A program made the position numbers and the translations under genes. A model generated the notes under the pieces. The model was given only the letters and a program-made list of their open reading frames with translations, had not been told where the DNA came from and ran no database searches. A stretch of DNA of 64,000 nucleotides from an uncultured Alphaproteobacteria bacterium. GTDB taxonomy: Bacteria; Pseudomonadota; Alphaproteobacteria; Sphingomonadales; Sphingomonadaceae. Where the stretch lies: positions 91,284-155,283 of the forward strand of contig CAVTPG010000001.1 of the NCBI GenBank assembly GCA_963736595.1, read 5' to 3'. Positions 1-64,000 of the stretch are shown here, in pieces. Position 1 is the stretch's first letter; the number at the start of each line of letters is the position of its first letter.

Positions 1-32
1 ACAACACAGCCTGACGCTGGCAGCAGTCTTTA

Positions 33-731
33 TCAGCGATTCCAGAGCGGCGCTTTGATCGTTTCCAGAAAGGCAGCGTGGGCCGCCAGTTCGTCCGCGC
101 TGGCGCTGTGTGGTCGTGGCTCGCGGCGCTGCCGGTTGGCTGGGCGCAACCCGGCGTTTCCGCCACTCGTATCCGCGTTGCCATCGCCATCCAGCTCCGC
201 CGCCAGTTCCAACCCGATCTGCCGCCCGCCGGTCAGCTCGATATAGACCTGCGCCAGCAATTCCGCATCTAGCAGCGCGCCATGCTTCACCCGATGGCTG
301 CGGTCGATGCCGTAGCGCGTGCATAGCGCATCCAGCGACAATTTCGCGCCGGGGTGCTTGCGCCGCGCGATGGCGACCGTGTCCACCATCCGGTCCAGCG
401 AAACAGGCTGTAATCCGCACAGCTCCAGCTCGTTATTGAGAAAGCCGAAATCGAAGCTGGCATTGTGCGCGACAAGGGGTGCATCACCCAGAAAATCGAG
501 CAATTCCTGCGCAATATCCTTGAACAGGGATTTGTCCGACAGGAAATTTGCGGACAAGCCATGCACCGCCTCTGCGCCCGCCGGCATATCGCGTTCCGGA
601 TTGTAATAGGTGTGATAAGTCTCGCCGGTCGGCACGCGCCCGATCATCTCGACACAGCCCATTTCCACCATCCGGTCGCCTGTTTTCGGGTCGAGGCCTG
701 TTGTTTCGGTATCGAAGACGATTTCACGCAT
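33..731 (-). CDS. dnaQ: DNA polymerase III epsilon subunit
   Basis: DEDDh motifs FDTETTGL, HNASFDFGFL, HGALLDAELL. Confidence 0.97.
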   Translation of the reverse strand: MREIVFDTETTGLDPKTGDRMVEMGCVEMIGRVPTGETYHTYYNPERDMPAGAEAVHGLSANFLSDKSLFKDIAQELLDFLGDAPLVAHNASFDFGFLNNELELCGLQPVSLDRMVDTVAIARRKHPGAKLSLDALCTRYGIDRSHRVKHGALLDAELLAQVYIELTGGRQIGLELAAELDGDGNADTSGGNAGLRPANRQRREPRPHSASADELAAHAAFLETIKAPLWNR

Positions 732-778
732 GGCTATCTATCGCGGGCATATTTGGTGCTGGCAAGGGTCAGCGGCGA

Positions 779-1384
779 CTAATCTGCGGCGGTTTTTTTG
801 CGAAGATGCTCGATCAAATCGCGCACGGCGGTTTCGGTCCGGTCCAGCGTGGTTCCGGTATCGATCACATGATCCGCGCGTGCGCGCTTCTCCGCATCGG
901 GCGTTTGCAAGCCTAAAATATGCGCAAATTTGTCGGGCGTCATGCCGGGGCGGGCGAGCACTCGTTCGCGCTGAACATCAGCCGGAGCGGACACGACGAC
1001 GATTGTATCGACCCTTTCGTGGCCGCCTTTCTCGAACAACAGCGGGATGTCGAACACGACCAGCGGCGCATGGCCATGTTCGATTAAAAACTCCTGCCTG
1101 CGTATGGCGACGGCGGGATGCACGATGGCTTCAAGGCGGGCAAGGGCGGCAGGGTCGGCAAACACCTGCTCACCCAAAGCCTCCCGGTTGACGCCATCGG
1201 GTCCGGTCGATCCGGGGAAGGCCTGCTCGATTGCCGCCACCAGACTGCCGTCCGGCCCTTGCATCGCGCGCACTTCGGCATCGGCATCGAACACCGGCAC
1301 GCCCGCACGCTCGAACATCGCGGCAACGGTCGATTTGCCCATCCCGATAGAGCCAGTGAGGCCGATGATGGCGAGTTTGCTCAT
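779..1384 (-). CDS. coaE: dephospho-CoA kinase
   Basis: IGLTGSIGMGKST P-loop, LEAIVHP, DIPLLFE; aroE-coaE-dnaQ synteny. Confidence 0.97.
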   Translation of the reverse strand: MSKLAIIGLTGSIGMGKSTVAAMFERAGVPVFDADAEVRAMQGPDGSLVAAIEQAFPGSTGPDGVNREALGEQVFADPAALARLEAIVHPAVAIRRQEFLIEHGHAPLVVFDIPLLFEKGGHERVDTIVVVSAPADVQRERVLARPGMTPDKFAHILGLQTPDAEKRARADHVIDTGTTLDRTETAVRDLIEHLRKKTAAD

Positions 1385-2238
1385 GGCGTCAGCAGCTCGC
1401 GCAATTCGGCATCATATTGGCGTGGTGCCGCTTGGCCAAAAAACAGCTCAAAGGCGTGAGCGGCTTGTCCGATCAGCATCGCCAAACCGTCTATCGCGGC
1501 GAAGTCGTTGGCGCGGGCCGTTTTTAGAAAGTCGGTTTGCACGGGATCGGTCACGATGTCGTAAAAGATGCTGCCGGGCGGAGCATGGCTTATATCGAAA
1601 GCCAGATTGCTGTGTCCGCGCATCCCCAGCGGGCTGGCATTGATGACAAGATCCAGACAGCCCTCACGGTCGTCGAAGGCGAAATCGGTCGCTTCGCCAA
1701 AATGCGACAATGGCGGGGTGTGATGCTCGCCAGCGGGTGCAAGATCGTCCAGCAGTGCGCGCGCTTTTGCTGGATCGCGGCCCGCCAGCACAAGAGTGAA
1801 ACCATGTTCTTGCAGCGCATAAGTGATGGCTCGCGCCGCGCCGCCAGTCCCGATAATTCGCGCCATGCGCCACAGATGGTCAGTCGCCAGCAGATCGCGC
1901 AGCGGCTCAAGAAATCCGGCAGCGTCAGTGTTGTGGCCAGTCAACCCACCATCTGGCGCGCGTGTGACCGTGTTGACCGCGCCGATTGCCCGCGCCTCAT
2001 CCGACAAATGATCGAGCAACGGGATAATCGCTTGTTTATGCGGCATGGTGACGTTGCAACCGCGCCAGTTCTGATCGCTGCGCCGATCGGCAAAATAGGC
2101 GGCAAGACTGTCTGACGTCACGCTCTCCGCGCGATATTCTGCCTCTTGACCCAACTTTTTCAGCCAGAAATTGTGAATTGCGGGCGATTTGGATTGCGCA
2201 ATCGGGTCGCCAATCACTTCGGCATAAGGCCCGCTCAT
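1381..2238 (-). CDS. aroE: shikimate dehydrogenase
   Basis: GDPIAQSKSP, NVTMPHK, GAVNT, NTD, GTGGAA. Confidence 0.96.
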   Translation of the reverse strand: MSGPYAEVIGDPIAQSKSPAIHNFWLKKLGQEAEYRAESVTSDSLAAYFADRRSDQNWRGCNVTMPHKQAIIPLLDHLSDEARAIGAVNTVTRAPDGGLTGHNTDAAGFLEPLRDLLATDHLWRMARIIGTGGAARAITYALQEHGFTLVLAGRDPAKARALLDDLAPAGEHHTPPLSHFGEATDFAFDDREGCLDLVINASPLGMRGHSNLAFDISHAPPGSIFYDIVTDPVQTDFLKTARANDFAAIDGLAMLIGQAAHAFELFFGQAAPRQYDAELRELLTP

Positions 2239-2834
2239 ATCAACAAATCACTCGCACCCGCGTCATGTTCGCGCAGGGCAGCCATTACCTGCAACAATGG
2301 CATTCCGAGGATTGCGAATTGGTCGCCCTCCATCGCTTCGAACAGATGCACGCCGCGCCCCTCGATCCGGAATACGCCAACGCAATGGCCGACTTCGGGC
2401 CACTCCGCATCGAGATAGGCGGCGATAAATGGCTCGCTAAGTTGGCGAACATGAAGGCGCGCGAGATCGTGACCGACCCACACCACTTTCCCATCGCGCA
2501 CCAGCGCAGCCGCACTGTGCAAATGCATTTCCTTACCGGAAAAGAACCGCAAGTGCTCAGCAGCCTGCTCGCGGCTATCGGGTTTATCGAACCGCTGCCC
2601 ATCGACGACGACCAGTGAATCGCTTCCTAGTACCAGCTTCGCCGGATGCTCGCGTGATACCGCCGCCGCCTTGGCCGAGCTCAGCGCTAGCGCCACTTCC
2701 GCTGGTTCGGCGTCGGTCATTTCGGCTTCCAGCGCGCGTTCATCCACCTGCGCAGGGATCGCCTCAAAGCAGATGCCAGCCGCTGTCAGCATCGCTTGCC
2801 GCGACGCACTTTTGGACGCCAGGATCAGGCTCAT
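2235..2834 (-). CDS. Maf family nucleoside triphosphate pyrophosphatase
   Basis: LILASKSASR, LGSDS, ILGMPL. Confidence 0.93.
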   Translation of the reverse strand: MSLILASKSASRQAMLTAAGICFEAIPAQVDERALEAEMTDAEPAEVALALSSAKAAAVSREHPAKLVLGSDSLVVVDGQRFDKPDSREQAAEHLRFFSGKEMHLHSAAALVRDGKVVWVGHDLARLHVRQLSEPFIAAYLDAEWPEVGHCVGVFRIEGRGVHLFEAMEGDQFAILGMPLLQVMAALREHDAGASDLLI

Positions 2835-3673
2835 GCGGGACCGCCCACCGATTCTTTTTCGGCCAGTTCACGCTCATTATACAGCTTGATAATTGCCGCC
2901 GCCGTCTCCTCGATAGAGCGCCGGGTTACATCGATGATCGGCCATCCACGATCAGCAAAAATGCGGCGGGCAAACACCACTTCCTCGCGGACCCGGTCCT
3001 GATCGGCATAAGCGGTCTGGTTCTTTTCGTTCAACGCAAGTAACCGATTGCGCCTGATTTGCACCAATCGTTCAGGTGTGCTGGTCAACCCGACGACCAG
3101 CGGATTTTTCAACCCATACAGCATATCGGGCGGCGGACTTTCGACGACCAGCGGGATATTGGCGACCTTGTACCCGCGATTGGCCAGATAAATACTGGTC
3201 GGTGTTTTTGAAGAGCGGGACACGCCTGCCAGCAGAATATCCGCCTGCTCCCAATCCTCATGCAAAATCCCGTCATCATGCGCGATCGTAAATTGAATTG
3301 CTTCGACCCGCTCGAAATAGGCCTTGTCCATAATATGCTGACGGCCCGGCTTGCTGTGTTGCGCTTCCTGGCCGAGTTTGGCTTCCAACGCAGCAGTGAC
3401 TTGATCCAGCACCGGAACCGCCGTCAATCCGGCGGCCAGACATTTGTCCTCCAGCCGTGCGCGCGTTTGCGGGTTGATCAGCGTAAACAGCACGAGGCCC
3501 GCATTCTGCTCCAGCGTCGGCATGATCCGGTCGAGATGTTGCTGCGATCGGACCATCGGCCAGAAATGGCGCACGACGTCGGCATCCTCGAATTGCGCAA
3601 GCGCGGCCTTGGCAAACATCTCCAACGTTTCGCCGGTGGAATCAGATACCAGATGAAGGTGCAAGCGCGACAT
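2831..3673 (-). CDS. pyruvate,phosphate/water dikinase regulatory protein (PSRP/DUF299)
   Basis: VSDSTGET, HDDG, GVSRSSKTPTSIYLA, SIEETA. Confidence 0.95.
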   Translation of the reverse strand: MSRLHLHLVSDSTGETLEMFAKAALAQFEDADVVRHFWPMVRSQQHLDRIMPTLEQNAGLVLFTLINPQTRARLEDKCLAAGLTAVPVLDQVTAALEAKLGQEAQHSKPGRQHIMDKAYFERVEAIQFTIAHDDGILHEDWEQADILLAGVSRSSKTPTSIYLANRGYKVANIPLVVESPPPDMLYGLKNPLVVGLTSTPERLVQIRRNRLLALNEKNQTAYADQDRVREEVVFARRIFADRGWPIIDVTRRSIEETAAAIIKLYNERELAEKESVGGPA

Positions 3674-3990
3674 AGACGGGCCTTAAAACGGGCTGTGGAC
3701 AGAATGCCGCATAAACCACGGCACAAAGCTGACGACAAGTTTCGGCGTCGATTCCATGCCCAATGCGAGTCCGCTACATGGCGTTTTATGGACAGGACGC
3801 CGCACTTATCGCCAGCCTGTGGGTAAGGGGCACAGCTTTCGTTTGACTCATATCGGTCCATGAGTCGAAAAGGTTTGGCATCTGGCTTTTGCGGGACAAA
3901 TCGGGCAAGGCGATGCTATCCCCGATCTCCACAGGGCCATCTACTAAATCAACTTATATATACTCTTATTAGTTATTGGATACGCGCGCG
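3674..3990. other. chromosomal replication origin oriC
   Basis: Gap between divergent DUF299 and hemE, the position of Caulobacter Cori. DnaA-box-like 9-mers at 3694-3702, 3787-3795, 3806-3814, 3818-3826, 3916-3924, 3925-3933; four GANTC sites; AT-rich tract 3939-3977; parAB/parS nearby. Confidence 0.88.
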
Positions 3991-5007
3991 ATGCCCGGTT
4001 TGCTTCTCGATACCTTGAATGGCGCGATGCCAGACGTTCCGCCTTTGTGGCTGATGCGCCAGGCAGGGCGGTATCTGCCTGAATACCGGGCTTTGCGGGC
4101 TGACAAGGGCGGCTTTCTTGCGCTGGTTTACGATACCGATGCAGCGGCCGAAGTCACGGTGCAGCCGATCCGGCGGTTTGGGTTCGACGGAGCGATCCTG
4201 TTTTCCGATATTCTGATCGTGCCTTATGCGATGGGGCAGGATCTGGAATTTCTGGCAGGCGAGGGACCGAAGATGTCGCCAAAGCTTGTCGATGTGGCGT
4301 TAAACAGCCTTGAAGGGGTGCCTGAGCGCCTAAATCCGATTTATGAGACCGTGGCAAAGGTGAAGGCGCTGATCGGCGCTGAAACGACCTTGCTGGGCTT
4401 TGCGGGAAGTCCGTGGACGGTGGCAACTTATATGATTGCAGGCGAGGGCAGCCGTGATCAGCATGATGCGCGCGCTATGGCGTATCGCGACCCACAGGCT
4501 TTGCAGGCAATTTGCGATGCAATCGGCGATGTAACCATCGATTATCTGGCCGGACAAATCGAAGCCGGAGCCGAAGCGGTACAATTGTTCGATAGCTGGG
4601 CGGGAAGTCTTGCGCCCGATGAGTTCGAACGCTGGGTGATCGCGCCTAACGCGCGCATCGTCAGCGGCTTGAAACAGCGACATCCCGACACACCGATCAT
4701 CGGCTTTCCCAAGGGTGCGGGCGAGAAACTCCCCGCCTATGCCCGCGAAACCGGCGTGGATGCGATTGGTGTCGATGAAACGCTGGATCCGACATGGGTT
4801 CATCGCGAATTGCCGGACACCATGCCTGTGCAAGGCAATTTCGATCCGCTGCTGCTGCTCGCCGGAACGCCGGAGCTTGAGCAACGCGCCGACCATATCC
4901 GCAAGGCGTTTGCCGGACGGCCCCATATCTTCAATTTGGGTCACGGGATCGACCGGCGCACCCCGATCGAGCACGTCGAACGCCTGATCGCCGCCGTGCG
5001 CGGATAA
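3991..5007 (+). CDS. hemE: uroporphyrinogen decarboxylase
   Basis: WLMRQAGRYLPEY, FSDIL, FNLGHG; ATG 3991 preferred over TTG 3976. Confidence 0.97.
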   Translation: MPGLLLDTLNGAMPDVPPLWLMRQAGRYLPEYRALRADKGGFLALVYDTDAAAEVTVQPIRRFGFDGAILFSDILIVPYAMGQDLEFLAGEGPKMSPKLVDVALNSLEGVPERLNPIYETVAKVKALIGAETTLLGFAGSPWTVATYMIAGEGSRDQHDARAMAYRDPQALQAICDAIGDVTIDYLAGQIEAGAEAVQLFDSWAGSLAPDEFERWVIAPNARIVSGLKQRHPDTPIIGFPKGAGEKLPAYARETGVDAIGVDETLDPTWVHRELPDTMPVQGNFDPLLLLAGTPELEQRADHIRKAFAGRPHIFNLGHGIDRRTPIEHVERLIAAVRG

Positions 5008-5063
5008 ATTCTCTTCATGGCTAAGGGGTGACGCGGCGCGTTAGTGGCCCTAAATGACCCAAT

Positions 5064-5507
5064 ATGCAGGATGCTTTATCGATGACGTATCTTTGGCTGA
5101 AAGCCGGCCACATCATTTTCGTCATCTTCTGGATGGCCGGATTGTTCATGTTGCCGCGCTATTACGTCTATCATCAGGAAGCTGCCGAAGGCTCGCCCGA
5201 AGTGGATCGCTGGATCGACCGCGAAAATAAGCTGCGCAAGATCATCCTGCTGCCATCGCTGATCATCGTCTGGGTTCTGGGGCTGGCGCTTGCATCCTCG
5301 ATCGGCGCATGGACGCAAGGCTGGTTCCATGCAAAATTGCTGTTTGTCGTGCTGCTGTCGGCCTATCATATGTGGCTCGTCAGCTATGGCAAAAAATTGG
5401 CGCGCGGCGAGCGGCCACTGGCTGGCAAAACCCTGCGTCTGCTGAACGAAGTGCCGGGATTGACCGCCGCGATTATCGTCGTGCTGGTTATCGTTAAACC
5501 GTTTTAA
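5064..5507 (+). CDS. hemJ: protoporphyrinogen oxidase HemJ
   Basis: WLKAGH..WMAGLFMLPRY.VYH, NEVP, KPF end; between hemE and rho. Confidence 0.93.
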   Translation: MQDALSMTYLWLKAGHIIFVIFWMAGLFMLPRYYVYHQEAAEGSPEVDRWIDRENKLRKIILLPSLIIVWVLGLALASSIGAWTQGWFHAKLLFVVLLSAYHMWLVSYGKKLARGERPLAGKTLRLLNEVPGLTAAIIVVLVIVKPF

Positions 5508-5534
5508 CGCCGCGCTGCGCCACATAGAAACGGA

Positions 5535-5563
5535 TTGACGATAGCGCCGCTGCGGCGTATTCG
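5535..5563 (+). promoter_or_regulatory. candidate sigma70 promoter of rho
   Basis: TTGACG (5535-5540), 17-nt spacer, TATTCG. Confidence 0.45.
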
Positions 5564-5704
5564 CACACGCAATCCGGTTTCGAGCGGCATTCAATTCGCT
5601 CCTCTTACGGTCCAGCTGTCTCCCAGCCCTTCGGATCCAACCGGTTTCTCGATATAATCAGGGCCAACCACGCGCCTTGATGCCTAAAAAATTACGGATT
5701 ATCC

Positions 5705-6970
5705 ATGCATCTTAAAGATTTGAAATTAAAAGCTCCGGCTGAACTCGTCGCTATGGCGGAAGAGCTCGATGTCGAGGGCGCGTCCACCATGCGCCGACAG
5801 GATTTGATGTTCTGCATCCTGCGCGAATTGGCGGAAGACGACGAATACGAAACCGAAATCATGGGGATTGGCACGATCGAAGTGCTGCAGGATGGCTTTG
5901 GCTTCCTGCGTAGCCCTGAAGCCAACTATCTCGCCGGGCCGGATGATATTTACGTCTCACCCAATCAGGTCCGTAAAGCGGGCTTGCGTACAGGCGACAC
6001 GGTCGAAGGTGAAATTCGCGCACCCAGAGAAGGCGAGCGGTATTTCGCGCTGACCAATCTGACCAGCGTCAATTTCGAAGATCCCGATGCCGTGCGGATG
6101 CGGACGAATTTCGATAATCTCACACCGCTTTATCCCGACGAAAAACTGTCGCTCGACACGCTCGATCCGACGGTGAAGGACAAATCCGCGCGAGTGATCG
6201 ACATCATCTCGCCGCAGGGTAAAGGCCAGCGTGCTTTGATCGTCGCTCCGCCGCGCACGGGTAAAACCGTGCTGCTGCAAAACATGGCGAAGGCGATTAC
6301 GGACAATCATCCCGAAGTCTTCCTGATCGTGCTGCTGGTCGATGAGCGGCCCGAAGAAGTCACCGATATGCAGCGTAGCGTAAAGGGTGAAGTGGTTTCC
6401 TCCACCTTTGACGAACCTGCCACGCGCCACGTTCAAGTCGCTGAAATGGTTATCGAAAAAGCCAAACGCCTGGTCGAGCACAAGCGCGATGTCGTGATCC
6501 TGCTGGATTCGATCACGCGCCTTGGCCGCGCTTACAACACTGTCGTGCCAAGCTCCGGTAAAGTGCTGACAGGCGGCGTCGATGCGAACGCTTTGCAACG
6601 CCCGAAACGCTTTTTCGGCGCGGCCCGTAATATCGAGGAAGGCGGCTCGCTATCCATCATCGCCACCGCGCTGATCGATACAGGCAGCCGGATGGACGAA
6701 GTCATTTTCGAGGAATTCAAAGGCACCGGCAACAGCGAAATTGTGCTGGATCGCAAAGTCGCCGACAAGCGCATCTTCCCCGCGCTGGACGTGGGCAAAT
6801 CGGGTACGCGCAAGGAAGAATTGCTGGTCGAGAAAGACAAGCTCAGCAAGATGTGGGTGCTGCGCCGTATCCTGATGCAGATGGGCACGATCGACGCGAT
6901 GGAATTCCTGCTCGACAAGATGAAGGATTCCAAGACGAACGAAGATTTCTTCGAAACGATGAATCAGTAA
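5705..6970 (+). CDS. rho: transcription termination factor Rho
   Basis: [29 protein letters not shown]. Confidence 0.99.
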
Positions 6971-7018
6971 GGTTCACCAATACGCAGATATACGGATGGC
7001 TGAGGCAACCGGCGCGCC

Positions 7019-7033
7019 ATAACCCGAATTTAA
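7019..7033. promoter_or_regulatory. CtrA-like box upstream of BLUF gene
   Basis: ATAA-CCCGAAT-TTAA, 7/8 match to TTAA-N7-TTAA. Confidence 0.4.
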
Positions 7034-7061
7034 TGTCCTGGCGGTAACGCCAAGGCATGAA

Positions 7062-7478
7062 ATGGAGGAATGGATGTCGTCCGAGTTGCGTCAATATGTG
7101 TATGTCAGCAAGACGGCAGACCGTTTAGGCCAGCCTGAAATCATGCAAATTCTGGAAGCATCCGCGCGCAATAACCCGTCGCGCGATGTGACGGGCTTTC
7201 TGATGTATGACGGGCAGAATTTCCTACAGCTGGTCGAAGGACCGCAATCATCCTTGGCCGAGTTGATGCGGACGCTCGAAACCGATCACCGCCATTCCAG
7301 CATTACGCATCTTGAAGACCACGCGATCGGTGAGCGAAGCTGCGGCAAATGGCGGATGAACCGCATTGCGCTGGCCGATGATATGGCAACGCGGCAAGCA
7401 AAACTGAGAACGATGCTGCCCAGCGGCTTAAATCCAAAAGTACGGCGGACAGTTCTGGACTTTGCTTCGATGAACTGA
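7062..7478 (+). CDS. stand-alone BLUF (blue-light flavin sensor) protein
   Basis: YVS, SARNN..VTGFL, FLQLVEG, DHRH, WRM; start may be 7074. Confidence 0.93.
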   Translation: MEEWMSSELRQYVYVSKTADRLGQPEIMQILEASARNNPSRDVTGFLMYDGQNFLQLVEGPQSSLAELMRTLETDHRHSSITHLEDHAIGERSCGKWRMNRIALADDMATRQAKLRTMLPSGLNPKVRRTVLDFASMN

Positions 7479-7512
7479 CCAGTGCGGTGTGGTTTTTCGC
7501 ACGGGCGCGCAG

Positions 7513-8211
7513 CTACCCCAAATGCTTGGCGAAAAATTCATCCGTCCGCTTGTCGGCCAGTTGCGCACCGTCCTCGTCCCGCCGATCGCCAAACTCGGTC
7601 GCAAATCCGTGATCCAGCCCTGCATAATCATACAGCGTCACTTTAGGGTGCTCATCCAGCCCCTTATGCATTGCCTGTTGCGCGGCTTTATCGACGAAAT
7701 GGTCGTCGGTCGGGATGTGCAGCAATAATGGGTTGGCGATCGCCTTGGCCTCATTCAGCATCTGGTCGATCATCACGCCATAATATCCTACGGATGCATC
7801 GATGTCGGTGCGCGCGGCAGTCATATATGCGAGCTTTCCGCCAAGGCAGTATCCCACACACCCAACCTTTTTCACGCTCAACTCGCTGCGAATGAATTTA
7901 ATAGTGGCTTCGATATCGCGAACACCTTCATCGGGATTGTATTTCCCGAATAATTCCATCGCTCGATCCATTTCCGGAGCAATATCGGGATCCAGTTCGA
8001 TCCCCGGCTCCAAGCGGTAGAACAGGTCCGGAGCCACTGCCAGATAGCCATCCTCGGCGAATTTGTCGCATTTGCGCCGGATACCCGCGTTAACGCCGAA
8101 AATTTCCTGAATGACCAGGATCGCAGCCTTCGGCTCACCCGCCGGTTTGGCCACATAAGCGGAGAAGCTGGCGTCGCCTGACAGGGCGGAAATCGTAACG
8201 GTCTCGGTCAT
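7513..8211 (-). CDS. dienelactone hydrolase family protein
   Basis: QEIFGVN, GYCLGG, HGF; start moved to MTETV. Confidence 0.93.
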   Translation of the reverse strand: MTETVTISALSGDASFSAYVAKPAGEPKAAILVIQEIFGVNAGIRRKCDKFAEDGYLAVAPDLFYRLEPGIELDPDIAPEMDRAMELFGKYNPDEGVRDIEATIKFIRSELSVKKVGCVGYCLGGKLAYMTAARTDIDASVGYYGVMIDQMLNEAKAIANPLLLHIPTDDHFVDKAAQQAMHKGLDEHPKVTLYDYAGLDHGFATEFGDRRDEDGAQLADKRTDEFFAKHLG

Positions 8212-8306
8212 CGTGAAGGCCTTTCGAATATGTGTTACCCGCCATAACGCTTGCAAGCGGCGCTTGCCAAACCCAAATAGCGTATCAGTCAAACGGAGAA
8301 ATTGTC

Positions 8307-8573
8307 ATGAAGGTCCACGTCGAAATCGATTGCACGCCGGAAGAAGCGCGGACATTCATGGGCCTGCCCGATGTCGGTAAGGCGAATGACATTTATGTCG
8401 ATATGATGGGCAAGGCCATGAAGGGCGTGTCCAATCCCGACCAGTTGCAGGAATATGCCAAAAACCTGGCACCGATGGGGCAAATGGGCTTGAAAATGTT
8501 CCAGAATTTCGTCGAAGGATCGATGAAAAACAGCGCCGCAAAGCCAGCCGATAAAGGCACCAAGAACGATTAG
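8307..8573 (+). CDS. DUF6489-like small conserved protein
   Basis: MKVHVEIDCTPEEARTFMGLPDV; GGAG RBS. Confidence 0.82.
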   Translation: MKVHVEIDCTPEEARTFMGLPDVGKANDIYVDMMGKAMKGVSNPDQLQEYAKNLAPMGQMGLKMFQNFVEGSMKNSAAKPADKGTKND

Positions 8574-8602
8574 AGCGACCATTTGCTGGCCAGTTGACCG
8601 CT

Positions 8603-9877
8603 ATGGACACGATTTTTGCACTGTCGAGCGGATTGCCTCCTGCGGCCATTGGCATCATCCGGATTAGCGGGCCTGATGCTGGCGCTGCTTTGAAGGCAAT
8701 GGCCGGTGGCCTGCCTGACCCGCGCAAGGCAAGTCTTCGCGCGTTGCGCAGCGCGTCGGGCGAACTTCTGGATCAGGCGCTGGTGCTGTGGTTCAGCGGC
8801 CCCGACACATCAACTGGCGAAGATCTGGCGGAGTTGCATTGCCACGGGGGCCGTGCCGTCATTGCTGCTGTTCTTCAGGCGCTTTCGGCAATTCCCGGAT
8901 TGCGAGCGGCACAGCCCGGCGAATTTACCCGCCGCGCTTTTGCCAATGGCCGGATCGATCTGGCCGAAGCCGAAGGACTTGCCGAACTTCTCTCCGCCGA
9001 AACCGAAATGCAGCGTCGTTCCGCGCAAGCCTTGTCGTCCGGCGCCTTATCGAGCCAAACTGAGAAATGGCGTGACCAAGTGCTGAGATTATCCGCTGCG
9101 GTCGAAAGTGTGCTGGATTTTGGCGATGAGGACGATGTTAGCGATTTGCCGCCTGATTTTGCCGAGAAGACAAGCGCGCTGGCGCGCGAACTTGAAACAT
9201 GGCTTAACCGTCCGCGTGCCGAAAAACTGCGCGAAGGCGTGCGTGTCGTGCTGGCCGGGCCGCCCAATAGCGGAAAATCGACACTTTTCAATGCTTTGTT
9301 TCAGGAAGCTGCGGCGATTACATCTGCAACGGCTGGGACGACGCGCGATGCAATCGAGCGACCAATTTCGCTCGCCGGTGTGCCGTTGGTGCTCATCGAT
9401 ACGGCTGGCTTGCGGGACGATGGCGCAGATGAGATCGAGGCAATCGGTATTGCGCGGGCGCAGGAGCAGTTGGAGCGCGCCGATATAATTCTTTGGCTGG
9501 GGCCCGAAGGCGAGGGGCCGGATCATGCCATCGAGGTCGCGGCGCGGATCGATGAGGCCGTTTTGCCGGTCAAGCAATCGCCTGACTATCGCGTCTCGGC
9601 AAGAACAGGCGAGGGGCTGGAGGACTTGCAAGCGGGTCTTGCTGATCGGGCGCGCGCAATTCTGCCAAAGATGGGTGATGTTGCGCTAAACAAGCGACAA
9701 GCTGACTTGATTAGTGACGCACAATTCGCGCTAAGTACAGTTGCGCAGCTTCACGATCCGCTGTTGATTGCTGAAAATCTGCGTAGCGCGCGCGCCGCAT
9801 TCGACAGGCTGATCGGGCGATCCTCGACCGAAGATATGCTCGACACTTTGTTTGGGCAATTTTGTATTGGTAAGTGA
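8603..9877 (+). CDS. mnmE: tRNA modification GTPase MnmE
   Basis: [37 protein letters not shown]-terminus. Confidence 0.98.
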
Positions 9878-9878
9878 C

Positions 9879-9894
9879 TGTTCCACGTGGAACG
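9879..9894. promoter_or_regulatory. parS site
   Basis: TGTTCCACGTGGAACG with perfect 14-bp palindromic core, just after the mnmE stop. Confidence 0.9.
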
Positions 9895-9945
9895 TTTCCG
9901 AAATCGCTAGACGCCTTCAGACTAGCGCCGTATTTGGGTACCCAA

Positions 9946-11818
9946 ATGGCAAATTACGATATCCTTGTTGTCGGCGGCGGTCACGCCGGCGTGGAAGCGG
10001 CTGCGGCTGCTGCGCGCATGGGTGCGCGGGTAGGGTTGGTCAGCTTCGATCTCGACGCTATCGGCGCGATGAGCTGCAATCCCGCAATCGGCGGTTTGGG
10101 CAAAGGGCATCTGGTTCGCGAAGTCGATGCCTTCGATGGATTGCTAGGCCGTGCGGCCGATGCTTCTGCGATCCATTACCGAATGCTAAACCGCTCCAAA
10201 GGATCCGCTGTTTGGGGGCCACGCATTCAAGCCGACCGCGTATTGTTCAAAGCCGCCGTGCAGGCAATGCTGAAAACGCAGGGCGATCTTTCGCTGATAC
10301 AGGGCGAAGCCACGGAGCTGATCCTGAACGGCGATCGTATCGGCGGATTGTGCCTTGCCGATGGCACGCAATTGCAAGCGAAAGCCGTAATCCTTTGCAC
10401 CGGGACATTTCTGGGTGGCATTCTATATCGCGGTGAAGAGCGTTTGACCGGTGGCCGGATCGGCGAGGATTCCGCACAGCGCCTGGCCGCACAAATGCGC
10501 GAAGTCAGCTTGCCGCTCGCGCGACTGAAGACCGGGACACCACCGCGTCTTGACGGGCGCACGATCGATTGGGCGAAGCTGCCCGAACAACCGAGCGACA
10601 GCGACCAATGGACCATGTCGCCCATGACGCCGCATCGCGTGAACCCGCAGGTGTTTTGCGCGGTGACGCGGACCAATGCCCGTGCGCATGATTTGATTCG
10701 CAAGAACCTTGACCGCTCGCCCTTGTTCAGCGGTGCTATCGATGCGCAGGGGCCGCGATACTGCCCTTCGATCGAGGATAAAATTCACCGCTTCGGTGAC
10801 CGCGATGGCCATCAGGTGTTTCTGGAACCGGAGGGCCTATCCACACATATGATCTATCCCAACGGGATCAGCACGTCGCTGCCGGTCGATGTGCAGCTTG
10901 GGATGCTGCGCTGTATGGATGGCTTGGAAGCGGTCGAGATGGTGGTTCCGGGCTATGCGGTCGAGTATGATCACATCGATCCGCGCTCGCTGAATGCTGG
11001 GCTGGAGATGGAGGGTGTCGCAGGACTCTATTGCGCAGGGCAGATCAACGGCACGACGGGCTACGAAGAGGCTGCGGCGCAGGGCCTGATTGCGGGCAGC
11101 AACGCGGCAGCAAAGGTGATGGGACGTGAGGCACCACCAATCGATCGCAGCAATTCTTATATGGCGGTGATGGTCGACGATTTGACGCTGCACGGTGTGT
11201 CGGAACCGTACCGGATGTTGACTGCGCGGGCCGAGTATCGGCTGCGATTGAGGGCGGGCAATGCCAGCACGCGATTGACTGCAATGGGCATTGAGGCCGG
11301 ATGTGTCGGTGATGAACGTGCGGAGTGGTTCAAGCGCCGCGAAGACGAGCGAACAGGATTGGAAGTCGCTTATGGACACACAAGTCGGCGCGAAGGAGCT
11401 TGCCGAAAAGGGCTTCGATGTAAAGCGCGACGCTGGAAATAAGCCGCTCTCCGAATGGGTCGCAATGGGCAAACTCGACGCCACCGACGTTACGCAATGG
11501 TCGGATCGAACCTTCGATGCCGAGAGCGAGCTTGCCACCGAGATTATGGAAGATGCCAGCTACGCGCCCTATTTGGCACGACAGGATTCCGAGCTGAAAG
11601 ATCTGCGCGCGAGTGCATCGGTCGCGATCGGCAGCCAGTTTCCCTATGCGCAAGTTCCGGGGCTCTCGAATGAAATGGTTGAGCGCTTAAGCGCAGCACG
11701 ACCCGCAACATTGGCCGATGCGGGGCGCGTTTCGGGCATCACGCCAGCAGCAATGGCTGCGCTTCTAGTGTTCGCTCGGCGATTGCAGGACGAAGTAAAA
11801 AGCGGTGAAGCAGCTTGA
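9946..11818 (+). CDS. mnmG: tRNA uridine-5-carboxymethylaminomethyl modification enzyme MnmG, +1 frameshift near 11345-11372
   Basis: [44 protein letters not shown]. The C-terminus (VPGLSNE..RP.T..GITPAA) is in the next frame; removing one base gives ~623 aa. Confidence 0.95.
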
Positions 11819-12429
11819 TATTGACGACTGAAGCAGAGGCACGCGCTTACGTAGCGGAGCAAACCGACGCCGCGACAATGGAAAAGCTGGAACTATTTGT
11901 AGGCTTGTTAAAAAAAGAGAACCAGCAGCAAAATCTGGTTTCGCGCGGATCGCTCGAACATATTTGGCTCCGACATATAGCCGATTCGGCGCAACTGCTG
12001 CGCTTTGTTCCACGTGGAACGTCTTGGCTTGATCTCGGAAGTGGCGCAGGCTTGCCGGGTGTAATTCTATCGCTGCTGAGGCCACAAGATACTGTTACTC
12101 TTGTAGAATCCAGAACAAAGCGTATCGAATGGCTTGAGCGAATTGTAACAGAATTGACTCTGCCAAATTGTGACATTCGCGGGGATCGATTGGAAAATCT
12201 TGATACGACCAAAGTCGGGGCGATCAGCGCAAGAGCATTCGCGCCTCTGCCTCGACTCATCCAATTGGCGGAACGGTTCTCCACAAAAGACACCATCTGG
12301 GTCTTGCCGAAAGGCCGATCTGCGATAGAAGAGTTAGATAGCTTGCCAAAGCGGTTAAAAAATCTGTTTCACGTGGAACAATCGCTGACAAGCGAAAATG
12401 CGGGAATTTTGGTCGGAACAGGCCTCTAA
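11815..12429 (+). CDS. rsmG: 16S rRNA m7G527 methyltransferase
   Basis: NLVS, RHIADS, DLGSGAGLPG, SARAF; mnmG-rsmG-parA synteny. Confidence 0.96.
   Translation: MILTTEAEARAYVAEQTDAATMEKLELFVGLLKKENQQQNLVSRGSLEHIWLRHIADSAQLLRFVPRGTSWLDLGSGAGLPGVILSLLRPQDTVTLVESRTKRIEWLERIVTELTLPNCDIRGDRLENLDTTKVGAISARAFAPLPRLIQLAERFSTKDTIWVLPKGRSAIEELDSLPKRLKNLFHVEQSLTSENAGILVGTGL
12006..12021. promoter_or_regulatory. parS site inside rsmG
   Basis: TGTTCCACGTGGAACG, identical to 9879-9894. Confidence 0.9.
12365..12380. promoter_or_regulatory. parS site inside rsmG
   Basis: TGTTTCACGTGGAACA, 15/16 match to TGTTTCACGTGAAACA. Confidence 0.9.
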
Positions 12430-12453
12430 GGGCCAGAAATGCGATGATTTAAG

Positions 12454-13236
12454 ATGATCACTATCGCAATCGCGAACCAAAAAGGCGGTGTTGGAAAAAC
12501 GACGACTGCGATCAATATCGCAACCGCCATGGCCGCAACAGGCTGGAAAACCTTACTTATTGACCTTGATCCGCAAGGGAATGCGTCGACCGGGTTGGGC
12601 ATACGCTCGGACGATCGCGCGATTTCCAGTTATGATCTTCTGGTCAATGGAGCAAAAGCTGCTGATTGTGCACGACCCTCGGAAGTTCCGAACCTCGACG
12701 TCATTCCGGCAACCGTCGATCTGAGCGGTGCAGAGGTTGAGCTTGTGACCGTTGAGAACCGCACGTCGCGGCTGACGGAAGCGCTCAACAAGTCCGGCGG
12801 AATGCCGCATGACGTATGCTTCATCGACTGTCCGCCATCGCTTGGGCTTTTGACGCTGAACGCTTTGAGTGCCGCCGATACTCTGCTCGTCCCGCTTCAG
12901 TGCGAATTTTTTGCACTTGAAGGGCTAAGTCAGCTTTTGCAGACGGTCGAGCGCGTTCAGCAGCGCTTTAACGCCGATTTGGGCATAATTGGCATCGTTT
13001 TGACCATGTTCGACCGCCGAAATCGCCTGACTGACCAAGTTGCGGACGATGTGCGCGATTGTCTGGGCAAGCTGGTATTCGATGCCGTTATTCCGCGCAA
13101 TGTGCGTCTGTCGGAAGCGCCCAGCCATGGGCTTCCCGCGCTAATTTACGACCATAGCTGTACGGGAAGCCGCGCATATATGGCGCTGGCCAGCGAACTC
13201 ATCACCCGTCTGCCAAAAACGAGGATAGCCGCATGA
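12454..13236 (+). CDS. parA: chromosome partitioning ATPase ParA
   Basis: NQKGGVGKTTT, DLDPQGNA, DCPPSLG, IPRNVRLSEAPSHG. Confidence 0.97.
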   Translation: MITIAIANQKGGVGKTTTAINIATAMAATGWKTLLIDLDPQGNASTGLGIRSDDRAISSYDLLVNGAKAADCARPSEVPNLDVIPATVDLSGAEVELVTVENRTSRLTEALNKSGGMPHDVCFIDCPPSLGLLTLNALSAADTLLVPLQCEFFALEGLSQLLQTVERVQQRFNADLGIIGIVLTMFDRRNRLTDQVADDVRDCLGKLVFDAVIPRNVRLSEAPSHGLPALIYDHSCTGSRAYMALASELITRLPKTRIAA

Positions 13237-14213
13237 GCAATGCCTACGAACCGATCCGCTTGTCTGGTGCAAAGCCGGGTGCGATCGACCGCAAACGAAA
13301 ATTGGGCAAGGGTTTGGGCGCGCTATTGGGTGAAACCCGACGTGAAGAGCCGCTTGCGCACGGTCGCGCTGATGATAGCGTTACGAACCAGTCGGATATG
13401 CCGACTGACGGCGCATTAATCCATGTCCCGATCGCCGATATAACGCCGCTGCCGGGTCAGCCACGCACGCATTTCGACGAAGATTCGCTGAACGAGCTGG
13501 CCGCCTCGATTGCAGCGCGAGGCGTTATTCAGCCAATCCTCGTTACGCCGCTGACCAAGGGCAAATATCAACTTGTTGCGGGTGAGCGACGTTGGCGCGC
13601 GGCGCAGCGTGCCAAGTTGCACGAAATTCCCGCCGTCGTGCGCTCACTCGATATGCGCGAGATCATGGCTCTGGCGCTGATCGAAAATTTGCAGCGCGAA
13701 GATTTGAACCCGCTGGAAGAAGCGCGCGCTTATAATCGCCTGGCCGATCAAGATGGATTGACCCAGTCTGAAATTGCCAAGCTGGTCGATAAATCACGCA
13801 GCCATGTCGCGAATATTCAGCGCCTGTTGGCTTTACCTGATGATGTGCAGGAGATGGTCGGCAATGGCGCGCTGTCGATGGGCCATGCGCGAGCGTTAAT
13901 CGGCCATGATCGGGCGAGCGAGTTGGCGCGCGATGCTATTGCCGATAATCTTTCGGTTCGCGATGTTGAAAAGCGTGTGCGGCAATCGAAGAAACCCTCG
14001 CGCAATAACGATACAAATCGGCAGAAAACTGGCGAAAATGCGCCGGATAATGCGGATATTGCCGCCGTGCAATCGCATTTGGAAGAGTTTTTGGGACTTT
14101 CGGTCAAGATCAAAACCGATGCCGATCCCAGCAAAGGCTCCGTCGCGATTTCCTACCGCACACTTGATCAGCTTGATCTGATTTGCCAGCGTTTAACCGG
14201 CGGAAATCTCTAA
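13233..14213 (+). CDS. parB: chromosome partitioning protein ParB
   Basis: LGKGLGALL, QPR, AGERRWRA, ENLQREDL, HTH. Confidence 0.97.
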   Translation: MSNAYEPIRLSGAKPGAIDRKRKLGKGLGALLGETRREEPLAHGRADDSVTNQSDMPTDGALIHVPIADITPLPGQPRTHFDEDSLNELAASIAARGVIQPILVTPLTKGKYQLVAGERRWRAAQRAKLHEIPAVVRSLDMREIMALALIENLQREDLNPLEEARAYNRLADQDGLTQSEIAKLVDKSRSHVANIQRLLALPDDVQEMVGNGALSMGHARALIGHDRASELARDAIADNLSVRDVEKRVRQSKKPSRNNDTNRQKTGENAPDNADIAAVQSHLEEFLGLSVKIKTDADPSKGSVAISYRTLDQLDLICQRLTGGNL

Positions 14214-14224
14214 ACCACACGCAG

Positions 14225-14239
14225 TTAACGTGAAATTAG
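14225..14239. promoter_or_regulatory. CtrA-like box upstream of forward operon of the CapB/CapC locus
   Basis: TTAA-CGTGAAA-TTAG (reverse strand CTAA-N7-TTAAC). Confidence 0.5.
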
Positions 14240-14318
14240 GCATATTTTGGCACTCCGCGTCCTAGCCCACTGAAATTCGCCCGTATAAGCGAAGTCAAGG
14301 CCGAGGACTGGTCGCTAC

Positions 14319-16917
14319 GTGCCGAAATTTCTGCCGCAATCTTTGAAACAGCGGGCCGACGAGTTGCGGCCGTTCGTGATTGCGGTGCTGGTGGCGGTCA
14401 TTTTTACGTATCTCAGCGGTACGGCTGTGTTTCGTATCGCCGATGGCTTGATGTTCGATGCTGCATCCACGCGCGCTGCTCCGCAAACCCCGAGAGTGCT
14501 ACTAATCGAACAGGACGCAGCCTTTGAGAGCATGGGCGGTGCGAAATACGATCGCTTGGTCCAAAGCGCAGCGAGAGCCGGGATCACACGCATTGGATTT
14601 GCGCAGGCTCCGCGTGACTGGGTGGGCAGCGACGACAACAAGCCCGCCATACCTGTTGTGGTCGGGATGCCAGCTCAGCGGAAACTAGGGGGCGATGTCT
14701 GGTCGCTCGATCCTGAACTGCGCACTCGCCTACCCAAAGCGGTGCAGCCGGCAGCAAGTGTGATCGCAGCATCCGATTACGGCATCTATCGGCGTCAAAT
14801 TACGGCTTTATCGACTGAGGATCGATTAATACCGACATTCGAAGCCGCGTTGTCTGGACGCGCCGTCGAAAGTCGATCATTTTTATGTCCAGATGTCCCG
14901 CGATCAAAGCATCCCGCGAGCGAACGCCTCACAGATGATTGCTGGAGATTTCAGACAAGGAAGTTTTGCAGGGATGGTGGCAGTCGTCGAACCCTCCAAG
15001 CAGCTACGGGAGCGCCGCTTTACCACGCCATTGACACCGCTAAGCCAAACCACCAGCGCCAGTGTATTTCGTGCCAATATGGTTCAGAACTTCCTTGATG
15101 GTAGGGCTGCACATAGTCTCGCGGCGTGGCAAAACTTCCTGCTTGTCATGGTTAGCGCCATGATCGCGGTGCTGGCTTTGCGATCGGTCGATGCCAAGCG
15201 GGTTGTGCTGTTCGTCATAGGCATCGGTGCGATATTGGTCATGGGGGCCGGATGGCTCGCTCTGACCATTATCAGCGCAGTTTTGCCCGTCTCGGCAATG
15301 CTGGGCGCGCTTTTGGTATCCGCCGCCACAATGGTTCTGTTGCGGGAGCATTCGCAGGATGACCGCCTGAAATCCGTCCTGGAGCGGGCAATCGGCTTCT
15401 CTTATTCGCGGTCGATACTAAACGAGCAAGCGCACCTGTCGCATTTCGTAACTGCTGCCGCTCGCAATTTGGCAATTGATAACAGCGCCGTGTTTCAATT
15501 TCGCGGTGATGGAGAGCCGCTTTACAAAGAAAACTTCGGATTTACGCCGCATGAAATGCCGGATGAAAAAACCCTTCGATTACTTTCCAAGCGCACAAAA
15601 CGAACCGGAACGGTGATCGATGTCAGCAATAAGATCTCGTCAAGAACCGAAACGAGCCACTATATAACGCGGCTTGATAATGCCGATGTGCCAACGTTCT
15701 GGTTCTTTTCAGTCAACGAAAGCGGAGATCCGGCGGCGCTTAAGCGCATCACCGATCAGGCGCAGGATATCGCCAAAACTTACGCGCGGTTTTATCGCTG
15801 GCGCGCTGATTTGTCCGCCAGCGACAGCCATGCGCGCCGGTTTCAGCCGATTGATCGGCAGATCGCCAGCGCCGCGTCGCTGATTTCCACGCAATCGGAG
15901 CAAATGCGCGAGGGGATCGAACACCTTAATACTGCGGTTGCAATTTATCACGTGGGCGGCTTTCCGGTTCATGCCAATGCGGCGATGCAAAATCTGTATG
16001 GCGATGCGGAATTGAACCTTGCGCGGGCGTCGCTGAGCGAGGCCTTGCTTACGCTGACCACATTGGAAGAAGAAGCCGTGCAGCTCCTGATCCATGACTT
16101 AATCGTTTCCGGCAGAGAAGTGCGCGTACCTGCCCGAGAATTTACTGCCAAACAGCGCATTTTGCGCATCGCAACACATCGCGATGAGACGCCTGACAAG
16201 GGTTGGCTGAACCTCATTATACTGGAAGCGCTCGACATTTCAGAGTTAAATAAGCTGGCCAATTTGCGCCATGCGGTCGGAAATTTCGTCGATAAGCAGC
16301 TTCGCAATGATTTGGAGGCGCTGGAATTCGGGGCCGATGTCGCCTTGTCGCACGCGGCAGAGATGCCTGGCCTAACCAAAGTGTTGAACCGGATACGCGA
16401 CGTTTCGCAGCGGGCGACCGGACGCCTGGATCAGGTTGCAAGTCTGCTTGACGATGCCAGCGGCACGAATCTTGAAGTTTGCTATCCAATTGACGCGCGT
16501 AAGGTGGTCGAGGATGCGTTTGAGCGCGTGCGGAATAAGGCAGAGGATTTCGAAGTCGATGTGGCGCTCGACCTGCCGGGAATCAGCGGCTTTACGATGG
16601 CCGAACCGCAGGTTTTGCTCGAAACGATAGAAGCCATGATGAACGTCGTTATTGCGGACACGCCACATGGTGGGTCGATGCGAGTATCATTGCATGAAGA
16701 GCGCGACAGTTCGCGGCTCGAAGTAACGGGCGGCATCGGCATTCCGTTCGAGCGGCTGATTGCGGCTTTCGATGCCGGGCAAAGTGAAGTTCCGGACGAG
16801 TTTCACGCCATTTCCATCGGTATCGCCAACGCGATCACATGGAAGGGGCAAGTCAGTTATTGGAGTTCCGTCGGCAAGGGCTATCGGTTCGTTATAAAAT
16901 TGCGGCGGGTTGGATGA
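14319..16917 (+). CDS. CHASE2-like membrane sensor with degenerate histidine-kinase core, +1 frameshift at T5 run 14880-14884
   Basis: N-terminal TM, periplasmic region (DGLMFD..PRVLLIEQD), three further TMs, PAS-like segment (VHANAAM), H-box-like VDKQLRNDL, C-terminal SSVGKGYRFVIKL; ~865 aa after removing one T. Confidence 0.7.
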
Positions 16918-17300
16918 TGGCGGCGCGAATACTGATTGTGGACGACGACGATCTGCTGTGCGAGATGTTGCAGGCGATGCTGGAAATGCACGGCTATGCC
17001 GTTGCAATTGCTGCCGATGGCGAGGCAGGCCTGAAATTGCTGGCTGAACAAGCGATCGATCTGGTCATTCTGGATCTCGTCATGCCCCGCATGGATGGAT
17101 TGCGTTTTTTGCGGGAGCTGCCCGACAGGATTGCCAATCCGCCGCCGATATTGATGGCTTCAGCTTCGGCAACCCCACAAATGCAGGCGCTTCACACCAA
17201 TTCGGGAGTGGCCGGAATCATCCGCAAGCCGGTGAAGTCGCAGATTTTGCTGGAAACCATCGAAACGGTGCTAGCCAAGCGGAATTCAATCGGCGCATAA
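16914..17300 (+). CDS. single-domain (CheY-like) response regulator
   Basis: ILIVDDD, LDLVMPRMDG, SA, KP; ATGA overlap with upstream stop. Confidence 0.93.
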   Translation: MMAARILIVDDDDLLCEMLQAMLEMHGYAVAIAADGEAGLKLLAEQAIDLVILDLVMPRMDGLRFLRELPDRIANPPPILMASASATPQMQALHTNSGVAGIIRKPVKSQILLETIETVLAKRNSIGA

Positions 17301-17313
17301 AGCACGCGCCACT

Positions 17314-19893
17314 ATGACTATTCCATTATTTCCCGAAGGCGGCCTTGCCAGCTCGGTCATCACGACCGTGTGGGTTGGCGTGTTCGTGCTGTGCTTCTTC
17401 AATTTGCGTTTCGGATGGGTTTTATCAGGGCTGGTCGTGCCGGGATACCTCGTGCCGCTGCTGATCATAAAGCCGCTGGCAGCGGGAATTATCGTCGTCG
17501 AAGCGGTGCTGACTTTCCTGCTCGTCTGGGTGTTTTCGGAAAAGATCGGCAAGGGCCGCTGGCCCGCTTTATTCGGGCGCGACCGGTTTATGGGGCTGAT
17601 TTTGGCTAGCATCGCGGTGCGGTTGACGCTGGACGGGTTCGCCTTGCCGGTGCTGGCTGACTGGCTGGCCGAAAACTGGAATCAGGAGCTTGACTGGCGC
17701 AGCGATTTGCAAAGTTTTGGACTGGTGATTGTGTCGCTGCTGGCCAACCAGTTTTGGAAGCCGGGGCTTACGCGCGGATTGTTCGCGATGATTGTCACGG
17801 TCGGGCTGACACTGTTAATCGTGCGGTACGGATTGATGGAATTCACCAATTTCAGGATCAGCGGCGTGTCCTACTTGTATGAGGGGCTGGCCAGTTCGAT
17901 CCTCGCCAGCCCCAAAGCCTATATGATTTTGGTGCTGACTGCGATGTATGCCAGTCATATGAATGTTAAATACGGGTGGGATTTTTCGGGCATCCTGATC
18001 CCGGCTTTGATCGCGCTGCAATGGTATCAGCCGACCAAAATCCTGACATCTTTTATCGAAGCCGGCATCATCTATTTGATTGCGATTGCCGTCCTGAAAC
18101 TGCCGATTTTCGCCAATAGGACGATGGAGGGAGGCCGCAAACTGCTGCTCTTTTTCAACATCAGTTTTGCTTACAAGCTGATCCTAGGGCATCTGCTGGT
18201 TCTGTTTGCGGTCGAGGTGAAAACAACGGACCTGTATGGGTTCGGATATTTGCTGGCGACGCTGATTGCAATCAAGGCGCATGATAAGCAGATATTCCCG
18301 CGCTTGATGCGAACGACATTGCAGGTTTCACTGGTGGGAGCAGTCGCGGGAAACCTTTTTGGTTTGTTTTTATCAACCGTTCTGCCAGTTGCAGGGGCCA
18401 ATCTGGCAAATGCGCGCATCACGGAAACCCCTTCCAGCGTGAGTGCCGAAAAGCAGTTGGCAGCTTCTGCGATCGGCAATGCCTATCTACAGCGGTGGCA
18501 GGGTGGAGCCGCGCCTATCAGCCGTCAGTCAGCCGATACGTTAACCGATCTGGTGCGATTACTGGAAGCTGGGTTGCCGCCAGTCGAGGCTAATGCGCGG
18601 GCCAGCGCAAGCGGATGGCAAGTCGTGACGTTACCGGGAAATGTCATTGCGATCATGCGTTCGGATGGGTTGGGCGGCGACTTACTGCTGCATTATCCAT
18701 CGAGCCGTGGAGCGATCGCAATCAACGCACCACGTCCGGCAAGCGCGCCTGGAACCGCGATGGCGGCCTTTGCTTTGCGCGTAAATCAGGATGCCCGTTG
18801 GCTGGTTTTAAGCGCGCCCATTCAACCCGAAGCGATCGGTCAACCCTCGGTACTGGCAGCATTCCGTTCAGGCAGCAGCTTGCCGGAATTGGATATCATA
18901 GCCGCGACGAACAGTAACTTTGCGATAGCGCAGCCCATAGTCGAGGTTGCTGGGCGGTCTGCAGCGGACATCGATATTCAAGCGCTGCGTGCGGCGATCC
19001 CGTCGCTTCAAGTGCGTTTCTCGCCTAGCGACACGACCGAAAATACGCGCGGCGATGGCGCTGTTATTCGCTTGCCCAAAGCCGATATTGCGCGATTGGC
19101 ATCCAGTCTGTCGCCCACTAGTCCGCAAAGCGCAGGCCGCTGTACCGTCAGTGCCCTCGCACCGGGCGCACAGCCGATTAAGGACATGGCCGATCTGGCA
19201 TTCCTTCGCGGAGAAGTGGCCGAGCCGGTCTTGTCCGCCATATCAGGCGAGCCGATTCCGGAGACATCGCGGATTGCGGCGCAATGGTTGGGGCTTGGCC
19301 TGAATGACTGTATCGATGATGATGGAGCGCCGCTGTGGCATCTGGCCTCGGATTTGCGGAGCGCCGGGCATTATTTCTTCGCACCCGGCCTTGCAACCGG
19401 GCGGATCGTCCACGGCTTTGCCGACGCGCAGACCGAAGGCGATGATGCCTCGCAATTCGACCGGAATGCCGTCCGCACAGCACGCGATTTCCGGCGAAAC
19501 TGGGGTGCCGGGATCGCAATGATCGCGCCAACCCAACAGGATTACGGCGGCTCGCAAATGACGGCATTCGGCGTCATCAATCAAAGCGCCATTCGCGCGC
19601 TTGGCAATCGCCCCGGTGCAATCGTCCAGCTTCGGACCCCGCCAAGCGCCGCCGATCTGAAGATTGCGCAAGGCTCTGCTTATGTCCTGTCCGGGCGGAT
19701 CCAGCGGAGCGATACTCTTGCCGACGAGGTCGAAGCGGCTTTGCGGAGCGGGGGCTACGATGTGTCGCGAATTGCGCGGCAGCAAGGGACCGCCGGGATC
19801 GAAGCGCCGCCGGAAAATTCGCTGCGCTATGTGTCGCAATCACGCAACAAACGCTATGCCGTTGTCCTGATCCCCGCAGAGCAAGCGCCATGA
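17314..19893 (+). CDS. PgsC/CapC-family polytopic membrane protein (two CapC repeats) with large C-terminal extracytoplasmic domain
   Basis: SGLVVPGYL..LFGRDRF..SFGLVIVSLLANQFWKPGL resembles B. subtilis PgsC (AGLVVPGYL..LYGRRKF..GIGIIVPGLIANTIQKQGL); second repeat SGILIPALI..EGGRKL..GFGYLLATLIA. Confidence 0.85.
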   Translation: MTIPLFPEGGLASSVITTVWVGVFVLCFFNLRFGWVLSGLVVPGYLVPLLIIKPLAAGIIVVEAVLTFLLVWVFSEKIGKGRWPALFGRDRFMGLILASIAVRLTLDGFALPVLADWLAENWNQELDWRSDLQSFGLVIVSLLANQFWKPGLTRGLFAMIVTVGLTLLIVRYGLMEFTNFRISGVSYLYEGLASSILASPKAYMILVLTAMYASHMNVKYGWDFSGILIPALIALQWYQPTKILTSFIEAGIIYLIAIAVLKLPIFANRTMEGGRKLLLFFNISFAYKLILGHLLVLFAVEVKTTDLYGFGYLLATLIAIKAHDKQIFPRLMRTTLQVSLVGAVAGNLFGLFLSTVLPVAGANLANARITETPSSVSAEKQLAASAIGNAYLQRWQGGAAPISRQSADTLTDLVRLLEAGLPPVEANARASASGWQVVTLPGNVIAIMRSDGLGGDLLLHYPSSRGAIAINAPRPASAPGTAMAAFALRVNQDARWLVLSAPIQPEAIGQPSVLAAFRSGSSLPELDIIAATNSNFAIAQPIVEVAGRSAADIDIQALRAAIPSLQVRFSPSDTTENTRGDGAVIRLPKADIARLASSLSPTSPQSAGRCTVSALAPGAQPIKDMADLAFLRGEVAEPVLSAISGEPIPETSRIAAQWLGLGLNDCIDDDGAPLWHLASDLRSAGHYFFAPGLATGRIVHGFADAQTEGDDASQFDRNAVRTARDFRRNWGAGIAMIAPTQQDYGGSQMTAFGVINQSAIRALGNRPGAIVQLRTPPSAADLKIAQGSAYVLSGRIQRSDTLADEVEAALRSGGYDVSRIARQQGTAGIEAPPENSLRYVSQSRNKRYAVVLIPAEQAP

Positions 19894-20693
19894 GCCTGAC
19901 CGCAATCCTGCGCCTGCTCGCCGTGGGGGCAATCATTCTGGCTGTGGGTGTTGGAAGCTGGATGACGTCGCCACGCATCGCGGAACTGCTGGGCGCTTCG
20001 GAAGAAGGCGCACGCGACCGGGTGGCTTTAAGCGACCGCACCCTGGTATATCGGTTGAAAGATGCCCGCACCACGCGCTTCGTTTTCTCGCAGCCCAGCA
20101 CCATTGCACGGGTTTTATCGACGCCCGCGATTGCCGAGGCCGTCTGGGATGACGGCACACGCTGGAGCTATGGCTACCGCGTCACCTTGCGCGACAGCGG
20201 CGATAATATGGTCGCGTCCCACGATATTTATTCCAGCGCCGCCAATCCGGCAAACCTAGAAGAACCGCTGAATATCGTTCGGTTCACACGCGGCGGAACG
20301 GGCGGCATCGGCACGCAGGATCAGGCCGTAATTGCCTCGGACACACCATTTGTTGCGATGGATATTGGCCCATTGCCCTCAGATAAAGGCGTCGACGCAG
20401 TGTATGTCCGCGCTTACGAACGTCGCCCATTTCTAGGCGGTGCGGCGGCGCTGGCGGCCTATCGCAGACGCAGCGATGACGAACGCGAAGTGCTGACCCG
20501 CGCAAATGCCTTCCCCGAGCGCTTTATCAGCAATGCGGAACGACAAAACAGCGTCATCAACCAGTGGCGACCGCTTGGCCCGTCCGGTATATCGGGCCGC
20601 GACTATGACGTGCTGGTCATGTATAAAGGCACGCTCGACAGCGAGGCGGAAGACGGCGACGATGGAGATGGCGACGATGGAGAGGGTGGCTGA
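19890..20693 (+). CDS. hypothetical membrane-anchored/exported protein with acidic tail
   Basis: N-terminal hydrophobic helix; start/stop overlaps on both sides; tail DSEAEDGDDGDGDDGEGG. Confidence 0.8.
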   Translation: MSLTAILRLLAVGAIILAVGVGSWMTSPRIAELLGASEEGARDRVALSDRTLVYRLKDARTTRFVFSQPSTIARVLSTPAIAEAVWDDGTRWSYGYRVTLRDSGDNMVASHDIYSSAANPANLEEPLNIVRFTRGGTGGIGTQDQAVIASDTPFVAMDIGPLPSDKGVDAVYVRAYERRPFLGGAAALAAYRRRSDDEREVLTRANAFPERFISNAERQNSVINQWRPLGPSGISGRDYDVLVMYKGTLDSEAEDGDDGDGDDGEGG

Positions 20694-21553
20694 TGGCGCG
20701 GCGCAAATGGCTGCTCCTTTTGGGGATCGTGATTGTGGCGTTTAGTGCAGCCATGCTGGCAGGCCTGTTCCCGCCGCTGCGTTCCAGCAACGGGTTCGAG
20801 CGACCGGGCGCAGTGGACTTGTCGCGCGCAGAGGCGATGTTTGCCGCTGGGCTTGGCGCTCCCAAATCAAGCGAATGGCGTGAGGCGGCGAGCGATCTTG
20901 GCTGGCAAGCACGCGATGCAGAAGGATTTGCGCAACTCGTCGAACCATCTGGGAATTGCCAGGGGCGCGGCGTGTACCTCATCGGTTTGTCGCCTGATGC
21001 TGCGCCAACCGCCATGACTGCCCCCCATCGCGGGGCCGACAAGCATACTGGAACACTGGCGGCCATGTTCGCAGAGGAAGGCAAGTTGGCTGCTGCAGCG
21101 TGGAATTCCGCGCCTCGCCGAAAATCCGCAGAGTGCGATGCTTTTGGCGATCTGGCAAAGGCGGAGGAGCATTTTTTCACGGCCTTTGCCCTAAGTTTTG
21201 CGCAAGCCTACCCGCAAGGCCGCGTCGTGCAATTGCACGGTTTCGATCGCGACAATCGCCAAAGTCTTGCGGGAAGCGAGGCCGACATCATTATCAGTGA
21301 CGGGACCGATCAGCCGGGCGACCGCTTGCTGGCCTTGTCGGAATGCCTGACGATCTCGCTGCAGGCGTGGAACGTGCGCGTTTATCCGCTCGATGCGCCG
21401 GAACTGGGCGCGCTTAAAAATGCACAAGGCGCCGCGTTGCGAGAGCAGGGTTTTGAGGGATTTACCCATATTGAAATGAGTTTGAACTTGCGTCTCGCCT
21501 TACGCAAAGACACGGGATTACGCGCACAATTCCTCAACTGTTTCAAAGCATGA
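20693..21553 (+). CDS. membrane-anchored putative zinc hydrolase, PghP (poly-gamma-glutamate hydrolase)/N-formylglutamate amidohydrolase-like
   Basis: Ordered motifs TAPHRGAD, VQLHGF, THIEMS..LR; N-terminal TM. Confidence 0.6.
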   Translation: MARRKWLLLLGIVIVAFSAAMLAGLFPPLRSSNGFERPGAVDLSRAEAMFAAGLGAPKSSEWREAASDLGWQARDAEGFAQLVEPSGNCQGRGVYLIGLSPDAAPTAMTAPHRGADKHTGTLAAMFAEEGKLAAAAWNSAPRRKSAECDAFGDLAKAEEHFFTAFALSFAQAYPQGRVVQLHGFDRDNRQSLAGSEADIIISDGTDQPGDRLLALSECLTISLQAWNVRVYPLDAPELGALKNAQGAALREQGFEGFTHIEMSLNLRLALRKDTGLRAQFLNCFKA

Positions 21554-24500
21554 GCAATCAGGCCATGCTGCTGGCCACGCCGTGCCGTATCAATGCGGCG
21601 CTGGAAGTCGGCTTGCCTGAAATGCTGTGCGGCACTTACGCCGATATTCACGAATCGATTGCGCATTTTGCCGCGCAGACGGGCGATCACGACGCGGTCG
21701 GAAATTTCACCGATCATGCCAAGACGCTGATTGCTTTCGTTAAGCACCGCTTAGGTCATATCGGTGATCTGCATGATGCCGCCGCGCTGTTCAATGCGCG
21801 CTTTGCCAATGCTCTGGACCGCGCAGCAGAGCGGGCCGCAATTATGGATTTCGCCGAACGGCTGGGCGCTGACGCTGCGCAACTTGAGCGCGACAGGAAG
21901 GCATTCGACAGGTTCTTCGACGGCGATGCCGTGAGCGAACGATATCGGCGGCGCGTCGGAGAAGCCGAGCGCGAATTGGCTCACACAGTGGAGCGGCTGG
22001 GCCTGGTCGCCGGTGAGGCGTTGCGTGTCGGTGAAATGGCCGGTGATGACGAGTTGTTGAGCAAAGCAATTGCCGGCGTGCTGACGGATGCGCGAAGTTA
22101 TCGCGGGGATGCGCGCGTCAAACAAGCGGGGTTCCGCGCGTTGCACCATATTGGCACAGGCGCGCTCGAACCGCTAACCGGCTTTTGGATCGACATTGCC
22201 ATTCGCGACACTCGGCGGCTGGCGCTGGACACGAGCGAAGACACCTGGGCGCAATGCGATGCGTTTGCCACCTTGCTCACGATGGCGCCCGGCTCGCTCG
22301 AACCCGTGTTGGAGCGGCGATTAGGCAAGTCCAGTCTGGAAGGCCCTCCCTTGCGGCAGGAGAACCGGATGTTCGTGCGGCGCTATCTGGCCGATCTGCT
22401 GTGCGAGGCCGTGCCGGATCACCCGAAGCTGTCGAAATATCTCAGCCGGATCGCCAATGATCGCAACGGCGCGGTTCGGCAGGCGCTGGCCAAGGCGCTG
22501 GTCAAATTGCCGCGTGACGAGGCAAAACCGCTCGTGTCGCGATTGCGAATCGATCAGGATCCGCAAGTCCGCGCGATGCTGTTCGCGCAGCCGCAAGCGA
22601 TGGCGCAAACGATCGGCGGCGCCATGTATCGCTCGCATATCATCCGGGTTCTGTCGCGCGATGAGGACACTCATGTTTTGCGGATGGCGATGGATGCGGC
22701 GGTTAAGCTGGTCGCGTGGCAAGGTGGGCATGAGCCAGCCCAACAGGCCGAAAGTGTTACGCAATTGCGACAGGCGCTTAGTGTGTTGCGGGCGCGCAGC
22801 ACGGCGGCCAATAGGCGGCGCTGGGCAGGCGAAGCGATGGAGCGGATCTGGCTTTATTCAGACGCCGATGCGCTGGATATGGCGGAATATATCCGTTTTC
22901 AAATGGCAGCCACTGCCGAGGGGCAGCGTCGCAAATTGCCCGAGCTAGCCGATGTGGCCAAATCTGATCCGCATTTCATCGGACGCATTATGGCCGTTCT
23001 GGCGCAGGATGGGTTTGGGCTGGAGTTAATTGCCGGATCGGTGCCGCGAATGCAAAAAGGGGAGCGATTTGCACGTCGGTTGTGGCGCATTCTGTTCGAG
23101 TTGCGCGTCTCCTCGACCGACAAACGACAGGCCTTCCTGCACACGATCGGGCGCAGCTTGCCCGGAACGATCTCTGCCCCGGCCGCGCATATGGCCGAAC
23201 TGGCTCCGACCAAGGTTCCGGGTGAGCCGCTGCATTTTGCCGATGAGGGCGGGTGGCGCAATTATCTGCCGCTGGTCGATCATGCGCTGGCAGCGATCGA
23301 TCGAGGCAAGACAACGCGCATTTTCACCAGTGAAGGCGTGACGTCGCTGACCGCTCCATCAGGCGTGCTCGCGCGCATTACCGCCTATTGGCAGGTCAGT
23401 CGCAACTTCGCTCGGCTTGCGGCATTGCGCAATCAGGGCGGCAGTTCAGACTATGTCGACGCGTTGCGCCAATATGGCCTGTCGGTCGAATTCCAGGCGC
23501 ACGACGCATATGAAGCGCCGCTTTTAACACCGCAAAAGCAAACTGCGCTTAAGTTCGATCAGCCACAAACCGCCAGCGATCCCGAAGTGGTCAGATTATT
23601 CGATCTTGGCGGCGTGCTAATCGCCGTGCCGGTGCTGCTAAAAAGCGCAGCAGCATACTTTGCCACGGTTTTTGCCAACACGCTGGGCCAGCTTGCTTTG
23701 TTTCTGCTGCTTGCAGGAGGATGGTTCGTCGGACGCCACCTGTATCTTGGCTACAAGGCGCGCCGCTATCGCAATGCAATCCCTCTGTCGCTGGGTGGCT
23801 GGGGAACGCGCGGTAAATCCGGGACCGAGCGGCTGAAGGCGGGGTTGATCAATGCTTTGGGCCACCCGCTGGTGTCGAAAACGACAGGTTGCGAAGCGAT
23901 GTTCCTGCGCGGCGAGCCATTTGGCGGCCTCACCGAAATGTTTCTGTTTCGCCCGTATGACAAGGCGACGATCTGGGAGCAGTTTAATCTGATCCGCATT
24001 TCCGTCGGGCTAAAGGCGCGCGTATTTTTGTGGGAATGCATGGGCCTTAACCCGTCCTATGTGCGGGTGCTGCAACGCGACTGGATGCGCGATAATATCG
24101 GTACCATTACAAATACTTACCCTGACCATGAAGACGTGCAGGGTCCGGCAGGGCGCAACATCCCTGAAGTAATGCGCGAGTTCATTCCGGAAAACTCCGT
24201 GCTGCTGACAACCGAAGAAGAGATGCTGCCGATCCTGCGCGAAGGCGCGGCGCAGGCCAATACGCGAATGCGCGCGATCGATTGGCGCGAGGCGGGTCTG
24301 GTGCATGAAAATCTACTCGCGCGGTTTCCCTATGCCGAGCATCCCTATAATATCGCGCTGGTGGCGGCGATGGGGGATGAGCTGGGTCTGGGCGAGGATT
24401 TCTGCATCAGAGAAATGTCCGATCGCGTGGTGGCAGATTTGGGCGTGCTAAAAATCTATCCGCAAGCCAATGTCGATGGGCGCATTCTGGAATTCGTGAT

Positions 24501-25782
24501 GGGGATGAGCGCGAATGAGCGGTTCGGCGCAATGGGAAATTGGGACCGGATGGGCTTTGCCGACCATGATCTTGGCGAAGATCCGGCAATTTACGTCAGC
24601 ACCGTGGTCAATAATCGCGCCGACCGGGTGCCGCGATCGCAGGTCTTTGCGCGCCTGTTGGTGAATGACATATCAGCGGACAAGCATTTCCTGATCGGAT
24701 CGAATATCGATGGACTGATCGGATTTATCGAGGAAGAATGGGAGGCTTATGCAGCGCGCCTGAGCCTGGAAAGCGATACAGACGACACACCTGCCGAAAT
24801 TTTTGAGCGCCTGGCGCGCCAGCAACGTGTGCCGCTGAACCAAGAGCAAATAGAGCGGCGATTGATGGCGATGCTGACAGCAATTGCCGATAATGAGCGG
24901 GCAAATACGCTGGTCCGCGCTGCGCGTGAAGGCCAACTCGCTGCATCTTTTACCGATGATGAGCGCGCACTGGGTGAGCAGATCTCCGAAGAACACGCGG
25001 AAATGGTTAAATCGCTAGAGGAGTATCAAGCGCTATCTAGCGTAATATCGAAAGGTGGCGCGGCGGAACATTTGGCGCGCGTTCGTGCATTCCTGCACGC
25101 TGCTTTCATGCGCAAACTGGTTCCGGTTCGCGATGTTCACATGTCGGGTGAGAATATCGTGCGGCTGATCGCGCATCATTCACCGCCGGGCCTGACAAAT
25201 CGCATTATGGGGATGCAGAATATCAAAGGGACGGGCCTGGATTTTGTCTATCGCTGGCAAGCGTGGGAGCAAGTGCATCGAGCGTGCGCGCAGGCGCGTG
25301 ATGCGGATCCAATGGTTGCGGAAAAGGGCTTGTCTGCGCTGGCCGGCTTTCAGGAATATGGCATTTTAAGCGGAAGCGAGGTTCGCCGCACAATCGCCGA
25401 ATTGCAAATCCGCGACGAACTGCCCGTATCGTTCACGCCCGCGCAGCTTGATGCGATTATTGCGCGCGTCGATACGCAGCTTGGCGAACTGGACGCGGCG
25501 GCGCGAATGGACGGCGAGGAGGCAGGCAGCGCAAGCATCCCATCACGGTTTGCTGGCAGGGTGGTCGAAATCGTGGAAGCCTTTGTCGATGCGGGCGATG
25601 CCGTGCGCCGCCGCCGGCAAGCCGATGCGATTTATAAAGCCATGATTGCCGAGCAGATCAGCAGCCAGCGCGCCGCGCTGGAATTGAAAAAACTGACGAT
25701 GCGGCAAAAGGGTGGCTGGCTGGCCGAATCAATCACCCAAGGGCAAGGCCGATTTGCGAGCCTGTTCCGGCGCTCTGCCTAA
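21550..25782 (+). CDS. HEAT-repeat + PgsB/CapB poly-gamma-glutamate synthase-like amide ligase fusion (1410 aa)
   Basis: GTRGKS..RL, KTTG, EQ, ECMGLNP.Y, TN..PDH.DVQGP, MSANE, NNRADRV.RS, GMQNIKG match PgsB motifs in order; HEAT-like repeats DRNGAVRQALAKAL, DQDPQVRAML. Confidence 0.88.
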   Translation: MSNQAMLLATPCRINAALEVGLPEMLCGTYADIHESIAHFAAQTGDHDAVGNFTDHAKTLIAFVKHRLGHIGDLHDAAALFNARFANALDRAAERAAIMDFAERLGADAAQLERDRKAFDRFFDGDAVSERYRRRVGEAERELAHTVERLGLVAGEALRVGEMAGDDELLSKAIAGVLTDARSYRGDARVKQAGFRALHHIGTGALEPLTGFWIDIAIRDTRRLALDTSEDTWAQCDAFATLLTMAPGSLEPVLERRLGKSSLEGPPLRQENRMFVRRYLADLLCEAVPDHPKLSKYLSRIANDRNGAVRQALAKALVKLPRDEAKPLVSRLRIDQDPQVRAMLFAQPQAMAQTIGGAMYRSHIIRVLSRDEDTHVLRMAMDAAVKLVAWQGGHEPAQQAESVTQLRQALSVLRARSTAANRRRWAGEAMERIWLYSDADALDMAEYIRFQMAATAEGQRRKLPELADVAKSDPHFIGRIMAVLAQDGFGLELIAGSVPRMQKGERFARRLWRILFELRVSSTDKRQAFLHTIGRSLPGTISAPAAHMAELAPTKVPGEPLHFADEGGWRNYLPLVDHALAAIDRGKTTRIFTSEGVTSLTAPSGVLARITAYWQVSRNFARLAALRNQGGSSDYVDALRQYGLSVEFQAHDAYEAPLLTPQKQTALKFDQPQTASDPEVVRLFDLGGVLIAVPVLLKSAAAYFATVFANTLGQLALFLLLAGGWFVGRHLYLGYKARRYRNAIPLSLGGWGTRGKSGTERLKAGLINALGHPLVSKTTGCEAMFLRGEPFGGLTEMFLFRPYDKATIWEQFNLIRISVGLKARVFLWECMGLNPSYVRVLQRDWMRDNIGTITNTYPDHEDVQGPAGRNIPEVMREFIPENSVLLTTEEEMLPILREGAAQANTRMRAIDWREAGLVHENLLARFPYAEHPYNIALVAAMGDELGLGEDFCIREMSDRVVADLGVLKIYPQANVDGRILEFVMGMSANERFGAMGNWDRMGFADHDLGEDPAIYVSTVVNNRADRVPRSQVFARLLVNDISADKHFLIGSNIDGLIGFIEEEWEAYAARLSLESDTDDTPAEIFERLARQQRVPLNQEQIERRLMAMLTAIADNERANTLVRAAREGQLAASFTDDERALGEQISEEHAEMVKSLEEYQALSSVISKGGAAEHLARVRAFLHAAFMRKLVPVRDVHMSGENIVRLIAHHSPPGLTNRIMGMQNIKGTGLDFVYRWQAWEQVHRACAQARDADPMVAEKGLSALAGFQEYGILSGSEVRRTIAELQIRDELPVSFTPAQLDAIIARVDTQLGELDAAARMDGEEAGSASIPSRFAGRVVEIVEAFVDAGDAVRRRRQADAIYKAMIAEQISSQRAALELKKLTMRQKGGWLAESITQGQGRFASLFRRSA

Positions 25783-26687
25783 AACCGGTAGCCGACATCC
25801 AGCGAAAAGCGCGGAGCATCCTCGCGAAAGCGCACATCATTCGAATCGCGAAATTCGTACTCAGCGCGCGCTTGCGCATAAAAGCCACGCGCCTTGCCAT
25901 ACGACAGGCCAATCTCGGGATTGACGACGGTATCGCGCCGCAATGCCTCAGCGCCATCCTGTCGCGCAATCCGCGCGTCATATCGCCATTGGCTATATTC
26001 CAGCGCGGGCCGCAAACGCAGTCGCTTGGTCAGAGGCAGGCTATAGTCGGCCCGGACGACTTCCCGGCTGTAGCTAAGCCGCTCCCGATCGCTGTCGATC
26101 GCATCATGGCGAGCAGTGAGCCGGGCCCAGTGGTACGATGCGATGCGGCGATTATATTGCGCTTCGATGCGCGGCCCTTCGCCACTGGACCGGACGGCAT
26201 CATCGTAATCGCGAAAACGATATTCGCCGCGTAGCCGCACGCGATTGTCGGCATCTTCCCAAAGCATCTCGCCGCGAACCGAACGCTGATCGACACTACG
26301 CGATTCTAAAGTAACCAGATTGGACACTCGCCTTGAGCGCAGAGCAATTCGCACATTCTCGCTCACCTGTTGACGCACTTCGACCGACAGACCTAAACTC
26401 TTGCGCGTTTTGCGCTCATCATCGCTGAAGTCGAACACGGTTGGATCAACGGAGATGCGGATTTGTGTCGCATTTTCGGTAAAAGTTACGGAGGCGGCGG
26501 CGCTGATCCCGACGCCTGAGCTTTCCACGTCATCGCCTTGGAAAATCGCGCGCTCAGCCTCAACAGCCGATAATGTCGTGCGCAGATCAAAATCAATGTC
26601 GTCCAGAGCAATCGCTGGTCCGGCAAGCCCAAACAAAGCGGCGCAAGCCACTAGCATCCGTAAAATGTGACGCGCCGCGAATATCAT
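25779..26687 (-). CDS. outer-membrane beta-barrel protein
   Basis: Signal peptide (..GPAIA), alternating amphipathic strands, C-terminal SLDVGYRF. Confidence 0.8.
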   Translation of the reverse strand: MIFAARHILRMLVACAALFGLAGPAIALDDIDFDLRTTLSAVEAERAIFQGDDVESSGVGISAAASVTFTENATQIRISVDPTVFDFSDDERKTRKSLGLSVEVRQQVSENVRIALRSRRVSNLVTLESRSVDQRSVRGEMLWEDADNRVRLRGEYRFRDYDDAVRSSGEGPRIEAQYNRRIASYHWARLTARHDAIDSDRERLSYSREVVRADYSLPLTKRLRLRPALEYSQWRYDARIARQDGAEALRRDTVVNPEIGLSYGKARGFYAQARAEYEFRDSNDVRFREDAPRFSLDVGYRF

Positions 26688-27445
26688 CGCGACAGCGCCT
26701 CGCGAAACTTACACAAAATATGAACCAGATCGGTTGGCTTGCACGTGTTGAGGCGCGCCTCAAGCGCTAAGGCCAGTTCGCTTAATGCTTCTTCGCCGAA
26801 GGAGCCTGCCGTGCCGGCCAGCTTGTGGATCATATTGCGCAGCTCGCTCACAGTTTCGTGCGTCACGATCTCGCCAGCACAAATAGCCTCGATCCGTTCG
26901 AACAGGTCAGTTTTGCGAAGCTGATACCGCGCAATGAGCGCCGGGCTGGGGCCCTCGCTATCTGTTTGCTGCGTGGCAATAATCTGCGGCGCCCAGGCCT
27001 GTACAATGTCCGTAAGATCAGCGATCGACACGGGCTTTGAGAGATAGGCTTGCATTCCCGCGGCTAGGTAAGGCTGCACTTCATGCGGCGCGGTTGCGGC
27101 GGTGACGGCAACAACGGGCAATTCGGTTTCGGTGATTCCTGTAGCGCGCAATCGCTTCACGACCTCGATTCCGTCGATAATGGGCATCATCGCGTCCAGC
27201 AGCAAAAGGGAGTAAGGCCGGCCAGCCTCTTTTGCTGCGCAAATCATGGTGATCGCTTCCAACCCGTCACAAACCCAAGCGATTGGCAAACCGATGCGCT
27301 TTCCCAACATCACAATCAGCTCACCCACGATGGGATTGTCTTCGGCCAGCAGGATCTGCGCCCGGTCATCTGGCGCACCGTCAGCAGATGTAACGCGCGC
27401 ATCTCCGATCGTTCGATGCGGTCCGGGGAAGTTGGCCATATGCAT
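26684..27445 (-). CDS. receiver + Hpt domain phosphorelay protein
   Basis: LLAEDN, LDAMMPIIDG, TA, YLSKP; Hpt motif IHKLAGTAGSFG. Confidence 0.9.
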   Translation of the reverse strand: MHMANFPGPHRTIGDARVTSADGAPDDRAQILLAEDNPIVGELIVMLGKRIGLPIAWVCDGLEAITMICAAKEAGRPYSLLLLDAMMPIIDGIEVVKRLRATGITETELPVVAVTAATAPHEVQPYLAAGMQAYLSKPVSIADLTDIVQAWAPQIIATQQTDSEGPSPALIARYQLRKTDLFERIEAICAGEIVTHETVSELRNMIHKLAGTAGSFGEEALSELALALEARLNTCKPTDLVHILCKFREALSR

Positions 27446-27468
27446 CCGGCGCGTATCGCAGGATATGG

Positions 27469-27483
27469 TTAAGACTGTACTAA
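27469..27483. promoter_or_regulatory. CtrA-like box upstream of REC-Hpt/beta-barrel operon
   Basis: TTAA-GACTGTA-CTAA (reverse strand TTAG-N7-TTAAC). Confidence 0.5.
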
Positions 27484-27513
27484 ACGCGGCGCGTTAGCGG
27501 TGGCTGCAGCCTG

Positions 27514-27534
27514 AAAGTTGCGCCGCGCAACTTT
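27514..27534. repeat. 21-bp palindromic repeat, copy 1 (possible msrC terminator)
   Basis: AAAGTTGCGCCGCGCAACTTT; identical copy at 31983-32003. Confidence 0.75.
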
Positions 27535-27546
27535 TCTGCTCTTGCG

Positions 27547-28029
27547 CTAAATCCTGTCTGCGATCAGGCGCGCCAAATTCTCCAGCCCCTTTGCATCATC
27601 CGTATCGAAGCGCGCTTTGATTGGGCTGTCGAGGTCGATTACGGCAACGACTTCTCCATCGCGGACGACGGGCACGACAAGTTCCGAAGCGCTGTCACCA
27701 TCGCACGCGATATGGCCCGGGAAAGCATGGACATCGGCGACTATCTGAGTCTCGCCCGTGCTCGCAGCTGCGCCGCAAACGCCTTGGCCAACAGCGATAC
27801 GGATACAAGCGGGCTTGCCGATAAACGGCCCCAGCACCAATTCATCATCGACAACGCGGTAAAAACCGGCCCAGTTCAGTTTTGGCACATAAGTCCAGAT
27901 CACTGCCGCCAAATTCGCCATATTGGCAATCGGATCACGCTCATCCGACGTCAGAGCGTCGGCGGCATCGCAAAGTTGCCGATACAATTCCGGCTTGGGC
28001 AAATCATCGTCTGGCGAAAAATCGAACAT
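27547..28029 (-). CDS. msrC: GAF-domain free methionine-(R)-sulfoxide reductase
   Basis: NWAGFY, LGPF.GKPAC.RI..G.GVCG, FPGHIACD..S.SE. Confidence 0.88.
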   Translation of the reverse strand: MFDFSPDDDLPKPELYRQLCDAADALTSDERDPIANMANLAAVIWTYVPKLNWAGFYRVVDDELVLGPFIGKPACIRIAVGQGVCGAAASTGETQIVADVHAFPGHIACDGDSASELVVPVVRDGEVVAVIDLDSPIKARFDTDDAKGLENLARLIADRI

Positions 28030-28092
28030 CGCGCGGTGTAATGCGTTTTGCGCCATTGCCGCAACCATCATGCTCGACTATCTCTCGCGCGC

Positions 28093-29538
28093 ATGAGCAA
28101 AATGCAAAAAATCGCGCTGTGGGTGCTGGCCGCTGTTTTGATCCTGATTGCGCTGGGCTGGTTTCTCACGCGCGGAGACATTGCCGATCTTTCGGTCGAT
28201 GAAGTCACCGGGACTGATCCTGTTCTGCAAGCGCCGGATTCCGAAACAATCCCCACGATCAACATCGCCGAACCGATTGGCTGGGCCGATGGGCAAGTGC
28301 CTGAAGCCGCCCCCGGCTTGTCGGTCAATGCATTCGCAACGGGCCTCGCGCATCCGCGCGTCATCCATACGCTACCCAATGGTGATGTGCTGGTCACGCT
28401 GACGGGCGCTCCGCCAAAGAAAGACGATGGCGGCATCATGGCCTGGATCGAGGGGCTGCTAATGTCCCGCGCCGGGGCGACGGAGGTGTCCGCCGACACG
28501 CTTATGTTACTGCGCGATACGAACGGTGACGGCATGGCGGATCGCAAAATTGCGCTGACTGACGATTTGGCTTCACCTTCCGGCATCGCCTGGGCAGACG
28601 GCACTTTGTATATCGCGAACCATGATGCGCTGCTGAGCTTTCCCTATGCGCTGGGTGCTGAGACGATCGAGGGCGCGGGCACAAAGCTGATGGATTTGCC
28701 ACCCGGCGGCGGCCACTGGATGCGCAATATCGAGCTAAGCCCTGACAAGATGAAGATCTATGTGGCAGTCGGGTCCGTCTCCAATATTGGCGAAAAGGGC
28801 ATGGCGGTCGAGGAAGGCCGCGCGGCGATTTGGGAATATGATCTGATCGACCAGCGCCCGCGTATGTTTGCCGCAGGCCTGCGCAATCCGAATGGGCTCG
28901 ACTGGAGCCCGTGGTCGGGCGAGTTATGGACGACGGTGAACGAGCGCGATATGCTCGGCTCCGATTTGGTGCCGGATTACCTCACCAATGTGCCCGTGGG
29001 CGCGCAATATGGCTGGCCGTGGGTCTATTTCAAAGACCAGTTCGATGAACGCGTCGATGCGCCGCGCCCGCAATTCCTGACCGAATATACACGCCGACCG
29101 GAATATGCGCTTGGTCCGCACGTTGCCGCCTTAGGGCTGGTGTTCACGGCGGAAGGCGCGCGCATGGGCGAGAAGTTCAATTCCGGCGCTTTCATTGCGC
29201 GACATGGATCCTGGAACCGCAAGCCTGCTTCAGGATATGACGTCGTCTATGTGGCTTTCGATGCGCTGGGCAATCCGGTCGGTAAGCCTGTGCCAGTTCT
29301 GTCCGGCTTTCTGACCGGAGATGGCACGACACGCGGACGCCCGACATGGGTCGAGTGGGCCAATGATGGCTCACTTTTGGTTAGCGACGATACGGCCGGC
29401 ATCATTTGGCGCGTGCTGGACAGCACAGCGGAGGCGAGCGCAGCCATCACGCCGCTGGAAGGCGGTTCATTGCCCCCGCAGCGGCAATTGAGCGGCGAAT
29501 CGCGCGCGACTTTCGATGACGATTACGTCCGGGATTAG
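28093..29538 (+). CDS. sorbosone/PQQ-dependent sugar dehydrogenase family protein
   Basis: GLAHPR, GLRNPNG, VNERDMLG.DLVPDY, HGSWNR, VSDD. Confidence 0.9.
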   Translation: MSKMQKIALWVLAAVLILIALGWFLTRGDIADLSVDEVTGTDPVLQAPDSETIPTINIAEPIGWADGQVPEAAPGLSVNAFATGLAHPRVIHTLPNGDVLVTLTGAPPKKDDGGIMAWIEGLLMSRAGATEVSADTLMLLRDTNGDGMADRKIALTDDLASPSGIAWADGTLYIANHDALLSFPYALGAETIEGAGTKLMDLPPGGGHWMRNIELSPDKMKIYVAVGSVSNIGEKGMAVEEGRAAIWEYDLIDQRPRMFAAGLRNPNGLDWSPWSGELWTTVNERDMLGSDLVPDYLTNVPVGAQYGWPWVYFKDQFDERVDAPRPQFLTEYTRRPEYALGPHVAALGLVFTAEGARMGEKFNSGAFIARHGSWNRKPASGYDVVYVAFDALGNPVGKPVPVLSGFLTGDGTTRGRPTWVEWANDGSLLVSDDTAGIIWRVLDSTAEASAAITPLEGGSLPPQRQLSGESRATFDDDYVRD

Positions 29539-29555
29539 CGCGACTTGCTAAGCCG

Positions 29556-31298
29556 TTACGCGACCAAAACGTCCGCTTCCAGCGCGTAAAGTGCCTCTGC
29601 TCCGGCCATAGCGGCAGCTTTCAAGCCAGACGCTTCCGGCACGATCCGGTCGAGGAAAAAGCGCGCAGTCACGCGTTTCTTATCGGCTAGGGACGGGGCT
29701 TCGCCTGCATCGATGGCTTGCAACTGCTTTAACAATTGCCACCCGGCGGCAGCGACGGCGAACATGGTGCAAAATGGCACCGATCCCGCCAGCTTGTCAT
29801 CGAGACTGGCATCCTCACGCATCCATCTGGCGATTCCGGCGCAGTCTCCGGCTAGCGCGAATAGCGCCGGCTCGTCAGCGGCTTCGCGCGCAATATCGGC
29901 CAGCAGGCCCGCCACCGCATTGCCATCTTCCAGCCCCAGCTTGCGCGTGACCAGATCGGCCGCCTGAATGCCGTTCGTGCCTTCATAAATCGGTGCAATT
30001 CGCGAATCGCGCCAATGCTGGGCCGCGCCGGTTTCCTCGACAAAGCCCATGCCCCCGTGAACCTGAATGCCGAGCGAGGCGACTTCGATGCCGATATCCG
30101 TGCCCCACGCTTTGATCAGCGGGACCAGCACTTCGCCGCGCATCTTAGCATCAGTATCGCCCAGTGTACCGCGATCAGTCTGCCCTGCGGTGTAGTATAG
30201 CAGCGCGCGGCTACCCTCGGTCAGGGCCTTCATGCGCAGCAGCATCCGGCGAACATCGGGGTGGTCGATAATTGAAATGGCGGTCTTGTCCGGCGATCCG
30301 GCGCGCGCGGACTGCACGCGGTCTTTCGCGTAATACAGCGCTTGCTGCGTCGCGCGCTCGGCAATTTGCGTGCCTTGGTTGCCCACATTTATGCGCGCAT
30401 TGTTCATCATTGTGAACATCGCCATCAATCCACGATTTTCCGCACCCACCAGCTCGCCGATACATTCGCCATTATCGCCATAGGACATGACGCAAGTTGG
30501 CGACGCATTGATGCCGACTTTATGCTCGATACTGACGCAGCGCAGATCGTTATGCGGACCCATCGAGCCATCGGCGTTGACGTGATATTTCGGCACGGCA
30601 AACAGCGAAATTCCGCGACTGCCTTCGGGCGCATTAGGGGTCCGTGCCAGCACCAGATGAATAATGTTTTTTGCCAGACTATGCTCGCCCCAGGTAATGT
30701 AGATTTTCTGGCCCTGAATGCGATATTTGCCTGAATGTTCGCCATTTTCGATTGGCGTAGCGGTAGAGCGCAGTGCGCCCACATCGCTACCCGCCTGCGG
30801 TTCGGTTAAATTCATCGTTCCCGACCATTCGCCGCTCACCAGCTTTGGCAGATACATCGCTTTCTGCCCATCGCTGCCGTGATGATCGATTGCCTCGATT
30901 GCGCCGACGGACAGCATGGGTAGCAGAGTGAAAGCCATGTTGGCCGTGCCTAAATTCTCGATGACATTGCACGACAAGGTAAACGGCAATCCCTGTCCAC
31001 CAAAGTCGACCGGGCCGGAAATCGCGTTCCATCCCTGCTCGACATAGGCCTCGTATGCTTCGGCAAAGCCATCCGGCAGGCGGATTACGCCATTTTCCAG
31101 CTTCGCGCCTTCCTGATCACCAATCCGGTTCAATGGCGCAAATTCACCAGCCGCAAACGCACCGACGCCTTCGACGATGGCTTCGACCATATCATCCTCA
31201 GCAGCGGCGAATCGTTCGGATTTGGCCAGTTCCGCGATGCCTGCATTGACGCGAATGGCGAGGAGCTGGTCTTGAGTGGCGGGTGAATATGGGGTCAC
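29556..31298 (-). CDS. acyl-CoA dehydrogenase (DmdC/FadE5-like)
   Basis: TMNLTEPQAGSD, GQKIYIT, QVHGGMG, IYEGTNGIQA.DL. Confidence 0.93.
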   Translation of the reverse strand: MTPYSPATQDQLLAIRVNAGIAELAKSERFAAAEDDMVEAIVEGVGAFAAGEFAPLNRIGDQEGAKLENGVIRLPDGFAEAYEAYVEQGWNAISGPVDFGGQGLPFTLSCNVIENLGTANMAFTLLPMLSVGAIEAIDHHGSDGQKAMYLPKLVSGEWSGTMNLTEPQAGSDVGALRSTATPIENGEHSGKYRIQGQKIYITWGEHSLAKNIIHLVLARTPNAPEGSRGISLFAVPKYHVNADGSMGPHNDLRCVSIEHKVGINASPTCVMSYGDNGECIGELVGAENRGLMAMFTMMNNARINVGNQGTQIAERATQQALYYAKDRVQSARAGSPDKTAISIIDHPDVRRMLLRMKALTEGSRALLYYTAGQTDRGTLGDTDAKMRGEVLVPLIKAWGTDIGIEVASLGIQVHGGMGFVEETGAAQHWRDSRIAPIYEGTNGIQAADLVTRKLGLEDGNAVAGLLADIAREAADEPALFALAGDCAGIARWMREDASLDDKLAGSVPFCTMFAVAAAGWQLLKQLQAIDAGEAPSLADKKRVTARFFLDRIVPEASGLKAAAMAGAEALYALEADVLVA

Positions 31299-31365
31299 GT
31301 ATCGGTTTCCTTGGGATTCGAGCGCGTTTTCTGTAGAGGTTATGACTTATCTATAGGGACGCGCC

Positions 31366-32298
31366 ATGTCGGGCAAGAACGCTACGGAAACGATAACGCC
31401 CGACGCGGCAGGCATATCCCGTGCGGCCACGATCTTGGCGCGCGGCGGTCTGGTCGCTGTGCCGACAGAGACGGTATACGGGCTTGCAGCGCGGGCGGAT
31501 GACGATGCGGCAGTGGCGCGCATTTACGCGGCGAAGGGGCGACCCAGTTTCAACCCGTTGATCGTCCATGTGGCGAGCATGACGCAGGCGCGAGAGTTGG
31601 CGGAATTCAGCGCGGAAGCGGAACGGATGGCGCAGGCGCATTGGCCGGGTCCGCTCACGCTAGTTTTGCCGCGAAAACCAAGCGCGCAATTGGCGGACGC
31701 CGTGACGGCAGGTTTATCGAGTGTGGCGCTGAGGATGCCGGCGCACCCCGTTATGCAAGCTGTGCTGGATGCAGTGGGTGTGCCACTTGCGGCTCCGTCA
31801 GCGAATCGCAGCGGCTTTATCAGTCCCACCACGGCGGCCCATGTGCTGGCGTCGCTCGATGGGCGGATCGATGCGGTGCTGGATGGCGGCGAATGCGCAC
31901 AGGGCGTTGAATCGACGATTTTGGCTTTGCGCGAGGGAGGCGAATGGGAGGAGCTGAGGCCTGGACCGATTGCCCCGCCGCAAAAGTTGCGCCGCGCAAC
32001 TTTCGATAGCGGAATTATCGAAGCGCCTGGTCAATCGGCGCGCCATTATGCGCCGGGAAAGCCGGTGCGGCTGAATGCTGAAGCTGCGGAAAGTGACGAG
32101 TTTCTGATTGGTTTTGGCCAAGTGACTGGCGCGTGCACATTGTCGGAAAGCGGTAACTTGGAAGAAGCGGCGGCGCAGCTCTACGCCTGCCTGCATCTTG
32201 CCGCCCAGTCCGACAGACCGCGCATTGCGGTTGCGCCAATTCCGCTCAATGGAATCGGAGCGGCCATAAACGACCGGCTCACACGCGCAGCCGCTTAA
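31366..32298 (+). CDS. tsaC: L-threonylcarbamoyladenylate synthase (Sua5 type)
   Basis: PTETVYGL, KGRP.FNPLIVH, APSANRSG, APG...HYAP, AINDRL.RAA. Confidence 0.93.
   Translation: MSGKNATETITPDAAGISRAATILARGGLVAVPTETVYGLAARADDDAAVARIYAAKGRPSFNPLIVHVASMTQARELAEFSAEAERMAQAHWPGPLTLVLPRKPSAQLADAVTAGLSSVALRMPAHPVMQAVLDAVGVPLAAPSANRSGFISPTTAAHVLASLDGRIDAVLDGGECAQGVESTILALREGGEWEELRPGPIAPPQKLRRATFDSGIIEAPGQSARHYAPGKPVRLNAEAAESDEFLIGFGQVTGACTLSESGNLEEAAAQLYACLHLAAQSDRPRIAVAPIPLNGIGAAINDRLTRAAA
31983..32003. repeat. 21-bp palindromic repeat, copy 2, inside tsaC
   Basis: AAAGTTGCGCCGCGCAACTTT, read as part of QKLRRATF. Confidence 0.75.
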
Positions 32299-32669
32299 TC
32301 GTCGCGAGAAATGCCATCACGATCGGCTTCCGAGAGGGGCGCGGGGATCGTCGGGCGTAACGCCTCGATCTCGTCATAAGTCTCGCGCGCATCGCGGCAC
32401 GCACCACGGTCGCCATCATCACAATCCGCCAATTGCTTGGTATAGCGCCGCTCCAGCTTGCCCAACTGCTCTTCGCGTCTGCGCAGATCCCGACCACGCT
32501 TTTCATCGGCTTCGGATTGGCTCGTCGTAGCCAGATCGACCGCCTTGCTGGCGATTTTGACAGGCGCAGTTGCAACATCGACGATCGTCTTGGCAATGCA
32601 ACCGCTCAACATTGGCAACGATAGTGCCAGCACGGCAAAACGTATGGCGCGCGACGGGGTGAGTGTCAT
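32295..32669 (-). CDS. hypothetical lipoprotein
   Basis: Lipobox LSGC; coiled region with C..C pair. Confidence 0.8.
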   Translation of the reverse strand: MTLTPSRAIRFAVLALSLPMLSGCIAKTIVDVATAPVKIASKAVDLATTSQSEADEKRGRDLRRREEQLGKLERRYTKQLADCDDGDRGACRDARETYDEIEALRPTIPAPLSEADRDGISRDD

Positions 32670-32715
32670 GGTTCAGTCCTCTCACCCCGGCGCATAGCTG
32701 CAAATCGTTAGCGTG

Positions 32716-33495
32716 TCATGAACCGGCGGCAGCCTGCTCCGCCGATCCGCTGCCTTCGCGCATTTCGCAAGTCAGCGAGCCGGAACCCATCGAATTGACC
32801 TTGCACTTCGCCCGGCCATAAACGCGTACATCGCCGGAACCCATGATGTTGGCCTCGACTGTTCCGTCCGAGGCAAAGCGCGTATCACCAGAGCCCATAA
32901 TGTTGACTTCTCCATCGTCGGCCTGAAGGTCGCCCAGTTTCGCGCTGCCTGATCCCGCAACATTGATTTCTAGCCGTTTTGCGCTGCCACTACCCTCGAT
33001 AGAGCCAGACCCGGCAATGTTGACCTCAAGTCTCTCTGCGGCGATGTTGCTGGCCGTCAGTGTCCCGGACCCCGCAATGATGAGCTCTGGATTGGCGCCT
33101 AGCGCGGATGCCTCCACATTGCCCGAACCGGCGATTGTGATGCTATCAGGCGCGGGCATGGCGATCCGCACGGTTACGCGGCCTTTCGTACTCCAGTCCG
33201 AATCTTCGCGCGATACTGTCAGAGCATTGCCGTCGCGCTCAAACCGCAGCAAATCCGTAAGCTCTGTGTCGCCTTCGGTATCGATGGAGAGTGTGCTGCT
33301 CTCGGTAAGAATGATATTATCGGGACCGGCGAGGATAAGTTCGGTCGGCGCATCGCCCGTCATATCCAGCTCCGCCAACGGCACACCGTTGCCAATGCCG
33401 CCAAAGTTCATATTGCTGTTGCAGCCCGAAACCGCCGCGCCCATTGCCATCGCGGCAGCGGGAGCGATGACTTTAAAAAATGTGTGAAATTTCAT
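32716..33495 (-). CDS. head GIN domain (DUF2807) lipoprotein
   Basis: Repeated IAGSG/IMGSG units; lipobox VSGC; AGGAGG RBS before MKFH. Confidence 0.88.
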   Translation of the reverse strand: MKFHTFFKVIAPAAAMAMGAAVSGCNSNMNFGGIGNGVPLAELDMTGDAPTELILAGPDNIILTESSTLSIDTEGDTELTDLLRFERDGNALTVSREDSDWSTKGRVTVRIAMPAPDSITIAGSGNVEASALGANPELIIAGSGTLTASNIAAERLEVNIAGSGSIEGSGSAKRLEINVAGSGSAKLGDLQADDGEVNIMGSGDTRFASDGTVEANIMGSGDVRVYGRAKCKVNSMGSGSLTCEMREGSGSAEQAAAGS

Positions 33496-33513
33496 ACTGG
33501 CCTCCTGATATTG

Positions 33514-33533
33514 CGTATTGCTGACATAATACA
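33514..33533. promoter_or_regulatory. palindromic operator, GntR/YtrA-like
   Basis: CGTATTG-N6-TAATACA just upstream of the RBS of the DUF2807 gene. Confidence 0.45.
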
Positions 33534-33562
33534 GCATTGAGGCAATGCCAAGGCGACAAATG

Positions 33563-33589
33563 AAAAGGGCCGCTCAAATGAGCGACCCT
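33563..33589 (-). terminator. intrinsic terminator after carD
   Basis: Minus strand AGGGTCGCTCA-TT-TGAGCGGCCCT followed by T-run. Confidence 0.75.
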
Positions 33590-33616
33590 GATCGTGTGTT
33601 ATCGAGCGTTGGTCGA

Positions 33617-34150
33617 TCAATCCTCGTCGGGATTGTCGTAATATTGCGGCGCGTGTTCGCGCAGGATTTCGAGGATTTTTTCCAGAGCCGTCGGCTCGTC
33701 CGTCTTTTCCATCGCTGCGAGTTCGCGCGCCAGGCGGCTGGAAGCGGCTTCGAAAATCTGCCGTTCGGAATAGCTTTGCTCCGGCTGATCGGCGGGGCGG
33801 AACAGATCGCGCGTCACTTCGGCAATGGATACCAGATCACCTGAATTGATCTTGGCTTCATATTCCTGAGCGCGGCGCGACCACATAGTGCGCTTGACCT
33901 TGGGCTTGCCTTTCAGCGTTTCCATCGCTTCTTTCAGCGTCTTGTCGCTGGACAGTTTACGCATCCCGATCGACTCGATCTTGTTCGTCGGCACACGCAA
34001 CGTCATGCGCTCTTTTTCAAACCGCAGGACATACAGTTCAAGCTGCATTCCGGCGATTTCTTCGTTCTGCAATTCGATTACGCGGCCAACGCCGTGCTTG
34101 GGATAAACGACATAATCGCCAACATCGAAGGCCATTGCCTCACTCGCCAT
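33617..34150 (-). CDS. carD: CarD/CdnL family transcription factor
   Basis: GDYVVYPKHGVG, WSRRAQEYEAKINSGD, SYSERQ. Confidence 0.95.
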   Translation of the reverse strand: MASEAMAFDVGDYVVYPKHGVGRVIELQNEEIAGMQLELYVLRFEKERMTLRVPTNKIESIGMRKLSSDKTLKEAMETLKGKPKVKRTMWSRRAQEYEAKINSGDLVSIAEVTRDLFRPADQPEQSYSERQIFEAASSRLARELAAMEKTDEPTALEKILEILREHAPQYYDNPDED

Positions 34151-34388
34151 AGGGTAATCCTTAACTGAATTTTCGGCTCACATTCCTCAATCGCGGGTCA
34201 TTCCGGCTAAAGCTGCGCCCTGTTGCGCGACTACGCAATGGGACTGCGAACCGGAATGGCGGATGAGGCTAAACAAGCCTTTTAAAACAAACGGATGCGG
34301 ATCGGTAAACCGGCGCATTGGTAGATTATATAGCACAAGCGCAACAATATTACCACTGCCGAAACTTGTCGCGTCCTGAGCCTTAAGT

Positions 34389-35252
34389 TTACGCTTGCAA
34401 ACTCCGCTGCCGCTCGCGCTCGCTTTTTTCTGCCGGCGCGTTCAGCTCGGCACCGATCATCAGGATGTAGGCCGTGAGATACAACCATGTCAGCAGCACA
34501 ACCACTGCGCCCAGCGATCCGTATGTCGCATTGTAATTACCGAAATTGGAGACGTAATAAGCGAAGCCTGCGGTCGTAATCAGCGTGCCGATCGCAAACA
34601 GGATCGCGCCGGGCATCTGATGCTTCCATGCGGGCGGCTCGCGATCGGGGGCAAAGCGAAACAGCAGAAACGCGCCCAACACTGCCGATGCCAATACCAC
34701 TACATAACTCGCGATTTTGCCCGGGACGCCAGCCAGCAATCCGGTCGCAGCAATGGCAGCGGCGATAATGCCCGCGCCGACAATCGCGCCCAGTGTTATC
34801 GCCAAAGCGAGCAGCGTCTTGCGGATAAAGCCGCGCTCATCGATCAAGTCATACGCAATATCCAGCGCGGTGACGATCCCGCCTGCCCCATTGCGCGCGC
34901 CGAACAGCGCGAAGGCCAGCGCGACGGCCAGTCCAAAGCCCTTTTTCCCGGCAGAGCTTTGCGTGATCGCTTCAAGCTGATCGGTGATCAGGCTGGCGGC
35001 GGACTGCGGCAAAGTGGTGGCCAGCACGCTGGCATGGCGCGTCACAGTTTCCGTGTCAGCAACCAGCCCATAAAGCAGCACAATCGCACCTAATAAGGGC
35101 ACCAACGCCAGAAACGCGTAATACGCAACGCCGGCTGCAACGATGCCGACATTGTCTTTGACGCCTTCGGTATACGCGGTTTTCAGCGCAGCAAACCAGC
35201 TTCGCCCGTGGTCGCTTTTGTCGGCTTGTAATGTGTCTTTATGAGCAGGCAC
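34389..35252 (-). CDS. YihY/virulence factor BrkB family membrane protein
   Basis: AAGVAYY.FLAL.P, YNATYGSLGAVVVLL.WLY..GAELN; start set at GTG 35252. Confidence 0.9.
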   Translation of the reverse strand: MPAHKDTLQADKSDHGRSWFAALKTAYTEGVKDNVGIVAAGVAYYAFLALVPLLGAIVLLYGLVADTETVTRHASVLATTLPQSAASLITDQLEAITQSSAGKKGFGLAVALAFALFGARNGAGGIVTALDIAYDLIDERGFIRKTLLALAITLGAIVGAGIIAAAIAATGLLAGVPGKIASYVVVLASAVLGAFLLFRFAPDREPPAWKHQMPGAILFAIGTLITTAGFAYYVSNFGNYNATYGSLGAVVVLLTWLYLTAYILMIGAELNAPAEKSERERQRSLQA

Positions 35253-35262
35253 CGAGCAAGAC

Positions 35263-35601
35263 TTAGTCGCCTTCTCCCGGCGCATCGGTAAAGAATTTCT
35301 CGAATTTGCCTTCTTCGCCTTTATGCTCGTCGGCATCGGCGGGCGGATCTTTCTGCTGCGTAATGTTGGGCCATTCAGCGGATAGCTTGGTGTTCAGCTC
35401 CAGCCATTTTTCCAGCCCGTCTTCGGTATCGGGCAGAATCGCTTCAGCCGGGCATTCCGGCTCACACACGCCGCAATCGATGCATTCGCTGGGGTTGATG
35501 ACCAGCATCGTTTCGCCTTCGTAAAAGCAATCGACCGGGCACACTTCGACGCAATCGGTATATTTGCATTTGATGCAGGCATCGGTGACGACATAAGTCA
35601 T
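35263..35601 (-). CDS. fdxA: 7Fe ferredoxin FdxA
   Basis: [30 protein letters not shown]. Confidence 0.96.
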
Positions 35602-35681
35602 TGCGGCGGTGTCCTTCAACTGGTCTGGCGCTTCAATCCGGCGTGCTATGGCGGAATGCCGCGCAGGGTCAAGTGGCTGCT

Positions 35682-35954
35682 TTATAGCAAACGATAATGA
35701 TCGCGCGCCTCGGCGGCGGGACCACGACGTTCGGGCAATGTCATAACTTCCAGTGCGTGGACATCGTTCCCAATCGGCAAAGTCAGGACATCGCCCGGTT
35801 TTATGCAGGCGCTGACACGCGTGACGCGCTGCCGATTGCAGCGAATATGCCCCTCATCGACCAGATTATGCGCGATGCTGCGTGTGCGGCAAATGCGAAG
35901 ATAGCAGAGCAGGCGGTCGATCCGCATACTCTCCGGGCCGCACGGTTCGCTCAA
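35682..35954 (-). CDS. S4-domain RNA-binding protein (Hsp15/HslR-like)
   Basis: [21 protein letters not shown]. Confidence 0.88.
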
Positions 35955-38611
35955 CGCACCAGATCGGCCAATGCGCCGAATGGATTGCCTTCGCCAACGG
36001 TTTTGGGCTTGCGCTGTTTATGCGCAGGTTTGGCGCGCGCTGGTTTGCGCCGCGACGATGGTCGCCATTCCCACTTGTCGGGCGCTGGCGGACCCAATGC
36101 GCCTTCGTCCAGTGCCTTGGCAGGTTGCAGGCGGAACCCGCCGGCTTGCATCAGACGGTGATAGTTTTGCGCTTCCAGCCCGATGGAAATGGGCAATGCC
36201 GCATCGAAGGTAAATTTACGCGCTGTGGTCTTGCTGCGCGCTTCGTGGGCCGCGCGGAAAACCTTCTCCGCCAGATCGAGGCGGATCGCCTGCTCGCCCG
36301 CCGGACGATAGCCGCTTGGCATTTTGCGAATGTCTTTCAGCACAGGCAGCATCGCATCCTGAACCGGTCGCCGGTCGATGCCGAGTGCATGGAGCAGCTT
36401 TCTCGGCGCCGGTTTCAATAATGCTGGCACGAAAATATCCAGCGCCCCAAAGGTGACGCCAAGCCGCCGCAAAAATGGCCGCAATTCCTTGGGCAGATGA
36501 TCGAGACCCGCTTTCTCGCGAGAGATAAAGCCGTGTCCGCCGACCAGCGTGTGCAGCAACGCGCGCGCTTCGGACCCGGCTTCAGGATCGCGGGTGGCTT
36601 CCTGCAATTTTTCGAGCGGGGTCAGCGGTTCCAACTGCTTGGCGAGCCAGGACGTCAGCGCCGCCATCAGCGCATCACGCGATGCATCGGGCAGCAAAGC
36701 AAGGTCGCGTCCCGGCAGCAACACCGGCTGAATCTGCCCGTCGCGTGGCTCCATCGTGGCCAGCGGGCGGTTTTGCCAATGCACGGCGCTACGCTCCATG
36801 GTGACGCCTGCCAAATCACTGTCGATCAGTTTGGTCGCGCGCTCAGCCAGGATGCGCGGCAAGGCTTTCTCCGCCGCGGCCAGCAGCATCTTGTGATCGT
36901 CATGGCCCGCATTCGGATCGACGGCAAAATGAAATCCTTCGAGCCGGCCAATCTCTTCGTCTTCGACCAGCACGACCCCTTCATCGTTCAAGCTGATCGG
37001 TAGCAATGCGGCGTCCTGTCCCAGTGTTTTCATCAGGATAGCGGTCCTTCGGTTTACAAATCTTTCGGTCAGGCGCGCGTGCAGCGCATCTGACAATTTC
37101 GCTTCGGCAGCGCGCGCACGGGCCGCCATTTCATCGCGCGCCAAGACCCAGTCCGGGCGCTGGCAGATATAGGACCAGCTGCGGATGGCGGCAATGCGCC
37201 CTTGTAGCGTGTCGATATCGCCTTGCACATTGTCTAATTCAGAGACGCGGGCGGCGACGAAATCCGCGCCAAGATAGCCTTGCGCCAAATCCTGCCACAG
37301 CCGCGCGACGAACCGCGCGTGCATATCCGTGCCCTGGCTGCGGAAATCGGGCAGCGAGCAAGCTTCCCAAAAGCGCCTCACGGAACCAGCGCCTTTAACC
37401 GATCGGGTTATACCATCGTCATGTAATCGCCGCAAAACGGCGAGGTCGATGGATTCAGGAGCGGCGGCAAGTGCATCATGCTGGGGTGCAGCTTCCAGAT
37501 CGCCGATCAGCACATCGACGGTATCGAAGCGCGGCTGGGCATCGCGCCAGAATAGCCGCGTGAGCGGTGCAAAGTGGTGATCCTCGATTGCCGCGATGTC
37601 TTCTTCGGTAAATTCGGGCGCAGGGCCGGATGGGCCGCGCTTGCCTGCTTTTATGGCTCCGGCGAGCACGCCGAATGTCCCGTCGCGTTGATGCCGGCCA
37701 GCGCGTCCGGCGATTTGCGCCATTTCGGCTGGTTGCAAGCGTCGCTGTCGCATCCCGTCGAATTTGGTCAGGCCTGCAAAAGCAACGTGGTTTAAATCGA
37801 GGTTCAGGCCCATGCCGATGGCATCGGTTGCGACGATATAATCCACTTCACCGGACTGGAACAATTCGACCTGTTTGTTCCGCGTTTCCGGGCTTAGCGC
37901 GCCCATAACGACCGCCGCACCGCCGCGAAACCGCCGCAGCATTTCAGCCACGCCATAAACCTGCTCGGCAGAGAAGGCGACAATCGCGCTGCGTGGAGGC
38001 AGGCGCGACAATTTGCGCGCGCCGATATGTTTAAGCGTAGAAAAGCGCGGGCGCTCAACCATTTCCGCGTCCGGCTCAAGCTGCCGCACCAATGGCGCCA
38101 AGGTCGCTGCGCCAAGCAACATGGTTTCTTCGCGGCCACGTGCATGAAGCAAGCGATCCGTGAAGATATGGCCGCGCTCGCGATCGGCGGCCAGTTGCGC
38201 CTCATCCAGCGCCACAAACGCAAAGTCGCCTTCCGGCCCACCACCGCCATCGGGTCTGCGCATCGGCATCGCTTCGACCGTACACAGGAAATACCGCGCA
38301 TTGGGCGGTTCGATCCGCTGTTCGCCAGTGATTAGCGCGACTTGCGCCTCGCCCTTCATCGCGACCACCCGGTCGTAAACTTCGCGCGCCAGCAAGCGCA
38401 GCGGGAAGCCGATCGCGCCACTCGAATGCGCGCACATCCGCTCGATCGCGAGGTGGGTTTTGCCGGTGTTGGTCGGCCCGAGGACCGCTTTCAGTTTGCT
38501 GCCTTCCACATCGGCAAGATGGCATTCCACCACGGCGCAAGCAACCGCACATTGTTTATACTGAGTTGATACTGGCTTTATATTGGGCCGGGAGACGCAT
38601 CCCAGAGGCAA
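35951..38611 (-). CDS. SUV3-like SF2 helicase (true start probably ~80-100 nt inside)
   Basis: LGPTNTGKT, DEAQ, ATDAIGMGLN, QIAGRAGR. Confidence 0.92.
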   Translation of the reverse strand: MPLGCVSRPNIKPVSTQYKQCAVACAVVECHLADVEGSKLKAVLGPTNTGKTHLAIERMCAHSSGAIGFPLRLLAREVYDRVVAMKGEAQVALITGEQRIEPPNARYFLCTVEAMPMRRPDGGGGPEGDFAFVALDEAQLAADRERGHIFTDRLLHARGREETMLLGAATLAPLVRQLEPDAEMVERPRFSTLKHIGARKLSRLPPRSAIVAFSAEQVYGVAEMLRRFRGGAAVVMGALSPETRNKQVELFQSGEVDYIVATDAIGMGLNLDLNHVAFAGLTKFDGMRQRRLQPAEMAQIAGRAGRHQRDGTFGVLAGAIKAGKRGPSGPAPEFTEEDIAAIEDHHFAPLTRLFWRDAQPRFDTVDVLIGDLEAAPQHDALAAAPESIDLAVLRRLHDDGITRSVKGAGSVRRFWEACSLPDFRSQGTDMHARFVARLWQDLAQGYLGADFVAARVSELDNVQGDIDTLQGRIAAIRSWSYICQRPDWVLARDEMAARARAAEAKLSDALHARLTERFVNRRTAILMKTLGQDAALLPISLNDEGVVLVEDEEIGRLEGFHFAVDPNAGHDDHKMLLAAAEKALPRILAERATKLIDSDLAGVTMERSAVHWQNRPLATMEPRDGQIQPVLLPGRDLALLPDASRDALMAALTSWLAKQLEPLTPLEKLQEATRDPEAGSEARALLHTLVGGHGFISREKAGLDHLPKELRPFLRRLGVTFGALDIFVPALLKPAPRKLLHALGIDRRPVQDAMLPVLKDIRKMPSGYRPAGEQAIRLDLAEKVFRAAHEARSKTTARKFTFDAALPISIGLEAQNYHRLMQAGGFRLQPAKALDEGALGPPAPDKWEWRPSSRRKPARAKPAHKQRKPKTVGEGNPFGALADLVR

Positions 38612-38644
38612 TTCACCGCATCTTCCGCGCAGATCACCGCCAAG

Positions 38645-38660
38645 TTAATGCGATTTTAAC
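38645..38660. promoter_or_regulatory. CtrA binding site
   Basis: Perfect TTAA-TGCGATT-TTAAC between the helicase and M23 genes. Confidence 0.75.
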
Positions 38661-38731
38661 TTTGTTTTTGGATAAAAACTGCCAAAGCCGCCCTAATCGT
38701 TAACGGGCGGGGTGGAGGTAAGAGGGCGCGT

Positions 38732-40438
38732 TTGGATCGACCGCAATCAGATTTGGATGATGCCGCTCAAGGGAGCGATGAGGGCGAATCTGTGCGCTGG
38801 AATGTTGCGCGCGATGGTAAGCCGCTATCTGCATCCGCCAAGTCAGCGAGCGCTAAAGCAGCCAGTGCCAAACCAGCCAGCGCCAAACCAGCCAATTCGA
38901 TACCCGCAGAACTTCCCGCTCAATCAAACACGCCCGTCAAGCAATCTTCGTGGAAGCGACGCGCACGCCTAAGCCGCGACCGGCTGGGCCGCAGACTGGC
39001 GACTATCGACTTCGCCCCCAATCTTGCCGAGGAAATTGGCAGCCGAAAATGGTTTCGCGGAGCCGGAACAATGGTCGCTCTGGTCGCCGTGTCCATCGCG
39101 CTATGGCCCGAATTTGCGCCGCTCGAAGCTGCCACCATCGCGCAGATCGACGAACAGGCGCATGACGAATTCCGCAGCCAGATGATCATGCCATTGGGGC
39201 TGGGCGGCGATACTGGCCGCCGGATGGCCGCAACAGATTCCGTTAGATTGCTGAGAGCCGCGCCTGAGCGCCCGCAATTGCAGCTTCTTGCAACTTATGG
39301 GCAAGGTGACACACTGACGTCGATGCTGCGCCGTTCAGGACTGGCCGCAGCGCAGGCCGGACAGGCCGAGGATATGATCGGGCGGTCCTTCCCGCTCACC
39401 GATATTGCCCCCGGCACGCAATTTGCCATCACGCTGGGCCGCCGCGAACAAACCGATCAGCCGCGCCCACTCGATAATCTCACCTTCCGCGCCCGCTTCG
39501 ACCTTGAAATGTCGCTCAATCGCACGGACGGGCAATTGGCCGTGGAAAAGCAAATCATCCGCGTCGATGACACGCCTTTGCGCATTCGCGGCCAGGTCGG
39601 GGGCAGCCTTTATCGCAGCGCCCGCGCGGCCGGAGCGCCTGCCAGCGCCATTCAGGCCTATCTGAAAGCGATGGGCGACCATATGGACCTCGGCTCCATC
39701 GCATCCTCCGATACATTCGACATGATCCTGTCCTATCGCCGCGCGGAAACGGGTGAGCGGCAGGCCGGCAAATTGCTGTTTGCAGGCGTGGATCGCGGCG
39801 GACAGACCAAGGCGCAACTCATGCGCTGGGGCGACAAGCAGGAATTCTTCGATGCATCAGGCACAGGCGAGCAACGCAGCGGCCTGATTGCGCCGGTGCC
39901 GGGCAATATGTCGTCACGCTATGGTATGCGCCGCCACCCGATTCTGGGCTATAAGCGGATGCACGCGGGCCTCGATTTTCGCGGACGACATGGCACTCCG
40001 ATCGTGGCCGTAACCGATGGCACGGTCAGCGGCGCTGGCCGAATGGGTGGCTGCGGAATTGCCGTTCGCCTAAAGCATGGCGGCGGCCTCTCCACCCGAT
40101 ATTGCCACATGAGCCGGATGGCGGTCAGTCGCGGGCAACGCGTGCGGCGCGGGCAAGTGATCGGCTATATCGGCTCCACCGGATTATCGACTGGCCCGCA
40201 TCTGCATTACGAAATGTATCGCGGCGGCAGGCACGTCAATCCGGCGTCGGTCAAATATGTGACGCGTCAGCAATTGAGCCGGGCGGAGCTGGCCCAGTTT
40301 CGCAGTAATCTGTCGCGCTTGAAACAAGTCGCGCCGGGAGCCGCGCTGACGGAAATCGAAACGCAGGCAAAAGAAGCGCCCAAGCCCTTGCGCGAAATCG
40401 ATCGCCTCAATCAGAATCAGGTCAAGCGCGTCGATTAA
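38732..40438 (+). CDS. M23 family metallopeptidase (MepM-like)
   Basis: HPILGY.RMHAGLD, YCHMS, GSTGLSTGPHLHYE; TM; N-terminal ASAK repeats. Confidence 0.92.
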   Translation: MDRPQSDLDDAAQGSDEGESVRWNVARDGKPLSASAKSASAKAASAKPASAKPANSIPAELPAQSNTPVKQSSWKRRARLSRDRLGRRLATIDFAPNLAEEIGSRKWFRGAGTMVALVAVSIALWPEFAPLEAATIAQIDEQAHDEFRSQMIMPLGLGGDTGRRMAATDSVRLLRAAPERPQLQLLATYGQGDTLTSMLRRSGLAAAQAGQAEDMIGRSFPLTDIAPGTQFAITLGRREQTDQPRPLDNLTFRARFDLEMSLNRTDGQLAVEKQIIRVDDTPLRIRGQVGGSLYRSARAAGAPASAIQAYLKAMGDHMDLGSIASSDTFDMILSYRRAETGERQAGKLLFAGVDRGGQTKAQLMRWGDKQEFFDASGTGEQRSGLIAPVPGNMSSRYGMRRHPILGYKRMHAGLDFRGRHGTPIVAVTDGTVSGAGRMGGCGIAVRLKHGGGLSTRYCHMSRMAVSRGQRVRRGQVIGYIGSTGLSTGPHLHYEMYRGGRHVNPASVKYVTRQQLSRAELAQFRSNLSRLKQVAPGAALTEIETQAKEAPKPLREIDRLNQNQVKRVD

Positions 40439-40483
40439 CAGAGGTCTTGCGCGCGATGAGCGAACAGGCCATCAGATTGCGCC

Positions 40484-41479
40484 ATGACTGCTCGCTATCC
40501 CGATATTCGAATGCGACGCACACGCGCGAAGGCCTGGAGCCGCGCAATGTATCGCGAAACTGTGCTGACTCCGGCGGATTTGATCTGGCCGCTGTTTATC
40601 GTGGATGGCCACGGTGTTGAGCAGCCCATCGACAGCCTGCCGGGCGTATCGCGCTGGTCGGTGGATGGGATTGTGGCGCGCGCGAAGGAAGCCGTGTCGC
40701 TCGGCATCCCCTGCGTGGCGCTTTTCCCGAATACGCAACCTGATCGCCGTAGTGACGATGGCACAGAGGCGCTCAATCCCGACAATCTGATGTGCCGCGC
40801 CATTGCTGCAATCAAGCAAGCTTGTGGCGAGGATATCGGTGTGCTGACCGATGTGGCGCTCGACCCTTATACCGCACATGGACAGGACGGTTTGCTCGAC
40901 AATTCTGGCTATGTCGCCAACGATGCGACGGTGGACGTGCTGGTGAAACAAGCGGTCAATCAAGCGGCGGCTGGCGCGGACATTATCGCGCCCTCCGATA
41001 TGATGGATGGGCGGATCGGCGCAATCCGCGAGGGGCTGGAAAGCGCAGGCCACGCCAATGTGCAGATCATGTCCTACGCCGCGAAATATGCGAGCGCGTT
41101 TTACGGCCCGTTCCGCGATGCGGTTGGCTCCGGCGACCTGCTGAAGGGCGACAAGAAAAGCTATCAGATGGACCCGGCCAATGCGGACGAGGCGATGCGC
41201 GAAGTGGCACTGGACATTGCCGAGGGTGCGGACAGCGTGATGGTCAAACCGGGACTGGCTTACCTCGACATTGTGTACCGGCTGAAAACCCGCTTCGATA
41301 TTCCCATCTTCGCTTATCAGGTAAGCGGCGAATATGCGTTGATCGAAATCGGCGCGAAAGCGGGCGTGGGGGATCGCGACGCGTTGATGATGGAAAAATT
41401 GCTGGCGTTCAAACGGGCCGGATGCAGCGGGATCCTGACGTACCATGCGCGCGATGCTGCAAAGTTGCTCAATGGCTGA
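40484..41479 (+). CDS. hemB: porphobilinogen synthase
   Basis: DVALDPYT.HGQDG, PSDMMDGR, FYGPFRDA, MVKPG, YQVSGEY. Confidence 0.98.
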   Translation: MTARYPDIRMRRTRAKAWSRAMYRETVLTPADLIWPLFIVDGHGVEQPIDSLPGVSRWSVDGIVARAKEAVSLGIPCVALFPNTQPDRRSDDGTEALNPDNLMCRAIAAIKQACGEDIGVLTDVALDPYTAHGQDGLLDNSGYVANDATVDVLVKQAVNQAAAGADIIAPSDMMDGRIGAIREGLESAGHANVQIMSYAAKYASAFYGPFRDAVGSGDLLKGDKKSYQMDPANADEAMREVALDIAEGADSVMVKPGLAYLDIVYRLKTRFDIPIFAYQVSGEYALIEIGAKAGVGDRDALMMEKLLAFKRAGCSGILTYHARDAAKLLNG

Positions 41480-42047
41480 ATTCTATCGCGAGACGCAGCG
41501 CCTGATCCTGCGCGACTGGAAAGAAGCCGATTGGACCGAATTCTGGCGCGTTACCAATACGCCCGCCGTCATGCGCTGGCTGGGCGATAAGCTGGATGAG
41601 GCGGGAATGCGGGCGGCGTGGGGTCGGCTGCAAGGCTATGCGCGCGATTACGGCCACACGTTCTGGCTGTTGGAGCGCAAGCCTGATGGCGGACATCTGG
41701 CGGGCGAGGTGCTGGGGTTTTGCGGGCTGAAACGCTCGAATGTGGTGGACCAGAAGGTAACTGGCATGGTCGAGATTGGCTGGCGCTTGCGAGAGGACGC
41801 GTGGGGTCGCGGCTATGCCAAGGAGGCGGCAATCGCATCGCTCGATCTGGGCTTTGGCGAATTCAAGGCGAGCGAGATTGTGGCGCTGACCGTGACCGGC
41901 AATGAAGCGAGCTGGGGGCTGATGAAGCGGCTGGGTATGCAGCGGAGAGAGGATCTGGACTTTACCGATCCGCATTACGGACCGGACCTCAATCCCAGCA
42001 TCGTTTATTCGATTTCGCGCAATGAATGGCAGGAGAGCCGAGCATGA
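41472..42047 (+). CDS. GNAT acetyltransferase (RimJ/RimL family)
   Basis: TQRLILR, EIGWRL...WGRGYAKEA, N.AS..LM.RLGM. Confidence 0.9.
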   Translation: MAEFYRETQRLILRDWKEADWTEFWRVTNTPAVMRWLGDKLDEAGMRAAWGRLQGYARDYGHTFWLLERKPDGGHLAGEVLGFCGLKRSNVVDQKVTGMVEIGWRLREDAWGRGYAKEAAIASLDLGFGEFKASEIVALTVTGNEASWGLMKRLGMQRREDLDFTDPHYGPDLNPSIVYSISRNEWQESRA

Positions 42048-42616
42048 CCATCCAGCGACCCGGCGTAAATATCATCGCGATCCACGGAAAGGCGCCGAAA
42101 ATCGACGACAGCGCCTTTGTTGCACCCGGCTGCACGATCGTCGGCGATGTCACTATCGGGGCAGGCTCATCGATCTGGTACAATTGCGTGCTGCGCGCCG
42201 ATGTCAGCCACATCATCATCGGAGAGCGCACCAACATTCAGGACGGTAGCGTCATTCATTGCGACGGGCCGAAACCGGGCGAGCCGGACGGTTGCCCGTG
42301 TCTGATCGGTGATGATGTCCTGATCGGCCATATGGCGATGGTGCATGGCGCGATTATCGAGGACCGCGGATTTGTCGGGCTGGGCGCGATTGCAATGAAC
42401 AAGGCGCGGATCGGTTCGGATGCGATGCTGGCGGCGGGCGCGATGCTGACCGAAAACAAGGTTATGGAGCCACGCAGTTTGTGGGCGGGGCGACCAGCGA
42501 AGTTTATGCGCGAACTGAACGATGCGGCAATCGCGGGTATGAAACTAGGCGTGGCGCATTATGCCGAAAATGCAAAAGCGCACGTCAAAGCTGTTGGAGA
42601 AGCAGGCCTAAACTAA
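42044..42616 (+). CDS. gamma carbonic anhydrase family protein
   Basis: LRAD, TNIQDG.VIH, IGH..VHG, hexapeptide repeats. Confidence 0.93.
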   Translation: MTIQRPGVNIIAIHGKAPKIDDSAFVAPGCTIVGDVTIGAGSSIWYNCVLRADVSHIIIGERTNIQDGSVIHCDGPKPGEPDGCPCLIGDDVLIGHMAMVHGAIIEDRGFVGLGAIAMNKARIGSDAMLAAGAMLTENKVMEPRSLWAGRPAKFMRELNDAAIAGMKLGVAHYAENAKAHVKAVGEAGLN

Positions 42617-42712
42617 GGCGTGGCTTTTATGAGGCGCGATCCTGCAGCTTTTAAGGTGGGTTGGCGCCGCTCGACCCCGGCTCGACATCCTTGTGGCACG
42701 TTTGTGGCCGCG

Positions 42713-44320
42713 TCAGTCACGGACCAACGATAGCAGGGTTTCGATGCGATCCGCCTCATGTGCGGGCTTGTCCCAGCGGATGCGGTGAATGCGCGGAAAG
42801 CGCATGGCAAGCCCGGATTTGTGCCGTTTGCTGGTGTGGACGCTGTCGAAAGCGACTTCGAAGACCAGCTCTTTTTCCGTCTCTCGCACCGGCCCGAACC
42901 GGTTGATCGTGTTCTGGCGGACGTGGCGGTCAATCTTCTTCAATTCCTCATCGGTGAAGCCCGAATACGCCTTGCCGACGGGTAGCAATTCCGCGCCTTT
43001 ATCCGCATCGCCATCCCAGCAGCCAAAGGTGTAATCGGAAAAGAAGCTGGAGCGTTTTCCGCTGCCCCGCTGCGCATACATCAGCACGCAATCAATCAGC
43101 AGCGGATCGCGTTTCCATTTGTACCAAAGCCCTGTTTTCCGGCCAGAAATATAAGGGCTGTCGCGCCGCTTTAACATCAACCCCTCAATCGCATCATCGC
43201 GGGTAGATTTGCGGATTTCTGCCAATTGCTCGAAAGTTTCGGCATGAACGATCTGACTGATATCGAAATGCGTTTCGGGCAGTTCTGCAACGATCTGCTC
43301 AAGTTTTTCGCGACGCTGTACCCACGGCAGTTCGCGCAAATCCTCACCTCGCCATTGCAGCACGTCATACAGCCGGACAAAAGCTGGCGCTTCGGTCAGC
43401 ATTTTCTTCGACACAGTTTTGCGGCCAAGTCGTTGTTGTAGCGCGTTAAAACTGGCAGCTCCGCCTTCTTCGCCGCCCTGCACCGTGCCGCGAACCAGCA
43501 GCTCTCCGTCCAGAACGGCGGGTATTTTCAGCGCCTCCAGCATCTCAGGAAATGATCGCGAGATATCGTCACCTGACCGGCTGTAGACCCGCGTTTCCGC
43601 CGCTTCGCCTACCCCGGCATTCACCATCTGCACCCGGATGCCGTCCCACTTCCACTCGGCGGCGTAATCGTCCATCGAGACGACCGTTTCCTCCAGCGGA
43701 TGTGCCAGCATAAAGGGGCGGAACAGCGGCAAATTCTCCGTATCCGGCGGGTCTTCGCCATCCGCTGCCCATGCAAACAGTTCGGCATACGGCGCTTCCA
43801 ACGCGTGCCAATATTCCTCCACCTCATCGACCGACACGTCGAATGCCTGCGCAAAAGCAGTCTTGGCAAGGCGCGCAGAAACGCCAATTCGCATGGCTCC
43901 CGTGGCCAGTTTCAGCAAAGCGTAGCGGCCCGATGGATCAAGCCGGTCGAGCATTTTGCCAAGCTCAGTCGTCGCATTCGCGCGGTTCATGGCCGACAGT
44001 GTATCGACAGCTTCCGCCAATGACGGAGCGGGCGGACCATCCTCAAACGGATTGGGCCAAAGCAAGCTCGCGCATTCCGCCGTATCGCCCACAAAATCAC
44101 GGCTTAACGTCCACAGCACGGGGTCGATCCGCTCTTTCAGCAAATTGCGAATGGTCGAACTTTTGACTGCTGGAAAATCCAGCCCGTCGGACAATCCCGC
44201 CAGCGCCCACCCGCGATCGGGGTCGGGTGTTTCGCGCAGATATTCGGCGATCAAATCGAGCTTTGCGTTTCGGCTGCGCGTATAAACCAGCGTGTCGAGG
44301 AGTTCGGCAAATTTCTCCAC
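42713..44320 (-). CDS. ATP-dependent DNA ligase (damage-response type)
   Basis: EWKWDGIR, LDGEL, EGLMLK, W.KWK, RFPRI.RIRWDK. Confidence 0.95.
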   Translation of the reverse strand: MEKFAELLDTLVYTRSRNAKLDLIAEYLRETPDPDRGWALAGLSDGLDFPAVKSSTIRNLLKERIDPVLWTLSRDFVGDTAECASLLWPNPFEDGPPAPSLAEAVDTLSAMNRANATTELGKMLDRLDPSGRYALLKLATGAMRIGVSARLAKTAFAQAFDVSVDEVEEYWHALEAPYAELFAWAADGEDPPDTENLPLFRPFMLAHPLEETVVSMDDYAAEWKWDGIRVQMVNAGVGEAAETRVYSRSGDDISRSFPEMLEALKIPAVLDGELLVRGTVQGGEEGGAASFNALQQRLGRKTVSKKMLTEAPAFVRLYDVLQWRGEDLRELPWVQRREKLEQIVAELPETHFDISQIVHAETFEQLAEIRKSTRDDAIEGLMLKRRDSPYISGRKTGLWYKWKRDPLLIDCVLMYAQRGSGKRSSFFSDYTFGCWDGDADKGAELLPVGKAYSGFTDEELKKIDRHVRQNTINRFGPVRETEKELVFEVAFDSVHTSKRHKSGLAMRFPRIHRIRWDKPAHEADRIETLLSLVRD

Positions 44321-45340
44321 CTACTCGTCTTCCTCTTCCCGACCGATCATGGCGAGCGCGCGGGCGCGGCGTTGATGCAACTGATGCCAGCGGAGCAATG
44401 CCTCTTCGCGGCCATGCGTAATCCAGCTTTCCTGCGGGTTTACCTCCTGCACGGTCTGCGTCAGCTCATCCCAATCGGCGTGATCGGAAATGATCAGGGG
44501 CAGCTCAACATTACGCTGTCGTGCGCGCTGCCGGACCCGCATCCAGCCGCTGGCCATTGCGGTAATTGGTTCGGGCAAACGGCGGGACCAGCGATCATTC
44601 AGCGCGGCGGGCGGAGACACGATAATATGTCCGCGCATATCGTCCTTGGTCTGATCAGCCACAAGGCGCAATTCGCCAAGATCGACGCCGTGTTCTTCGT
44701 ACAGGCGGCACATTTTTTCCATCGCGCCATGCAAATAAATTGGGTCATGATGCCCGGCCCGGCGCAATTCGGCGATAACCCGCTGCGCTTTGCCCAAAGC
44801 ATAGGCGCCGACCAGCACGCATCGGTCCGGCTCGTCGGCCAAGCGTTTCAACAGTTTGGCAATCTCACCTTCGATGGGCGGATGCGTGAAGATGGGGAGG
44901 CCAAACGTCGCTTCTGTTATCAGAATGTCGCACGGCGTGACTTCGAAGGGCGGACAAGTCGGATCGGCACGGCGCTTGTAATCGCCCGTGACGATGACCC
45001 GCTCGCCCGCGTGTTCGAGCAGAATTTGCGCGCTGCCCAGCACATGGCCTGCCGGAATATACGTCGCATCGACCCCGCCTTTCAGCCGCACCGTCTCGCC
45101 ATATTGAATGGGTATGGTCGCGCCGCCATTCGGGCCTTCGCCAGTCGCATAGCGCAGCTTCATGATGGCCAGCGTTTCGGGCGTTGCCACAGTGACGCCG
45201 TGGCCGCCGCGCGCATGGTCGGCATGGCCGTGCGTCACCAGCGCGTGATCGGTCGCGATGCTCGGGTCGATCCACGTATCTGCAGGCACGACATGGATGC
45301 CGTGCGGCGCGGGTTGGATCCAGGAAAAGGGGGCGGGCAT
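44321..45340 (-). CDS. ligase-associated DNA damage response exonuclease (metallo-beta-lactamase/beta-CASP)
   Basis: THGHADH, AGHVLGS, TGDYK, EATFGLP, SDHADW. Confidence 0.93.
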   Translation of the reverse strand: MPAPFSWIQPAPHGIHVVPADTWIDPSIATDHALVTHGHADHARGGHGVTVATPETLAIMKLRYATGEGPNGGATIPIQYGETVRLKGGVDATYIPAGHVLGSAQILLEHAGERVIVTGDYKRRADPTCPPFEVTPCDILITEATFGLPIFTHPPIEGEIAKLLKRLADEPDRCVLVGAYALGKAQRVIAELRRAGHHDPIYLHGAMEKMCRLYEEHGVDLGELRLVADQTKDDMRGHIIVSPPAALNDRWSRRLPEPITAMASGWMRVRQRARQRNVELPLIISDHADWDELTQTVQEVNPQESWITHGREEALLRWHQLHQRRARALAMIGREEEDE

Positions 45341-45413
45341 GGCATTAAAACCGAAGCGGGGCGCGAACCGTTCCCACGACACGCGCCCCGCAACGAATTA
45401 AAACAGTCAGACG

Positions 45414-47822
45414 TCAGCTTTCGCTATCGTCCGGCTTGTCTGCGCTATCTCCGGCGGAAGCGTCCGGTTTCTTGGGCACAGGCGCTTTCTTGGCGGCTGG
45501 CTTCTTTGCCGGAGCCTTTTTTGCAGGAGCTTTGCGTTTGCTGGCTTTGGGAGCGGCAGGCGTAACTTCAAAGGCAGGCTTGCCGTCCTTGACCGTGACT
45601 TGCACTTCGCCGCCGCTTGCCAACTTGCCGAACAGCAATTCTTCGGCCAGCGGTTGCTTGATCTTGTCTTGCAGCAAACGGCCCATCGGGCGCGCGCCAT
45701 AGAGCCGGTCATAACCTTTATCGCCCAGCCATTTGCGCGCTTCGGCATCGAACTGAATTTCGACATTCTGCTCGACCAGCTGCAATTCGAGCTGCAGAAT
45801 GAACTTGTCCACCACTCGCGCGATTGTATCTTTACCAAGATAGCTGAACGGCACGATGGCATCGAGCCGATTGCGGAATTCCGGCGTGAACATCTTCTTC
45901 ACCGCCTCTTCGCTGGCATCTTCCTTCGACACATCGCCAAACCCGATACCCTGGCTCGCCATATCGGCAGCACCGGCATTGGTCGTCATCACCAGCACGA
46001 CGTTGCGGAAATCGACGGTCTTGCCGTGGTGATCGGTGAGGCGGCCATTATCCATGACTTGCAGCAGGATATTAAAGAGGTCGGGATGCGCTTTCTCGAT
46101 CTCGTCGAGCAGCAACACGCAATGCGGATTCTGGTCGATCGCATCGGTCAGCAAACCGCCCTGATCGTAACCGACATAGCCCGGAGGCGCGCCGATCAGC
46201 CGCGAAACGCTGTGCCGCTCCATATATTCGGACATATCGAACCGCTTCAGCTCGATGCCCATGATCGAGGCAAGCTGCCGCGCGACTTCGGTTTTCCCAA
46301 CGCCCGTAGGGCCGGAAAACAGAAAGCTGCCGATCGGCTTGTCGGGATCACGCAGGCCTGCCCGCGACAGCTTCATCGCGGTCGAAAGCTTCTTCACCGC
46401 GGCGTCCTGACCGAAGACAACATGCTTTAGATCGCGTTCGAGATTTTCGAGCGCTTTCTTATCGTCTTTGCTGACCGATTTGGGCGGGATCCGCGCCATC
46501 GTCGCAACGACCGCTTCGATTTCGCGCGCAGTGATCTTTTTCTTGCGGCGACTTGGTGCGACCAGCATTTGCATCGCGCCAACTTCGTCGATCACGTCGA
46601 TCGCCTTATCCGGCAATTTGCGGTCATTGATGTAGCGCGCAGACAATTCCACCGCCGTTTTCAGCGCGTCTGGCGTGTACTTGACCTTGTGATGATCTTC
46701 GAAAGCGGAGCGCAATCCTTTCAGGATTTTGATCGTGTCTTCGACTGTCGGCTCGTTCACATCGATCTTCTGGAAGCGGCGCAACAAAGCGCGGTCTTTT
46801 TCGAAGTGGTTGCGGAATTCCTTGTAAGTCGTCGAGCCAACGCACCGGATCGTGCCACCTGACAAGGCCGGCTTCAGCAGGTTCGAGGCATCCATTGCCC
46901 CGCCGCTGGTTGCCCCTGCGCCGATAACCGTATGAATTTCATCGATAAACAGGATTGCATCGGGCATTTTTTCAAGCTCGGTGACGACTTGCTTCAGCCG
47001 CTCTTCAAAATCGCCGCGATAGCGCGTTCCGGCCAGCAACGCGCCCATGTCGAGCGAGTAGATGACGGCAGGCTCCAACACTTCTGGCACTTCGCCTTCC
47101 ACGATTTTGCGGGCCAGCCCCTCAGCAATGGCGGTTTTCCCGACGCCGGGATCGCCGACATAAAGCGGATTGTTTTTAGAACGGCGACACAGGATCTGGA
47201 TCGTCCGGTCCACTTCTGGGCCGCGACCGATCAGCGGATCGACTTTGCCGTCTTCCGCCTTCTTGTTCAGATTGACCGTGAACTGATCGAGTGCGGATTC
47301 CTTCTTGGCCGGTTCCGCCGCTTTGTCTTCGCCCGGCGCATCGCCTTCCTCACCGGAGGCCGACTTGGTTTCGATCGACTTTCCGCCCTTGCCGATGCCG
47401 TGGCTGATAAAGCTGACCGCGTCCAACCGACTCATATCCTGTTGCTGCAGGAAATAGACAGCATAGGAATCGCGCTCTGAAAACAACGCGACCAGCACAT
47501 TCGCGCCGGTTACGGTATCCTTGCCCGATGATTGAACGTGCAGGATCGCGCGCTGGATCACGCGCTGGAAACCGGCGGTGGGTTGCGGATCGTCCTCGCC
47601 TTGCGATTTTAGCGACTGGTATTCCTGATCAAGATATTGCTTCACCGCCTCGCCAAGCTCGATCAGATCGACGCCGCACGCGACCATAACTTGTGCCGCA
47701 TCTTCGTCATCGATCAGCGCAAGGAGCAAATGCTCCAATGTCGCATATTCGTGATGGCGCTGACCTGCATCGCTCAAGGCTGCGTGCAATGTCTTTTCGA
47801 GATTTTGGGCGAAGCTGGGCAT
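45414..47822 (-). CDS. clpA: ATP-dependent Clp protease ATP-binding subunit ClpA
   Basis: [10 protein letters not shown], two Walker A motifs ([16 protein letters not shown]), IGF loop, no M-domain. Confidence 0.97.
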
Positions 47823-47998
47823 TCAGGGCTCTCTTTGGTTTGAAATCAGGGAGGCTGATTGGCTGGATGATAAGCGATAAACCTTAGCCAATACTGTATG
47901 TGAGACAGATATAGGCACGACTTGCGCAATTTTTAGACCCGTTGGGATGAGCCAACTTAGGTTAGCTTTTGTGCCGCCATCCATTGCGATGCGCGCTG

Positions 47999-48196
47999 TC
48001 ATGACGATTTGCCGAATAGCGCATCGGCGGCTTGTCTATGCGAGGCGGCGGCATCGCGATGCGCTTTGACCCGCGTGATTTCCGCTTCGAGCAAGGCGAT
48101 CCGTGTGGCCAGTTCTTCCTGAGAATACGGGCCGAGATCTTCGCCTGCGAGCAAGCCTGCCGCATCGCCTTTTGGCCGGGGAAGATCGTCGTCCAT
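47999..48196 (-). CDS. DUF1192 family small protein
   Basis: EDL..S.EEL..RIALLEAEI.R..A.ALF. Confidence 0.85.
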   Translation of the reverse strand: MDDDLPRPKGDAAGLLAGEDLGPYSQEELATRIALLEAEITRVKAHRDAAASHRQAADALFGKSS

Positions 48197-48342
48197 TCAC
48201 AGGCCCTTCCGTTAAGACCCGCAGCATCGGCCCTTGGGGCACTTGCTGTCAATACGCGACGCGGCTACGCATCAGCGATCCGGGGCAGTGTGCCGCTCTT
48301 GCAACAAATTGCGCGATGGGCGGACAGGGTGAGCTTTAACAA

Positions 48343-49365
48343 ATGGCTGAGTTAGTGAGAGAAAAATTGCCTGATGTGATGACGGCAATCGGGTTCGACG
48401 ATCCGGGTGGGCCGGAGGTTTTGCAGCCGCATGAAATGACTGTGCCGCAAGCAGATGCCGATCAGGTCTTGATCCAAGTCGCCTACGCGGGCGTAAATCG
48501 CCCGGATGTTATTCAGCGGCAGGGCTTTTATCCGGCTCCTCCCGGCGCTTCTCCCATTCCCGGCCTCGAGGTTTCCGGAAAAATTGTGGCGGCGGGCGAT
48601 AATGTTCCACGTGAAATGATCGGGCAAACTGTGTGCGCTTTGGTGACAGGGGGCGGCTATGGCGAATATTGCCTCGCCCATGCGCGCCATTGCCTCAACG
48701 TGCCGAAAGGGATGGCACTCGCGCAAGCGGCTGCATTGCCCGAAACGTTGTTCACCGTCTGGCACAATGTGTTCGAGCGCGCCTTTGCCAAATCCGGCGA
48801 GACTTTGCTGGTTCACGGCGGGACGAGCGGCATCGGCACAATGGCGATCATGCTGGCCAAGGCTTTCGACATGACCGTCATCACGACGGCGGGCAGCGAG
48901 GAAAAGTGCGAAGCCGCGCGCAAGCTGGGCGCTGATTTGGCGATTAATTACAAAGAGCAGGATTTTGTCGAGAAAGTGAAGGCATTCACGGACGGCAACG
49001 GCGTGAATATCGTGCTGGACATGGTGTCGGGCGATTACGTGCCGCGCAATCTGGCTTGTCTTGCGGTCGAGGGCCGTCACGTCACTATCGCCGTGCTGGG
49101 CGGCCTGAAAGCCGAACTGAACATGGCGCATATCATGGCGAAGCGATTGACCCTGACCGGATCGACCCTGCGCGCGCGATCGGACAGCTTCAAAGCGTTA
49201 CTGGCCGACGAGATTTCTGCAAATGCCTGGCCGTTGTTCGAGTCCGGCGAATTGCGCCCGGTTATGGATCGGACCTTCCCACTCGCCAACGCGGCAGACG
49301 CGCATAAGCGGATGGAAGCAGGCGAGCATATCGGCAAAATCGTGCTGAAAGTGGCAGGGGGCTGA
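48343..49365 (+). CDS. NAD(P)H-quinone oxidoreductase (PIG3 family)
   Basis: GVNRPD.IQR.G.YP, GLE.SG, HGGTSGIG, GSTLR.R, HIGKIVL. Confidence 0.93.
   Translation: MAELVREKLPDVMTAIGFDDPGGPEVLQPHEMTVPQADADQVLIQVAYAGVNRPDVIQRQGFYPAPPGASPIPGLEVSGKIVAAGDNVPREMIGQTVCALVTGGGYGEYCLAHARHCLNVPKGMALAQAAALPETLFTVWHNVFERAFAKSGETLLVHGGTSGIGTMAIMLAKAFDMTVITTAGSEEKCEAARKLGADLAINYKEQDFVEKVKAFTDGNGVNIVLDMVSGDYVPRNLACLAVEGRHVTIAVLGGLKAELNMAHIMAKRLTLTGSTLRARSDSFKALLADEISANAWPLFESGELRPVMDRTFPLANAADAHKRMEAGEHIGKIVLKVAGG
48603..48618. promoter_or_regulatory. possible distal parS site
   Basis: TGTTCCACGTGAAATG, 14/16 match to TGTTYCACGTGRAACA. Confidence 0.4.
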
Positions 49366-49411
49366 ACCTGCTTGCCGAATCCGCCCGTAACGCCTAGATG
49401 GATAACGACGC

Positions 49412-49443
49412 AGCCGTCCCGAGAGGGGCGGCTCTTCTATTTC
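49412..49443 (+). terminator. GC-rich hairpin / possible terminator
   Basis: AGCCGTCCC-GAGA-GGGGCGGCT followed by CTTCTATTTC. Confidence 0.55.
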
Positions 49444-49480
49444 AAGATATAGCGCTGCCCCACGGGCGAAAGAGACACAT

Positions 49481-50209
49481 ATGACCGATCAAGTAAAACC
49501 CTTAATGCCGCACGCAACGGCGACATGGCTGGTCGATCATACGGGTTTGGCTTTTGAGCAAATCGCCAGCTTTTGCGGGCTGCATATCCTTGAAGTGCAA
49601 GCGATGGCAGACGATCTGGCGGGTAGCAAATATACCGGCCGCGACCCCCTGCACGCGGGCGAATTGACGCAGGATGAAATTGCCAAAGGCGAAGCCGACG
49701 ACACGTATGAATTGAAGATGCAGCGCGCTCCGGTGGCGGTCAATCGCACCAAAGGCGCACGCTATACGCCGGTATCCAAGCGTCAGGATAAGCCCGATGG
49801 CATTTCCTGGTTGCTGCGCAATCATCCCGAAATGAGCGACGCACAGATTTCCAAACTGATCGGTACGACGCGCAACACGATCAACGCCATTCGTGACCGC
49901 TCGCACTGGAACATTCAGAACATCCAGTCGAAGGATCCGGTGACATTGGGCCTGTGTTCGCAGCGCGAGCTGGATGCAATTGTGGCCAAAGCAGCGAAGA
50001 AAGCTGGCATCGAAGAGCCTGAAGTCGTCGTCGGTCCGGAAAACGTCAGCGACAAGGAAAAGCTGATCGAGGAATTGCGCGCCGAGCGTGATGCTGCGGT
50101 CAAGGAAGCCGCTGAAGCTGCACAGGAAGCGGAAGCCGCGACGTGGCTCGAAAACAAGCGCGCCGCCGAAGAAGCAGGCGAGCAGCCGGGTGAAACACCT
50201 CCCGCCTGA
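49481..50209 (+). CDS. trcR: DUF1013 family transcriptional regulator TrcR
   Basis: PLMP.ATA.WLVD, YTPVSKRQDKPD.I.WL, RSHWN, DPVTLGLCSQ. Confidence 0.88.
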   Translation: MTDQVKPLMPHATATWLVDHTGLAFEQIASFCGLHILEVQAMADDLAGSKYTGRDPLHAGELTQDEIAKGEADDTYELKMQRAPVAVNRTKGARYTPVSKRQDKPDGISWLLRNHPEMSDAQISKLIGTTRNTINAIRDRSHWNIQNIQSKDPVTLGLCSQRELDAIVAKAAKKAGIEEPEVVVGPENVSDKEKLIEELRAERDAAVKEAAEAAQEAEAATWLENKRAAEEAGEQPGETPPA

Positions 50210-50300
50210 TCCGCCGCGCATTTCTTGTTATAATCCGCGCAACTGCCTGCACTGACACAAAAACCTTGCGCTTTTGCAGGTGAGCATTCATCCGACTGGC

Positions 50301-52001
50301 ATGGCTTTCGACAAAGATGCGCGCGCTTTTCCTGCAACGCCACAGGCGGCACAGGCTGAATATCATCACCCTTGCGCGTGGGACATGGCGCTCGACGATG
50401 TCACGCTGACGCAATCGTTCGCTCGCACGGCGCAAAAGCACCCCGATCGCAGCCTGGTCGAATTTCTAGGCGCAAGCTATTCTTACAAAACACTTTACGC
50501 CGATGCGGGACGTTTCGCGGCCAGCCTGAAAGCTGCGGGCATTGAAAAAGGCGACCGGGTTGGATTGTTTCTGCCGAATGTCCCGATTTACGTGGCGGCT
50601 TATTACGGCGCGATGATGGCGGGTGCGGTGGTCGTGAATTTCTCACCGCTTTATACTGCCGAAGAGCTGTCGCATCAGGTCGCCGATTCCGGAACGAAGC
50701 TGCTGGTTACGGTCGATGTGGCGACGCTGCTGCCGACTGCGCTGGAGGTGCTGGACGGCACGGACCTCAAGAGTCTGGTCGTCGGCAAACTTGGTGCGAT
50801 GCTGCCGCTGGCGAAGCGGATTGCTCTTAAAATTTTGGGTCGCGGCAAGATTTCGGCCATTCCGAACCGGCCCGATGTCACGGAATGGCGTGCATTTCTT
50901 CAAGCCGATCCCATCGATCCGGTGTCAACCGAGCTCGCCGATCTCGCATTGTTGCAATATACCGGCGGAACCACCGGCACGCCCAAAGGCGCGATGCTGA
51001 CGCACGGCAATTTGTCCAGCAACGCGCAGCAGGTCAACGCCATCGACCCGTTCGACCGCGCGGAAGTGGATATGGTTCTCGGCGCGTTGCCGCTGTTCCA
51101 TGTGTTTGCCAACACCTGCGTGCTGAATCGGACGGTGCTGCGCGGTGGAACCATCATCATGCTACCTCGCTTCGAGCCGAAACAGGTTCTCGCCGCGATC
51201 GCAAAATCCAAGCCGAACGCATTTCCCGGCGTGCCGACCATGTATCAGGCGCTGATGGATCACGCCGATTTTGCCAGCACAGACTTTTCTTCGATCCGCA
51301 TCGGGATTTCCGGCGGAGCGCCAATGCCAGCCCCGTTGCATAAGGCGTTCGAGCAGAAAACCGAAGTTCGGCTGGTCGAGGGCTATGGCCTCACTGAAAG
51401 CAGCGGCGTCGTTTCGGTCAATCCGTATGTCGGCACGCGCAAATCCGGCACGATCGGACAGTTATTGCCGAACACGCAGGTGATACTGCTCGACAAGGAA
51501 GATGCGACCAAGCTGGTCGGAGTGGATGAGCCGGGCGAACTGGCCATCGCCGGGCCGCAAATCATGGCCGGGTACTGGAACCGTCCCGAAGCCGCCGCAG
51601 ATACATTTGTCGAGCATTACGGCAAGACATGGCTGCGCACCGGCGATGTCGCAACGATCGATGCGGACGGATTCATCGCCATCGTTGATCGGATCAAGGA
51701 CATGATCGCGGTTGGCGGCTTCAAGGTGTTTCCGAGCCAAGTCGAAGATATTTTGCTGACCAATGATGCCATCAAAGAGGCGTTGGTAATCGGTGCGCCG
51801 GACGATCTACGCGGCGAATGCGTGCACGCCTATATTACGCTGGCCGCCGACAAGAACGCGGATGCGGAAAAGCTCAAAACCTGGGCGAACCAGCATCTGG
51901 GCAAGCATGAACGGTTGGAAAAACTGGTCATTCGCGACGATTTGCCGAAAACGATGATCGGCAAACTGGACCGCAAAGCCCTGCGCGCAGAAGTTCTTTA
52001 G
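50301..52001 (+). CDS. long-chain-fatty-acid--CoA ligase (AMP-binding)
   Basis: YTGGTTGTPKG, EGYGLTE, LRTGD, LPKT.IGK. Confidence 0.92.
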   Translation: MAFDKDARAFPATPQAAQAEYHHPCAWDMALDDVTLTQSFARTAQKHPDRSLVEFLGASYSYKTLYADAGRFAASLKAAGIEKGDRVGLFLPNVPIYVAAYYGAMMAGAVVVNFSPLYTAEELSHQVADSGTKLLVTVDVATLLPTALEVLDGTDLKSLVVGKLGAMLPLAKRIALKILGRGKISAIPNRPDVTEWRAFLQADPIDPVSTELADLALLQYTGGTTGTPKGAMLTHGNLSSNAQQVNAIDPFDRAEVDMVLGALPLFHVFANTCVLNRTVLRGGTIIMLPRFEPKQVLAAIAKSKPNAFPGVPTMYQALMDHADFASTDFSSIRIGISGGAPMPAPLHKAFEQKTEVRLVEGYGLTESSGVVSVNPYVGTRKSGTIGQLLPNTQVILLDKEDATKLVGVDEPGELAIAGPQIMAGYWNRPEAAADTFVEHYGKTWLRTGDVATIDADGFIAIVDRIKDMIAVGGFKVFPSQVEDILLTNDAIKEALVIGAPDDLRGECVHAYITLAADKNADAEKLKTWANQHLGKHERLEKLVIRDDLPKTMIGKLDRKALRAEVL

Positions 52002-52013
52002 CTTGGAGCAGCG

Positions 52014-52472
52014 TTAGCGGGCGACGGTCAGCTTGGGTTCGTCATTTGCGCCAGCAGGTGCTGCGCTTCTGGCAGCGACCGGCTCGACTTTGGGGGCGAA
52101 GCGTCCCTCGACCTGCGCGCCTTGCTCGATGGTCAAGGCATCATACTGCACATCGCCGGTGATCCGCGCCGATTGCAACACGACCAGCTCTTTTGCAGAG
52201 ATCGACCCGTTGACCGTACCTGACAGGCGCGCGCGATCCGCTTTTACATTGCCATGAATGACGCTGGATTCGCCCTGAACCAATGAGGAGCAGGAAATGT
52301 CGCCTTCGATCTTGCCGTCGATATGCAAGTCGGCAGAGGCTGCGATGTCGCCGGTGACGGTAATGTCCGACCCAAGCACGGAAAATGTCGATTTGCCATT
52401 ATTGGCCGCAGATTTACCCATGTTAGGAGCTATGCTCTTGGCCGGGGATGGCTCGGACTTCTTTGAGAACAT
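52014..52472 (-). CDS. bactofilin (polymer-forming cytoskeletal protein)
   Basis: ITVTGDI..LHIDG.IEGDI..ITGDV.Y..L.IE.GA. Confidence 0.93.
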   Translation of the reverse strand: MFSKKSEPSPAKSIAPNMGKSAANNGKSTFSVLGSDITVTGDIAASADLHIDGKIEGDISCSSLVQGESSVIHGNVKADRARLSGTVNGSISAKELVVLQSARITGDVQYDALTIEQGAQVEGRFAPKVEPVAARSAAPAGANDEPKLTVAR

Positions 52473-53580
52473 GAGGGGCGGACTCCAGGAAAGGGCGGGG
52501 ATTGACGGCGCGGTTGTTGATACGCACTTCGAAATGCAAATGCGGCCCGGTCGAACGGCCGGTATTGCCGATAGCGCCGATCACGTCGCCCGCATCAACT
52601 CTTTCACCCAGCTTGGCGGAAAAGCGCGACATATGGGCATAGCGGGTCATCAGGCCGTTGCCATGCGTGATTTCGACCACTTTGCCGTAGCCGCCTTTGC
52701 GACCGACAAACGAGACTTTGCCATCTGCAGCGGAGCGGATCGGCGTGCCAATCGCGCCTTTGAAATCCAGCCCCTTGTGCATGGCGCCCGTGCCTTTGAA
52801 CGGGTCGCGGCGATAGCCAAAGCCGGAGGAAATCGATTCGATGCTGGCGGGCAGGACTTGCGGCACACCGTCAAGGATCCGCTCCAGCGCGCTCATGCGG
52901 GCAAGGCTCAAGCCCATGCGCTCAAAGCGCGGATCGATCGAGCCATCGCTGCTGGTGGTCAATGTTTCCAGCGGACCACCCATCGCGTCACGCTCTGCTT
53001 TGCGCAGCACGGATGACGGATCGAGGCCCAGCTTGCGAAGGGCTTTTTCGGCCCGCAGCGTCCGGAAATCGGCGTAGCGCGTCAGGCGCTCGACAAAGAC
53101 CAGCTGGCGCGCTTCCATTTTTGCCAAAGCACCGGCTTCGGGCAATACTGCGCTGACTTGCGAAATTGTTTTGGCTGTTTCGGTGGTGGAATCGCTGACT
53201 TCGCTTTCCGTCACGATGTCGGAGGGAAGCGTGGGCACCATTTCTTCGATGAATTGCTGGCGCTGTTCCAACTCGGAGGCCACTTTGCCAAGATCGCTGC
53301 GATAGGCTTGCACGCGCTCCTGCGCCGTGGCGACCCGGGCTTCACGCTGCGTCAACGACGCCAGGTCGGATGTTGCGCGATATTGCGTCCACGTCATGAT
53401 AGCCATCGTCAGCGCCCAGCCGATGAGTGCAGTGGCCAAAACCGCCGCGACAATCATCTGCATCCGCGAGGTGACAGTAATGAAGCGAACTTGCCCTTGC
53501 GACCGCATGAAAAATTCACGGTCAGGGAAATATTTACCGATTTTCGCTGAAAAACCCGTGCTTTTGCTTGTTGTGTTCAA
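52423..53580 (-). CDS. M23 peptidase with TM and coiled coil (LmdC-like, bactofilin partner)
   Basis: HKGLD, YAHMS, GRSTGPHLHFE; 50-bp overlap with the bactofilin gene. Confidence 0.9.
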   Translation of the reverse strand: MNTTSKSTGFSAKIGKYFPDREFFMRSQGQVRFITVTSRMQMIVAAVLATALIGWALTMAIMTWTQYRATSDLASLTQREARVATAQERVQAYRSDLGKVASELEQRQQFIEEMVPTLPSDIVTESEVSDSTTETAKTISQVSAVLPEAGALAKMEARQLVFVERLTRYADFRTLRAEKALRKLGLDPSSVLRKAERDAMGGPLETLTTSSDGSIDPRFERMGLSLARMSALERILDGVPQVLPASIESISSGFGYRRDPFKGTGAMHKGLDFKGAIGTPIRSAADGKVSFVGRKGGYGKVVEITHGNGLMTRYAHMSRFSAKLGERVDAGDVIGAIGNTGRSTGPHLHFEVRINNRAVNPRPFLESAPHVLKEVRAIPGQEHSS

Positions 53581-53803
53581 AGGAACCCGCCCCGTTATTT
53601 TCGACCCGAGGCAATCAGTAGGGGCAAAGGTTAACGGAATCGATCACTTCGCGCTTTCAAAAGGATGAACGGATGAGTCCATGCGGTGAATTGTGAAATT
53701 ATCACATAAATTGCAAAAATTCTGGGAACCTTTTGCGAATCGCGCGAACTGCAGCCCTGCTAAATGCGCTGACAAGGAGGTTTTGCGATGATAGTCAGCT
53801 AGC

Positions 53804-55090
53804 ATGAGCATGGATATGGACAGCAGCGAAGTGTTGCCGGAATCGGCGGCCGACTTGATCGCCGAGATGGCTGGGCGCGCACGCACGGCTCAACATCAAC
53901 TGGCGCGTATGAGCGATGCAGAGAAGTCAGCGGCTTTGCGCGCCGGCGCTGCCTCACTGCGATCAAATGCCAGAGAAATTCTGGCGGCGAATGAGCAGGA
54001 CATGGCGGCAGGGCGGGAGCGCGGCTTGACCGATGCCCTGCTGGATCGTCTGAAGCTTGATGATGCGCGGTTGGGCGATATTGCGTCGGCGGTAGAAGCA
54101 GTGGCCAGTCTGCCCGATCCGGTCGGGGAGATCATTTCGCACGACGTTCGGCCCAACGGGCTGGACTTATCGCGTATACGCGTGCCGGTCGGCGTAATTG
54201 GCATCATTTACGAAAGCCGCCCGAATGTAACCGTCGATGCTGCGGCGCTGTGTTTGCGGTCGGGCAATGCGGTAATTTTGCGCGGCGGAAGCGAGGCGGT
54301 GCACTCCAATCGCGCTTTACTAACGGCGTTTTGCAAGGGGTTGGAAAGTAAAGGCATTCCCAAAAATGCCGTGCAGCTTGTGCCGACACAGGACCGCGAT
54401 GCAGTGGGCGCGATGCTGAAAGCGAGCGGGATGATCGACATGATCGTGCCGCGCGGCGGAAAAGGACTGGTTGCGCGGGTGCAGGCTGATGCGCGGGTGC
54501 CGGTGCTCGCGCATCTCGACGGCATTTGCCACACTTACATCCACCACTCGGCAGATCCGGAGATGGCACGCGCTGTCGTCTTGAATGCCAAGATGCGCAG
54601 ACCGGGCATTTGTGGCGCGATGGAAACTTTGCTGATCGACGCACAATTTGCCGAAGCCAAGCGCGTGTGCAGCGACTTGATCGAGGCCGATTGCGCACTT
54701 GTTGGCGATGGCCGTGCGCAGGCACTGGACCACAGGATAACAGCCGCAAAAGCAGAGGATTGGGACACAGAATACCTTGAGGCAAAGCTGTCCGTTTCGG
54801 TCGTGGATGGCCTCGACCAAGCGCTCGCGCATATTGCCAAACACAGTTCCGGTCACACCGATGCGGTTATTTCTAGCGATAGCGAGGTGACGGAGAGGTT
54901 CCTTAACGAAGTCGATTCCGCCATCGTGATGGTCAACGCATCCAGCCAGTTTGCCGATGGTGGCGAATTCGGCCTGGGCGCAGAAATCGGCATCGCAACC
55001 GGGCGCTTGCACGCTCGCGGGCCAGTCGCTTTGGAAGGGCTGACGACATACAAATGGCAAGTGCGCGGCTCGGGTCAGGCGCGTCCTTGA
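53804..55090 (+). CDS. proA: gamma-glutamyl phosphate reductase
   Basis: GIIYESRPNV, LRGGSEA, CGAMET, FADG.EFG.GAEIGI. Confidence 0.97.
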   Translation: MSMDMDSSEVLPESAADLIAEMAGRARTAQHQLARMSDAEKSAALRAGAASLRSNAREILAANEQDMAAGRERGLTDALLDRLKLDDARLGDIASAVEAVASLPDPVGEIISHDVRPNGLDLSRIRVPVGVIGIIYESRPNVTVDAAALCLRSGNAVILRGGSEAVHSNRALLTAFCKGLESKGIPKNAVQLVPTQDRDAVGAMLKASGMIDMIVPRGGKGLVARVQADARVPVLAHLDGICHTYIHHSADPEMARAVVLNAKMRRPGICGAMETLLIDAQFAEAKRVCSDLIEADCALVGDGRAQALDHRITAAKAEDWDTEYLEAKLSVSVVDGLDQALAHIAKHSSGHTDAVISSDSEVTERFLNEVDSAIVMVNASSQFADGGEFGLGAEIGIATGRLHARGPVALEGLTTYKWQVRGSGQARP

Positions 55091-55106
55091 GCCACGGAAT
55101 TGTGTC

Positions 55107-55766
55107 TTGAGAAACGCGCTTCTGCCGCAGCGGATTGGTTTGCTCGGCGGCAGTTTCAATCCCGCACATGGCGGGCACCGCCGCATTTCGTTGTTCGCGC
55201 ATCAGGCTTTGGGCTTGGACGAAGTGTGGTGGCTGGTTTCGCCCGGCAACCCTTTGAAGTCAAAACAAGGCATGGCGCCTTTATCCGCGCGGCTGGCATC
55301 CGCTCAGCAGATGGCGCGCAATGCTCCGATCCGCGCGACTGCCATCGAGCAAGCCCTTGGCACACGCTACACGGCTGACACGCTCGCGGCGATAAAGCGT
55401 CGCTATGCCAAGCGGGATTTTGTGTGGCTGATGGGCTCGGACAATCTGGCGCAATTTCACCAATGGCGACGGTGGCGCGATATTGCGCGGGCCATGCCGA
55501 TCGCCGTGATCGCGCGGCCCGGCTACGACCATGAAGCTCTGTTCAGCCCGGCGATGGCGTGGCTAAGGCGCTATCGTGTGCCGCTATCCGCGTTGAAAGC
55601 ACGGCCCCATCAAGCGCCCGCCATAACGATCCTGCGGTTCGATCCTGACAACCGGTCAGCCACAGCAATCCGGCAAAAAAACCCCGACTGGGCGAAAGAT
55701 TTTGCGAATCGCCCCGCGCGAGATACATTGACCCGTAAGATGATCGAGGCGGGAGACCCCTCGTAA
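55107..55766 (+). CDS. nadD: nicotinate-nucleotide adenylyltransferase
   Basis: GGSFNPAH.GH, WLMGSDN, SATAIR. Confidence 0.95.
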   Translation: MRNALLPQRIGLLGGSFNPAHGGHRRISLFAHQALGLDEVWWLVSPGNPLKSKQGMAPLSARLASAQQMARNAPIRATAIEQALGTRYTADTLAAIKRRYAKRDFVWLMGSDNLAQFHQWRRWRDIARAMPIAVIARPGYDHEALFSPAMAWLRRYRVPLSALKARPHQAPAITILRFDPDNRSATAIRQKNPDWAKDFANRPARDTLTRKMIEAGDPS

Positions 55767-55826
55767 TGCCGCCTGCTATGCACCATATGGACAGGCAGAT
55801 ATTTTCAAGGAGTGATTTGACCGCCC

Positions 55827-56252
55827 ATGACTGAGGCGAATACCAACGAAACGCAGGCCGCTGCAAAGGCCGATAACGGCGCGGCGACGATGCACGAGGT
55901 GAGCGACAGCCCGCTGCACAAACTGGTCATGTCCGAACTGGACGAGAATCAGGCGCAGGAAGTCGTGTCCATTCCGCTCGCCGGGAAGTCCTCGATTGCC
56001 GATTATATGGTGATTGCGTCGGGCCGATCGACGCGCCAAGTGGCCGCAATCGCGCAAAAGCTGAGCGAGACGATCAAGCAGGCGGGTCTGGGTCCAGTGC
56101 GGCTTGAAGGCTTGCCCGCGGCCGATTGGGTGCTGGTTGATGCGGGCGATATCGTCGTGCATCTGTTCCGGCCCGAAGTCCGCAGCTTCTACAATCTGGA
56201 GCGGATGTGGGCATTCGGCGATGCGCCGCCAGTTGCCGCTGGTAGCGCCTGA
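55827..56252 (+). CDS. rsfS: ribosome silencing factor
   Basis: DYMVIASG.S.RQV, WVLVD.GD.VVHLF....R.FYNLE.MW. Confidence 0.96.
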   Translation: MTEANTNETQAAAKADNGAATMHEVSDSPLHKLVMSELDENQAQEVVSIPLAGKSSIADYMVIASGRSTRQVAAIAQKLSETIKQAGLGPVRLEGLPAADWVLVDAGDIVVHLFRPEVRSFYNLERMWAFGDAPPVAAGSA

Positions 56253-56273
56253 CTGCTGCGCTGAGAGGCCGGC

Positions 56274-56696
56274 ATCCTTCTCCACATCATCGCGCGCGGC
56301 AGGATCGGTCGATCGCCAGAAGCCGAGCTGGTTGCGCGTTATGAAAAGCGTGTCGGGCGCGATTTCAAACTGACCGAATTGCCGGAAACGGGTGGGCGAA
56401 TAGCTGACCCGTTAACCCCGCACCGCACGGTGCTGCTCGATGAGCGCGGCAAAAACCTGTCATCGGAAGAATTGGCGGCAGTGCTGTCGCGCTGGACCGA
56501 TGATGGCGTGAGGGAAGCGCGCTTTATGCTTGGAGCAGCGGACGGGCACAGCGATCAGGAGCGCGAAGACGCCGATCTGTTGCTCGCATTCGGCAAAGCG
56601 ACCTGGCCGCATCTGCTCGCTCGCGCCATGCTGGCTGAACAGATTTACCGCGCGACCACCATTCTCGCCGGTCATCCCTACCATCGCAGCGGTTAA
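56274..56696 (+). CDS. rlmH: 23S rRNA pseudouridine-1915 methyltransferase (apparent ATC start)
   Basis: (I)LLHIIARGRIGRSPE..., LDERG, GAADG, TWPH.LAR..L.EQ.YRA..GHPYH. Confidence 0.93.
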   Translation: MLLHIIARGRIGRSPEAELVARYEKRVGRDFKLTELPETGGRIADPLTPHRTVLLDERGKNLSSEELAAVLSRWTDDGVREARFMLGAADGHSDQEREDADLLLAFGKATWPHLLARAMLAEQIYRATTILAGHPYHRSG

Positions 56697-56715
56697 TCGG
56701 GCATAGGCCAGTAAT

Positions 56716-57994
56716 ATGCTGCGCGTAACAAAGCCTTTGCTAATGTTGTTTCTGGTCGCCTGTTTCGCGGCAGCAGCGGTACATGTTTGTCATGCCGGTG
56801 GGCGCACAGAACGACAGGATTGCAAACGACGCCAGTGGCACAGGGCCTCCTGACGTCATGGCTGCGCGTAAGGAATTGCGGGCCGCGCAACGCCGCGAAC
56901 AGGAAGCGCGCCAGCGCGAGGCGTTGCTGGGCGAGCGGGCCGAGGAAGCCACCTTTGCCGCCGAAAAATCCCAACGCGATGTTGCAGTGCTGGCGGCTCA
57001 GATACAAACGACCGAGGCCAGTCTGGCTGCGGCGCGTTCGCGCTTGGCGGTGATCCGGGGAGAGCGGCGGACGCTGGAGCAGCAACTGGGCAAGCAGCGC
57101 GAGCCGGTGGTGCAATTAACGGCAGCTTTGCAGCGGTTGACGGCGCGCCCACTGGCTTTGTCGGCTTTGCAGCCCGGTTCGTTGCGTGAAACGGTGTATT
57201 TGCGCGCAGTGCTGGATCAGACGATCCCCGCCATCCGTGAAAAAACCGCCGGTTTGCGGGGGCAGCGCATCCGCTCGCAGGAACTGGCGCGCGAATCGGA
57301 ACAGACGCTGGCAGCGCTTGGCAAAAGCGAGCAGGATTTAAAACAGCGGCGCACTCGATTATTGGCAGTAACAAGGCAGCGGCAGCTTGTTTCACGACGG
57401 GCGCAAGGCGATGCGCGACAGGAAGCGGAGAAAGCGGCGGAATTTGCGCGGCGTGCGAGCAGTCTGGATGGTCTGATTTCGCGGCTGGACAGAGCGGGTC
57501 AGGCGCGAGCAGCTTTGGCGCAACTGCCCGGCCCATATTTGCGCCCTGACGATCCCACGGCGCAACGCATCGCTGCCAATAGCGCCAGAACACGGGGCTC
57601 AGCATCTTCTGCCAGTGCTGCATCCGGCCCCGCATCTTATCGTTTGCCGGTCATCGGGCGAACGGTAAGCAAATTCGGTCAACGGCAAAGCAGCGGATTG
57701 CGGCAATCGGGCATCGTTCTGGCGCCCTCGGCCCGCGCGCAAATTACCGCGCCCGCAGATGGCAAAGTGGTGTTTGCCGGACCTTATCGCGGCTATGGGC
57801 AAATCGCGATCATCGACCACGGCGCAGGCTGGACCAGCCTGATTACCGGACTTACCACGTTAAATGTCGATATTGGCGATGCGGTTGTCTCGGGCGGCCC
57901 GCTGGGCATTGCCGCAGCGAATGATCCACGCATCACGCTGGAATTGCGCCGCCAGAACAAGCCAGTCGATCCCTTGAAATATCTACCGAATTAG
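56716..57994 (+). CDS. EnvC-like murein hydrolase activator, +1 frameshift near 56760-56782
   Basis: Long coiled coil plus degenerate M23 domain. The signal peptide MLRVTKPLLMLFLVACFAAAA from ATG 56716 is out of frame with ORF 56783-57994. Confidence 0.85.
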
Positions 57995-58094
57995 CAGCCT
58001 GTAGCAGCGTCAAAAATAATCGCGCGCAGGCTCATCTGGTATTAAGCCGTGATGCGCGATAACATCGGCACATTCCATCAGGAGCATCCAAGTC

Positions 58095-59441
58095 ATGAGA
58101 GCCGCCCTAATTCGACCCAGCCTGACTGCTGCCGCTTTGGCGACTGCGCTGACGCTGATCCCTGCGACGACCTCCGTGATGGCGCAAGTTGACGGGCACG
58201 CCGGGGCCGAATTTGCCAAGCTGTTCGCGACTTACGAGCGGATCAAGTCGAGCTATGTCGAGGATGTGGACGATGAAAAGCTGATCCGCGGCGCGATCGA
58301 CGGGATGCTGGCATCGCTCGACCCGCATTCCTCCTATCTCGATGGGTCCGATCTGGAGCGGATCAACACGCTGATCGACGGGAATTATTCAGGGCTTGGC
58401 CTGTCGGTGATGCAGGATGATGGCGCGGTAAAGATCATCTCGCCGTTTCGCGGCAGTCCGGCTGATGAAGCGGGCCTGAAAGCGGGCGACTATATCACGC
58501 ATCTCGATGGAACTTTGATTTACGGCAAAGAGCTGGATGAGGCCGTTGGCCTGATGCGCGGAAAAGCGGGAACTTCGATCCAATTGACTGTCTTTCGTCC
58601 CGGTCGCGACGAGCCGTTCGACGTCGATGTGACGCGCGGCGTGATCGAGCTGGAGCCGGTGACGCACTCGCTGGAAGCGGGCAATATCGGCATTATCACC
58701 ATCAACGAATTTTCCCGCGATGTGGGCAGCGATGTCTATGCGTCGTGGAAGGCACTGCAGCAGGAAGCAACGGGCCGGATCAGCGGGCTGGTGCTGGATT
58801 TGCGGTCCAATCCCGGCGGTTCGCTGGACGAGGCCGTGGCGCTGTCTGATCTGTTCCTCGACAAAGGGCGCATCGTATCGCAGCGCGGACGGGCACGAGG
58901 CGAGACGATCCTGTATGATTCCGAAACCGTGTTTCGCGGCGATATTGCCGGCGACATCCCGATGATTGTGCTGATCGATGCAGGGTCCGCCTCGGCGTCC
59001 GAAATCGTGGCGGGCGCGTTGCAGGATCACCGCCGCGCCGTCATCATGGGACAGCGCAGCTTCGGCAAGGGCAGCGTGCAATCATTGCTGCCACTAACCC
59101 GCGATTCTGCGCTGAAACTGACCACGGCGCGATACTACACGCCATCGGGTCATTCGGTGCAGGAAGGCGGTATCAAGCCTGATATCGCCGTCCCGCAGCT
59201 GTCCGATCCCGACTTGGCTCTGCGCGCAAAATACTCGATGCGCGAATCTGATTTGCGCGGCCATCTGGTCAACGAGCTTGGCATCAAGGACGAGCAATTG
59301 GAAACCGACAAGCTGGACGATCCGCGCTTTCAATTGACCGCAGAGGATCTGGAAAAGCAGGGCATCGAGGATTTTCAGCTGGATTACGCCTTAAGAACGC
59401 TGCGCCGCACCGGGGTCAGCGCCGTTGCCGCGCGCAAGTAG
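58095..59441 (+). CDS. S41 family C-terminal processing protease (CtpA-like)
   Basis: LDPHS, PDZ, LDLR.NPGG, SASASEI, SFGKGSVQ. Confidence 0.95.
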   Translation: MRAALIRPSLTAAALATALTLIPATTSVMAQVDGHAGAEFAKLFATYERIKSSYVEDVDDEKLIRGAIDGMLASLDPHSSYLDGSDLERINTLIDGNYSGLGLSVMQDDGAVKIISPFRGSPADEAGLKAGDYITHLDGTLIYGKELDEAVGLMRGKAGTSIQLTVFRPGRDEPFDVDVTRGVIELEPVTHSLEAGNIGIITINEFSRDVGSDVYASWKALQQEATGRISGLVLDLRSNPGGSLDEAVALSDLFLDKGRIVSQRGRARGETILYDSETVFRGDIAGDIPMIVLIDAGSASASEIVAGALQDHRRAVIMGQRSFGKGSVQSLLPLTRDSALKLTTARYYTPSGHSVQEGGIKPDIAVPQLSDPDLALRAKYSMRESDLRGHLVNELGIKDEQLETDKLDDPRFQLTAEDLEKQGIEDFQLDYALRTLRRTGVSAVAARK

Positions 59442-59511
59442 TTTTCATAACAACGATGCGATCCACAAGGATGTCTAAACGGGCCACAGCGATGTCGAGC
59501 GAGGCTTGGGC

Positions 59512-59991
59512 ATGATCGAGACGCCTTCAGCGCGGCTGGCGCGAAACCTTGCGCTGGTGATCCCGGTTTTGTTGATCGGCGGCGCTTATGTTTCGCAATA
59601 TGGTTTCGGCCTGTACCCCTGCGAGATGTGTTGGTGGCAACGCTATCCGCATTTTGCCGCGATCGGTCTGGCGTTGCTCTCCTATGTCATTGCGCCGCAA
59701 AAATTGTGGGTAGCATTGGCCGCCATCGCGATCATCGCATCAGGTGCGATCGGCGGATTTCATGCCGGCGTCGAATATGGCTGGTGGCAGGGCATCACCG
59801 ATTGCGCCAGCACGGCAACCCGCGAAGCCGGAACCAGCATCATGGATTCGATTACGAATGCGCCGATGATCCGCTGCGACCGGGCACCTTGGCAGTTCCT
59901 GGGCGTTTCTCTGGCAGGATGGAATTTCCTGATCTCTGTCGCCGGAGGATTGGCCATCCTGTATTTCCTCGCAAAAAGGACACCCACATGA
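59512..59991 (+). CDS. dsbB: disulfide bond formation protein B
   Basis: PCEMCWWQR, second Cys pair, four TM segments. Confidence 0.88.
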   Translation: MIETPSARLARNLALVIPVLLIGGAYVSQYGFGLYPCEMCWWQRYPHFAAIGLALLSYVIAPQKLWVALAAIAIIASGAIGGFHAGVEYGWWQGITDCASTATREAGTSIMDSITNAPMIRCDRAPWQFLGVSLAGWNFLISVAGGLAILYFLAKRTPT

Positions 59992-60524
59992 CCATTCCCG
60001 ACACCACGAAGGCGCAAACGGATCGCATGATTCGCGTCGATCAGGCGGGCGAGTTCGGCGCGACGCGCATTTATGAAGGACAGCTTGCGGTGATGGGGGA
60101 CCGCGCACCCGACAGTGCGCAAATCCGCCATATGGCCGCACAGGAAGCCGTGCATCGCGCGCAATTCGATGCACTGATGGCGCGACGCGGCGTGCGCCCG
60201 ACGGCGCTGCAACCATTTTGGTCCGTCGCAGGTTATGCGCTGGGCGCGGCGACCGCTTTGATGGGACCGAAGGCTGCAATGGCCTGCACTGCTGCGGTTG
60301 AAACGGAAATCGACAAGCATTATTCCGATCAGCTGGATGTGCTGGAAGAAACCAATGACGATCCCGAATTGACCGGCATGATCGAGCGGTTTCGCGAGGA
60401 AGAGCGCGAACATCACGACACGGCGATTGCCAGCGGCGCAGAGCAGGCGGCGGGCTATCCGCTGTTGTCGGGCGTGATCCGGCTGGGCTGTCGCGCCGCA
60501 ATTAAATTGTCCGAGCGGATTTAG
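59988..60524 (+). CDS. coq7: demethoxyubiquinone hydroxylase
   Basis: IRVDQAGE.GA..IY.GQ, E..H, CT.AVE..I..HY..Q, EE.EH di-iron motifs. Confidence 0.92.
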   Translation: MTIPDTTKAQTDRMIRVDQAGEFGATRIYEGQLAVMGDRAPDSAQIRHMAAQEAVHRAQFDALMARRGVRPTALQPFWSVAGYALGAATALMGPKAAMACTAAVETEIDKHYSDQLDVLEETNDDPELTGMIERFREEEREHHDTAIASGAEQAAGYPLLSGVIRLGCRAAIKLSERI

Positions 60525-60654
60525 GCGTCCAGACAGTCGCGGGAACCCGCACGCGTTTTCAATCGCTTCATTGGCAGTTCAGCGCAAAGCCCGTTATGGT
60601 AATGGCGATCTGCTGATCTTGCGATTTGCGCACCCAATGAAACGGAAGAAGCCC

Positions 60655-61302
60655 ATGACACGCCTATCCGCCCCGAAGCCCTCGATCGCGATTCCCGCTA
60701 CGCTTCTGTCTGCGTTAGGGGCTGCGATGCTGGCCGTGCCTGCCGCCGCGCAGGACGAGGATTATTCCGTCAATCAAGTCTATATCGCCGATGGCGAAGA
60801 CTGCCCGGCCTCGACCGCAGACGTCATCACAGTGTGCGGCGTGCTGGAAGATCCTTACCGCATTCCCAAAGTCTTGCGGCACAGCGACAATCCCGAAAAC
60901 ACCGCTTGGGCGCAGCGTGTGAAGCGCCTTGAGATGGTCGGCGCAACCGGCATCATGTCCTGCTCTCCGGTCGGTGCGGGCGGCGCCACGGGCTGCACGC
61001 AGCAGCTGATCGCCGCCGCTTATGCCGACAAAGCCAATGCGCCCGGCGTGCGGTTTGGCCGCGCCATCGAAGCCGCGCGTGTAGACCGGATGTCCACCAT
61101 CGATGTCGATGCCGAAATGGAGCAGGAGCGGGTCGAGCAGATCGAACGCGAATATATGGAGCGGCTGGAGCGTGAGCGCGCTGCTGCCGTTCCGGGCGAA
61201 GATGTCGCGGCACCGCCCGCTATTGGGCCAGATGTAGTCGGACAGCCTGTCGCGGCTGACCCAGCCGACCAGCCTGAGCAGGCGGCAGAACCCGAAGGCT
61301 GA
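60655..61302 (+). CDS. hypothetical exported four-Cys protein
   Basis: Signal peptide (..PAAA-Q), C..VC..PYRIP, SCS..G.GG.TGC. Confidence 0.75.
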   Translation: MTRLSAPKPSIAIPATLLSALGAAMLAVPAAAQDEDYSVNQVYIADGEDCPASTADVITVCGVLEDPYRIPKVLRHSDNPENTAWAQRVKRLEMVGATGIMSCSPVGAGGATGCTQQLIAAAYADKANAPGVRFGRAIEAARVDRMSTIDVDAEMEQERVEQIEREYMERLERERAAAVPGEDVAAPPAIGPDVVGQPVAADPADQPEQAAEPEG

Positions 61303-61352
61303 TTGCCGAAATTAACCGTGTTTAAGCCGCGCGCTGCTACAGGCTGCTGACA

Positions 61353-62477
61353 ATGACAGCGCCGCGCAAAATTCTGACTATCTTCGGCACGCGCCCCGAA
61401 GCGATCAAGCTGTTCCCGCTGATCCACCGGCTGGCAAAAGACGCGCGTTTTGTCTCGCGGACCTGCGTCACTGCGCAGCATCGCGAGATGCTGGACCAAG
61501 TGCTGAACATGGCCGAGATCACCCCGGACCATGATCTTGATCTGATGCGCGGAGGCCAAGCGCTGGACGCGCTGATGGCGAGCTTACTGGTGGAGATCGG
61601 CAAGGTGCTGGACATCGAGCAACCCGATTTTGTCGTGGTGCAAGGCGATACGGCGACCGCGCTGGCCGGCGGAATGGCCGCATTTTATCGCAAGATCCCG
61701 GTGGTCCATGTCGAAGCGGGACTACGCAGCGGCGACATCCACCATCCCTGGCCTGAAGAGGTCAATCGGCGAATGATCGCAACATTCGCAGCGATCCATT
61801 GCGCCCCGACGCAAAGTGCCGTGGATGCTCTGCTGGCCGAAAATGTCGCACCTGACGCCATCCATTTGACCGGCAACACCGTGATCGATGCGCTGCATTG
61901 GGTGAGCGCGAAAATCGCTCAAACGCCTCCTGATGCAGGCGCGCTTAGCGATCTTAAGCGCAAATTTGCAGGCAAACGCATCATCGGCGTAACCTGCCAT
62001 CGGCGGGAAAATCTGGGTGAAGGCATGGCGCAGATTGCGCAAGCTATCCGACAACTCAGCGCGCGCGAAGATGTGGCGATCATCTTGCCCATGCACCGCA
62101 ATCCCGACATCCGCGCGATCATGCAAAGTGCGCTGGGCGATCTCGATAATGTCGCGCTGACGGAGCCGCTCGATTATTTGGAGTTCGTGCAGTTATTGGG
62201 TTTGTGCGCGCTGATGCTGACCGATAGCGGCGGGGTGCAGGAAGAAGCGCCAGCCTTGGGCAAGCCGGTGCTGGTGATGCGCGAAACGACCGAGCGACCC
62301 GAAGGCATTGCAGCGGGAACGGCACGGCTGGTCGGGACTGACCCTGACCGGATCGTGAGCGAAGTCGAACGGCTGCTGGACGATGACGCCGCCTATGCCG
62401 CGATGGCGCAGGCGCACAATCCGTTCGGCGATGGCAAAGCGGCGAAGCGAATTTGCGAGCTACTGGCGCAGGCCTGA
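61353..62477 (+). CDS. wecB: UDP-N-acetylglucosamine 2-epimerase (non-hydrolyzing)
   Basis: GTRPEAIK, QGDT, HVEAGLR, PWPEE.NR, TDSGG.QEEA. Confidence 0.96.
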   Translation: MTAPRKILTIFGTRPEAIKLFPLIHRLAKDARFVSRTCVTAQHREMLDQVLNMAEITPDHDLDLMRGGQALDALMASLLVEIGKVLDIEQPDFVVVQGDTATALAGGMAAFYRKIPVVHVEAGLRSGDIHHPWPEEVNRRMIATFAAIHCAPTQSAVDALLAENVAPDAIHLTGNTVIDALHWVSAKIAQTPPDAGALSDLKRKFAGKRIIGVTCHRRENLGEGMAQIAQAIRQLSAREDVAIILPMHRNPDIRAIMQSALGDLDNVALTEPLDYLEFVQLLGLCALMLTDSGGVQEEAPALGKPVLVMRETTERPEGIAAGTARLVGTDPDRIVSEVERLLDDDAAYAAMAQAHNPFGDGKAAKRICELLAQA

Positions 62478-62490
62478 CTTGGCTGCGCAG

Positions 62491-63490
62491 CTAAATGCTG
62501 TGATAATCGCGATACCAGGCGACGAATTTCGGAACGCCCTGTTCGATGGTCGTCGTCGGCTCATAACCCAGATCGTCGCGGATAGCGTCGATGTCGGCAT
62601 AGGTCTTTTCGACATCGCCGGGCTGCATATCGAGCATCTCGACGCGCGCTTTTTTTCCGCACGCTTCTTCCAGCAATTCGACAAAACGCATTAGCTTTTC
62701 ACAGCGATGATTGCCGATATTATAAAGCGCATGGGGCTTTACGCTGCCGCCAGCTTTCACTTTGCCATCGTCGTTGGGAGGATGGTCGATAGCCGCCAGC
62801 ACGCCCGAAATGATGTCGTCGATATACGTGAAATCGCGATACATCTGCCCGTGATTGTAAACCGGGATCGTCTCGCCGGCCAAAATCCGCTGCGTAAAGC
62901 GCCACGGCATCATGTCCGGGCGACCCCACGGCCCGTACACGGTGAAGAAACGCAAGCCGGTTTGCGGCAAACGATAAAGATGCGCGTAAGTCTCGCTCAT
63001 CAATTCGTTGGATTTCTTGGTCGCAGCATAAAGCGACAGCGGGTGATCGACGCGGTCATCCACGGAAAATGGCGTTTTCGTGTTGCCGCCATATACGGAT
63101 GATGAACTGGCATAGACCAGATGAGCGACATCCCGCGCGCGTGCCAGTTCCAGAATATTGGCATGGCCGACAAGGTTCGACTGCACATAGAGCTTGGGGG
63201 TTGTCGATGCTGTATCGCACCCCTGCCTGCGCGCCGAGATGCACGATGGTATCGAAGCTGTGTGGTTCCAATGCTTTGTCCAGCGCGGACTTATCCGAAA
63301 AGTCGCACTGTATGAATGAGCAACGATCGGCGCCTGCCCGCTGACTATAATCGAGGCGAGCTTGCTTCAGCGCCACATCGTAATAATCGTTGCAATTATC
63401 GATGCCTATGACGGTGTCACCGCGCGCCAGCAGTGCCTCGGTCAGGGCTGCACCGATGAACCCTGCCGATCCTGTTACGAGAATTTTCAT
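62491..63490 (-). CDS. UDP-glucuronate 4-epimerase-like NAD-dependent epimerase, +1 frameshift at G5 run 63196-63200
   Basis: VTGSAGFIG, AQAGVRYS, then in the next frame ASSSSVYG, YAATKK, YGPWGRPDM; removing one base gives ..DNPKLYVQSN.. and ~332 aa. Confidence 0.9.
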
Positions 63491-63503
63491 CGCCGCTTGC
63501 GCC

Positions 63504-64000
63504 TTACTGCGCAATCACTTTGCGGAAATACGCGATTGTGCGGTCCAGCCCTTCGTCCAGCTCCACCGTCGGCTCCCACTTCAGGATCTCGCGCGCTTTG
63601 GTAATGTCGGGCTTGCGCTGCAATGGATCGTCCTGCGGCAATGGCTCTTCGATCAGCTTCGATGTGCCGCCGATCTTGGCCAGAACCTGTTCGGCCAGTT
63701 GCCGGATCGTGAATTCGTTGGGATTGCCGATATTGATCGGGCCATTCACTTCCGGCCCCTGATCCATGAAATTGAGGAAGCCCTGCACCAGATCATCGAC
63801 ATAGCAGAAGCTGCGCGTTTGCGAGCCATCGCCGTAAATGGTGATGTCCTCGCCCTGCAACGCCTGCACGATGAAATTGGAGACGACGCGGCCATCGGCG
63901 GCATTCATGCGCGGGCCGTACGTGTTGAAGATACGCGCGACTTTAATATCGAGCCCATGCTGCCGGTGGTAATCGAAAAACAACGTTTCGGCGCAGCGCT
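63504..64000 (-). CDS. UDP-glucuronic acid decarboxylase family protein (5' part outside window)
   Basis: [10 protein letters not shown]...[26 protein letters not shown]. Confidence 0.92.

Follow-up and report, generated by a model that had tools for sequence, protein, structure and literature searches.

The eight-gene cluster and its feature map

In the window (the whole 64,000-nucleotide stretch of DNA that was analysed), positions 14319-27445 carry eight genes, six translationally coupled on the forward strand and two convergent with them on the reverse strand (Table 1). The genes are joined by 1-4 nt overlaps or a 13-nt gap, and the ligase and barrel genes, which face each other, share the stretch 25779-25782. 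An initial annotation, made from the sequence alone, had listed eight ORFs and overlapping stops at 25779-25782, and both claims held. Two of its gene models were corrected: relatives carry one ORF of ~830-920 aa in place of its first gene, the copy in the window being split by a +1 frameshift, and the receiver, given a start at 16839, more likely begins at 16914 with an ATGA overlap with the sensor stop. For its labels "zinc hydrolase" and "HEAT", the support is a fold match or a sub-threshold one, with no Pfam match above cut-off. The cluster is a real, conserved eight-gene unit in a marine alphaproteobacterium.

Table 1. Position and character of the features of the cluster (window coordinates)
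Feature	Position	Strand	Remarks
Forward ORFs	14319-15098 + 14893-16917 (one frameshifted gene), 16839/16914-17300, 17314-19893, 19890-20693, 20693-21553, 21550-25782	+	
Reverse ORFs	25779-26687, 26684-27445	-	
CHASE2-type sensor, degenerate histidine-kinase core (pseudo-kinase)	14319-16917	+	two frames here: 14319-~14882, 14893-16917
+1 insertion (frameshift) versus close relatives	14866-14869	+	contigs of related populations
Single-domain receiver (CheY-like)	16914-17300	+	PF00072 E 7.7e-26; ATG overlaps sensor stop codon
Tandem double CapC/PgsC membrane domain, residues ~1-360 of 859-aa protein	17314-18400	+	PF14102
CapC tail domain 1, residues ~396-535	18499-18918	+	286-aa protein fold repeated in part, degenerate
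CapC tail domain 2, residues 617-859	19162-19890	+	286-aa protein fold repeated in full, degenerate
267-aa membrane-anchored beta-sandwich protein	19890-20693	+	one N-terminal TM segment; AF2 pLDDT 85.6
286-aa anchored or secreted protein, N-formylglutamate-amidohydrolase/PghP-like fold	20693-21553	+	AF2 pLDDT 91.2
N-terminal ~680-aa helical (HEAT-like) region of 1410-aa ligase	21550-23583	+	HEAT_2 21.4 bits, sub-cut-off
Hydrophobic hairpin, two TM segments, residues ~679-723, ligase anchor	23584-23718	+	hydropathy peaks 679-722
PgsB/CapB-type ATP-dependent amide-ligase domain, residues 738-1074	23761-24771	+	TIGR04012
Ligase C-terminal part: ~135-aa family-specific insertion, MQNIKGTGLDFVYRW block (residues ~1220-1236), helical extension	24772-25782	+	
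302-aa Arg-rich outer-membrane beta-barrel candidate	25779-26687	-	signal-peptide-like N-terminus, C-terminal ...VGYRF
REC-Hpt phosphotransfer protein, 253 aa	26684-27445	-	translationally coupled to barrel gene

The sensor gene and its reading frame

Sensor homologues in relatives are single ORFs of 803-924 aa, and a tblastn search with one of them (from L012) as query gave matches in two frames of the window. The CHASE2 domain (PF05226) scored above cut-off in the Halomonas homologue and weakly in that of L018, and the HATPase_c match was weak. The H-box His position is occupied by K, R, L, V, A, F or Q, the phospho-accepting His being absent in every lineage, and neither the N-box Asn nor the G1 Asp is conserved.

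Because the sensor gene is frameshifted, the system may be off or decaying in the source genome, a reading that we regard as unlikely. In its favour, an extra base near 14866-14869 divides the ORF, contigs of three related populations (runs X2, X3 and X4) have one base fewer at this site, and most related genera are without the cluster (lost or missing), some of them showing empty parB-GAF sites. Against it, the seven remaining genes are all intact and conserved, the source genome is only a draft (11 contigs, 89% complete), and the contigs of the best-holding run, X1, break exactly at the frameshift site, ending at 14870 and restarting at 14925 at a depth of 3-6. An assembly error is no less likely than a real frameshift. 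No RNA data for the cluster were found.

Homology of the ligase and the double CapC protein

The ligase matched the PgsB profile TIGR04012 (E 9.9e-54; 182.5 bits, under the 222.7 cut-off), and its ligase domain showed 31% identity to canonical 402-aa PgsB across residues 30-331. The motifs GTRGK(S/T), KTTG, ITN..DH.DV.GP and N.R.DR..RS are common to both proteins and invariant in the ligase alignment (A1). The profile match ends at 343/380. Block 1212-1239 is also invariant in A1 and the C-terminus is conserved; that the MQNIKGTGLDFVYRW block is the counterpart of the glycine-rich motif near the C-terminus of canonical PgsB is an inference. The N-terminal region of A1 is rich in invariant columns, and PF13646/PF02985 are precomputed on many homologues.

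The 859-aa protein matched CapC (PF14102, E 9.6e-38) in two stretches and scored 58.5 bits against the PgsC equivalog TIGR04011, under the 96.45 cut-off. Its membrane domain, with about 8-9 hydrophobic segments, is the best-conserved part of alignment A3. Since both proteins fall under the equivalog cut-offs, they are not orthologues of PgsB and PgsC by the NCBI standard. The relationship to PgsB/CapB and CapC that had been proposed nevertheless held and is clear for both. The tail of the CapC protein carries two degenerate domains: domain 1 was recovered by hhalign (A2 versus A4) at a probability of 97.3% (E 2.7e-11) and has APR/VPxP in place of the APH motif, and domain 2 (A2 versus A3; 96.1%, E 3.4e-9, 243 columns) has VQLRT in place of QLHGF.

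The hydrolase-like and beta-sandwich proteins

The model of the 286-aa protein, a confident one, matched structures of the N-formylglutamate amidohydrolase family (2odf and 2q7s; VIA Z 13.7 and 13.0) and the poly-gamma-glutamate (PGA) hydrolases YndL/PghP (5onj, 21dc and 3a9l; Z 11.9-12.3) over 175-184 aligned residues. These top structural neighbours all hydrolyse glutamate amides. Sequence searches against PF05908, to which the initial annotation had pointed, and against PDB chains gave no match, and the likeness to PghP/YndL and N-formylglutamate amidohydrolase is that of the model. The protein shares with this family its fold and the H...D/E...H...E pattern of invariant residues, whereas it adds an N-terminal anchor and a ~60-residue helical lead-in, and its first motif is H-x3-D. 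H112, D116, R142, D153, H182, H259 and E261 were invariant among 24 homologues. We infer that an intact candidate metal and catalytic set (His/Asp/His/Glu) is kept, the correspondence of the ligands being unchecked in 3D.

For the 267-aa protein, structural comparison of the AF2 model gave no confident match, the top hits reaching only Z 5-7.8 with generic jelly-roll/CBM-like folds. It corresponds to the N-terminal module of a ~820-aa protein of the long form described below (hhalign A5 versus A9, 100%, E 4e-41). The N-terminus of the 286-aa protein is hydrophobic and its family has two nearly invariant Cys. The N-terminal anchors or signal peptides of the 267-aa, 286-aa and barrel proteins, together with this Cys pair, indicate the periplasm; the periplasmic topology of the 267-aa and 286-aa proteins remains inferred, and the homologies, folds and conserved residues are shown.

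The substrate of the ligase cannot be read from its sequence. One alternative is that the ligase does not make polyglutamate and acts as other Mur-ligase-family enzymes, forming another polyamide or extending an acceptor that is not a polymer by one residue or a few, with CapC and the periplasmic proteins serving that other product. This is supported by the sub-cut-off scores of ligase and CapC, by the ~135-aa insertion and 680 extra N-terminal residues of the ligase, by the absence of CapA/PgsA from the cluster (nor was it found in G000 or Methylovulum) and by the absence of a glutamate racemase among the eight genes. However, the canonical PgsB motifs are complete, the nearest structural neighbours of the 286-aa protein act on glutamate amides, and, to our knowledge, a CapC domain is known only from its partnership with PgsB in PGA synthesis. 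We consider this alternative unlikely.

Receiver, REC-Hpt and barrel proteins

The phospho-acceptor pocket of the receiver is intact, with D11/D12, D54 and K105 conserved in 11 homologues including that of Methylovulum. The 253-aa protein matched PF00072 (E 3.4e-18) and the Hpt domain PF01627 (27.6 bits versus a cut-off of 24.6) and bears the motif HKLAGTAGSFG. In two Qipengyuania loci (L030 and L032), the REC-Hpt module lies at the C-terminal end of a complete hybrid kinase of 1305-1318 aa (MASE1-PAS-HisKA-HATPase-REC-Hpt). The direction of phosphotransfer and control of the cluster by a phosphorelay are inferred.

Matches of the barrel to PF10082/PF13505 were weak and sub-threshold; its homologues carry PF10082, PF13505 or a DUF481 name, and only 20 clusters were found. 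Of the 28 loci whose flanks were long enough, 27 had the barrel and ligase genes linked, and the linkage took three different arrangements; in some loci the barrel pair lies upstream with the eight genes still co-occurring. Among the loci sampled, both the barrel and the REC-Hpt protein were seen only in compact loci of Sphingomonadales.

Distribution of the compact and long forms

The compact gene order was found in 33 further Sphingomonadales loci (34 in total), and the eight genes co-occurred in 26-27 of the 28 with enough flank. The initial annotation had named co-occurrence as a check, and each of its checks that could be run came out in its favour. The cluster is patchy among relatives (5/40 genera) and hence dispensable. 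In the ligase tree, all compact loci but one form a single branch (SH-aLRT 99). The family to which the window locus belongs is far larger, occurring in at least 564 species genomes; the compact form is one branch of it, which this analysis met only in Sphingomonadales. Only six genes are family-wide, encoding the sensor, REC, CapC, the 267-aa module, the hydrolase-like protein and the ligase, and these core genes are kept in those loci of Gamma- and Alphaproteobacteria that were studied closely. Homologues of the ligase and the hydrolase-like protein also occur in Gamma- and Betaproteobacteria, Magnetococcales, Desulfobacterium and one Planctomycetia MAG; on a Mariprofundaceae contig, the ligase alone was seen.

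The long form (for example in Methylovulum miyakonense, Halomonas daqiaonensis, Candidatus Competibacter and Roseomonas) belongs to the same uncharacterised family. Like the compact form, it encodes in identical order a CHASE2 pseudo-kinase, REC, a double CapC with a degenerate tail, the 286-aa-type hydrolase-like protein and a HEAT-PgsB ligase (39-46% identity with the window ligase). It differs in a ~820-aa protein whose first 255 residues match the 267-aa protein, in a CapC with a C-terminal extension of ~135 aa, and in a secreted protein of ~1300-1970 aa (mostly ~1750 aa) encoded between the hydrolase and ligase genes. In Methylococcaceae this secreted protein is split as 1119 + 736 aa, the 736-aa part being a lipoprotein, which, in the Methylovulum case, yielded weak language-model leads to barrels of the BcsC/PgaA type. 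In a tblastn search, neither the small barrel nor the REC-Hpt pair was found in long-form loci, and a homology search detected no relationship between the barrel and the long form's secreted protein.

That the eight genes are unrelated neighbours is all but excluded. Nothing speaks for it beyond missing experiments, and the conservation data contradict it: the genes overlap by 1-4 nt, their order is kept in 34 loci, the core genes stay linked in the closely studied loci of Alpha- and Gammaproteobacteria, and the 286-aa protein and the CapC tail have a domain in common. Gene linkage and distribution are shown.

Comparison with known systems

The cluster resembles Bacillus PgsBCA(E) and B. anthracis CapBCADE in its membrane-anchored ligase with a PgsB-type amide-ligase domain bearing all common motifs, in its CapC/PgsC membrane domain and in a PGA-depolymerase-like hydrolase encoded alongside. 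It differs in the size of the ligase (1410 aa versus about 400, with an extra 680-aa HEAT-like N-terminus, TM hairpin, ~135-aa insertion and C-terminal extension), in a CapC that is tandemly duplicated and fused to about 500 periplasmic residues, in the reversed order with C ahead of B, and in the additional sensor, two receivers, Hpt domain and outer-membrane barrel. No CapA/PgsA, CapE or CapD/GGT is linked to the cluster, which bears out the initial annotation. PGA-type ligases in Gram-negative genomes are also found in the TIGR04012 + TIGR04332 ("poly-gamma-glutamate system protein") loci of non-Bacillus bacteria, one of which (G037/L011) is present within the same order. Its 402-aa PgsB scored 436 bits, well above cut-off, and has only 30-32% identity with the window ligase domain; the ORFs that were scanned there yielded neither a giant ligase nor a double CapC, and no hydrolase-like protein, sensor or barrel either.

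The alginate, cellulose Bcs and PNAG Pga systems offer an analogy of layout only (inner-membrane synthase, polymer-modifying periplasmic hydrolase, outer-membrane barrel and post-translational signalling). Unlike these synthase-dependent exopolysaccharide systems, the cluster has no glycosyltransferase and no c-di-GMP receptor domain, and its inferred chemistry is amide ligation rather than glycosyl transfer. No homology to exopolysaccharide secretion systems was detected beyond the weak leads for the long-form lipoprotein. We found no paper on either form of the cluster in the literature searched, and the statement that no locus of this architecture has been characterised held within it; the architecture itself occurs in hundreds of species.

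Proposed function

The likeliest function is the regulated synthesis of a polyglutamate-like polyamide, together with its handling in the envelope or its export, product and export being inferred. In this model, the cytoplasmic PgsB-type domain, held at the inner membrane by the TM hairpin and flanked by the HEAT-like module, would use ATP to lengthen a chain of amino acids, of which gamma-amide-linked glutamate is the most likely. The fused double-CapC domain would carry the chain across the inner membrane. In the periplasm, the CapC tail would bind it through its two amidohydrolase-like domains, both of them catalytically dead in this model, the anchored 267-aa protein would also meet it, and the 286-aa protein, with its active-site set intact, would trim, release or transfer it. 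The small Arg-rich barrel would be the outer-membrane component, taking in the compact lineage the place of the long form's ~1750-aa secreted protein. Output would be set post-translationally through the output-less receiver, paired with the CHASE2 sensor of degenerate kinase core; a hybrid kinase encoded at another site may be the source of the phosphate, passed on to the receiver via the REC-Hpt protein. Substrate, polymer, topology and export route are all inferred, no polymer having been observed.

Export through the barrel is inferred and not shown, and it remains possible that a gamma-glutamyl or amide-linked polymer stays in the envelope, either periplasmic or attached to peptidoglycan, lipid or protein. 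The 286-aa protein would then be a transferase or processing enzyme, like CapD of B. anthracis, and the barrel a porin or unrelated partner and no exit pore. In support, the small barrel has about 275 residues when mature, is confined to the sampled Sphingomonadales compact loci and is without detectable homology to the large secreted protein of the long form, and the periplasmic parts are membrane-anchored and not soluble. Against it, the linkage of the barrel outlasts three rearrangements, which argues for a functional tie, and export fits the secreted protein of the long form, whose C-terminal part has the weak BcsC/PgaA-type leads.

The interpretation as a polymer system is supported, with polymer identity, barrel export and phosphorelay control remaining inferences. 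On balance, we lean towards the view that the locus belongs to an uncharacterised envelope system, widespread in bacteria with two membranes and built around enlarged homologues of PgsB and PgsC, of which it is the compact form specific to Sphingomonadales, and that it may act as a polyglutamate-like polyamide machine as proposed.

Gene arrangement and chromosomal site of the cluster

ORF listing and family scans placed six forward and two convergent reverse genes at 14319-27445 of the window, and the initial annotation had described this arrangement accurately. Adjacent genes overlap by 1-4 nt or are spaced by 13 nt, and the 3' ends of the forward and reverse operons overlap at 25779-25782. 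The coordinates are listed below, together with those of two related kinases.

Features of the cluster and kinases carrying its REC-Hpt module (window numbering unless a locus is named)
Feature	Coordinates	Strand	Family evidence or context
Sensor	14319-16917, in two frames	+	Weak HATPase_c match
Receiver	16914/16839-17300	+	PF00072, E 7.7e-26
859-aa protein, two CapC domains	17314-19893	+	PF14102, E 9.6e-38
267-aa protein	19890-20693	+	No family match
286-aa protein	20693-21553	+	No family match
1410-aa ligase protein	21550-25782	+	Residues 738-1074 match PgsB TIGR04012, E 9.9e-54
302-aa protein	25779-26687	-	Weak beta-barrel matches
253-aa REC-Hpt protein	26684-27445	-	PF00072 and PF01627
Hybrid kinase with REC-Hpt tail	L032 14924-18841	-	Qipengyuania/Erythrobacter locus
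Hybrid kinase with REC-Hpt tail	L030 5755-9711	-	Qipengyuania/Erythrobacter locus

Directly adjoining the cluster upstream (window 9874-14213) are gidA (mnmG), gidB (rsmG), parA and parB, a partition-gene neighbourhood that we take to be the origin-proximal region, and a GAF protein and a GSDH-like protein lie downstream. The cluster was present in 5/40 genera among the relatives. In related genera lacking it (genomes G005, G009 and G012), only ~1.5 kb separates parB from the GSDH-like gene, so the 13-kb cluster is a cassette that is either present or absent at one fixed site. The window's own genome assembly spans 11 contigs totalling 2.29 Mb, at 89% completeness. The closest homologues came from Erythrobacteraceae, with a ligase identity of 69-70% in Parapontixanthobacter (Altererythrobacter) aurantiacus, which is placed in the same genus as the window's genome. 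The sequencing run with the largest share of the sensor region was a sediment metagenome, and no RNA run was found among the listed carriers of that region.

A divergent PgsB-like ligase and a tandem CapC protein

The ligase scored 182.5 bits against the PgsB equivalog profile TIGR04012, covering profile positions 22-343 of 380. This is below the equivalog cut-off of 222.7 bits and marks the protein as a divergent PgsB relative rather than an orthologue; a canonical PgsB from the same order scored 435.9 bits. Residues 738-1051 were 31% identical over 322 columns to this 402-aa protein, and the two share the P-loop GTRGK(S/T), KTTG, ITN..DH.DV.GP and N.R.DR..RS blocks. The Mur-ligase-type nucleotide and ligase motifs were invariant in 14 family members. 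Whereas PgsB/CapB is about 390 aa long with a single N-terminal anchor, the window protein reaches 1410 aa, and its ligase domain follows a 680-aa helical region, with a sub-threshold HEAT_2 match at residues 276-342, and a hydrophobic transmembrane hairpin at residues 679-723. This hairpin might hold both the helical N-terminus and the ligase on the cytoplasmic side, with access to ATP, a topology inferred from sequence alone. The ligase core is followed by an insertion of ~135 aa and a conserved glycine-rich block at 1212-1239, and no solved relative of region 720-1260 emerged from a PDB sequence search. In-frame stops were flagged in four ligase homologues, three of them natural stop codons and one an internal TGA (locus L089, ~13025). 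Among ligase gene copies from MAGs, another, at locus L051, has a frameshift at ~11576. The L051 and L089 lesions may be assembly errors or decay.

The 859-aa protein matched PF14102 in two stretches (129.7 bits; gathering score 27), and the Methylovulum, Halomonas, Competibacter, Vreelandella and Roseomonas homologues also exceeded the gathering score. Against the PgsC equivalog TIGR04011 it reached 58.5 bits, below the cut-off of 96.45. The PgsB and CapC homology proposed initially therefore held, with both scores under the equivalog cut-offs, and the window ligase and CapC fall outside the PgsB and PgsC equivalog families. In contrast to CapC/PgsC of about 150 aa, the 859-aa protein consists of a tandem CapC duplication, its best-conserved part (first ~360 residues), and a tail of ~500 aa. 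Profile comparison resolved this divergent tail into two copies of the fold of the 286-aa protein (residues ~396-535, probability 97%, E 2.7e-11; residues 617-859, probability 96%, E 3.4e-9). Both copies have lost the His-containing motifs of that protein's family (APR/VPxP in place of APH, VQLRT in place of QLHGF).

Hydrolase-like, anchored and barrel proteins

The 286-aa family carries an N-terminal anchor or signal peptide, and H112, D116, R142, D153, H182, H259 and E261 are invariant. The structural model was confident (pLDDT 91.2), and its best matches were 2odf (Z 13.7), the Atu2144 structure that we take to belong to the N-formylglutamate amidohydrolase family, and the N-formylglutamate amidohydrolase 2q7s (Z 13.0). 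The PGA hydrolases YndL/PghP followed (5onj, Z 12.3; 21dc, Z 12.0; 3a9l, Z 11.9), with M14 carboxypeptidases ranking below them at Z about 10. A profile scan detected no PF05908 match in the protein at E 0.01, PF05908 had no match in five carrier genomes, and the family profile had no match among PDB sequences. For the zinc hydrolase called initially, the PF05908 match was thus absent and the fold likeness to PghP/YndL present (Z 11.9-12.3). In its model the protein shares the PghP/FGase zinc-amidohydrolase fold, with H112, D116, H182, H259 and E261 as candidate metal or catalytic residues chosen from conservation. Because the top structural matches all act on glutamate amides, they lend indirect support to a glutamyl product.

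The 267-aa protein combines one TM anchor with a beta-sandwich (model pLDDT 85.6). It had no Pfam or NCBIfam match, and an Atlas search returned unnamed clusters only. The structural search with its model gave nothing above Z 7.8, the remaining matches being generic beta-sandwiches, and BcsB was not significant (Z 5.4-5.7). The protein corresponds to the N-terminal ~255 residues of the long form's ~820-aa protein (hhalign probability 100%, E 4e-41). That it binds the polymer is a possibility and no more than a guess. The protein showed no relationship to the 286-aa family (hhalign probability 1%).

The 302-aa protein has a signal-like N-terminus and ends in ...YRF. Its family scores were sub-threshold (PF10082, BBP2_2, 21.2 vs cut-off 23.7; PF13505, 17.6 vs 28.7), and its profile had no match among PDB sequences; some homologues carry precomputed outer-membrane barrel families (PF10082, PF13505 or DUF481). 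With only these sub-threshold scores in the window protein, it is a candidate outer-membrane beta-barrel. Derivation of this small barrel from the long-form secreted protein or the ~820-aa protein was unsupported (hhalign probability 0.4% and 2.4%, respectively).

Signalling proteins

A periplasmic CHASE2 domain characterises the sensor family and scores over cut-off in the Halomonas homologue. HATPase_c was sub-threshold in the window and over cut-off only in Methylovulum. Across 11 homologues, the phospho-accepting His position of the H-box is occupied by K, R, L, V, A, F or Q, and neither the N-box Asn nor the G1 Asp of the ATP lid is conserved. With these residues missing, the initial "pseudo-kinase" call held at the sequence level.

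In relatives, the sensor is a single ORF of 803-924 aa; in the window gene the frame switches between 14882 and 14893. Contigs of related populations from three runs in two studies (X2-X4, 90-99% identical) have one base fewer at 14866-14869, which would restore a single sensor frame. In the best-holding run, contigs stop at 14870 and resume at 14925, at a depth of 3-6. Either a real lesion or an assembly error could account for the shift, and the present analysis cannot distinguish them. A T5 run lies at 14879-14883, near the extra base.

The receiver adjoining the sensor is canonical and without an output domain (PF00072, 90.9 bits, against 66.3 bits for the REC of REC-Hpt). D11/D12, D54 and K105 were invariant or nearly so in the receiver alignment, and Competibacter encodes REC and sensor as one fused protein. 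The REC-Hpt protein is intact, with PF01627 at 27.6 bits (cut-off 24.6) and the HKLAGTAG motif. At the Qipengyuania loci L030 and L032, REC-Hpt forms the C-terminus of a 1305-1318-aa MASE1-PAS(x4)-HisKA-HATPase-REC-Hpt hybrid kinase. Proteins of intermediate length at L029 (575 aa) and L031 (751 aa) suggest stepwise truncation toward the 253-aa form. In a long-form locus from Paracoccaceae, a GAF-PAS hybrid kinase with Hpt lies downstream. On another contig of the window's genome (G000:C5:96977-99306), three adjacent matched pieces correspond to a MASE1...HisKA-HATPase-REC-Hpt kinase, with 45% identity over the kinase-REC-Hpt part. This kinase may be a phosphodonor for the relay, although a single ORF was not established. 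The simplest relay would run from hybrid kinase to REC-Hpt to receiver, and the receiver would work with the pseudo-kinase upon the synthase. Complex prediction of REC with ligase residues 1-680 scored 0.00 without controls and carries no weight either way.

The window cluster is the compact form of a widespread system

The eight genes occur in unchanged order across Erythrobacteraceae and a few Sphingorhabdaceae and Sphingomonadaceae MAGs. Among the 28 compact loci with enough flank, the barrel was present in 27 and REC-Hpt in 26, so the proposed co-occurrence of all eight genes held in Sphingomonadales. The barrel and REC-Hpt pair lies upstream rather than downstream at three loci (L014, L018 and L027), and at two others (L042 and L043) an upstream barrel on the forward strand occurs without a recognised REC-Hpt gene. 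That its linkage survives such rearrangement is an argument for counting the barrel as part of the system.

Relatives of the 1410-aa protein were found in at least 564 species-representative genomes of Alpha-, Gamma- and Betaproteobacteria, Magnetococcales, Mariprofundaceae, Desulfobacterium and one Planctomycetia MAG. Carriers include methanotrophs, giant sulfur bacteria, Halomonas, nitrifiers and marine Erythrobacteraceae. The order in Methylovulum is CHASE2 sensor (897 aa), REC (128 aa), double CapC (1082 aa), ~820-aa protein, 286-aa homologue, large secreted protein and ligase, and the arrangement differs only slightly in Halomonas, Competibacter and Roseomonas. The secreted protein is mostly a single ~1750-aa protein; in Methylococcaceae it is split into 1119 and 736 aa, with a lipobox on the 736-aa part. 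Atlas scores for both parts were all under 0.85, with weak leads from the lipoprotein to BcsC_C, PgaA_barrel and NfrA_C. In the ligase tree, the compact loci formed one branch (31 rows, SH-aLRT 99). These results show that the window holds the compact form of a widespread system. Locus L058, from an alphaproteobacterial MAG and compact by gene spacing, was placed among the long-form rows, and may represent a second, independent compaction. Its architecture at 3764-9845 is intermediate, with a 1067-aa CapC, a 535-aa anchored protein and a hydrolase-like gene immediately before the ligase.

Comparison with known polymer systems

PgsBCA/CapBCADE systems include CapA, CapD and CapE, whereas the window system is without all three. 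CapA/PgsA (PF09587) had no match in any cluster protein, nor in Methylovulum or the window's own genome at its 89% completeness. PF09587 (PGA_cap) was matched in ~700-aa open frames of three carrier genomes (G001:C1:1120709-1121467, G003:C1:2088886-2089644 and G019:C1:2092642-2093400), 1-2 Mb from the cluster. Since PF09587 also matches in E. coli and Caulobacter, these frames are probably unrelated. The likeness to synthase-dependent exopolysaccharide secretion systems is one of layout only, and no processive glycosyltransferase synthase or c-di-GMP-binding co-polymerase domain was found in the eight cluster proteins.

At locus L011 (9858-12825; genome G037, same order), a canonical 402-aa PgsB (TIGR04012, 436 bits) is followed by a TIGR04332 "poly-gamma-glutamate system protein" and adjoins an RND efflux pump gene. 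By sequence, L011 represents a second and distinct kind of PGA-type locus in Sphingomonadales.

Interpretation and significance

The observation of the initial annotation was confirmed, and its interpretation as a Gram-negative PGA-type system is supported as far as computation allows. On balance we favour, by a modest margin, a PgsBC-like polyamide synthase that has been adapted to a two-membrane envelope; its product, fate and control logic are inferred. Outside subscription journals, the literature searched contained no publication dealing with giant PgsB proteins, double CapC proteins or CHASE2-linked PGA genes. A bolder reading is that the family forms a new class of secretion machine, synthase-dependent and spanning the envelope of double-membraned bacteria, whose polymer is a polyamide instead of a sugar. 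Under this reading, a phosphorylated single-domain receiver and a dead-kinase CHASE2 sensor would act on the HEAT-bearing ligase to switch the machine on and off post-translationally, and the Sphingomonadales form would have lost the ~1750-aa secreted protein, together with most of the ~820-aa protein, and gained a small barrel. Taken jointly, these parts fall a little short of what we would call probable; if they are true, the Sphingomonadales form would define a minimal working parts list.

Almost everything understood about PGA synthesis comes from Bacillus, in which the polymer crosses a single membrane. This family, whose accessory proteins match no described family, would show how outer-membrane bacteria make, process and perhaps export an amino-acid polymer. 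Given the number of species representatives that carry it, an unrecognised anionic polymer could matter in many habitats, with possible relevance to biofilms, metal binding, desiccation or salt tolerance and phage resistance. The compact-form hosts are small, culturable, genetically tractable marine alphaproteobacteria and the core is only about 11.5 kb, so the compact form would offer the most practical entry for genetics, heterologous expression and structural work on PgsB-PgsC.

Follow-up and report, generated by a model that had tools for sequence, protein, structure and literature searches.

To our knowledge, no more than the outline of poly-γ-glutamate synthesis is understood, and this for Bacillus alone, which has a single membrane. 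In the Bacillus synthases (PgsBCA(E) and CapBCADE), the membrane subunit PgsC/CapC is a single unit of ~150 amino acids with no soluble domain, and the third subunit, PgsA/CapA (PF09587), is an extracytoplasmic, membrane-attached part of the synthase. The literature searched contained neither a long form of CapC/PgsC nor a solved PgsBCA structure. Two enzymes that cut the polymer, PghP of phage PhiNIT1 and PghL/YndL of B. subtilis, are zinc poly-γ-glutamate endo-hydrolases (MEROPS M86, PF05908; PDB 3a9l, 21dc and 5onj), and the N-formylglutamate amidohydrolases (PDB 2q7s; Atu2144, PDB 2odf) are cytoplasmic small-molecule amidohydrolases. Catalytically dead paralogues are found beside live envelope enzymes, as with the degenerate LytM factors EnvC and NlpD and inactive M14 carboxypeptidase-like domains.

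Here we analyse a 64,000-nucleotide stretch of DNA (the window) from an uncultured alphaproteobacterium of the Sphingomonadaceae. It encodes a CapC-family protein that is like Bacillus PgsC/CapC in its N-terminal 360 residues and in having a PgsB-type ligase in the operon, but in which there are two CapC units and, after them, a periplasmic tail of 490 residues. As in EnvC, NlpD and the inactive M14 domains, the tail has an enzyme fold devoid of metal ligands, with an intact paralogue adjacent; those proteins belong to other folds and systems, whereas the present protein joins a tandem pair of dead copies to a synthase membrane subunit.

A doubled CapC protein with a periplasmic tail

The protein of 859 amino acids is encoded on the plus strand at 17314..19893 (from the list of open reading frames and the translation). 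At its N terminus is a membrane module (residues 1–360; 17314..18393, plus strand) of two CapC units with about 12 membrane helices, delineated by two PF14102 matches and by hydropathy. The Pfam scan gave an E-value of 9.6e-38 and 129.7 bits for the two PF14102 stretches (cut-off of 27), and the NCBIfam scan gave the equivalog TIGR04011 a score of 58.5, below its cut-off of 96.45; by these profiles, the protein is classed as carrying a CapC-family domain and not as the Bacillus-type equivalog. More than 1,250 proteins match the 859-residue family at E ≤ 1e-10, and among the 120 matches listed the length is 814–989 residues and PF14102 is present in all.

Following the last membrane helix is the tail (residues ~363–859, ~490 amino acids; 18400–19893, plus strand), delimited from the translation and hydropathy. 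In a topology traced manually on the hydropathy plot, both ends are non-cytoplasmic. Each of the three K/R-rich loops follows an odd-numbered helix (3/3), and K+R summed over 12 homologs amounts to 15.9 in the proposed cytoplasmic loops versus 5.0 in the proposed periplasmic loops. The K/R-rich loops are therefore placed inside and the tail outside the cytoplasm, and the periplasmic location assumed in the first-pass annotation is backed by the positive-inside rule.

Downstream on the same strand is a gene, translationally coupled on both sides, for a 267-residue membrane-anchored protein (19890..20693), which is homologous to the first ~245 residues of the proteins, 824–1150 residues long, that take its place in distant clusters (BLASTP 2e-8 to 2e-9). 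Two genes downstream of the CapC gene is that of a 286-residue membrane-anchored, predicted zinc hydrolase (20693..21553), the paralogue of the tail domains that has stayed intact. Hydropathy places the anchors of both proteins at the N terminus. Sharing the operon is the gene for a 1410-residue PgsB-type ligase fusion (21550..25782), of which residues 738–1074 match TIGR04012 (E 9.9e-54, below the equivalog cut-off). For the 286-residue protein, a zinc hydrolase of the PghP/N-formylglutamate amidohydrolase type is a credible assignment, and the enzyme is probably active. Its catalytic set is analogous to that of PghP and PghL, with Asp for the first Glu (H-x3-D in place of H-x4-E), and it differs from them in an extra N-terminal unit of two helices and a hairpin and in its membrane anchor.

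Fold of the tail domains

The AlphaFold2 model of the tail (pLDDT 91.5, pTM 0.93) comprises two alpha/beta domains. D1 (residues 378–600; 18445..19113, plus strand), the more degenerate copy, is predicted to be an inactivated domain of zinc-peptidase fold, and D2 (residues 625–852; 19186..19869, plus strand) an inactivated domain of PghP/N-formylglutamate-amidohydrolase-like fold. Fold identity was judged by the order of secondary structure elements and by shared PDB neighbours. Helices and strands succeed one another in the same order in the models of D1, D2 and the 286-residue protein (pLDDT 93.4 for the last). In an unbiased search of 48,161 PDB chains, the top two for D2 were 2odf and 2q7s, both of the N-formylglutamate-amidohydrolase type, and the 286-residue protein retrieved the same pair in the same order; next in the ranking were the polyglutamate hydrolases PghL and PghP. 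The peptidoglycan-peptide enzymes Csd4 and MpaA were also among the fold-family matches.

On these models, the tail domains share the three-dimensional fold of the 286-residue hydrolase. The first-pass annotation had proposed two copies of that fold at residues ~390–600 and ~620–859, a reading borne out, with boundaries almost as proposed, by D1 and D2; it had named unrelated folds as the outcome that would tell against it, and the models show the common helix and strand order instead. Foldseek matches of the whole two-domain tail to M17 aminopeptidases, with an r.m.s.d. of ~22 Å, have no meaning as whole-chain alignments and are pointers to the fold class only. The sole conserved cysteines of the tail are C610 in the D1–D2 linker (19141..19143, plus strand) and C666 (19309–19311, plus strand), each at 97% in column counts over 119 tails, and a C610–C666 disulfide is possible.

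The tail shares with PgsA/CapA its predicted place outside the cytoplasm and its attachment to the membrane. It is unrelated to PgsA/CapA in fold and sequence, and PF09587 (PGA_cap) has no match in the tail, in the cluster or in the rest of this genome, which is 89% complete. As a general statement, the absence of CapA is ruled out by PF09587 genes elsewhere in related genomes: such a protein is encoded elsewhere in the genome in six of the eight cluster-bearing relatives searched, in five of them as a form of ~690–720 residues. A CapA-like partner may act in trans. Owing to these genes, a functional replacement of CapA by the tail is not established, and the earlier suggestion of such a replacement is weakened.

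Homology with the neighbouring hydrolase

No significant BLASTP match links the 859-residue protein to the 286-residue protein (best E 9.8), so the similarity that had been aligned by eye is barely visible in this sequence alone. Profile–profile comparison, the check suggested in the first-pass annotation, gave hhalign scores of 40.0 for D2 and 26.5 for D1 against the hydrolase family and of 38.6 for D1 against D2 (68–86%, 7–14% and 70–79%, respectively). Reversed-profile controls gave 13–19, and block-shuffled hydrolase profiles (up to 25 shuffles, of which possibly fewer were valid replicates) reached a maximum of 27.2 against D2 and 17.0 against D1. All three scores exceed the reversed and shuffled controls, and the profiles indicate that the similarity of tail and hydrolase is more than chance.

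Of the two pairs of segments aligned by eye, the first was reproduced by the profile–profile alignment, which equates G454..APR474..T481 with G91..APH112..T119 of the 286-residue protein. The second was reproduced as well: GAIVQLR774T is equivalent to GRVVQLH182G and AYVLSG to DIIISDG, and only the literal match of TAF with TAF departs from the hhalign alignment, by a shift of three residues.

In relatives of 1079–1108 residues from other families, D1 and D2 match each other by BLASTP (5e-16, 1e-14 and 2e-13), and D1 matches its own hydrolase neighbour in one of three (1.25e-4), with no significant match in the other two. The distant domains match the hydrolase family in hhalign at 94.7% (D1) and 91.5% (D2) and their counterparts in the window at 99.6% (D2) and 90.6% (D1). 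With these relatives added, the homology of tail and hydrolase is unambiguous. Found in other families of the phylum, the fusion of CapC and tail is, by this distribution, old, and each of the three distant loci for which the full context is available has an intact hydrolase homologue in its cluster (E 1e-67 to 1e-79).

Searches seeded with the tail alone were shallow, recovering 5 proteins by word-seeded homologue search and 19 by phmmer over 1.8 billion representatives, because the tail diverges too fast; depth was gained from the whole-protein alignment. The ESM Atlas search yielded no usable match, and neither Pfam nor NCBIfam assigned a family to the tail or to the 286- and 267-residue proteins. 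As the tail domain is in neither collection, more than 1,000 proteins in the databases bear no annotation beyond 'PgsC/CapC'. At E ≤ 0.1, Pfam found no family besides PF14102 on the 859-residue protein and none on the 286-residue protein, and thus PF05908 is not matched either. Sequence searches of the PDB (phmmer with both proteins; hmmsearch with the 286-residue family profile) returned nothing meaningful, and there is no sequence-level match between either protein and the N-formylglutamate amidohydrolases.

Loss of the catalytic residues

Invariant in the 286-residue hydrolase family are H112, D116, H182, H259, E261 and R267; of the metal and base residues among them, not one is retained in the tail. 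In the hhalign residue map, the position of zinc ligand H112 is taken by R474 in D1 (18733..18735, plus strand; codon checked) and by A703 in D2; the family residue at the R474 position is Asp in 90% of members. The counterparts of D116 are A478 in D1 and the variable position 716 in D2. The second zinc ligand, H182, corresponds to R774 in D2, an Arg conserved at 95%, and has no counterpart in D1; Q772-L-R774 (19627..19635, plus strand) aligns with Q180-L-H182 of the hydrolase and lies at the same strand end in both models. The strand equivalent to H259-x-E261 has no acidic residue in D1 or D2, and no column of the 119 tails exceeds 50% His. In PghP and PghL (comparison residues H41, E46, H102, E165 and R171), the zinc ligands are His, Glu and His and the catalytic residue is Glu165 (PMC6506827), and these too are absent at the mapped positions of both domains. 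The reading of the tail as dead copies with His changed to Arg thus stands, R474 and R774 being real and both copies lacking the metal ligands and catalytic Glu. D1 and D2 are accordingly classed, on sequence comparison, as homologues of the 286-residue hydrolase and not as functional members of its family.

On or beside hydrolase-invariant positions of D2 are Q772, R774, G828 and E830, 92–95% conserved in the family; the conserved polar residues of this domain are R632, E634, Q757, R761, Q772, R774, D794, E830, Y839 and R847. E830 (AGIE) was rejected as the counterpart of catalytic E261, as the secondary-structure map and greedy hhalign place it at the E237-L238-G239 loop. Distant relatives have Q-x-R in both tail domains. 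D1 of the window family has lost Q-x-R and P-x-x-E, motifs kept in both domains of the distant relatives. The constraint on one cleft or more is weak.

Possible roles of the tail

Given a tail of this homology, fold and age of fusion, with its catalytic residues lost, we infer that it binds or guides polymer. In the reading to which we give about an even chance, the 859-residue protein serves a Gram-negative synthase of the polyglutamate type as its conduit through the inner membrane, and its dead-hydrolase tail grips the chain without cutting it. The ancestor of the tail would have been a zinc hydrolase like PghP or the N-formylglutamate amidohydrolases, a paralogue of the 286-residue enzyme, which was fused to CapC and duplicated in tandem, with loss of the zinc ligands and catalytic Glu from both copies. 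The last CapC membrane helix would lead into the periplasmic tail, whose domains would retain the cleft in which the parent enzyme bound its substrate, with Arg in place of a metal ligand. Above the channel exit, the nascent anionic chain would be gripped in this cleft on its way to an outer-membrane barrel, and the intact 286-residue paralogue would trim or release it.

Two properties of the tail count against a grip on the chain. It is not basic (K+R of 18 versus D+E of 18 in D1, and 22 versus 26 in D2), and its rate of evolution is two- to threefold that of the CapC module, with 21–60% identity versus 58–94% in the same proteins. The weak constraint on at least one cleft, seen in the loss of the D1 motifs, also counts against it.

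A fast-evolving, non-basic surface suits protein–protein contacts as well as polymer binding, and an alternative, somewhat unlikely in our estimate, is that the live 286-residue hydrolase or the 267-residue protein docks on, or is regulated by, the dead domains, which would serve as a tether at the channel exit or an on/off switch and would bind no polymer. Paralogous enzyme and pseudo-enzyme pairs commonly form heteromers, and degenerate LytM factors such as EnvC activate periplasmic amidases. The live paralogue adjoins the fusion in the window and in three distant clusters, and at a pTM of 0.93 D1 and D2 are already packed as a pseudo-dimer. However, the most conserved D2 residues (Q772 and R774) are at former active-site positions and form no obvious new surface, and the 286-residue protein has its own membrane anchor, so that a tether is unneeded.

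A structural role is improbable. The tail would here be a rigid two-domain stalk reaching towards the outer-membrane barrel, or a cell-wall anchor binding the γ-D-Glu stem peptides of peptidoglycan, with a cleft that has no specific role for the polymer. Such a role is in line with the presence of Csd4 and MpaA among the fold matches, with the low sequence conservation of the tail and the lost D1 motifs, and with the modular make-up of the periplasmic part, shown by a third C-terminal domain of ~140 residues that is present in distant relatives and mostly gone from the window family. Conservation of Q772, R774, G828 and E830, and of Q-x-R in both domains of distant relatives, is unexpected for a mere spacer, and two folded copies are kept across several families of the phylum. 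Catalysis by metal-independent chemistry in one or both domains, such as polymer transfer or processing comparable to CapD anchoring, would suit the conserved polar residues of D2 but is very improbable, as the two His, one acid and catalytic Glu of PghP/PghL (PMC6506827) are all missing at the mapped positions, no conserved Cys or Ser nucleophile is found there, and the intact paralogue is at hand for hydrolysis.

Implications for polymer export

A recognisable fold for substrate binding, descended from a hydrolase of the polyglutamate type, is tied directly to the exit side of a membrane subunit, and the protein predicts the site of chain emergence. R774, Q772 and E830 are candidate point mutants for testing a grip of the tail on the chain, and a soluble 490-residue fragment is predicted to bind the product and could help to identify the polymer of the cluster. 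The fusion is also a clear example from nature of an enzyme co-opted, beside its live paralogue, as a module without catalytic function. More tentatively, and with less than even expectation, the tandem tail may be the periplasmic chain-handling clamp of a whole undescribed class of diderm polyglutamate-type secretion machines. With Arg at the zinc site, it would pass the chain from the doubled CapC to an arginine-lined outer-membrane barrel and set the cut site of the live paralogue, and hence chain length. If the tail does act as such a clamp, it would provide the first mechanistic entry point to the passage of an anionic polyamide through the periplasm.

The CapC fusion and its gene run

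Encoded by a single open reading frame (17314–19893, plus strand) is the 859-residue CapC fusion, in which two CapC units (PF14102, two stretches, E = 9.6e-38) lie within the first ~360 residues; the remaining ~490 residues, the tail, are without any match in a Pfam scan. The gene belongs to a co-directional run of six on the plus strand: a degenerate histidine-kinase-like protein of 674 residues (14893–16917; weak HATPase_c match under the cut-off, E = 0.0014), a response regulator (16839–17300), the CapC fusion, two anchored proteins of 267 (19890–20693) and 286 residues (20693–21553), and a PgsB-type ligase fusion of 1,410 residues (21550–25782; TIGR04012, E = 9.9e-54). Start-to-stop overlaps link the last four. 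The first two predicted reading frames share 79 bases at the start end of the regulator, so its true start is probably further downstream, at M26 or M27. Going by the database names of homologues, the family lies within the Erythrobacteraceae. The 267-residue protein has an acidic Gly/Asp tail. In distant clusters its place is taken by proteins of 824–1150 residues, to which it is homologous over just their first ~245 residues (BLASTP 2e-8 to 2e-9); this subunit is strongly shortened in the window's family.

The neighbouring probable hydrolase

The 286-residue protein has no match in Pfam, NCBIfam or PDB sequences. Invariant in 106 of its homologues are H112, D116, N138, R142, D153, Q180, H182, H259, E261, R267 and two cysteines, and its AlphaFold2 model is confident (pLDDT 93.4). 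In PghL the zinc ligands are H41, E46 and H102, E165 is also used, and R171 holds the substrate carboxylate (PMC6506827); the 286-residue protein has H112, D116, H182, E261 and R267, with an identical Glu-to-Arg spacing of six residues. By its conserved residues and its fold, it is a credible candidate for a membrane-anchored zinc hydrolase of the PghP/N-formylglutamate-amidohydrolase type.

The tail comprises two domains of the hydrolase fold

The tail model is confident (pLDDT 91.5, pTM 0.93) and comprises two domains, D1 and D2 (tail residues 9–228 and 256–483; protein residues 378–597 and 625–852). In the models, both share with the 286-residue protein the order two helices and four strands, then helix–strand twice, (helix)–strand, helix–strand and (helix)–strand, except that the last bracketed helix, present in the 286-residue protein and D2, is missing in D1. 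In a Foldseek-independent search of 48,161 PDB representatives, the top 50 were exclusively zinc-exopeptidase-fold proteins.

BLASTP of the window's tail against the 286-residue protein gives no significant match, and the likeness that the first-pass annotation had seen by eye lies, for this single sequence, at the edge of detection. Comparison of profiles built from collected homologues of both proteins relates D2 (residues 613–859) to the hydrolase family (probability 68–86%, P = 5e-6 to 5e-5, 164–171 columns) and D1 to D2 (70–79%, P = 2–4e-5); D1 reaches the hydrolase family with just 7–14% (P = 0.002–0.006), yet collinearly. This profile check, which the annotation had proposed, gave scores against the hydrolase family of 40.0 for D2 and 26.5 for D1, exceeding the reversed (13–19) and block-shuffled (at most 27.2 and 17.0, respectively) controls of the same domain. 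The alignments recover both segment pairs on which the annotation relied, including APH112/APR474 and QLH182/QLR774; the sole discrepancy is the literal 'TAF' match, which is shifted by three residues.

It is through distant relatives that the homology is settled, bearing out the claim that the tail holds two copies of the neighbouring fold. Double-CapC genes of other families in the phylum encode 1079–1108-residue proteins, with a 294–317-residue hydrolase homologue two genes downstream in the three loci with full context (E = 1e-67 to 1e-79). Plain BLASTP matches their D1 to D2 (5e-16, 1e-14 and 2e-13; 35–38% identity over ~100 residues) and one D1 to the hydrolase of its own locus (1.25e-4). 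With hhalign, distant D1 and D2 match the hydrolase family (94.7%, P = 5.6e-8; 91.5%, P = 8.8e-7), each other (99.1%, P = 6.2e-19) and their window counterparts (D1 90.6%, P = 1.3e-6; D2 99.6%, P = 2.1e-23).

In the distant fusions (loci L036, 6624–9884, and L037, 6945–10190, minus strand; L038, 3467–6793, and L039, 3487–6726, plus strand), D2 is followed by a third C-terminal domain of ~140 residues. One member of the window's family, P0136, retains it (residues 840–989; BLASTP 1e-10 to 1e-14); the window protein and most listed relatives (814–896 residues) appear too short for it.

Loss of the catalytic residues

Both domains lack the metal and base residues of the hydrolase at the mapped positions, as expected of the dead copies first proposed. 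In D2, variable positions stand in for H112 (A703) and D116, and R774 (95% Arg) takes the place of H182; in D1, H112 corresponds to R474 and D116 to A478, and H182 is without counterpart. Both His-to-Arg changes of the annotation are thus present, although 90% of family members have Asp at the R474 position. The strand corresponding to H259-x-E261 is devoid of acidic residues in both domains, and no column anywhere in the tail exceeds 50% His. On this evidence D1 and D2 are inactive as zinc hydrolases; inertness is a separate matter. Where the hydrolase has Q-L-H, both domains of the distant proteins have Q-x-R. Because distant families share them, fusion, duplication and inactivation are, on this comparative evidence, old events.

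The only conserved cysteines of the tail are C610 (19141–19143) and C666 (19309–19311), 97% conserved in Erythrobacteraceae tails but not conserved in the distant fusions; they may form a lineage-specific disulfide that connects the D1–D2 linker with D2's first strand.

Membrane topology and the CapA question

Hydropathy gives about twelve membrane helices. The K/R-rich loops (75–94, 262–277 and 321–334) all follow odd-numbered helices, and K + R in 12 homologues is 15.9 in the proposed inner loops versus 5.0 in the outer loops. This distribution predicts both termini, hence the tail, on the periplasmic side, with which the N-terminal anchors of the 286- and 267-residue proteins agree.

The tail is unrelated to PF09587 (PGA_cap/CapA), and no such gene is encoded in the cluster or found in the window's 89%-complete genome. 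Six of the eight other cluster-bearing genomes of the family sample, which are few and mutually related, carry, at a distant site, a gene for a PF09587 protein (42 of 201 genomes in the whole sample have one); we therefore do not endorse the proposal that the tail replaces CapA. Five of the six have a distinctive ~690–720-residue form (L040, 604–2658, minus strand, outside the window; equivalents in L041–L044), which may work in trans as the CapA partner or may simply reflect shared lineage. In these proteins PF09587 spans residues 134–386, followed by ~300 C-terminal residues; in the two single-contig genomes the gene lies 1–1.5 Mb from the cluster.

Proposed role of the tail

Homology, fold, inactivation and conserved co-occurrence with the live paralogue are established; function is a further, inferred step. 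The best-conserved D2 residues, Q772, R774, G828 and E830, lie on or beside the hydrolase-invariant Q180, H182 and L238–G239, with the arginine R774 at the former zinc-ligand position; this favours a non-cutting clamp. Where the channel opens, D1 and D2 would hold the anionic chain, and the 286-residue paralogue would trim or release it, a full mechanism that we consider finely balanced. Against a clamp, the tail has no basic character, it evolves at two to three times the rate of the membrane module, and D1 of the window's family has lost motifs retained elsewhere. That the tail instead serves the live hydrolase as a platform for docking or regulation is rather unlikely, and a structural spacer or wall anchor is less probable still. 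Residual non-metal catalysis is very improbable.

Long CapC forms are not described in the literature that was searched, and the tail is represented by no model in Pfam or NCBIfam. The synthase subunit and the fold are known; what is new is a pseudo-enzyme module borne on that subunit.

Follow-up and report, generated by a model that had tools for sequence, protein, structure and literature searches.

Synthesis of poly-gamma-glutamate has been studied almost solely in Bacillus and a few other organisms, in work on small PgsB proteins, and the initiation, elongation and export of the polymer are still poorly understood. In the PgsBCA(E) and CapBCADE systems of Bacillus, PgsB/CapB is a protein of about 390-460 residues that starts with a membrane helix and continues as an ATP-dependent amide ligase of the Mur fold, with CapC/PgsC encoded nearby; our searches found no solved structure of any PgsB. 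Related folds are found in FolC/FPGS and MurC-F, soluble enzymes that have their own N-terminal substrate domains, do not polymerise on a membrane complex and lack both a membrane anchor and a HEAT module. The M domain of cyanophycin synthetase CphA1 is likewise a Mur-ligase-type domain building a non-ribosomal amino-acid polymer, but CphA1 is a soluble multi-domain enzyme with an ATP-grasp domain, another product and no CapC-type membrane partner.

Here we describe a locus in a 64,000-nucleotide window of contig CAVTPG010000001.1, from an uncultured bacterium of the Sphingomonadaceae, in which a genuine gene joins a Bacillus-type poly-gamma-glutamate ligase to a cytoplasmic helical-repeat module and to extra helical parts (Table 1). 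The protein shares with PgsB/CapB of Bacillus the membrane helix, the ligase that follows it and the nearby CapC/PgsC; it differs in its length of 1,410 residues, to which an N-terminal module of about 700 residues, a helical insertion of about 115 residues and a C-terminal extension of 163 residues contribute. The CapC partner is doubled and extended, CapA, CapD and PgsE are missing from the locus, whose host is a two-membrane bacterium, and uncharacterised proteins and phosphorelay parts share the operon. FolC/FPGS and MurC-F are 10-13% identical to the ligase, and the CphA1 M domain matches it in Foldseek at E ~6e-6. The HEAT-repeat scaffolds PP2A A subunit, symplekin N-terminal domain and YibA of E. 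coli are also among the closest known systems.

Table 1. Features of the giant ligase gene and of the genes upstream of it (nucleotide positions in the window).
Feature	Residues	Nucleotides	Strand	Description
CheY-like receiver, single domain	128 aa	16914..17300	+	PF00072, E 8e-26
Double CapC/PgsC protein	859 aa	17314..19893	+	PF14102 twice (nt 17374-17775 and 17953-18300), E 1e-37, above cutoff
Neighbour X	267 aa	19890..20693	+	nt 19896-20606 matched by the 838-aa protein of locus L004 (tblastn)
Neighbour Y	286 aa	20693..21553	+	directly upstream of the giant gene, translationally coupled
Giant PgsB/CapB-type ligase (P0001), whole ORF	1-1410	21550..25782	+	1,410 aa, stop-free single frame
N-terminal region	1-210	21550..22179	+	moderate conservation; block at ~aa 88-151 in the homologue alignment
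HEAT-like alpha-solenoid	211-453	22180..22908	+	predicted by the structure model
Conserved alpha/beta domain	460-650	22927..23499	+	strands and helices, model pLDDT ~85-95
First hydrophobic segment	686-708	23605..23673	+
Membrane helix and basic juxtamembrane stretch	712-743	23683..23778	+	long helix, model residues 502-533
Mur-ligase-type catalytic core	744-1075	23779..24774	+	P-loop, E829-C-M, N855...D859-H860, N1021-N-R-A-D-R1026
Motif GWGTRGKSGTERL	750-762		+	position verified
P-loop GTRGKS	752-757	23803-23820	+	position verified
Motif KATIWEQ	805-811		+	position verified
Helical insertion in the C-terminal ligase domain	~1076-1190	24775..25119	+	helical in the model (model residues 871-977)
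Last beta-alpha units of the ligase fold	1191-1247	25120..25290	+	invariant PPG...GMQNIKGTG
Motif GMQNIKG	1221-1227	25210-25230	+	position verified
Helical C-terminal extension	1248-1410	25291..25779	+	long helices, pLDDT ~85-95

A divergent PgsB-type ligase

A sequence-only reading of this DNA had described the ORF as a giant CapB with extra modules; its ORF limits and every motif coordinate are exact, and the homology to PgsB is borne out by TIGR04012, hhalign and structure superposition. The start codon, the ATG at 21550, shares bases with the stop codon TGA of gene Y just upstream (ATGA), an arrangement that fits translational coupling, and the nearest homologue, likewise of 1,410 residues, is 69% identical over its full length. 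The PgsB equivalog TIGR04012 matches aa 738-1074 (E 1e-53), with 182.5 bits in hmmscan and 185.7 bits in the genome search (E 1e-53 to 6e-55). These scores lie below the cutoff of 222.7 bits: by the curated definition the protein does not count as an orthologue, and it could use a different substrate. In hhalign, aa 718-1075 align with residues 2-347 of canonical PgsB at about 27% identity (probability 100%, E 3.3e-38).

The whole-chain structure model covers aa 211-1410 (1,200 residues) and was built from an alignment of 65 rows out of 138; its pTM of 0.86 over this length implies that the N-terminal module is fixed relative to the ligase. A single-sequence AF2 prediction of aa 670-1410 gave a pLDDT of 39.6. 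When the Atlas model of a canonical 399-residue CapB is superposed on the giant ligase, 390 of the 399 residues are aligned (TM 0.89), and 136 residues within the matched span of the giant ligase are left unaligned. The Mur ligase superfamily fold, with its central ATPase and Rossmann-like C-terminal domain, is present, as are the P-loop GxRGKS and the E-C-M, N...D-H and N.R.DR motifs, with homology along the whole canonical ligase. Pfam Mur_ligase_M (PF08245), present in all 120 canonical PgsB proteins listed, gave no match to the giant protein at E <=0.01, a difference that probably reflects sequence divergence, the fold being shared; a phmmer search of the whole protein against PDB sequences also returned nothing. 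Residues ~718-1247 are thus a divergent PgsB/CapB-type Mur-fold amide ligase.

Within this ligase, the giant family shares with the canonical one the invariant residues R-G-K-S, E-Q, E-C-M, N...D-H and N.R.DR, and the giant ligases carry the family-specific invariant motifs GWGTRGKSGTERLKA, FRPYDKATIWEQ and GMQNIKGTG. The suggestion that substitutions such as KATIWEQ may change the substrate finds no support here; these substitutions are signatures of the family. At the end of the fold G1221, Q1223, N1224, I1225, K1226, G1227 and G1229 are invariant, and the superpositions with Mur ligases and canonical CapB extend to aa ~1237-1247. Matching of the canonical tails by sequence is ambiguous: that of B. 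anthracis CapB prefers GMQNIKG, that of Streptomyces prefers VRDVHMSGE, and a local profile comparison weakly prefers VRDVHMSGE (E 0.005, probability 7%). Giving more weight to the structural superposition, which supports this assignment, we regard GMQNIKG as the probable counterpart of the canonical GNIHG motif.

The helical insert and the C-terminal extension of the sequence-only reading are both present, with slightly different limits (insert at nt ~24740-25080 in that reading; extension of ~170 residues), and neither has a counterpart in canonical PgsB. The insertion is poorly conserved (1.2-2.0 bits). The extension reaches ~3.0 bits over aa 1351-1390 and holds a conserved basic motif, EAF.DAGDAVRRRR...RQKGGW (aa 1343-1391, nt 25576-25722).

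The N-terminal module and the membrane anchor

The N-terminal region had been read as about 680 residues of HEAT repeats. This holds for aa 211-453, which the model folds into helix pairs forming a HEAT-like alpha-solenoid, and not for aa 460-650, which form a distinct alpha/beta domain. Pfam HEAT_2 (PF13646) stays below its gathering threshold of 27.7 bits (21.4-22.7 bits, aa 276-342 only), and precomputed PF13646 or PF02985 matches are present in some homologues. With 2.5-3.2 bits per column, the alpha/beta domain is more strongly conserved than anything else in the N-terminal region or in the rest of the protein outside the ligase; we counted 17 invariant positions in the family alignment, which include W512, R513, E517, K525, R526, H531, E550, P557-G-E-P560 (with E559), R570, R627 and N628. 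The domain has no match in Pfam, NCBIfam, PHROGs or PDB sequences: the first three gave scattered single matches only across the domains of 70 family members, a profile search of PDB sequences gave matches at chance level (E 0.16 or worse), and a language-model Atlas search with aa 470-680 gave nothing usable.

The giant protein has no signal-peptide-like N-terminus, and in the relatives that encode the N-terminal module as a separate protein 23 of 24 lack a signal-like N-terminus and 19 of 24 lack any strongly hydrophobic segment. The module is therefore most likely cytoplasmic, as the sequence-only reading had supposed. The transmembrane hairpin proposed in that reading is kept in part. Two hydrophobic segments do exist (Kyte-Doolittle 1.92 and 1.78), but the first is modelled with low confidence (pLDDT 31-52) and reaches a hydropathy of >=1.6 in only 6.5% of 138 relatives, against 91% in which the second is hydrophobic. 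The second segment, aa 712-743, lies directly 5' of the P-loop as in PgsB/CapB and aligns with the canonical N-terminal anchor both in hhalign and in the Atlas superposition; it is the equivalent of that anchor and, of the two segments, the only family-wide membrane helix. The basic stretch that follows it fits a cytoplasmic ligase. Residues 686-708 are possibly a weak or re-entrant membrane segment; in the fused form the weakly hydrophobic, low-confidence aa 655-710 would have to bring the chain back to the cytoplasm.

Gene neighbourhood, distribution and split forms

The giant ligase is co-encoded with PgsC/CapC: the double-CapC gene lies three places upstream, and the CapC cluster is present in 56 related loci. 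Between them are two genes, X and Y. X, which has no Pfam match, is the counterpart of the first ~235 residues of a protein of ~838 residues in other lineages (X cluster in 58 loci). A Y homologue occurs in 47 of 49 long related loci, and Y is 36% identical to a 267-residue protein of Roseomonas. Y could conceivably be a PghP-like hydrolase, a reading with no match behind it in Pfam or PHROGs and with an empty tblastn search against phages. Giant CapB, the hallmark enzyme of this widespread cluster of two-membrane bacteria, forms with double CapC, X and Y a conserved core that is syntenic across two locus types and 80 loci; in the Erythrobacteraceae this core is joined by a kinase-like gene, receivers, an Hpt domain and an outer-membrane barrel. 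The locus contains no DNA-binding output domain and no recognised PGA-degrading or PGA-anchoring enzyme. CapA (PGA_cap, PF09587) has no match in this 89%-complete genome; Silicimonas and two Competibacteraceae loci have it next to the giant gene.

The CheY-like receiver begins with an ATG (16914) that overlaps the stop codon of the kinase-like gene. Its D11, D12, D54, S83 and K105 are invariant among 25 orthologues, and in all Erythrobacteraceae-type loci it holds the same position, between the kinase-like gene and CapC on the same strand. The placement of the synthase genes 3' of these two genes on one strand suggests that synthesis in the Erythrobacteraceae is probably under phosphorelay control. 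In Silicimonas, too, the gene just upstream of the giant gene encodes a receiver, and in Roseomonas the giant gene is immediately followed by a hybrid kinase, a receiver, Hpt and GAF. Complex prediction of the N-terminal module (aa 1-680) with the CheY-like receiver returned a score of 0.00, which makes no call for or against binding.

Homologues of the giant ligase number more than 1,000. Genomes of at least 564 species encode the fused architecture; they come from Alpha-, Beta-, Gamma-, Zeta- and Deltaproteobacteria, Planctomycetia and Magnetococcales. Among the cultivable carriers are Parapontixanthobacter aurantiacus MCCC 1A09962, Qipengyuania atrilutea, Erythrobacter litoralis SNB-035, Halomonas daqiaonensis and Methylovulum miyakonense HT12. 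In the literature on PgsB and on the carrier genera we found no description of this architecture or cluster and no biochemical data for any family member, and an organism-name search, made without full texts, found no report of polyglutamate from carrier organisms.

The sequence-only reading would have been undermined if the N-terminal region were normally a separate gene. It is a separate gene only in a recurrent minority, so the reading is not undermined on this point: of 150 cluster representatives 100 are fused and 24 have the module as a gene of its own, so that it is fused in about four fifths of the lineages and a separate, translationally coupled gene in about one fifth. Four split cases were confirmed at the DNA level (loci L005, L006, L008 and L093), and in each the N-gene overlaps or abuts the ligase gene; the break of the split forms lies just ahead of the first hydrophobic segment. 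Since the module is either fused to the ligase or translationally coupled with it, it is probably a dedicated cytoplasmic partner that acts on the ligase itself.

Proposed function and alternatives

We propose, with reasonable though not high confidence, that the giant protein is the catalytic subunit, an ATP-dependent amide ligase, of a polyamide synthase of the PgsBC type that is adapted to a cell with two membranes, with the N-terminal module as its partner and with probable phosphorelay control in the Erythrobacteraceae. The membrane helix would anchor the cytoplasm-facing Mur-fold ligase (aa ~744-1247), which retains the P-loop, the Mg-binding Glu, N...DH and N.R.DR of canonical PgsB. Together with the double-CapC membrane protein, the ligase would most likely build, from glutamate or from a closely similar one among the amino acids, a gamma-linked polymer, which X and Y, plus the outer-membrane barrel in this clade, would handle past the inner membrane. 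The N-terminal module would act on the ligase as a scaffold or as a platform for acceptor binding or for control. The cluster product is probably a polyglutamate-like polymer, as judged from its genes. Points that speak against this proposal are the score under the equivalog cutoff, the missing Mur_ligase_M match, the missing CapA, the locus's want of any recognised enzyme that degrades or anchors PGA, and the return of the chain to the cytoplasm that the fused form would need.

The retained PgsB residues could instead reflect shared chemistry only, the ligase making no free poly-gamma-glutamate and using another amino acid or another acceptor, for instance a primer linked to a lipid or to the envelope, or a different polymer. 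Its score below the equivalog cutoff, its low identity to canonical PgsB, the family-specific invariant motifs and the missing CapA of this genome point that way; however, its strict association with CapC domains that score above the Pfam cutoff, the CapA gene beside the giant gene in some lineages, the conservation of the residues common to all PgsB and the near-complete structural match with canonical CapB argue against it, and we consider it unlikely.

Two further readings concern the N-terminal module. The sequence-only reading had the solenoid dock a regulator, here the phosphorylated CheY-like receiver or the REC-Hpt protein, as a post-translational phosphorelay switch. HEAT solenoids are typical protein-binding surfaces, the receiver is intact at all five conserved positions in all Erythrobacteraceae-type loci, phosphorelay genes adjoin the giant gene in Silicimonas and Roseomonas, and the lack of a DNA-binding output domain in the locus makes a protein target plausible. 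We nevertheless consider this reading quite unlikely. Conservation in the module peaks in the alpha/beta domain and not in the solenoid. The module is also kept in every lineage, including ~45 gamma/beta/zeta/delta-type loci of which only 11, or about a quarter, have a receiver-family gene within 10 kb, so receiver docking cannot account for it in general. The conserved role of the module is thus probably intrinsic to the synthase, with clade-specific control by the co-transcribed receiver possible. The alpha/beta domain could alternatively be a ligand-binding or catalytic unit, either an acceptor or primer site comparable in function to Mur domain 1 or to the FPGS folate site, or a sensor of small molecules like those that control other exopolymer synthases. 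Its conservation, with R513, K525, R526, H531, E550, E559, R570 and R627 among the invariants, would agree with such a role, as would the lack of an equivalent of the Mur-ligase N-terminal substrate domain in canonical PgsB and the confident whole-chain model, which suggests that the domain packs on the remaining protein. Given that it matches no known binding or catalytic domain in fold or sequence, and that canonical PgsBC functions without such a domain, we hold this reading to be possible but rather unlikely.

Beyond the preferred PgsBC-type synthase, one can speculate, with little expectation that every part is right, that the giant ligase is the hub of a new type of envelope-spanning polyamide synthase in which the alpha/beta domain gates polymerisation by binding an acceptor or receiving a signal, that in the Erythrobacteraceae the phosphorylated CheY-like protein does the gating, and that the product may not be classical gamma-PGA.

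The giant ligase is a much larger, strongly conserved relative of PgsB in hundreds of two-membrane species, among them ecologically important ones such as marine heterotrophs, sulfur oxidisers, methanotrophs and bacteria of wastewater. Which parts interact with the ligase can be approached directly through the extra modules and the natural split forms, and the confident model (pTM 0.86) shows for the first time what an enzyme of the PgsB type could look like in context. Should the cluster make a polyglutamate-like exopolymer, this would be an overlooked component of biofilms and of organic matter in the sea, and it would open a new source of a polymer in commercial use; if phosphorelay gating is true, this would be the first polyglutamate-type synthase under post-translational phosphorelay control.

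The giant ligase and its catalytic domain

The giant ligase, a PgsB/CapB-type protein, is encoded by a single uninterrupted reading frame, whose ATG start codon overlaps the TGA stop codon of the 286-codon gene before it (ATGA), as is usual in translational coupling. The nearest database relative is a protein from Parapontixanthobacter (Altererythrobacter) aurantiacus, which is likewise 1,410 aa long and shows 69% identity over its full length; this relationship places the organism in the Erythrobacteraceae. The source assembly comprises 2.29 Mb in 11 contigs and is 89% complete. All motif positions noted in the sequence-only reading were exact.

Features of the giant ligase and two neighbouring genes (nt, window positions; aa, giant ligase unless stated)
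Feature	aa	nt	Strand	Remarks
CapC/PgsC domains (PF14102 x2) of the CapC protein		17374-17775 and 17953-18300	+	859-aa protein; both above Pfam cutoff
Y		20693-21553	+	286 aa; found in 47/49 long loci
Giant ligase ORF		21550-25782	+	1,410 codons
Alpha/beta domain	460-650			Structure model and conservation
First hydrophobic segment	686-708			TM-like hydropathy in 6.5% of 138 relatives; pLDDT 31-52
Second hydrophobic segment	712-743			TM-like hydropathy in 91% of 138 relatives; long confident helix in model
GWGTRGKSGTERL	750-762
GTRGKS	752-757	23803-23820	+
KATIWEQ	805-811
Helical insertion	~1076-1190	24775-25119	+	Alignment and structure model
GMQNIKG	1221-1227

The NCBIfam PgsB equivalog model matches aa 738-1074 (E 1e-53) with 182.5 bits, below its curated cutoff of 222.7, and no match to Mur_ligase_M was reported in the Pfam search. 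Comparison of a profile of 45 giant-family members with one of 13 canonical PgsB/CapB proteins gave a probability of 100% (E 3.3e-38, 27% identity, aa 718-1075). The two families share invariants that include the P-loop R-G-K-S, K-T-T-G, E-Q, E-C-M, N...D-H, G-P and N.R.DR, and nothing in the sequence suggests a dead enzyme. The earlier proposal that substitutions in the ligase motifs, KATIWEQ among them, may change the substrate is not supported, R-G-K-S, E-Q, E-C-M, N...D-H and N.R.DR being kept in both families.

When the structure predicted for a canonical CapB cluster (399 aa) was superposed on the giant-ligase model (1,200 residues, aa 211-1410), 390/399 residues were aligned with a TM score of 0.89 and an rmsd of 2.8 Å, spanning model residues 512-1037 (aa 722-1247) with ~136 residues looped out. 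The canonical fold therefore extends from the membrane helix up to and including the helix after the GMQNIKG loop. Sequence comparison of GMQNIKG with the canonical GNIHG is ambiguous; the superposition pairs the two, suggesting that they are counterparts. The helical insert, placed at 24740-25080 by the sequence-only reading, lies close to those positions, its bounds being drawn from the model and from alignment with pXO2 CapB and one Streptomyces PgsB; its conservation is low (1.2-2.0 bits per column). The ligase fold stops near aa 1247 and is followed by 163 residues of long helices, at the end of which stands a strongly conserved basic motif, EAF.DAGDAVRRRR...RQKGGW (aa 1343-1391).

A composite N-terminal module in fused and split forms

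The N-terminal region is composite. Its description as a HEAT-repeat region of ~680 aa holds in part: the only Pfam match is a sub-threshold HEAT_2 at aa 276-342, whereas aa 460-650 form a separate alpha/beta domain. This domain has the highest conservation of the protein outside the ligase domain (2.5-3.2 bits per column) and 17 invariant positions, including R513, K525, R526, H531, E550, the PGEP loop (557-560), R570 and R627; searches of Pfam, NCBIfam, PHROGs and PDB sequences gave no match to it. The TM hairpin proposed earlier is uncertain: both stretches are strongly hydrophobic here (Kyte-Doolittle 1.92 and 1.78), but the first is TM-like in few relatives and poorly modelled, and our analysis finds it to be clade-specific. 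As noted before, there is no signal peptide; 23/24 split-form N-proteins lack a signal-like N-terminus and 19/24 lack any strongly hydrophobic window, so the module, like the ATP-using ligase, almost certainly resides in the cytoplasm, as judged from these sequences.

More than 1,000 database proteins have the full architecture, which occurs in at least 564 species-level genomes from Alpha-, Beta-, Gamma-, Zeta- and Deltaproteobacteria, Planctomycetia and Magnetococcales; carriers include Thiomargarita, Halomonas/Vreelandella, methanotrophs and Competibacter. Of 200 genomes sampled from the window's GTDB family, only 9 carry the gene, which is therefore patchily distributed. When aa 1-680 alone served as the query, an exhaustive search returned 544 cluster representatives, the best 150 of which comprise 100 fused forms, 24 split forms and 26 fragments. 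The N-terminal region is thus not normally a separate gene, since fused forms outnumber split ones. The 24 split N-proteins end naturally at a '...DP.V.RFF' boundary, immediately ahead of the hydrophobic region, and the split was confirmed in DNA at four loci (L005, L006, L008 and L093). In L008 a 668-aa N-protein is followed by an overlapping 727-aa ligase with 48% identity to aa 701-1397 of the giant ligase. L093 (G047:C26, 1166-5391), from the window's own GTDB family, is split exactly at the module boundary, with the TGA of the 692-aa N-protein overlapping an ATG at which the ligase gene starts; even close relatives have thus undergone fission. The recurrent split argues that the module is an autonomous unit working with the ligase, and the whole-chain pTM of 0.86 would point the same way.

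Gene neighbourhood and proposed function

A core consisting of a large CapC protein, X, Y and the giant ligase is universal in 80 loci. The CapC protein of the window carries tandem CapC/PgsC domains and then a tail of ~500 aa that matches no family. X (267 aa in the window) corresponds to the first ~235 aa of a ~838-aa protein of other loci. Of the neighbours, Y shows the tightest linkage to the giant ligase; it has no match in Pfam or PHROG and no tblastn match to phages, so these searches lend no support to its being a PghP-like hydrolase. Two locus types are distinguished. In Erythrobacteraceae and other Sphingomonadales, including the window, a kinase-like gene and a CheY-like receiver precede CapC, X, Y and the ligase, and are followed by an outer-membrane barrel gene in convergent orientation, REC-Hpt and GAF. 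Most other lineages have CapC, X(838), Y, a ~1,715-aa protein Z and the ligase, with only an occasional receiver nearby. In a few lineages a CapA (PGA_cap) homologue adjoins the giant ligase or the giant CapC: in the Silicimonas cluster (L002 4174-6516, 780 aa) it is a neighbour of the giant gene, and in two Competibacteraceae loci (L072 and L078, ~14.2 kb) it directly follows that gene. The window's genome assembly (89% complete) yielded none.

The kinase-like gene (14319-16917, +) shows an apparent frameshift split near nt 14860: an 860-aa homologue from Silicimonas matches 14376-14864 in one frame and 14857-16908 in another, in agreement with two overlapping ORFs (14319-15098 and 14893-16917), and the split could be an assembly sequencing error or a real disruption. 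For the receiver, the most likely start is not 16839 but the ATG at 16914, which overlaps the stop codon (TGA) of the kinase-like gene in the sequence ATGA and is equivalent to the starting Met of orthologues. Upstream, mnmE, mnmG (gidA), rsmG (gidB), parA and parB occupy 8594-14213 (+), directly followed by the polymer locus, whose position appears to be origin-proximal; a ParB homologue is on the same flank in several related Erythrobacteraceae loci.

The evidence best supports a PgsBC-type polyamide synthase remodelled to suit a two-membrane cell, in which the giant ligase would be the catalytic subunit and the N-terminal module its built-in cytoplasmic partner. Its product is probably polyglutamate-like, because of the CapC linkage, the occasional CapA linkage and the kept catalytic residues. 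The sequence-only reading had proposed that the solenoid docks the CheY-like protein. Such docking is possible in the window's clade, where an intact receiver is encoded just ahead of the synthase genes on their strand and the locus has no DNA-binding output, but it cannot be the general function of the module, which is present universally whereas the receiver is not.

We found no literature description of a HEAT-fused or giant PgsB and, in our searches, no solved PgsB structure; a capsule survey reports CapB+CapC systems in most phyla without describing the giant form (PMC5542703). New here are the Erythrobacteraceae locus type with phosphorelay genes and an outer-membrane barrel, the fused-to-split count (100:24 in the best 150 of 544) with a split inside the same family, the delineation of the alpha/beta domain and the clade-specific nature of the first hydrophobic segment.

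Follow-up and report, generated by a model that had tools for sequence, protein, structure and literature searches.

An Arg-laddered outer membrane β-barrel as a candidate exit pore for polyglutamate-type polymers in Sphingomonadales

The window, i.e., the whole stretch of 64,000 nucleotides of DNA that was analysed, carries a gene for an Arg-rich β-barrel beside a cluster that encodes a HEAT protein with a PgsB-like ligase region, a double CapC protein, two further membrane-anchored proteins, a membrane kinase-like protein and a receiver (Table 1). The HEAT-PgsB and barrel genes are convergent and their stop codons overlap by 4 bp; the barrel is transcribed together with the REC-Hpt gene, on the strand opposite to the synthase. 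The TIGR04012 score of the PgsB-like ligase falls under the curated cut-off of 222.7 bits, and the double CapC is seen as two matches per genome. Searches of Pfam and NCBIfam placed none of the conserved cluster proteins in an outer membrane family, and the N-termini of these proteins resemble transmembrane anchors. The coordinates originally predicted for the barrel gene are correct and the gene lies on the minus strand; a plus-strand gene over the same interval was considered and rejected, as that frame is full of stops.

Table 1. Genes and protein features at the barrel locus (positions in the window).
Feature	Coordinates	Strand	Evidence and remarks
674-aa membrane kinase-like protein and 153-aa receiver, conserved cluster members	14893..17300	plus	synteny
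859-aa protein: two CapC/PgsC domains, soluble tail (~500 aa)	17314..19893	plus	PF14102, 1e-37, two stretches; TM prediction
267-aa membrane-anchored protein, conserved in cluster	19890..20693	plus	synteny, TM prediction
286-aa membrane-anchored protein, formylglutamate-amidohydrolase / poly-gamma-glutamate-hydrolase-like fold	20693..21553	plus	AF2 pLDDT 91; N-terminal TM segment
1410-aa HEAT + PgsB/CapB-like amide ligase	21550..25782	plus	TIGR04012, 1e-53, 182.5 bits, aa 738-1074
Arg-rich 14-stranded outer membrane β-barrel (P0001), predicted	25779..26687	minus	302 aa; stop codon 25779-25781; ORF and translation
C-terminal β-signal LDVGYRF (end of protein), terminal Phe	25782..25802	minus	F302 invariant in 20 close homologues; G299 and R301 at least 90% conserved
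Strand 7, aa 148-161, NRVRLRGEYRFRDY, lumen-facing Arg ladder R149/R151/R153/R157/R159	26205..26246	minus	alternation analysis
Loop L1, aa 45-57, longest loop, acidic motif G[ED][DE][VI][ED]SSG	26517..26555	minus	conserved in A1; low pLDDT at residues 50-52
Signal peptide, aa 1-27, cleavage site between AIA and L	26607..26687	minus	read from sequence; model helix 2-25, then strand 1 from aa 31
REC-Hpt phosphorelay protein	26684..27445	minus	Pfam Response_reg + Hpt; ATGA overlap, translationally coupled to barrel gene

The signal peptide and the terminal Phe on which the original prediction relied are both present in the translation of the barrel gene. The signal peptide (MIFAARHILRMLVACAALFGLAGPAIA, followed by LDD) is of the AxA type with Ala27 at least 90% conserved and, together with amphipathic strands and the C-terminal aromatic β-signal, gives the protein the hallmarks of an outer membrane β-barrel. 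Arg accounts for 14.9% of its residues compared with 5-10% in the neighbouring proteins, and the Arg-rich motifs that had been pointed out can all be found (RVRLRGEYRFRDY, aa 149-161; RLRLRP, aa 222-227; RAEYEFRD, aa 274-281). As had been noticed, many Arg residues lie along the predicted strands, where they alternate with hydrophobic residues; because of this alternation, and because ten of the Arg residues stay conserved when 55 homologues from three subfamilies are compared, the pattern is not due to chance. The mature barrel also contains 48 Asp and Glu residues and carries a net charge of -1, so that its richness in Arg does not make it basic overall, and the family means for mature barrels range from -7 to -12. 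At the sequence level the barrel resembles BBP2_2 and SlipAM only. BBP2_2 (PF10082) aligns with aa 156-300 at 21.2 bits, under its gathering cut-off of 23.7, and gives weak matches in 22 of 50 family members (best E-value 3.6e-7); judged by sequence, a distant relationship between the two families is possible. SlipAM/Slam (PF04575) weakly matches three of the 50 members and not the barrel of the window, and clusters of both families occur among the look-alikes of the barrel in the ESM Atlas, which is based on a protein language model. The barrel has no match in NCBIfam, and a family-profile search of PDB sequences retrieved no barrel.

The AlphaFold (AF2) model of the barrel (pLDDT 88.2) has 14 strands and loops of at most 13 aa, with no plug domain and no periplasmic or N-terminal extra domain. 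Lumen-facing positions were assigned by strand alternation on the predicted strands, which gave about 26 basic versus 16 acidic residues, i.e., a net charge of +10, in the barrel's own clade and 16-20 acidic residues across the family. Within the ladder on strand 7, conservation in all three subfamilies is 97-100% at R149, R157 and R159 and 84-100% at R151. The net positive lumen and the conserved ladder, as seen by this alternation analysis, agree with the basic lumen that had been proposed. Conserved residues cluster on the lumen side of the barrel, strands 7-11 are only weakly hydrophobic on their outward side, and the extracellular loops L1, L3 and L7 carry conserved motifs. Judged from the model, the acidic loop L1 could act as a gate or plug of the pore. 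The best fold matches are CymA (Z 21.4, rmsd 3.5, 265 aa) and OmpG (Z 20.3, rmsd 2.9, 231 aa), followed by PgaA (Z 16.9) and PelB (Z 15.7), both of which export polymers; OprP (Z 14.8), AlgE (Z 13.4, a generic match) and KdgM (Z 13.1) come further down.

The co-occurrence with capB/C that the original prediction had expected was found at two levels. We scanned public genomes using the L1 motif as a pattern and a 20-sequence alignment, and the barrel adjoins the double-CapC/HEAT-PgsB cluster in 27 scanned public loci as well as in the genomes of four relatives, in three arrangements that differ in their outer flanks; contig ends interrupt two loci, and adjacency holds wherever the contig reaches far enough. 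Arrangements A and B both retain the REC-Hpt/barrel pair. Among 401 sampled genomes of the order, 11 have a double CapC, all of them from the window's own family, and the same 11 give the best barrel matches. The compared genomes are related (one family), so that neither these counts nor those of the loci are independent. A barrel match is present in 43/275 own-family genomes, that of the window included; in a phylum-wide sample the barrel family is confined to the window's own family, and public matches come from Erythrobacteraceae and Sphingomonadaceae. The weak full-length or partial barrel matches (loci L080-L085) have none of the query genes nearby.

Taken together, the fold, the Arg residues of the lumen and the strict cluster linkage lend good, though circumstantial, support to the outer membrane polymer channel that had been put forward; transport and its direction we infer. 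On the basis of sequence and structural modelling, the barrel would most likely be the outer membrane conduit for an anionic poly-amino-acid made by the adjacent synthase, a reading to which we assign a probability of roughly 0.6, and it is the best candidate so far for the outer membrane exit pore of polyglutamate-type polymers in two-membrane bacteria. A hint at the identity of the polymer comes from the fold of the 286-aa neighbour, whose best matches are 2odf (Z 13.9), 2q7s (13.0), YndL-PGA (12.9), the phage PM1 PGA hydrolase (12.5) and PghP (12.0), with the next match at Z 10.8; this protein has no sequence match in PHROGs or among PDB sequences. We infer that the polymer is polyglutamate-like and anionic.

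Strict linkage proves membership in the module only, not the role played in it, and the barrel might instead be a Wzi-like surface anchor or assembly factor for the polymer, or another structural outer membrane partner of the module, with the polymer crossing the outer membrane elsewhere. The conserved motifs in the extracellular loops, as well as the weakly hydrophobic outward faces of strands 7-11, which could be a protein interface, would be compatible with such a partner. We nevertheless consider it unlikely, since the extracellular loops are very short and no extra binding domain is present, the conserved residues gather at the lumen face, and Pfam, NCBIfam and the N-termini point to no other outer membrane candidate among the conserved cluster proteins.

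Two sister clades of the barrel are found in other genomic contexts. In the first (19 loci), the barrel gene heads operons and is directly followed by genes for a short 7TM protein of RloB-like type and an ATP-grasp enzyme that resembles alpha-L-glutamate ligases; this RloB-like type is present in 19 own-family genomes and the barrel adjoins it in 19/19. In the second (five loci), the genes that precede the barrel encode a P-loop protein and an ABC exporter; 2/5 loci also have a CapA/PGA_cap gene, and the P-loop protein has no similarity to the PgsB-like ligase. The context groups match the clades of the barrel tree. We regard as evenly balanced the broader proposal that these barrels form an undescribed family of 14-stranded, Arg-laddered channels specialised for polyglutamate-type polymers, with the barrel of the window as its founding member, recruited by three non-homologous inner membrane systems of Sphingomonadales, namely PgsB/double-CapC, the RloB-like 7TM protein with its ATP-grasp glutamate ligase, and the P-loop protein and ABC exporter with CapA.

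These contexts also bear on the direction of transport. A passive channel has no intrinsic direction, small monomeric Arg-lined barrels are known as importers of acidic oligomers, and both the KdgM match and the PGA-hydrolase-like protein of the cluster would suit a KdgM- or NanC-like uptake channel through which glutamate oligomers, set free by the hydrolase in the extracellular space, are recycled into the periplasm. All three contexts, however, centre on ligases or exporters and not on catabolic or uptake genes, no periplasmic binding protein or importer adjoins the barrel, and the 286-aa protein is anchored in the inner membrane, which would make cleavage periplasmic rather than extracellular; an uptake channel is thus improbable. 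Least credible are a translocon of the Slam type that carries a protein cargo and a general diffusion porin whose only tie to the cluster is shared regulation: the former would draw on the SlipAM (Slam) look-alikes and the weak SlipAM and BBP2_2 matches in the family, but the barrel stands without the N-terminal TPR domain of Slam and the 267- and 286-aa proteins have no Cys in their N-terminal anchors and are therefore not lipoproteins, while a general porin would not accompany three polymer modules and at the same time be detected in so small a share of own-family genomes.

If the barrel is an exit pore, it would be exported by Sec and inserted by BAM as a monomer-sized channel, with the conserved Arg residues lining a water-filled lumen. 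The inner membrane synthase, composed of the PgsB-like ligase and the double CapC, would supply the anionic poly-amino-acid, and the periplasm could be bridged by anchored parts, i.e., the CapC tail, the 267-aa protein and the 286-aa hydrolase-like protein. A single extended chain may then thread the pore via successive carboxylate-Arg contacts along the strand-7 ladder, with R119, R181, R193, R208, R250 and R293 as possible opposing residues, and the conserved acidic loop L1 may sit in the basic pore while the channel is idle. That the barrel and REC-Hpt genes are co-transcribed would reflect their co-regulation. A signalling role of the barrel, suggested by the same co-transcription, is unlikely because an outer membrane barrel cannot contact a cytoplasmic relay protein. 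In weighing the exit pore, we counted against it the net neutral-to-acidic mature protein, the acidic lumen residues, L1, the missing TPR-type domain and the transcription with REC-Hpt on the opposite strand, and likewise the PgsB match under its curated cut-off.

What is known of poly-gamma-glutamate synthesis comes almost wholly from Gram-positive bacteria, and we found no description in the searchable literature of how it passes the outer membrane in bacteria with two membranes. A dedicated channel family would close this gap and offer a starting point for engineered PGA secretion by Gram-negative hosts; if the proposed function is true, the barrel would be the first known pore through which a capsule or slime polymer of the peptide type leaves diderm bacteria across the outer membrane. 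The sister clade linked to RloB/RloC-like genes leads to a testable hypothesis for what RloABC, a system described only recently, produces. In the related RloABC system of Pseudomonas, RloA can cleave polyglutamate in vitro (PMC11957051); under the hypothesis, RloBC-like systems would make a polyglutamate that is exported. With its small size and clear Arg ladder, the barrel would also be a tractable model of polyanion threading through a β-barrel.

Among known systems, Slam differs from the barrel by its N-terminal TPR domain, and no lipoprotein cargo is encoded near the barrel gene. The likeness to OprP lies in an Arg ladder along one strand that would pass anions through the pore, but OprP is a phosphate porin with 16 strands that forms trimers, admits small anions and has no sequence relation to the barrel. 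PgaA, BcsC and PelB serve synthase-dependent exopolysaccharide systems as dedicated exit barrels, and their lumen charge is complementary to the polymer; they have 16 strands and large periplasmic TPR domains, whereas the barrel described here has no periplasmic domain and no Pfam TPR match. The closest structural likeness is to OmpG and CymA, which share the 14-stranded, monomer-sized fold with Z scores well over those of the next matches. Since the strand number is the same, the barrel should have a similar diameter, wide enough for linear oligomers. Identity in the structural alignments is about 10%, however, and the model shows neither the longer gating loops of OmpG nor the N-terminal plug of CymA. 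OmpG and CymA are sugar importers encoded in catabolic operons. The barrel belongs to an unnamed family and not to that of AlgE, the alginate export porin of Pseudomonas, to which the original prediction had compared it: it has 14 strands and 275 mature residues compared with 18 strands and about 490 aa, gives no Alginate_exp (PF13372) match at E ≤ 0.01, and this domain is absent among the families listed for 50 members of the barrel family. AlgE acts together with a periplasmic scaffold of AlgK/AlgX and exports a polysaccharide, not a polyamide. What holds of the comparison is the analogy, which does not establish homology, of an outer membrane barrel that is encoded with an anionic-polymer synthase and has a pore lined by Arg.

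P0001, the 302-aa product of the barrel gene, is a 14-stranded outer-membrane barrel with conserved lumen-facing arginines, and a PgsB/CapC-type system is the obligate genomic partner of the gene. The coordinates originally predicted for the gene are correct, with the sole open reading frame of the interval lying on the minus strand and the plus-strand frame containing many stops. The proposed signal peptide is of typical Sec type, with Arg in the n-region, a hydrophobic core and cleavage between AIA and L after residue 27, and the protein terminates, as claimed, in Phe (LDVGYRF); in 20 close homologues this Phe is invariant and Ala27 near-invariant. All three Arg-rich motifs quoted in the original prediction could be located, and Arg accounts for 14.9% of residues versus 5-10% in neighbouring proteins. 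The barrel start codon shares ATGA with the stop codon of an upstream REC-Hpt gene, with which the barrel gene is co-transcribed, and not with the synthase genes. Its stop codon overlaps that of the convergent gene for the 1410-aa PgsB-like protein by 4 bp, tail to tail (25779-25782), so that no terminator would fit between the two operons; elsewhere, genomes with this arrangement mostly have a gap of tens to about 200 bp.

We modelled P0001 with AlphaFold2 on a 20-sequence alignment (mean pLDDT 88.2, pTM 0.80). The model consists of 14 strands of 11-18 residues joined by loops of 13 residues or fewer, and contains no helical or plug domain. The two classic 14-stranded monomeric channels, CymA (Z 21.4, rmsd 3.5 over 265 aa) and OmpG (Z 20.3, rmsd 2.9 over 231 aa), ranked highest in a search against structure representatives. 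PgaA (Z 16.9) and PelB (Z 15.7), both of which export polymers, came next, and OprP (Z 14.8) and AlgE (Z 13.4) matched more weakly; Foldseek was in agreement. General barrel geometry, taken at n = 14 and a shear of about 16, gives an estimated Cα radius of ~13 Å, which would leave space for one extended polymer chain as long as no loop folds inwards.

The lumen face was assigned from the model strand boundaries together with the hydrophobicity of each alternating phase, averaged over 55 family sequences. The lumen face is basic, as expected, with 26 Arg versus 8 Asp and 8 Glu. Mature P0001 as a whole contains 48 Asp and Glu residues and carries a net charge of -1, being rich in Arg yet not net basic. 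Across the family, the mean lumen-facing charge is about +10, +5 and +7 in the CapBC-, RloBC- and ABC-linked clades (named after their gene contexts), respectively, whereas whole mature proteins are at -7 to -12; basic residues are thus concentrated inside and acidic ones in loops and turns. All three clades share ten conserved lumen-facing arginines (R119, R149, R151, R157, R159, R181, R193, R208, R250 and R293), four of which (R149, R151, R157, R159) form a ladder on strand 7, and R224 and R226 are conserved in two of the three. Two lumen-facing acids are also kept, D195 in every sequence and D252 in nearly every one. Extracellular loop L1 (aa 45-57), the least confident region of the model, carries a conserved acidic motif, G[ED][DE][VI][ED]SSG, and it is tempting to speculate that it acts as a gate. 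Strands 7-11 show little hydrophobicity in their outward phase, with family mean KD values between about -0.3 and +0.3 compared with +1 to +2 for most of the remaining strands, which may point to oligomerisation or to an interface with another protein.

At the sequence level, P0001 gave sub-threshold Pfam matches (BBP2_2, 21.2 versus 23.7 bits, and OMP_b-brl) and none in NCBIfam; among 50 family members, 22 weakly matched BBP2_2 and three SlipAM, and no relatives were found among PDB sequences. When 1.84 billion representatives were searched exhaustively with the family profile, just 155 proteins matched at E <= 1e-3. Among 401 genomes sampled across the phylum, the barrel family is confined to the window's own family, and named public-genome matches belong to Erythrobacteraceae, apart from a few that carry the label Sphingomonadaceae.

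The predicted co-occurrence with capB/C was borne out in an order-level sample of 401 genomes. CapC is present in 12 of these, and the 11 own-family genomes with double CapC are exactly those with the 11 best barrel matches (E <= 1e-96). The twelfth (G037), from another family, encodes a canonical single CapC and a PgsB-sized ligase and has no match to the barrel family, so not every diderm capBC system uses such a barrel. Among 41 relatives, barrel and cluster are jointly present in the same five genomes, the source genome counted, and a sixth (G013) has a more distant barrel without the cluster. Scanning ~185,000 species genomes yielded 27 barrel loci with a complete adjacent cluster in 25; the other two end at a contig edge, L040 retaining the first cluster genes and L047 stopping just past the barrel. 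REC-Hpt and barrel genes either run towards the 3' end of the ligase gene, the arrangement seen in the window, or, in 11 loci, are divergent to the cluster at its 5' end, and in genome G016 the barrel gene alone, without REC-Hpt, heads the cluster on the same strand. The outer flanks vary by locus (parAB in some, acyl-CoA dehydrogenase, GSDH and GAF genes in others), indicating that the linkage is more than shared synteny. As the compared genomes are related, the counts overstate independence, which the three arrangements and three gene contexts mitigate. In Qipengyuania sp. DGS5-3, a weak PGA_cap/CapA-like match (26% identity) lies ~1 kb downstream of a CapBC-type barrel.

Positions of the barrel gene, its cluster neighbours and related loci (L, locus; G, genome)
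Feature	Position	Strand	Remark
Barrel gene (P0001)	25779-26687	minus	302-aa ORF, translation
P0001 strands 7-11	about 25968-26246	minus	aa 148-240
Kinase-like membrane protein, 674 aa		plus	cluster neighbour
Receiver, 153 aa		plus	cluster neighbour
Protein with two CapC domains, 859 aa		plus	cluster neighbour
Anchored protein, 267 aa		plus	cluster neighbour
Anchored protein, 286 aa	20693-21553	plus	cluster neighbour; model pLDDT 91
HEAT + PgsB-like ligase, 1410 aa		plus	cluster neighbour
RloBC-type loci	L022:6987-10691 (G013); L087, L088, L090-L096, L098, L100-L107
ABC-type loci	L086:5073-11414; L089:6497-10423; L097; L099; L108:5794-11870
G016 barrel	L021:5062-5940
G037 capBC	C1:504890-506526 (L012)
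PGA_cap/CapA-like match, DGS5-3	L049:11837-12484	minus

Other strong barrel matches, outside the CapBC group, lack CapC, and these sister clades have different glutamate-ligase or exporter systems as their partners. In the RloBC-type context (19 loci, of which 18 come from the order sample and one from G013), the operon begins with the barrel gene (27-36% identity), followed by a short RloB-like 7TM protein (PF14402; best NCBIfam match, the 7TM part of RloB) and an ATP-grasp enzyme (PF14397) whose match to TIGR02291 ('alpha-L-glutamate ligase-like'; 1.6e-70) falls short of the model's cut-off. The barrel lies directly upstream in 19/19 own-family genomes with the short 7TM type; genomes whose RloB is of a full-length type gave no barrel match. 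This operon arrangement suggests that the RloBC-like systems of the sister clade export polyglutamate across the outer membrane. Pseudomonas aeruginosa RloB and RloC work with RloA, a secreted retropepsin that cleaves polyglutamate in vitro, and poly-α-glutamate was suggested as the Rlo product (PMC11957051). In the ABC-type context, represented by five loci, the barrel is preceded by a ~450-aa P-loop protein (MobB/AAA_26-like), without similarity to PgsB, and an ABC exporter; a CapA/PGA_cap gene stands beside the barrel in two (L086, L108). Two family members occur at separate loci in G207 (RloBC-type L094 and ABC-type L086), two RloBC-type loci are present in each of G239 (L087/L100) and G339 (L088/L093), and a P-loop gene adjoins L088. 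In a maximum-likelihood tree the ABC-type (100/99) and RloBC-type (99/95) barrels each form a clade, and 30 of 31 CapBC-type entries group together (100/99). The G016 barrel sits on a long branch beside the RloBC clade despite its CapBC context, which could reflect independent recruitment or a long-branch artefact. Given the three contexts, the family has been tied three times to amide-ligase/exporter modules with a glutamate-polymer theme.

The PgsB-like domain scores 182.5 bits, under the equivalog cut-off of 222.7, and on this basis the polymer is likely, not certain, to be poly-γ-glutamate. The 286-aa anchored neighbour has no sequence match in Pfam, PHROG or PDB. Its model best matches two formylglutamate-amidohydrolase-type structures (Z 13.9 and 13.0), one of them annotated as that enzyme, followed by the poly-γ-glutamate hydrolases YndL with bound PGA (12.9), phage PM1 (12.5) and PghP (12.0), with other zinc peptidases at Z <= 10.8; H112, D116, H182 and E261 are invariant. 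The predicted hydrolase-like fold supports a glutamyl-amide polymer.

We consider it reasonably probable (roughly 0.6) that the barrel is the outer-membrane exit pore for this polymer: the anionic chain would leave the periplasm through the barrel, with the Arg ladder handing its carboxylates along. It would work in the manner of AlgE or OprP, although P0001 belongs to neither family. We found no outer-membrane polyglutamate exporter of diderm bacteria in the literature searched, and the Rlo study reported no outer-membrane component (PMC11957051). A dedicated polymer exit barrel is a known kind of component; what is new here is the barrel family, its 14-strand TPR-less architecture, the putative polyamide substrate and the threefold recruitment.
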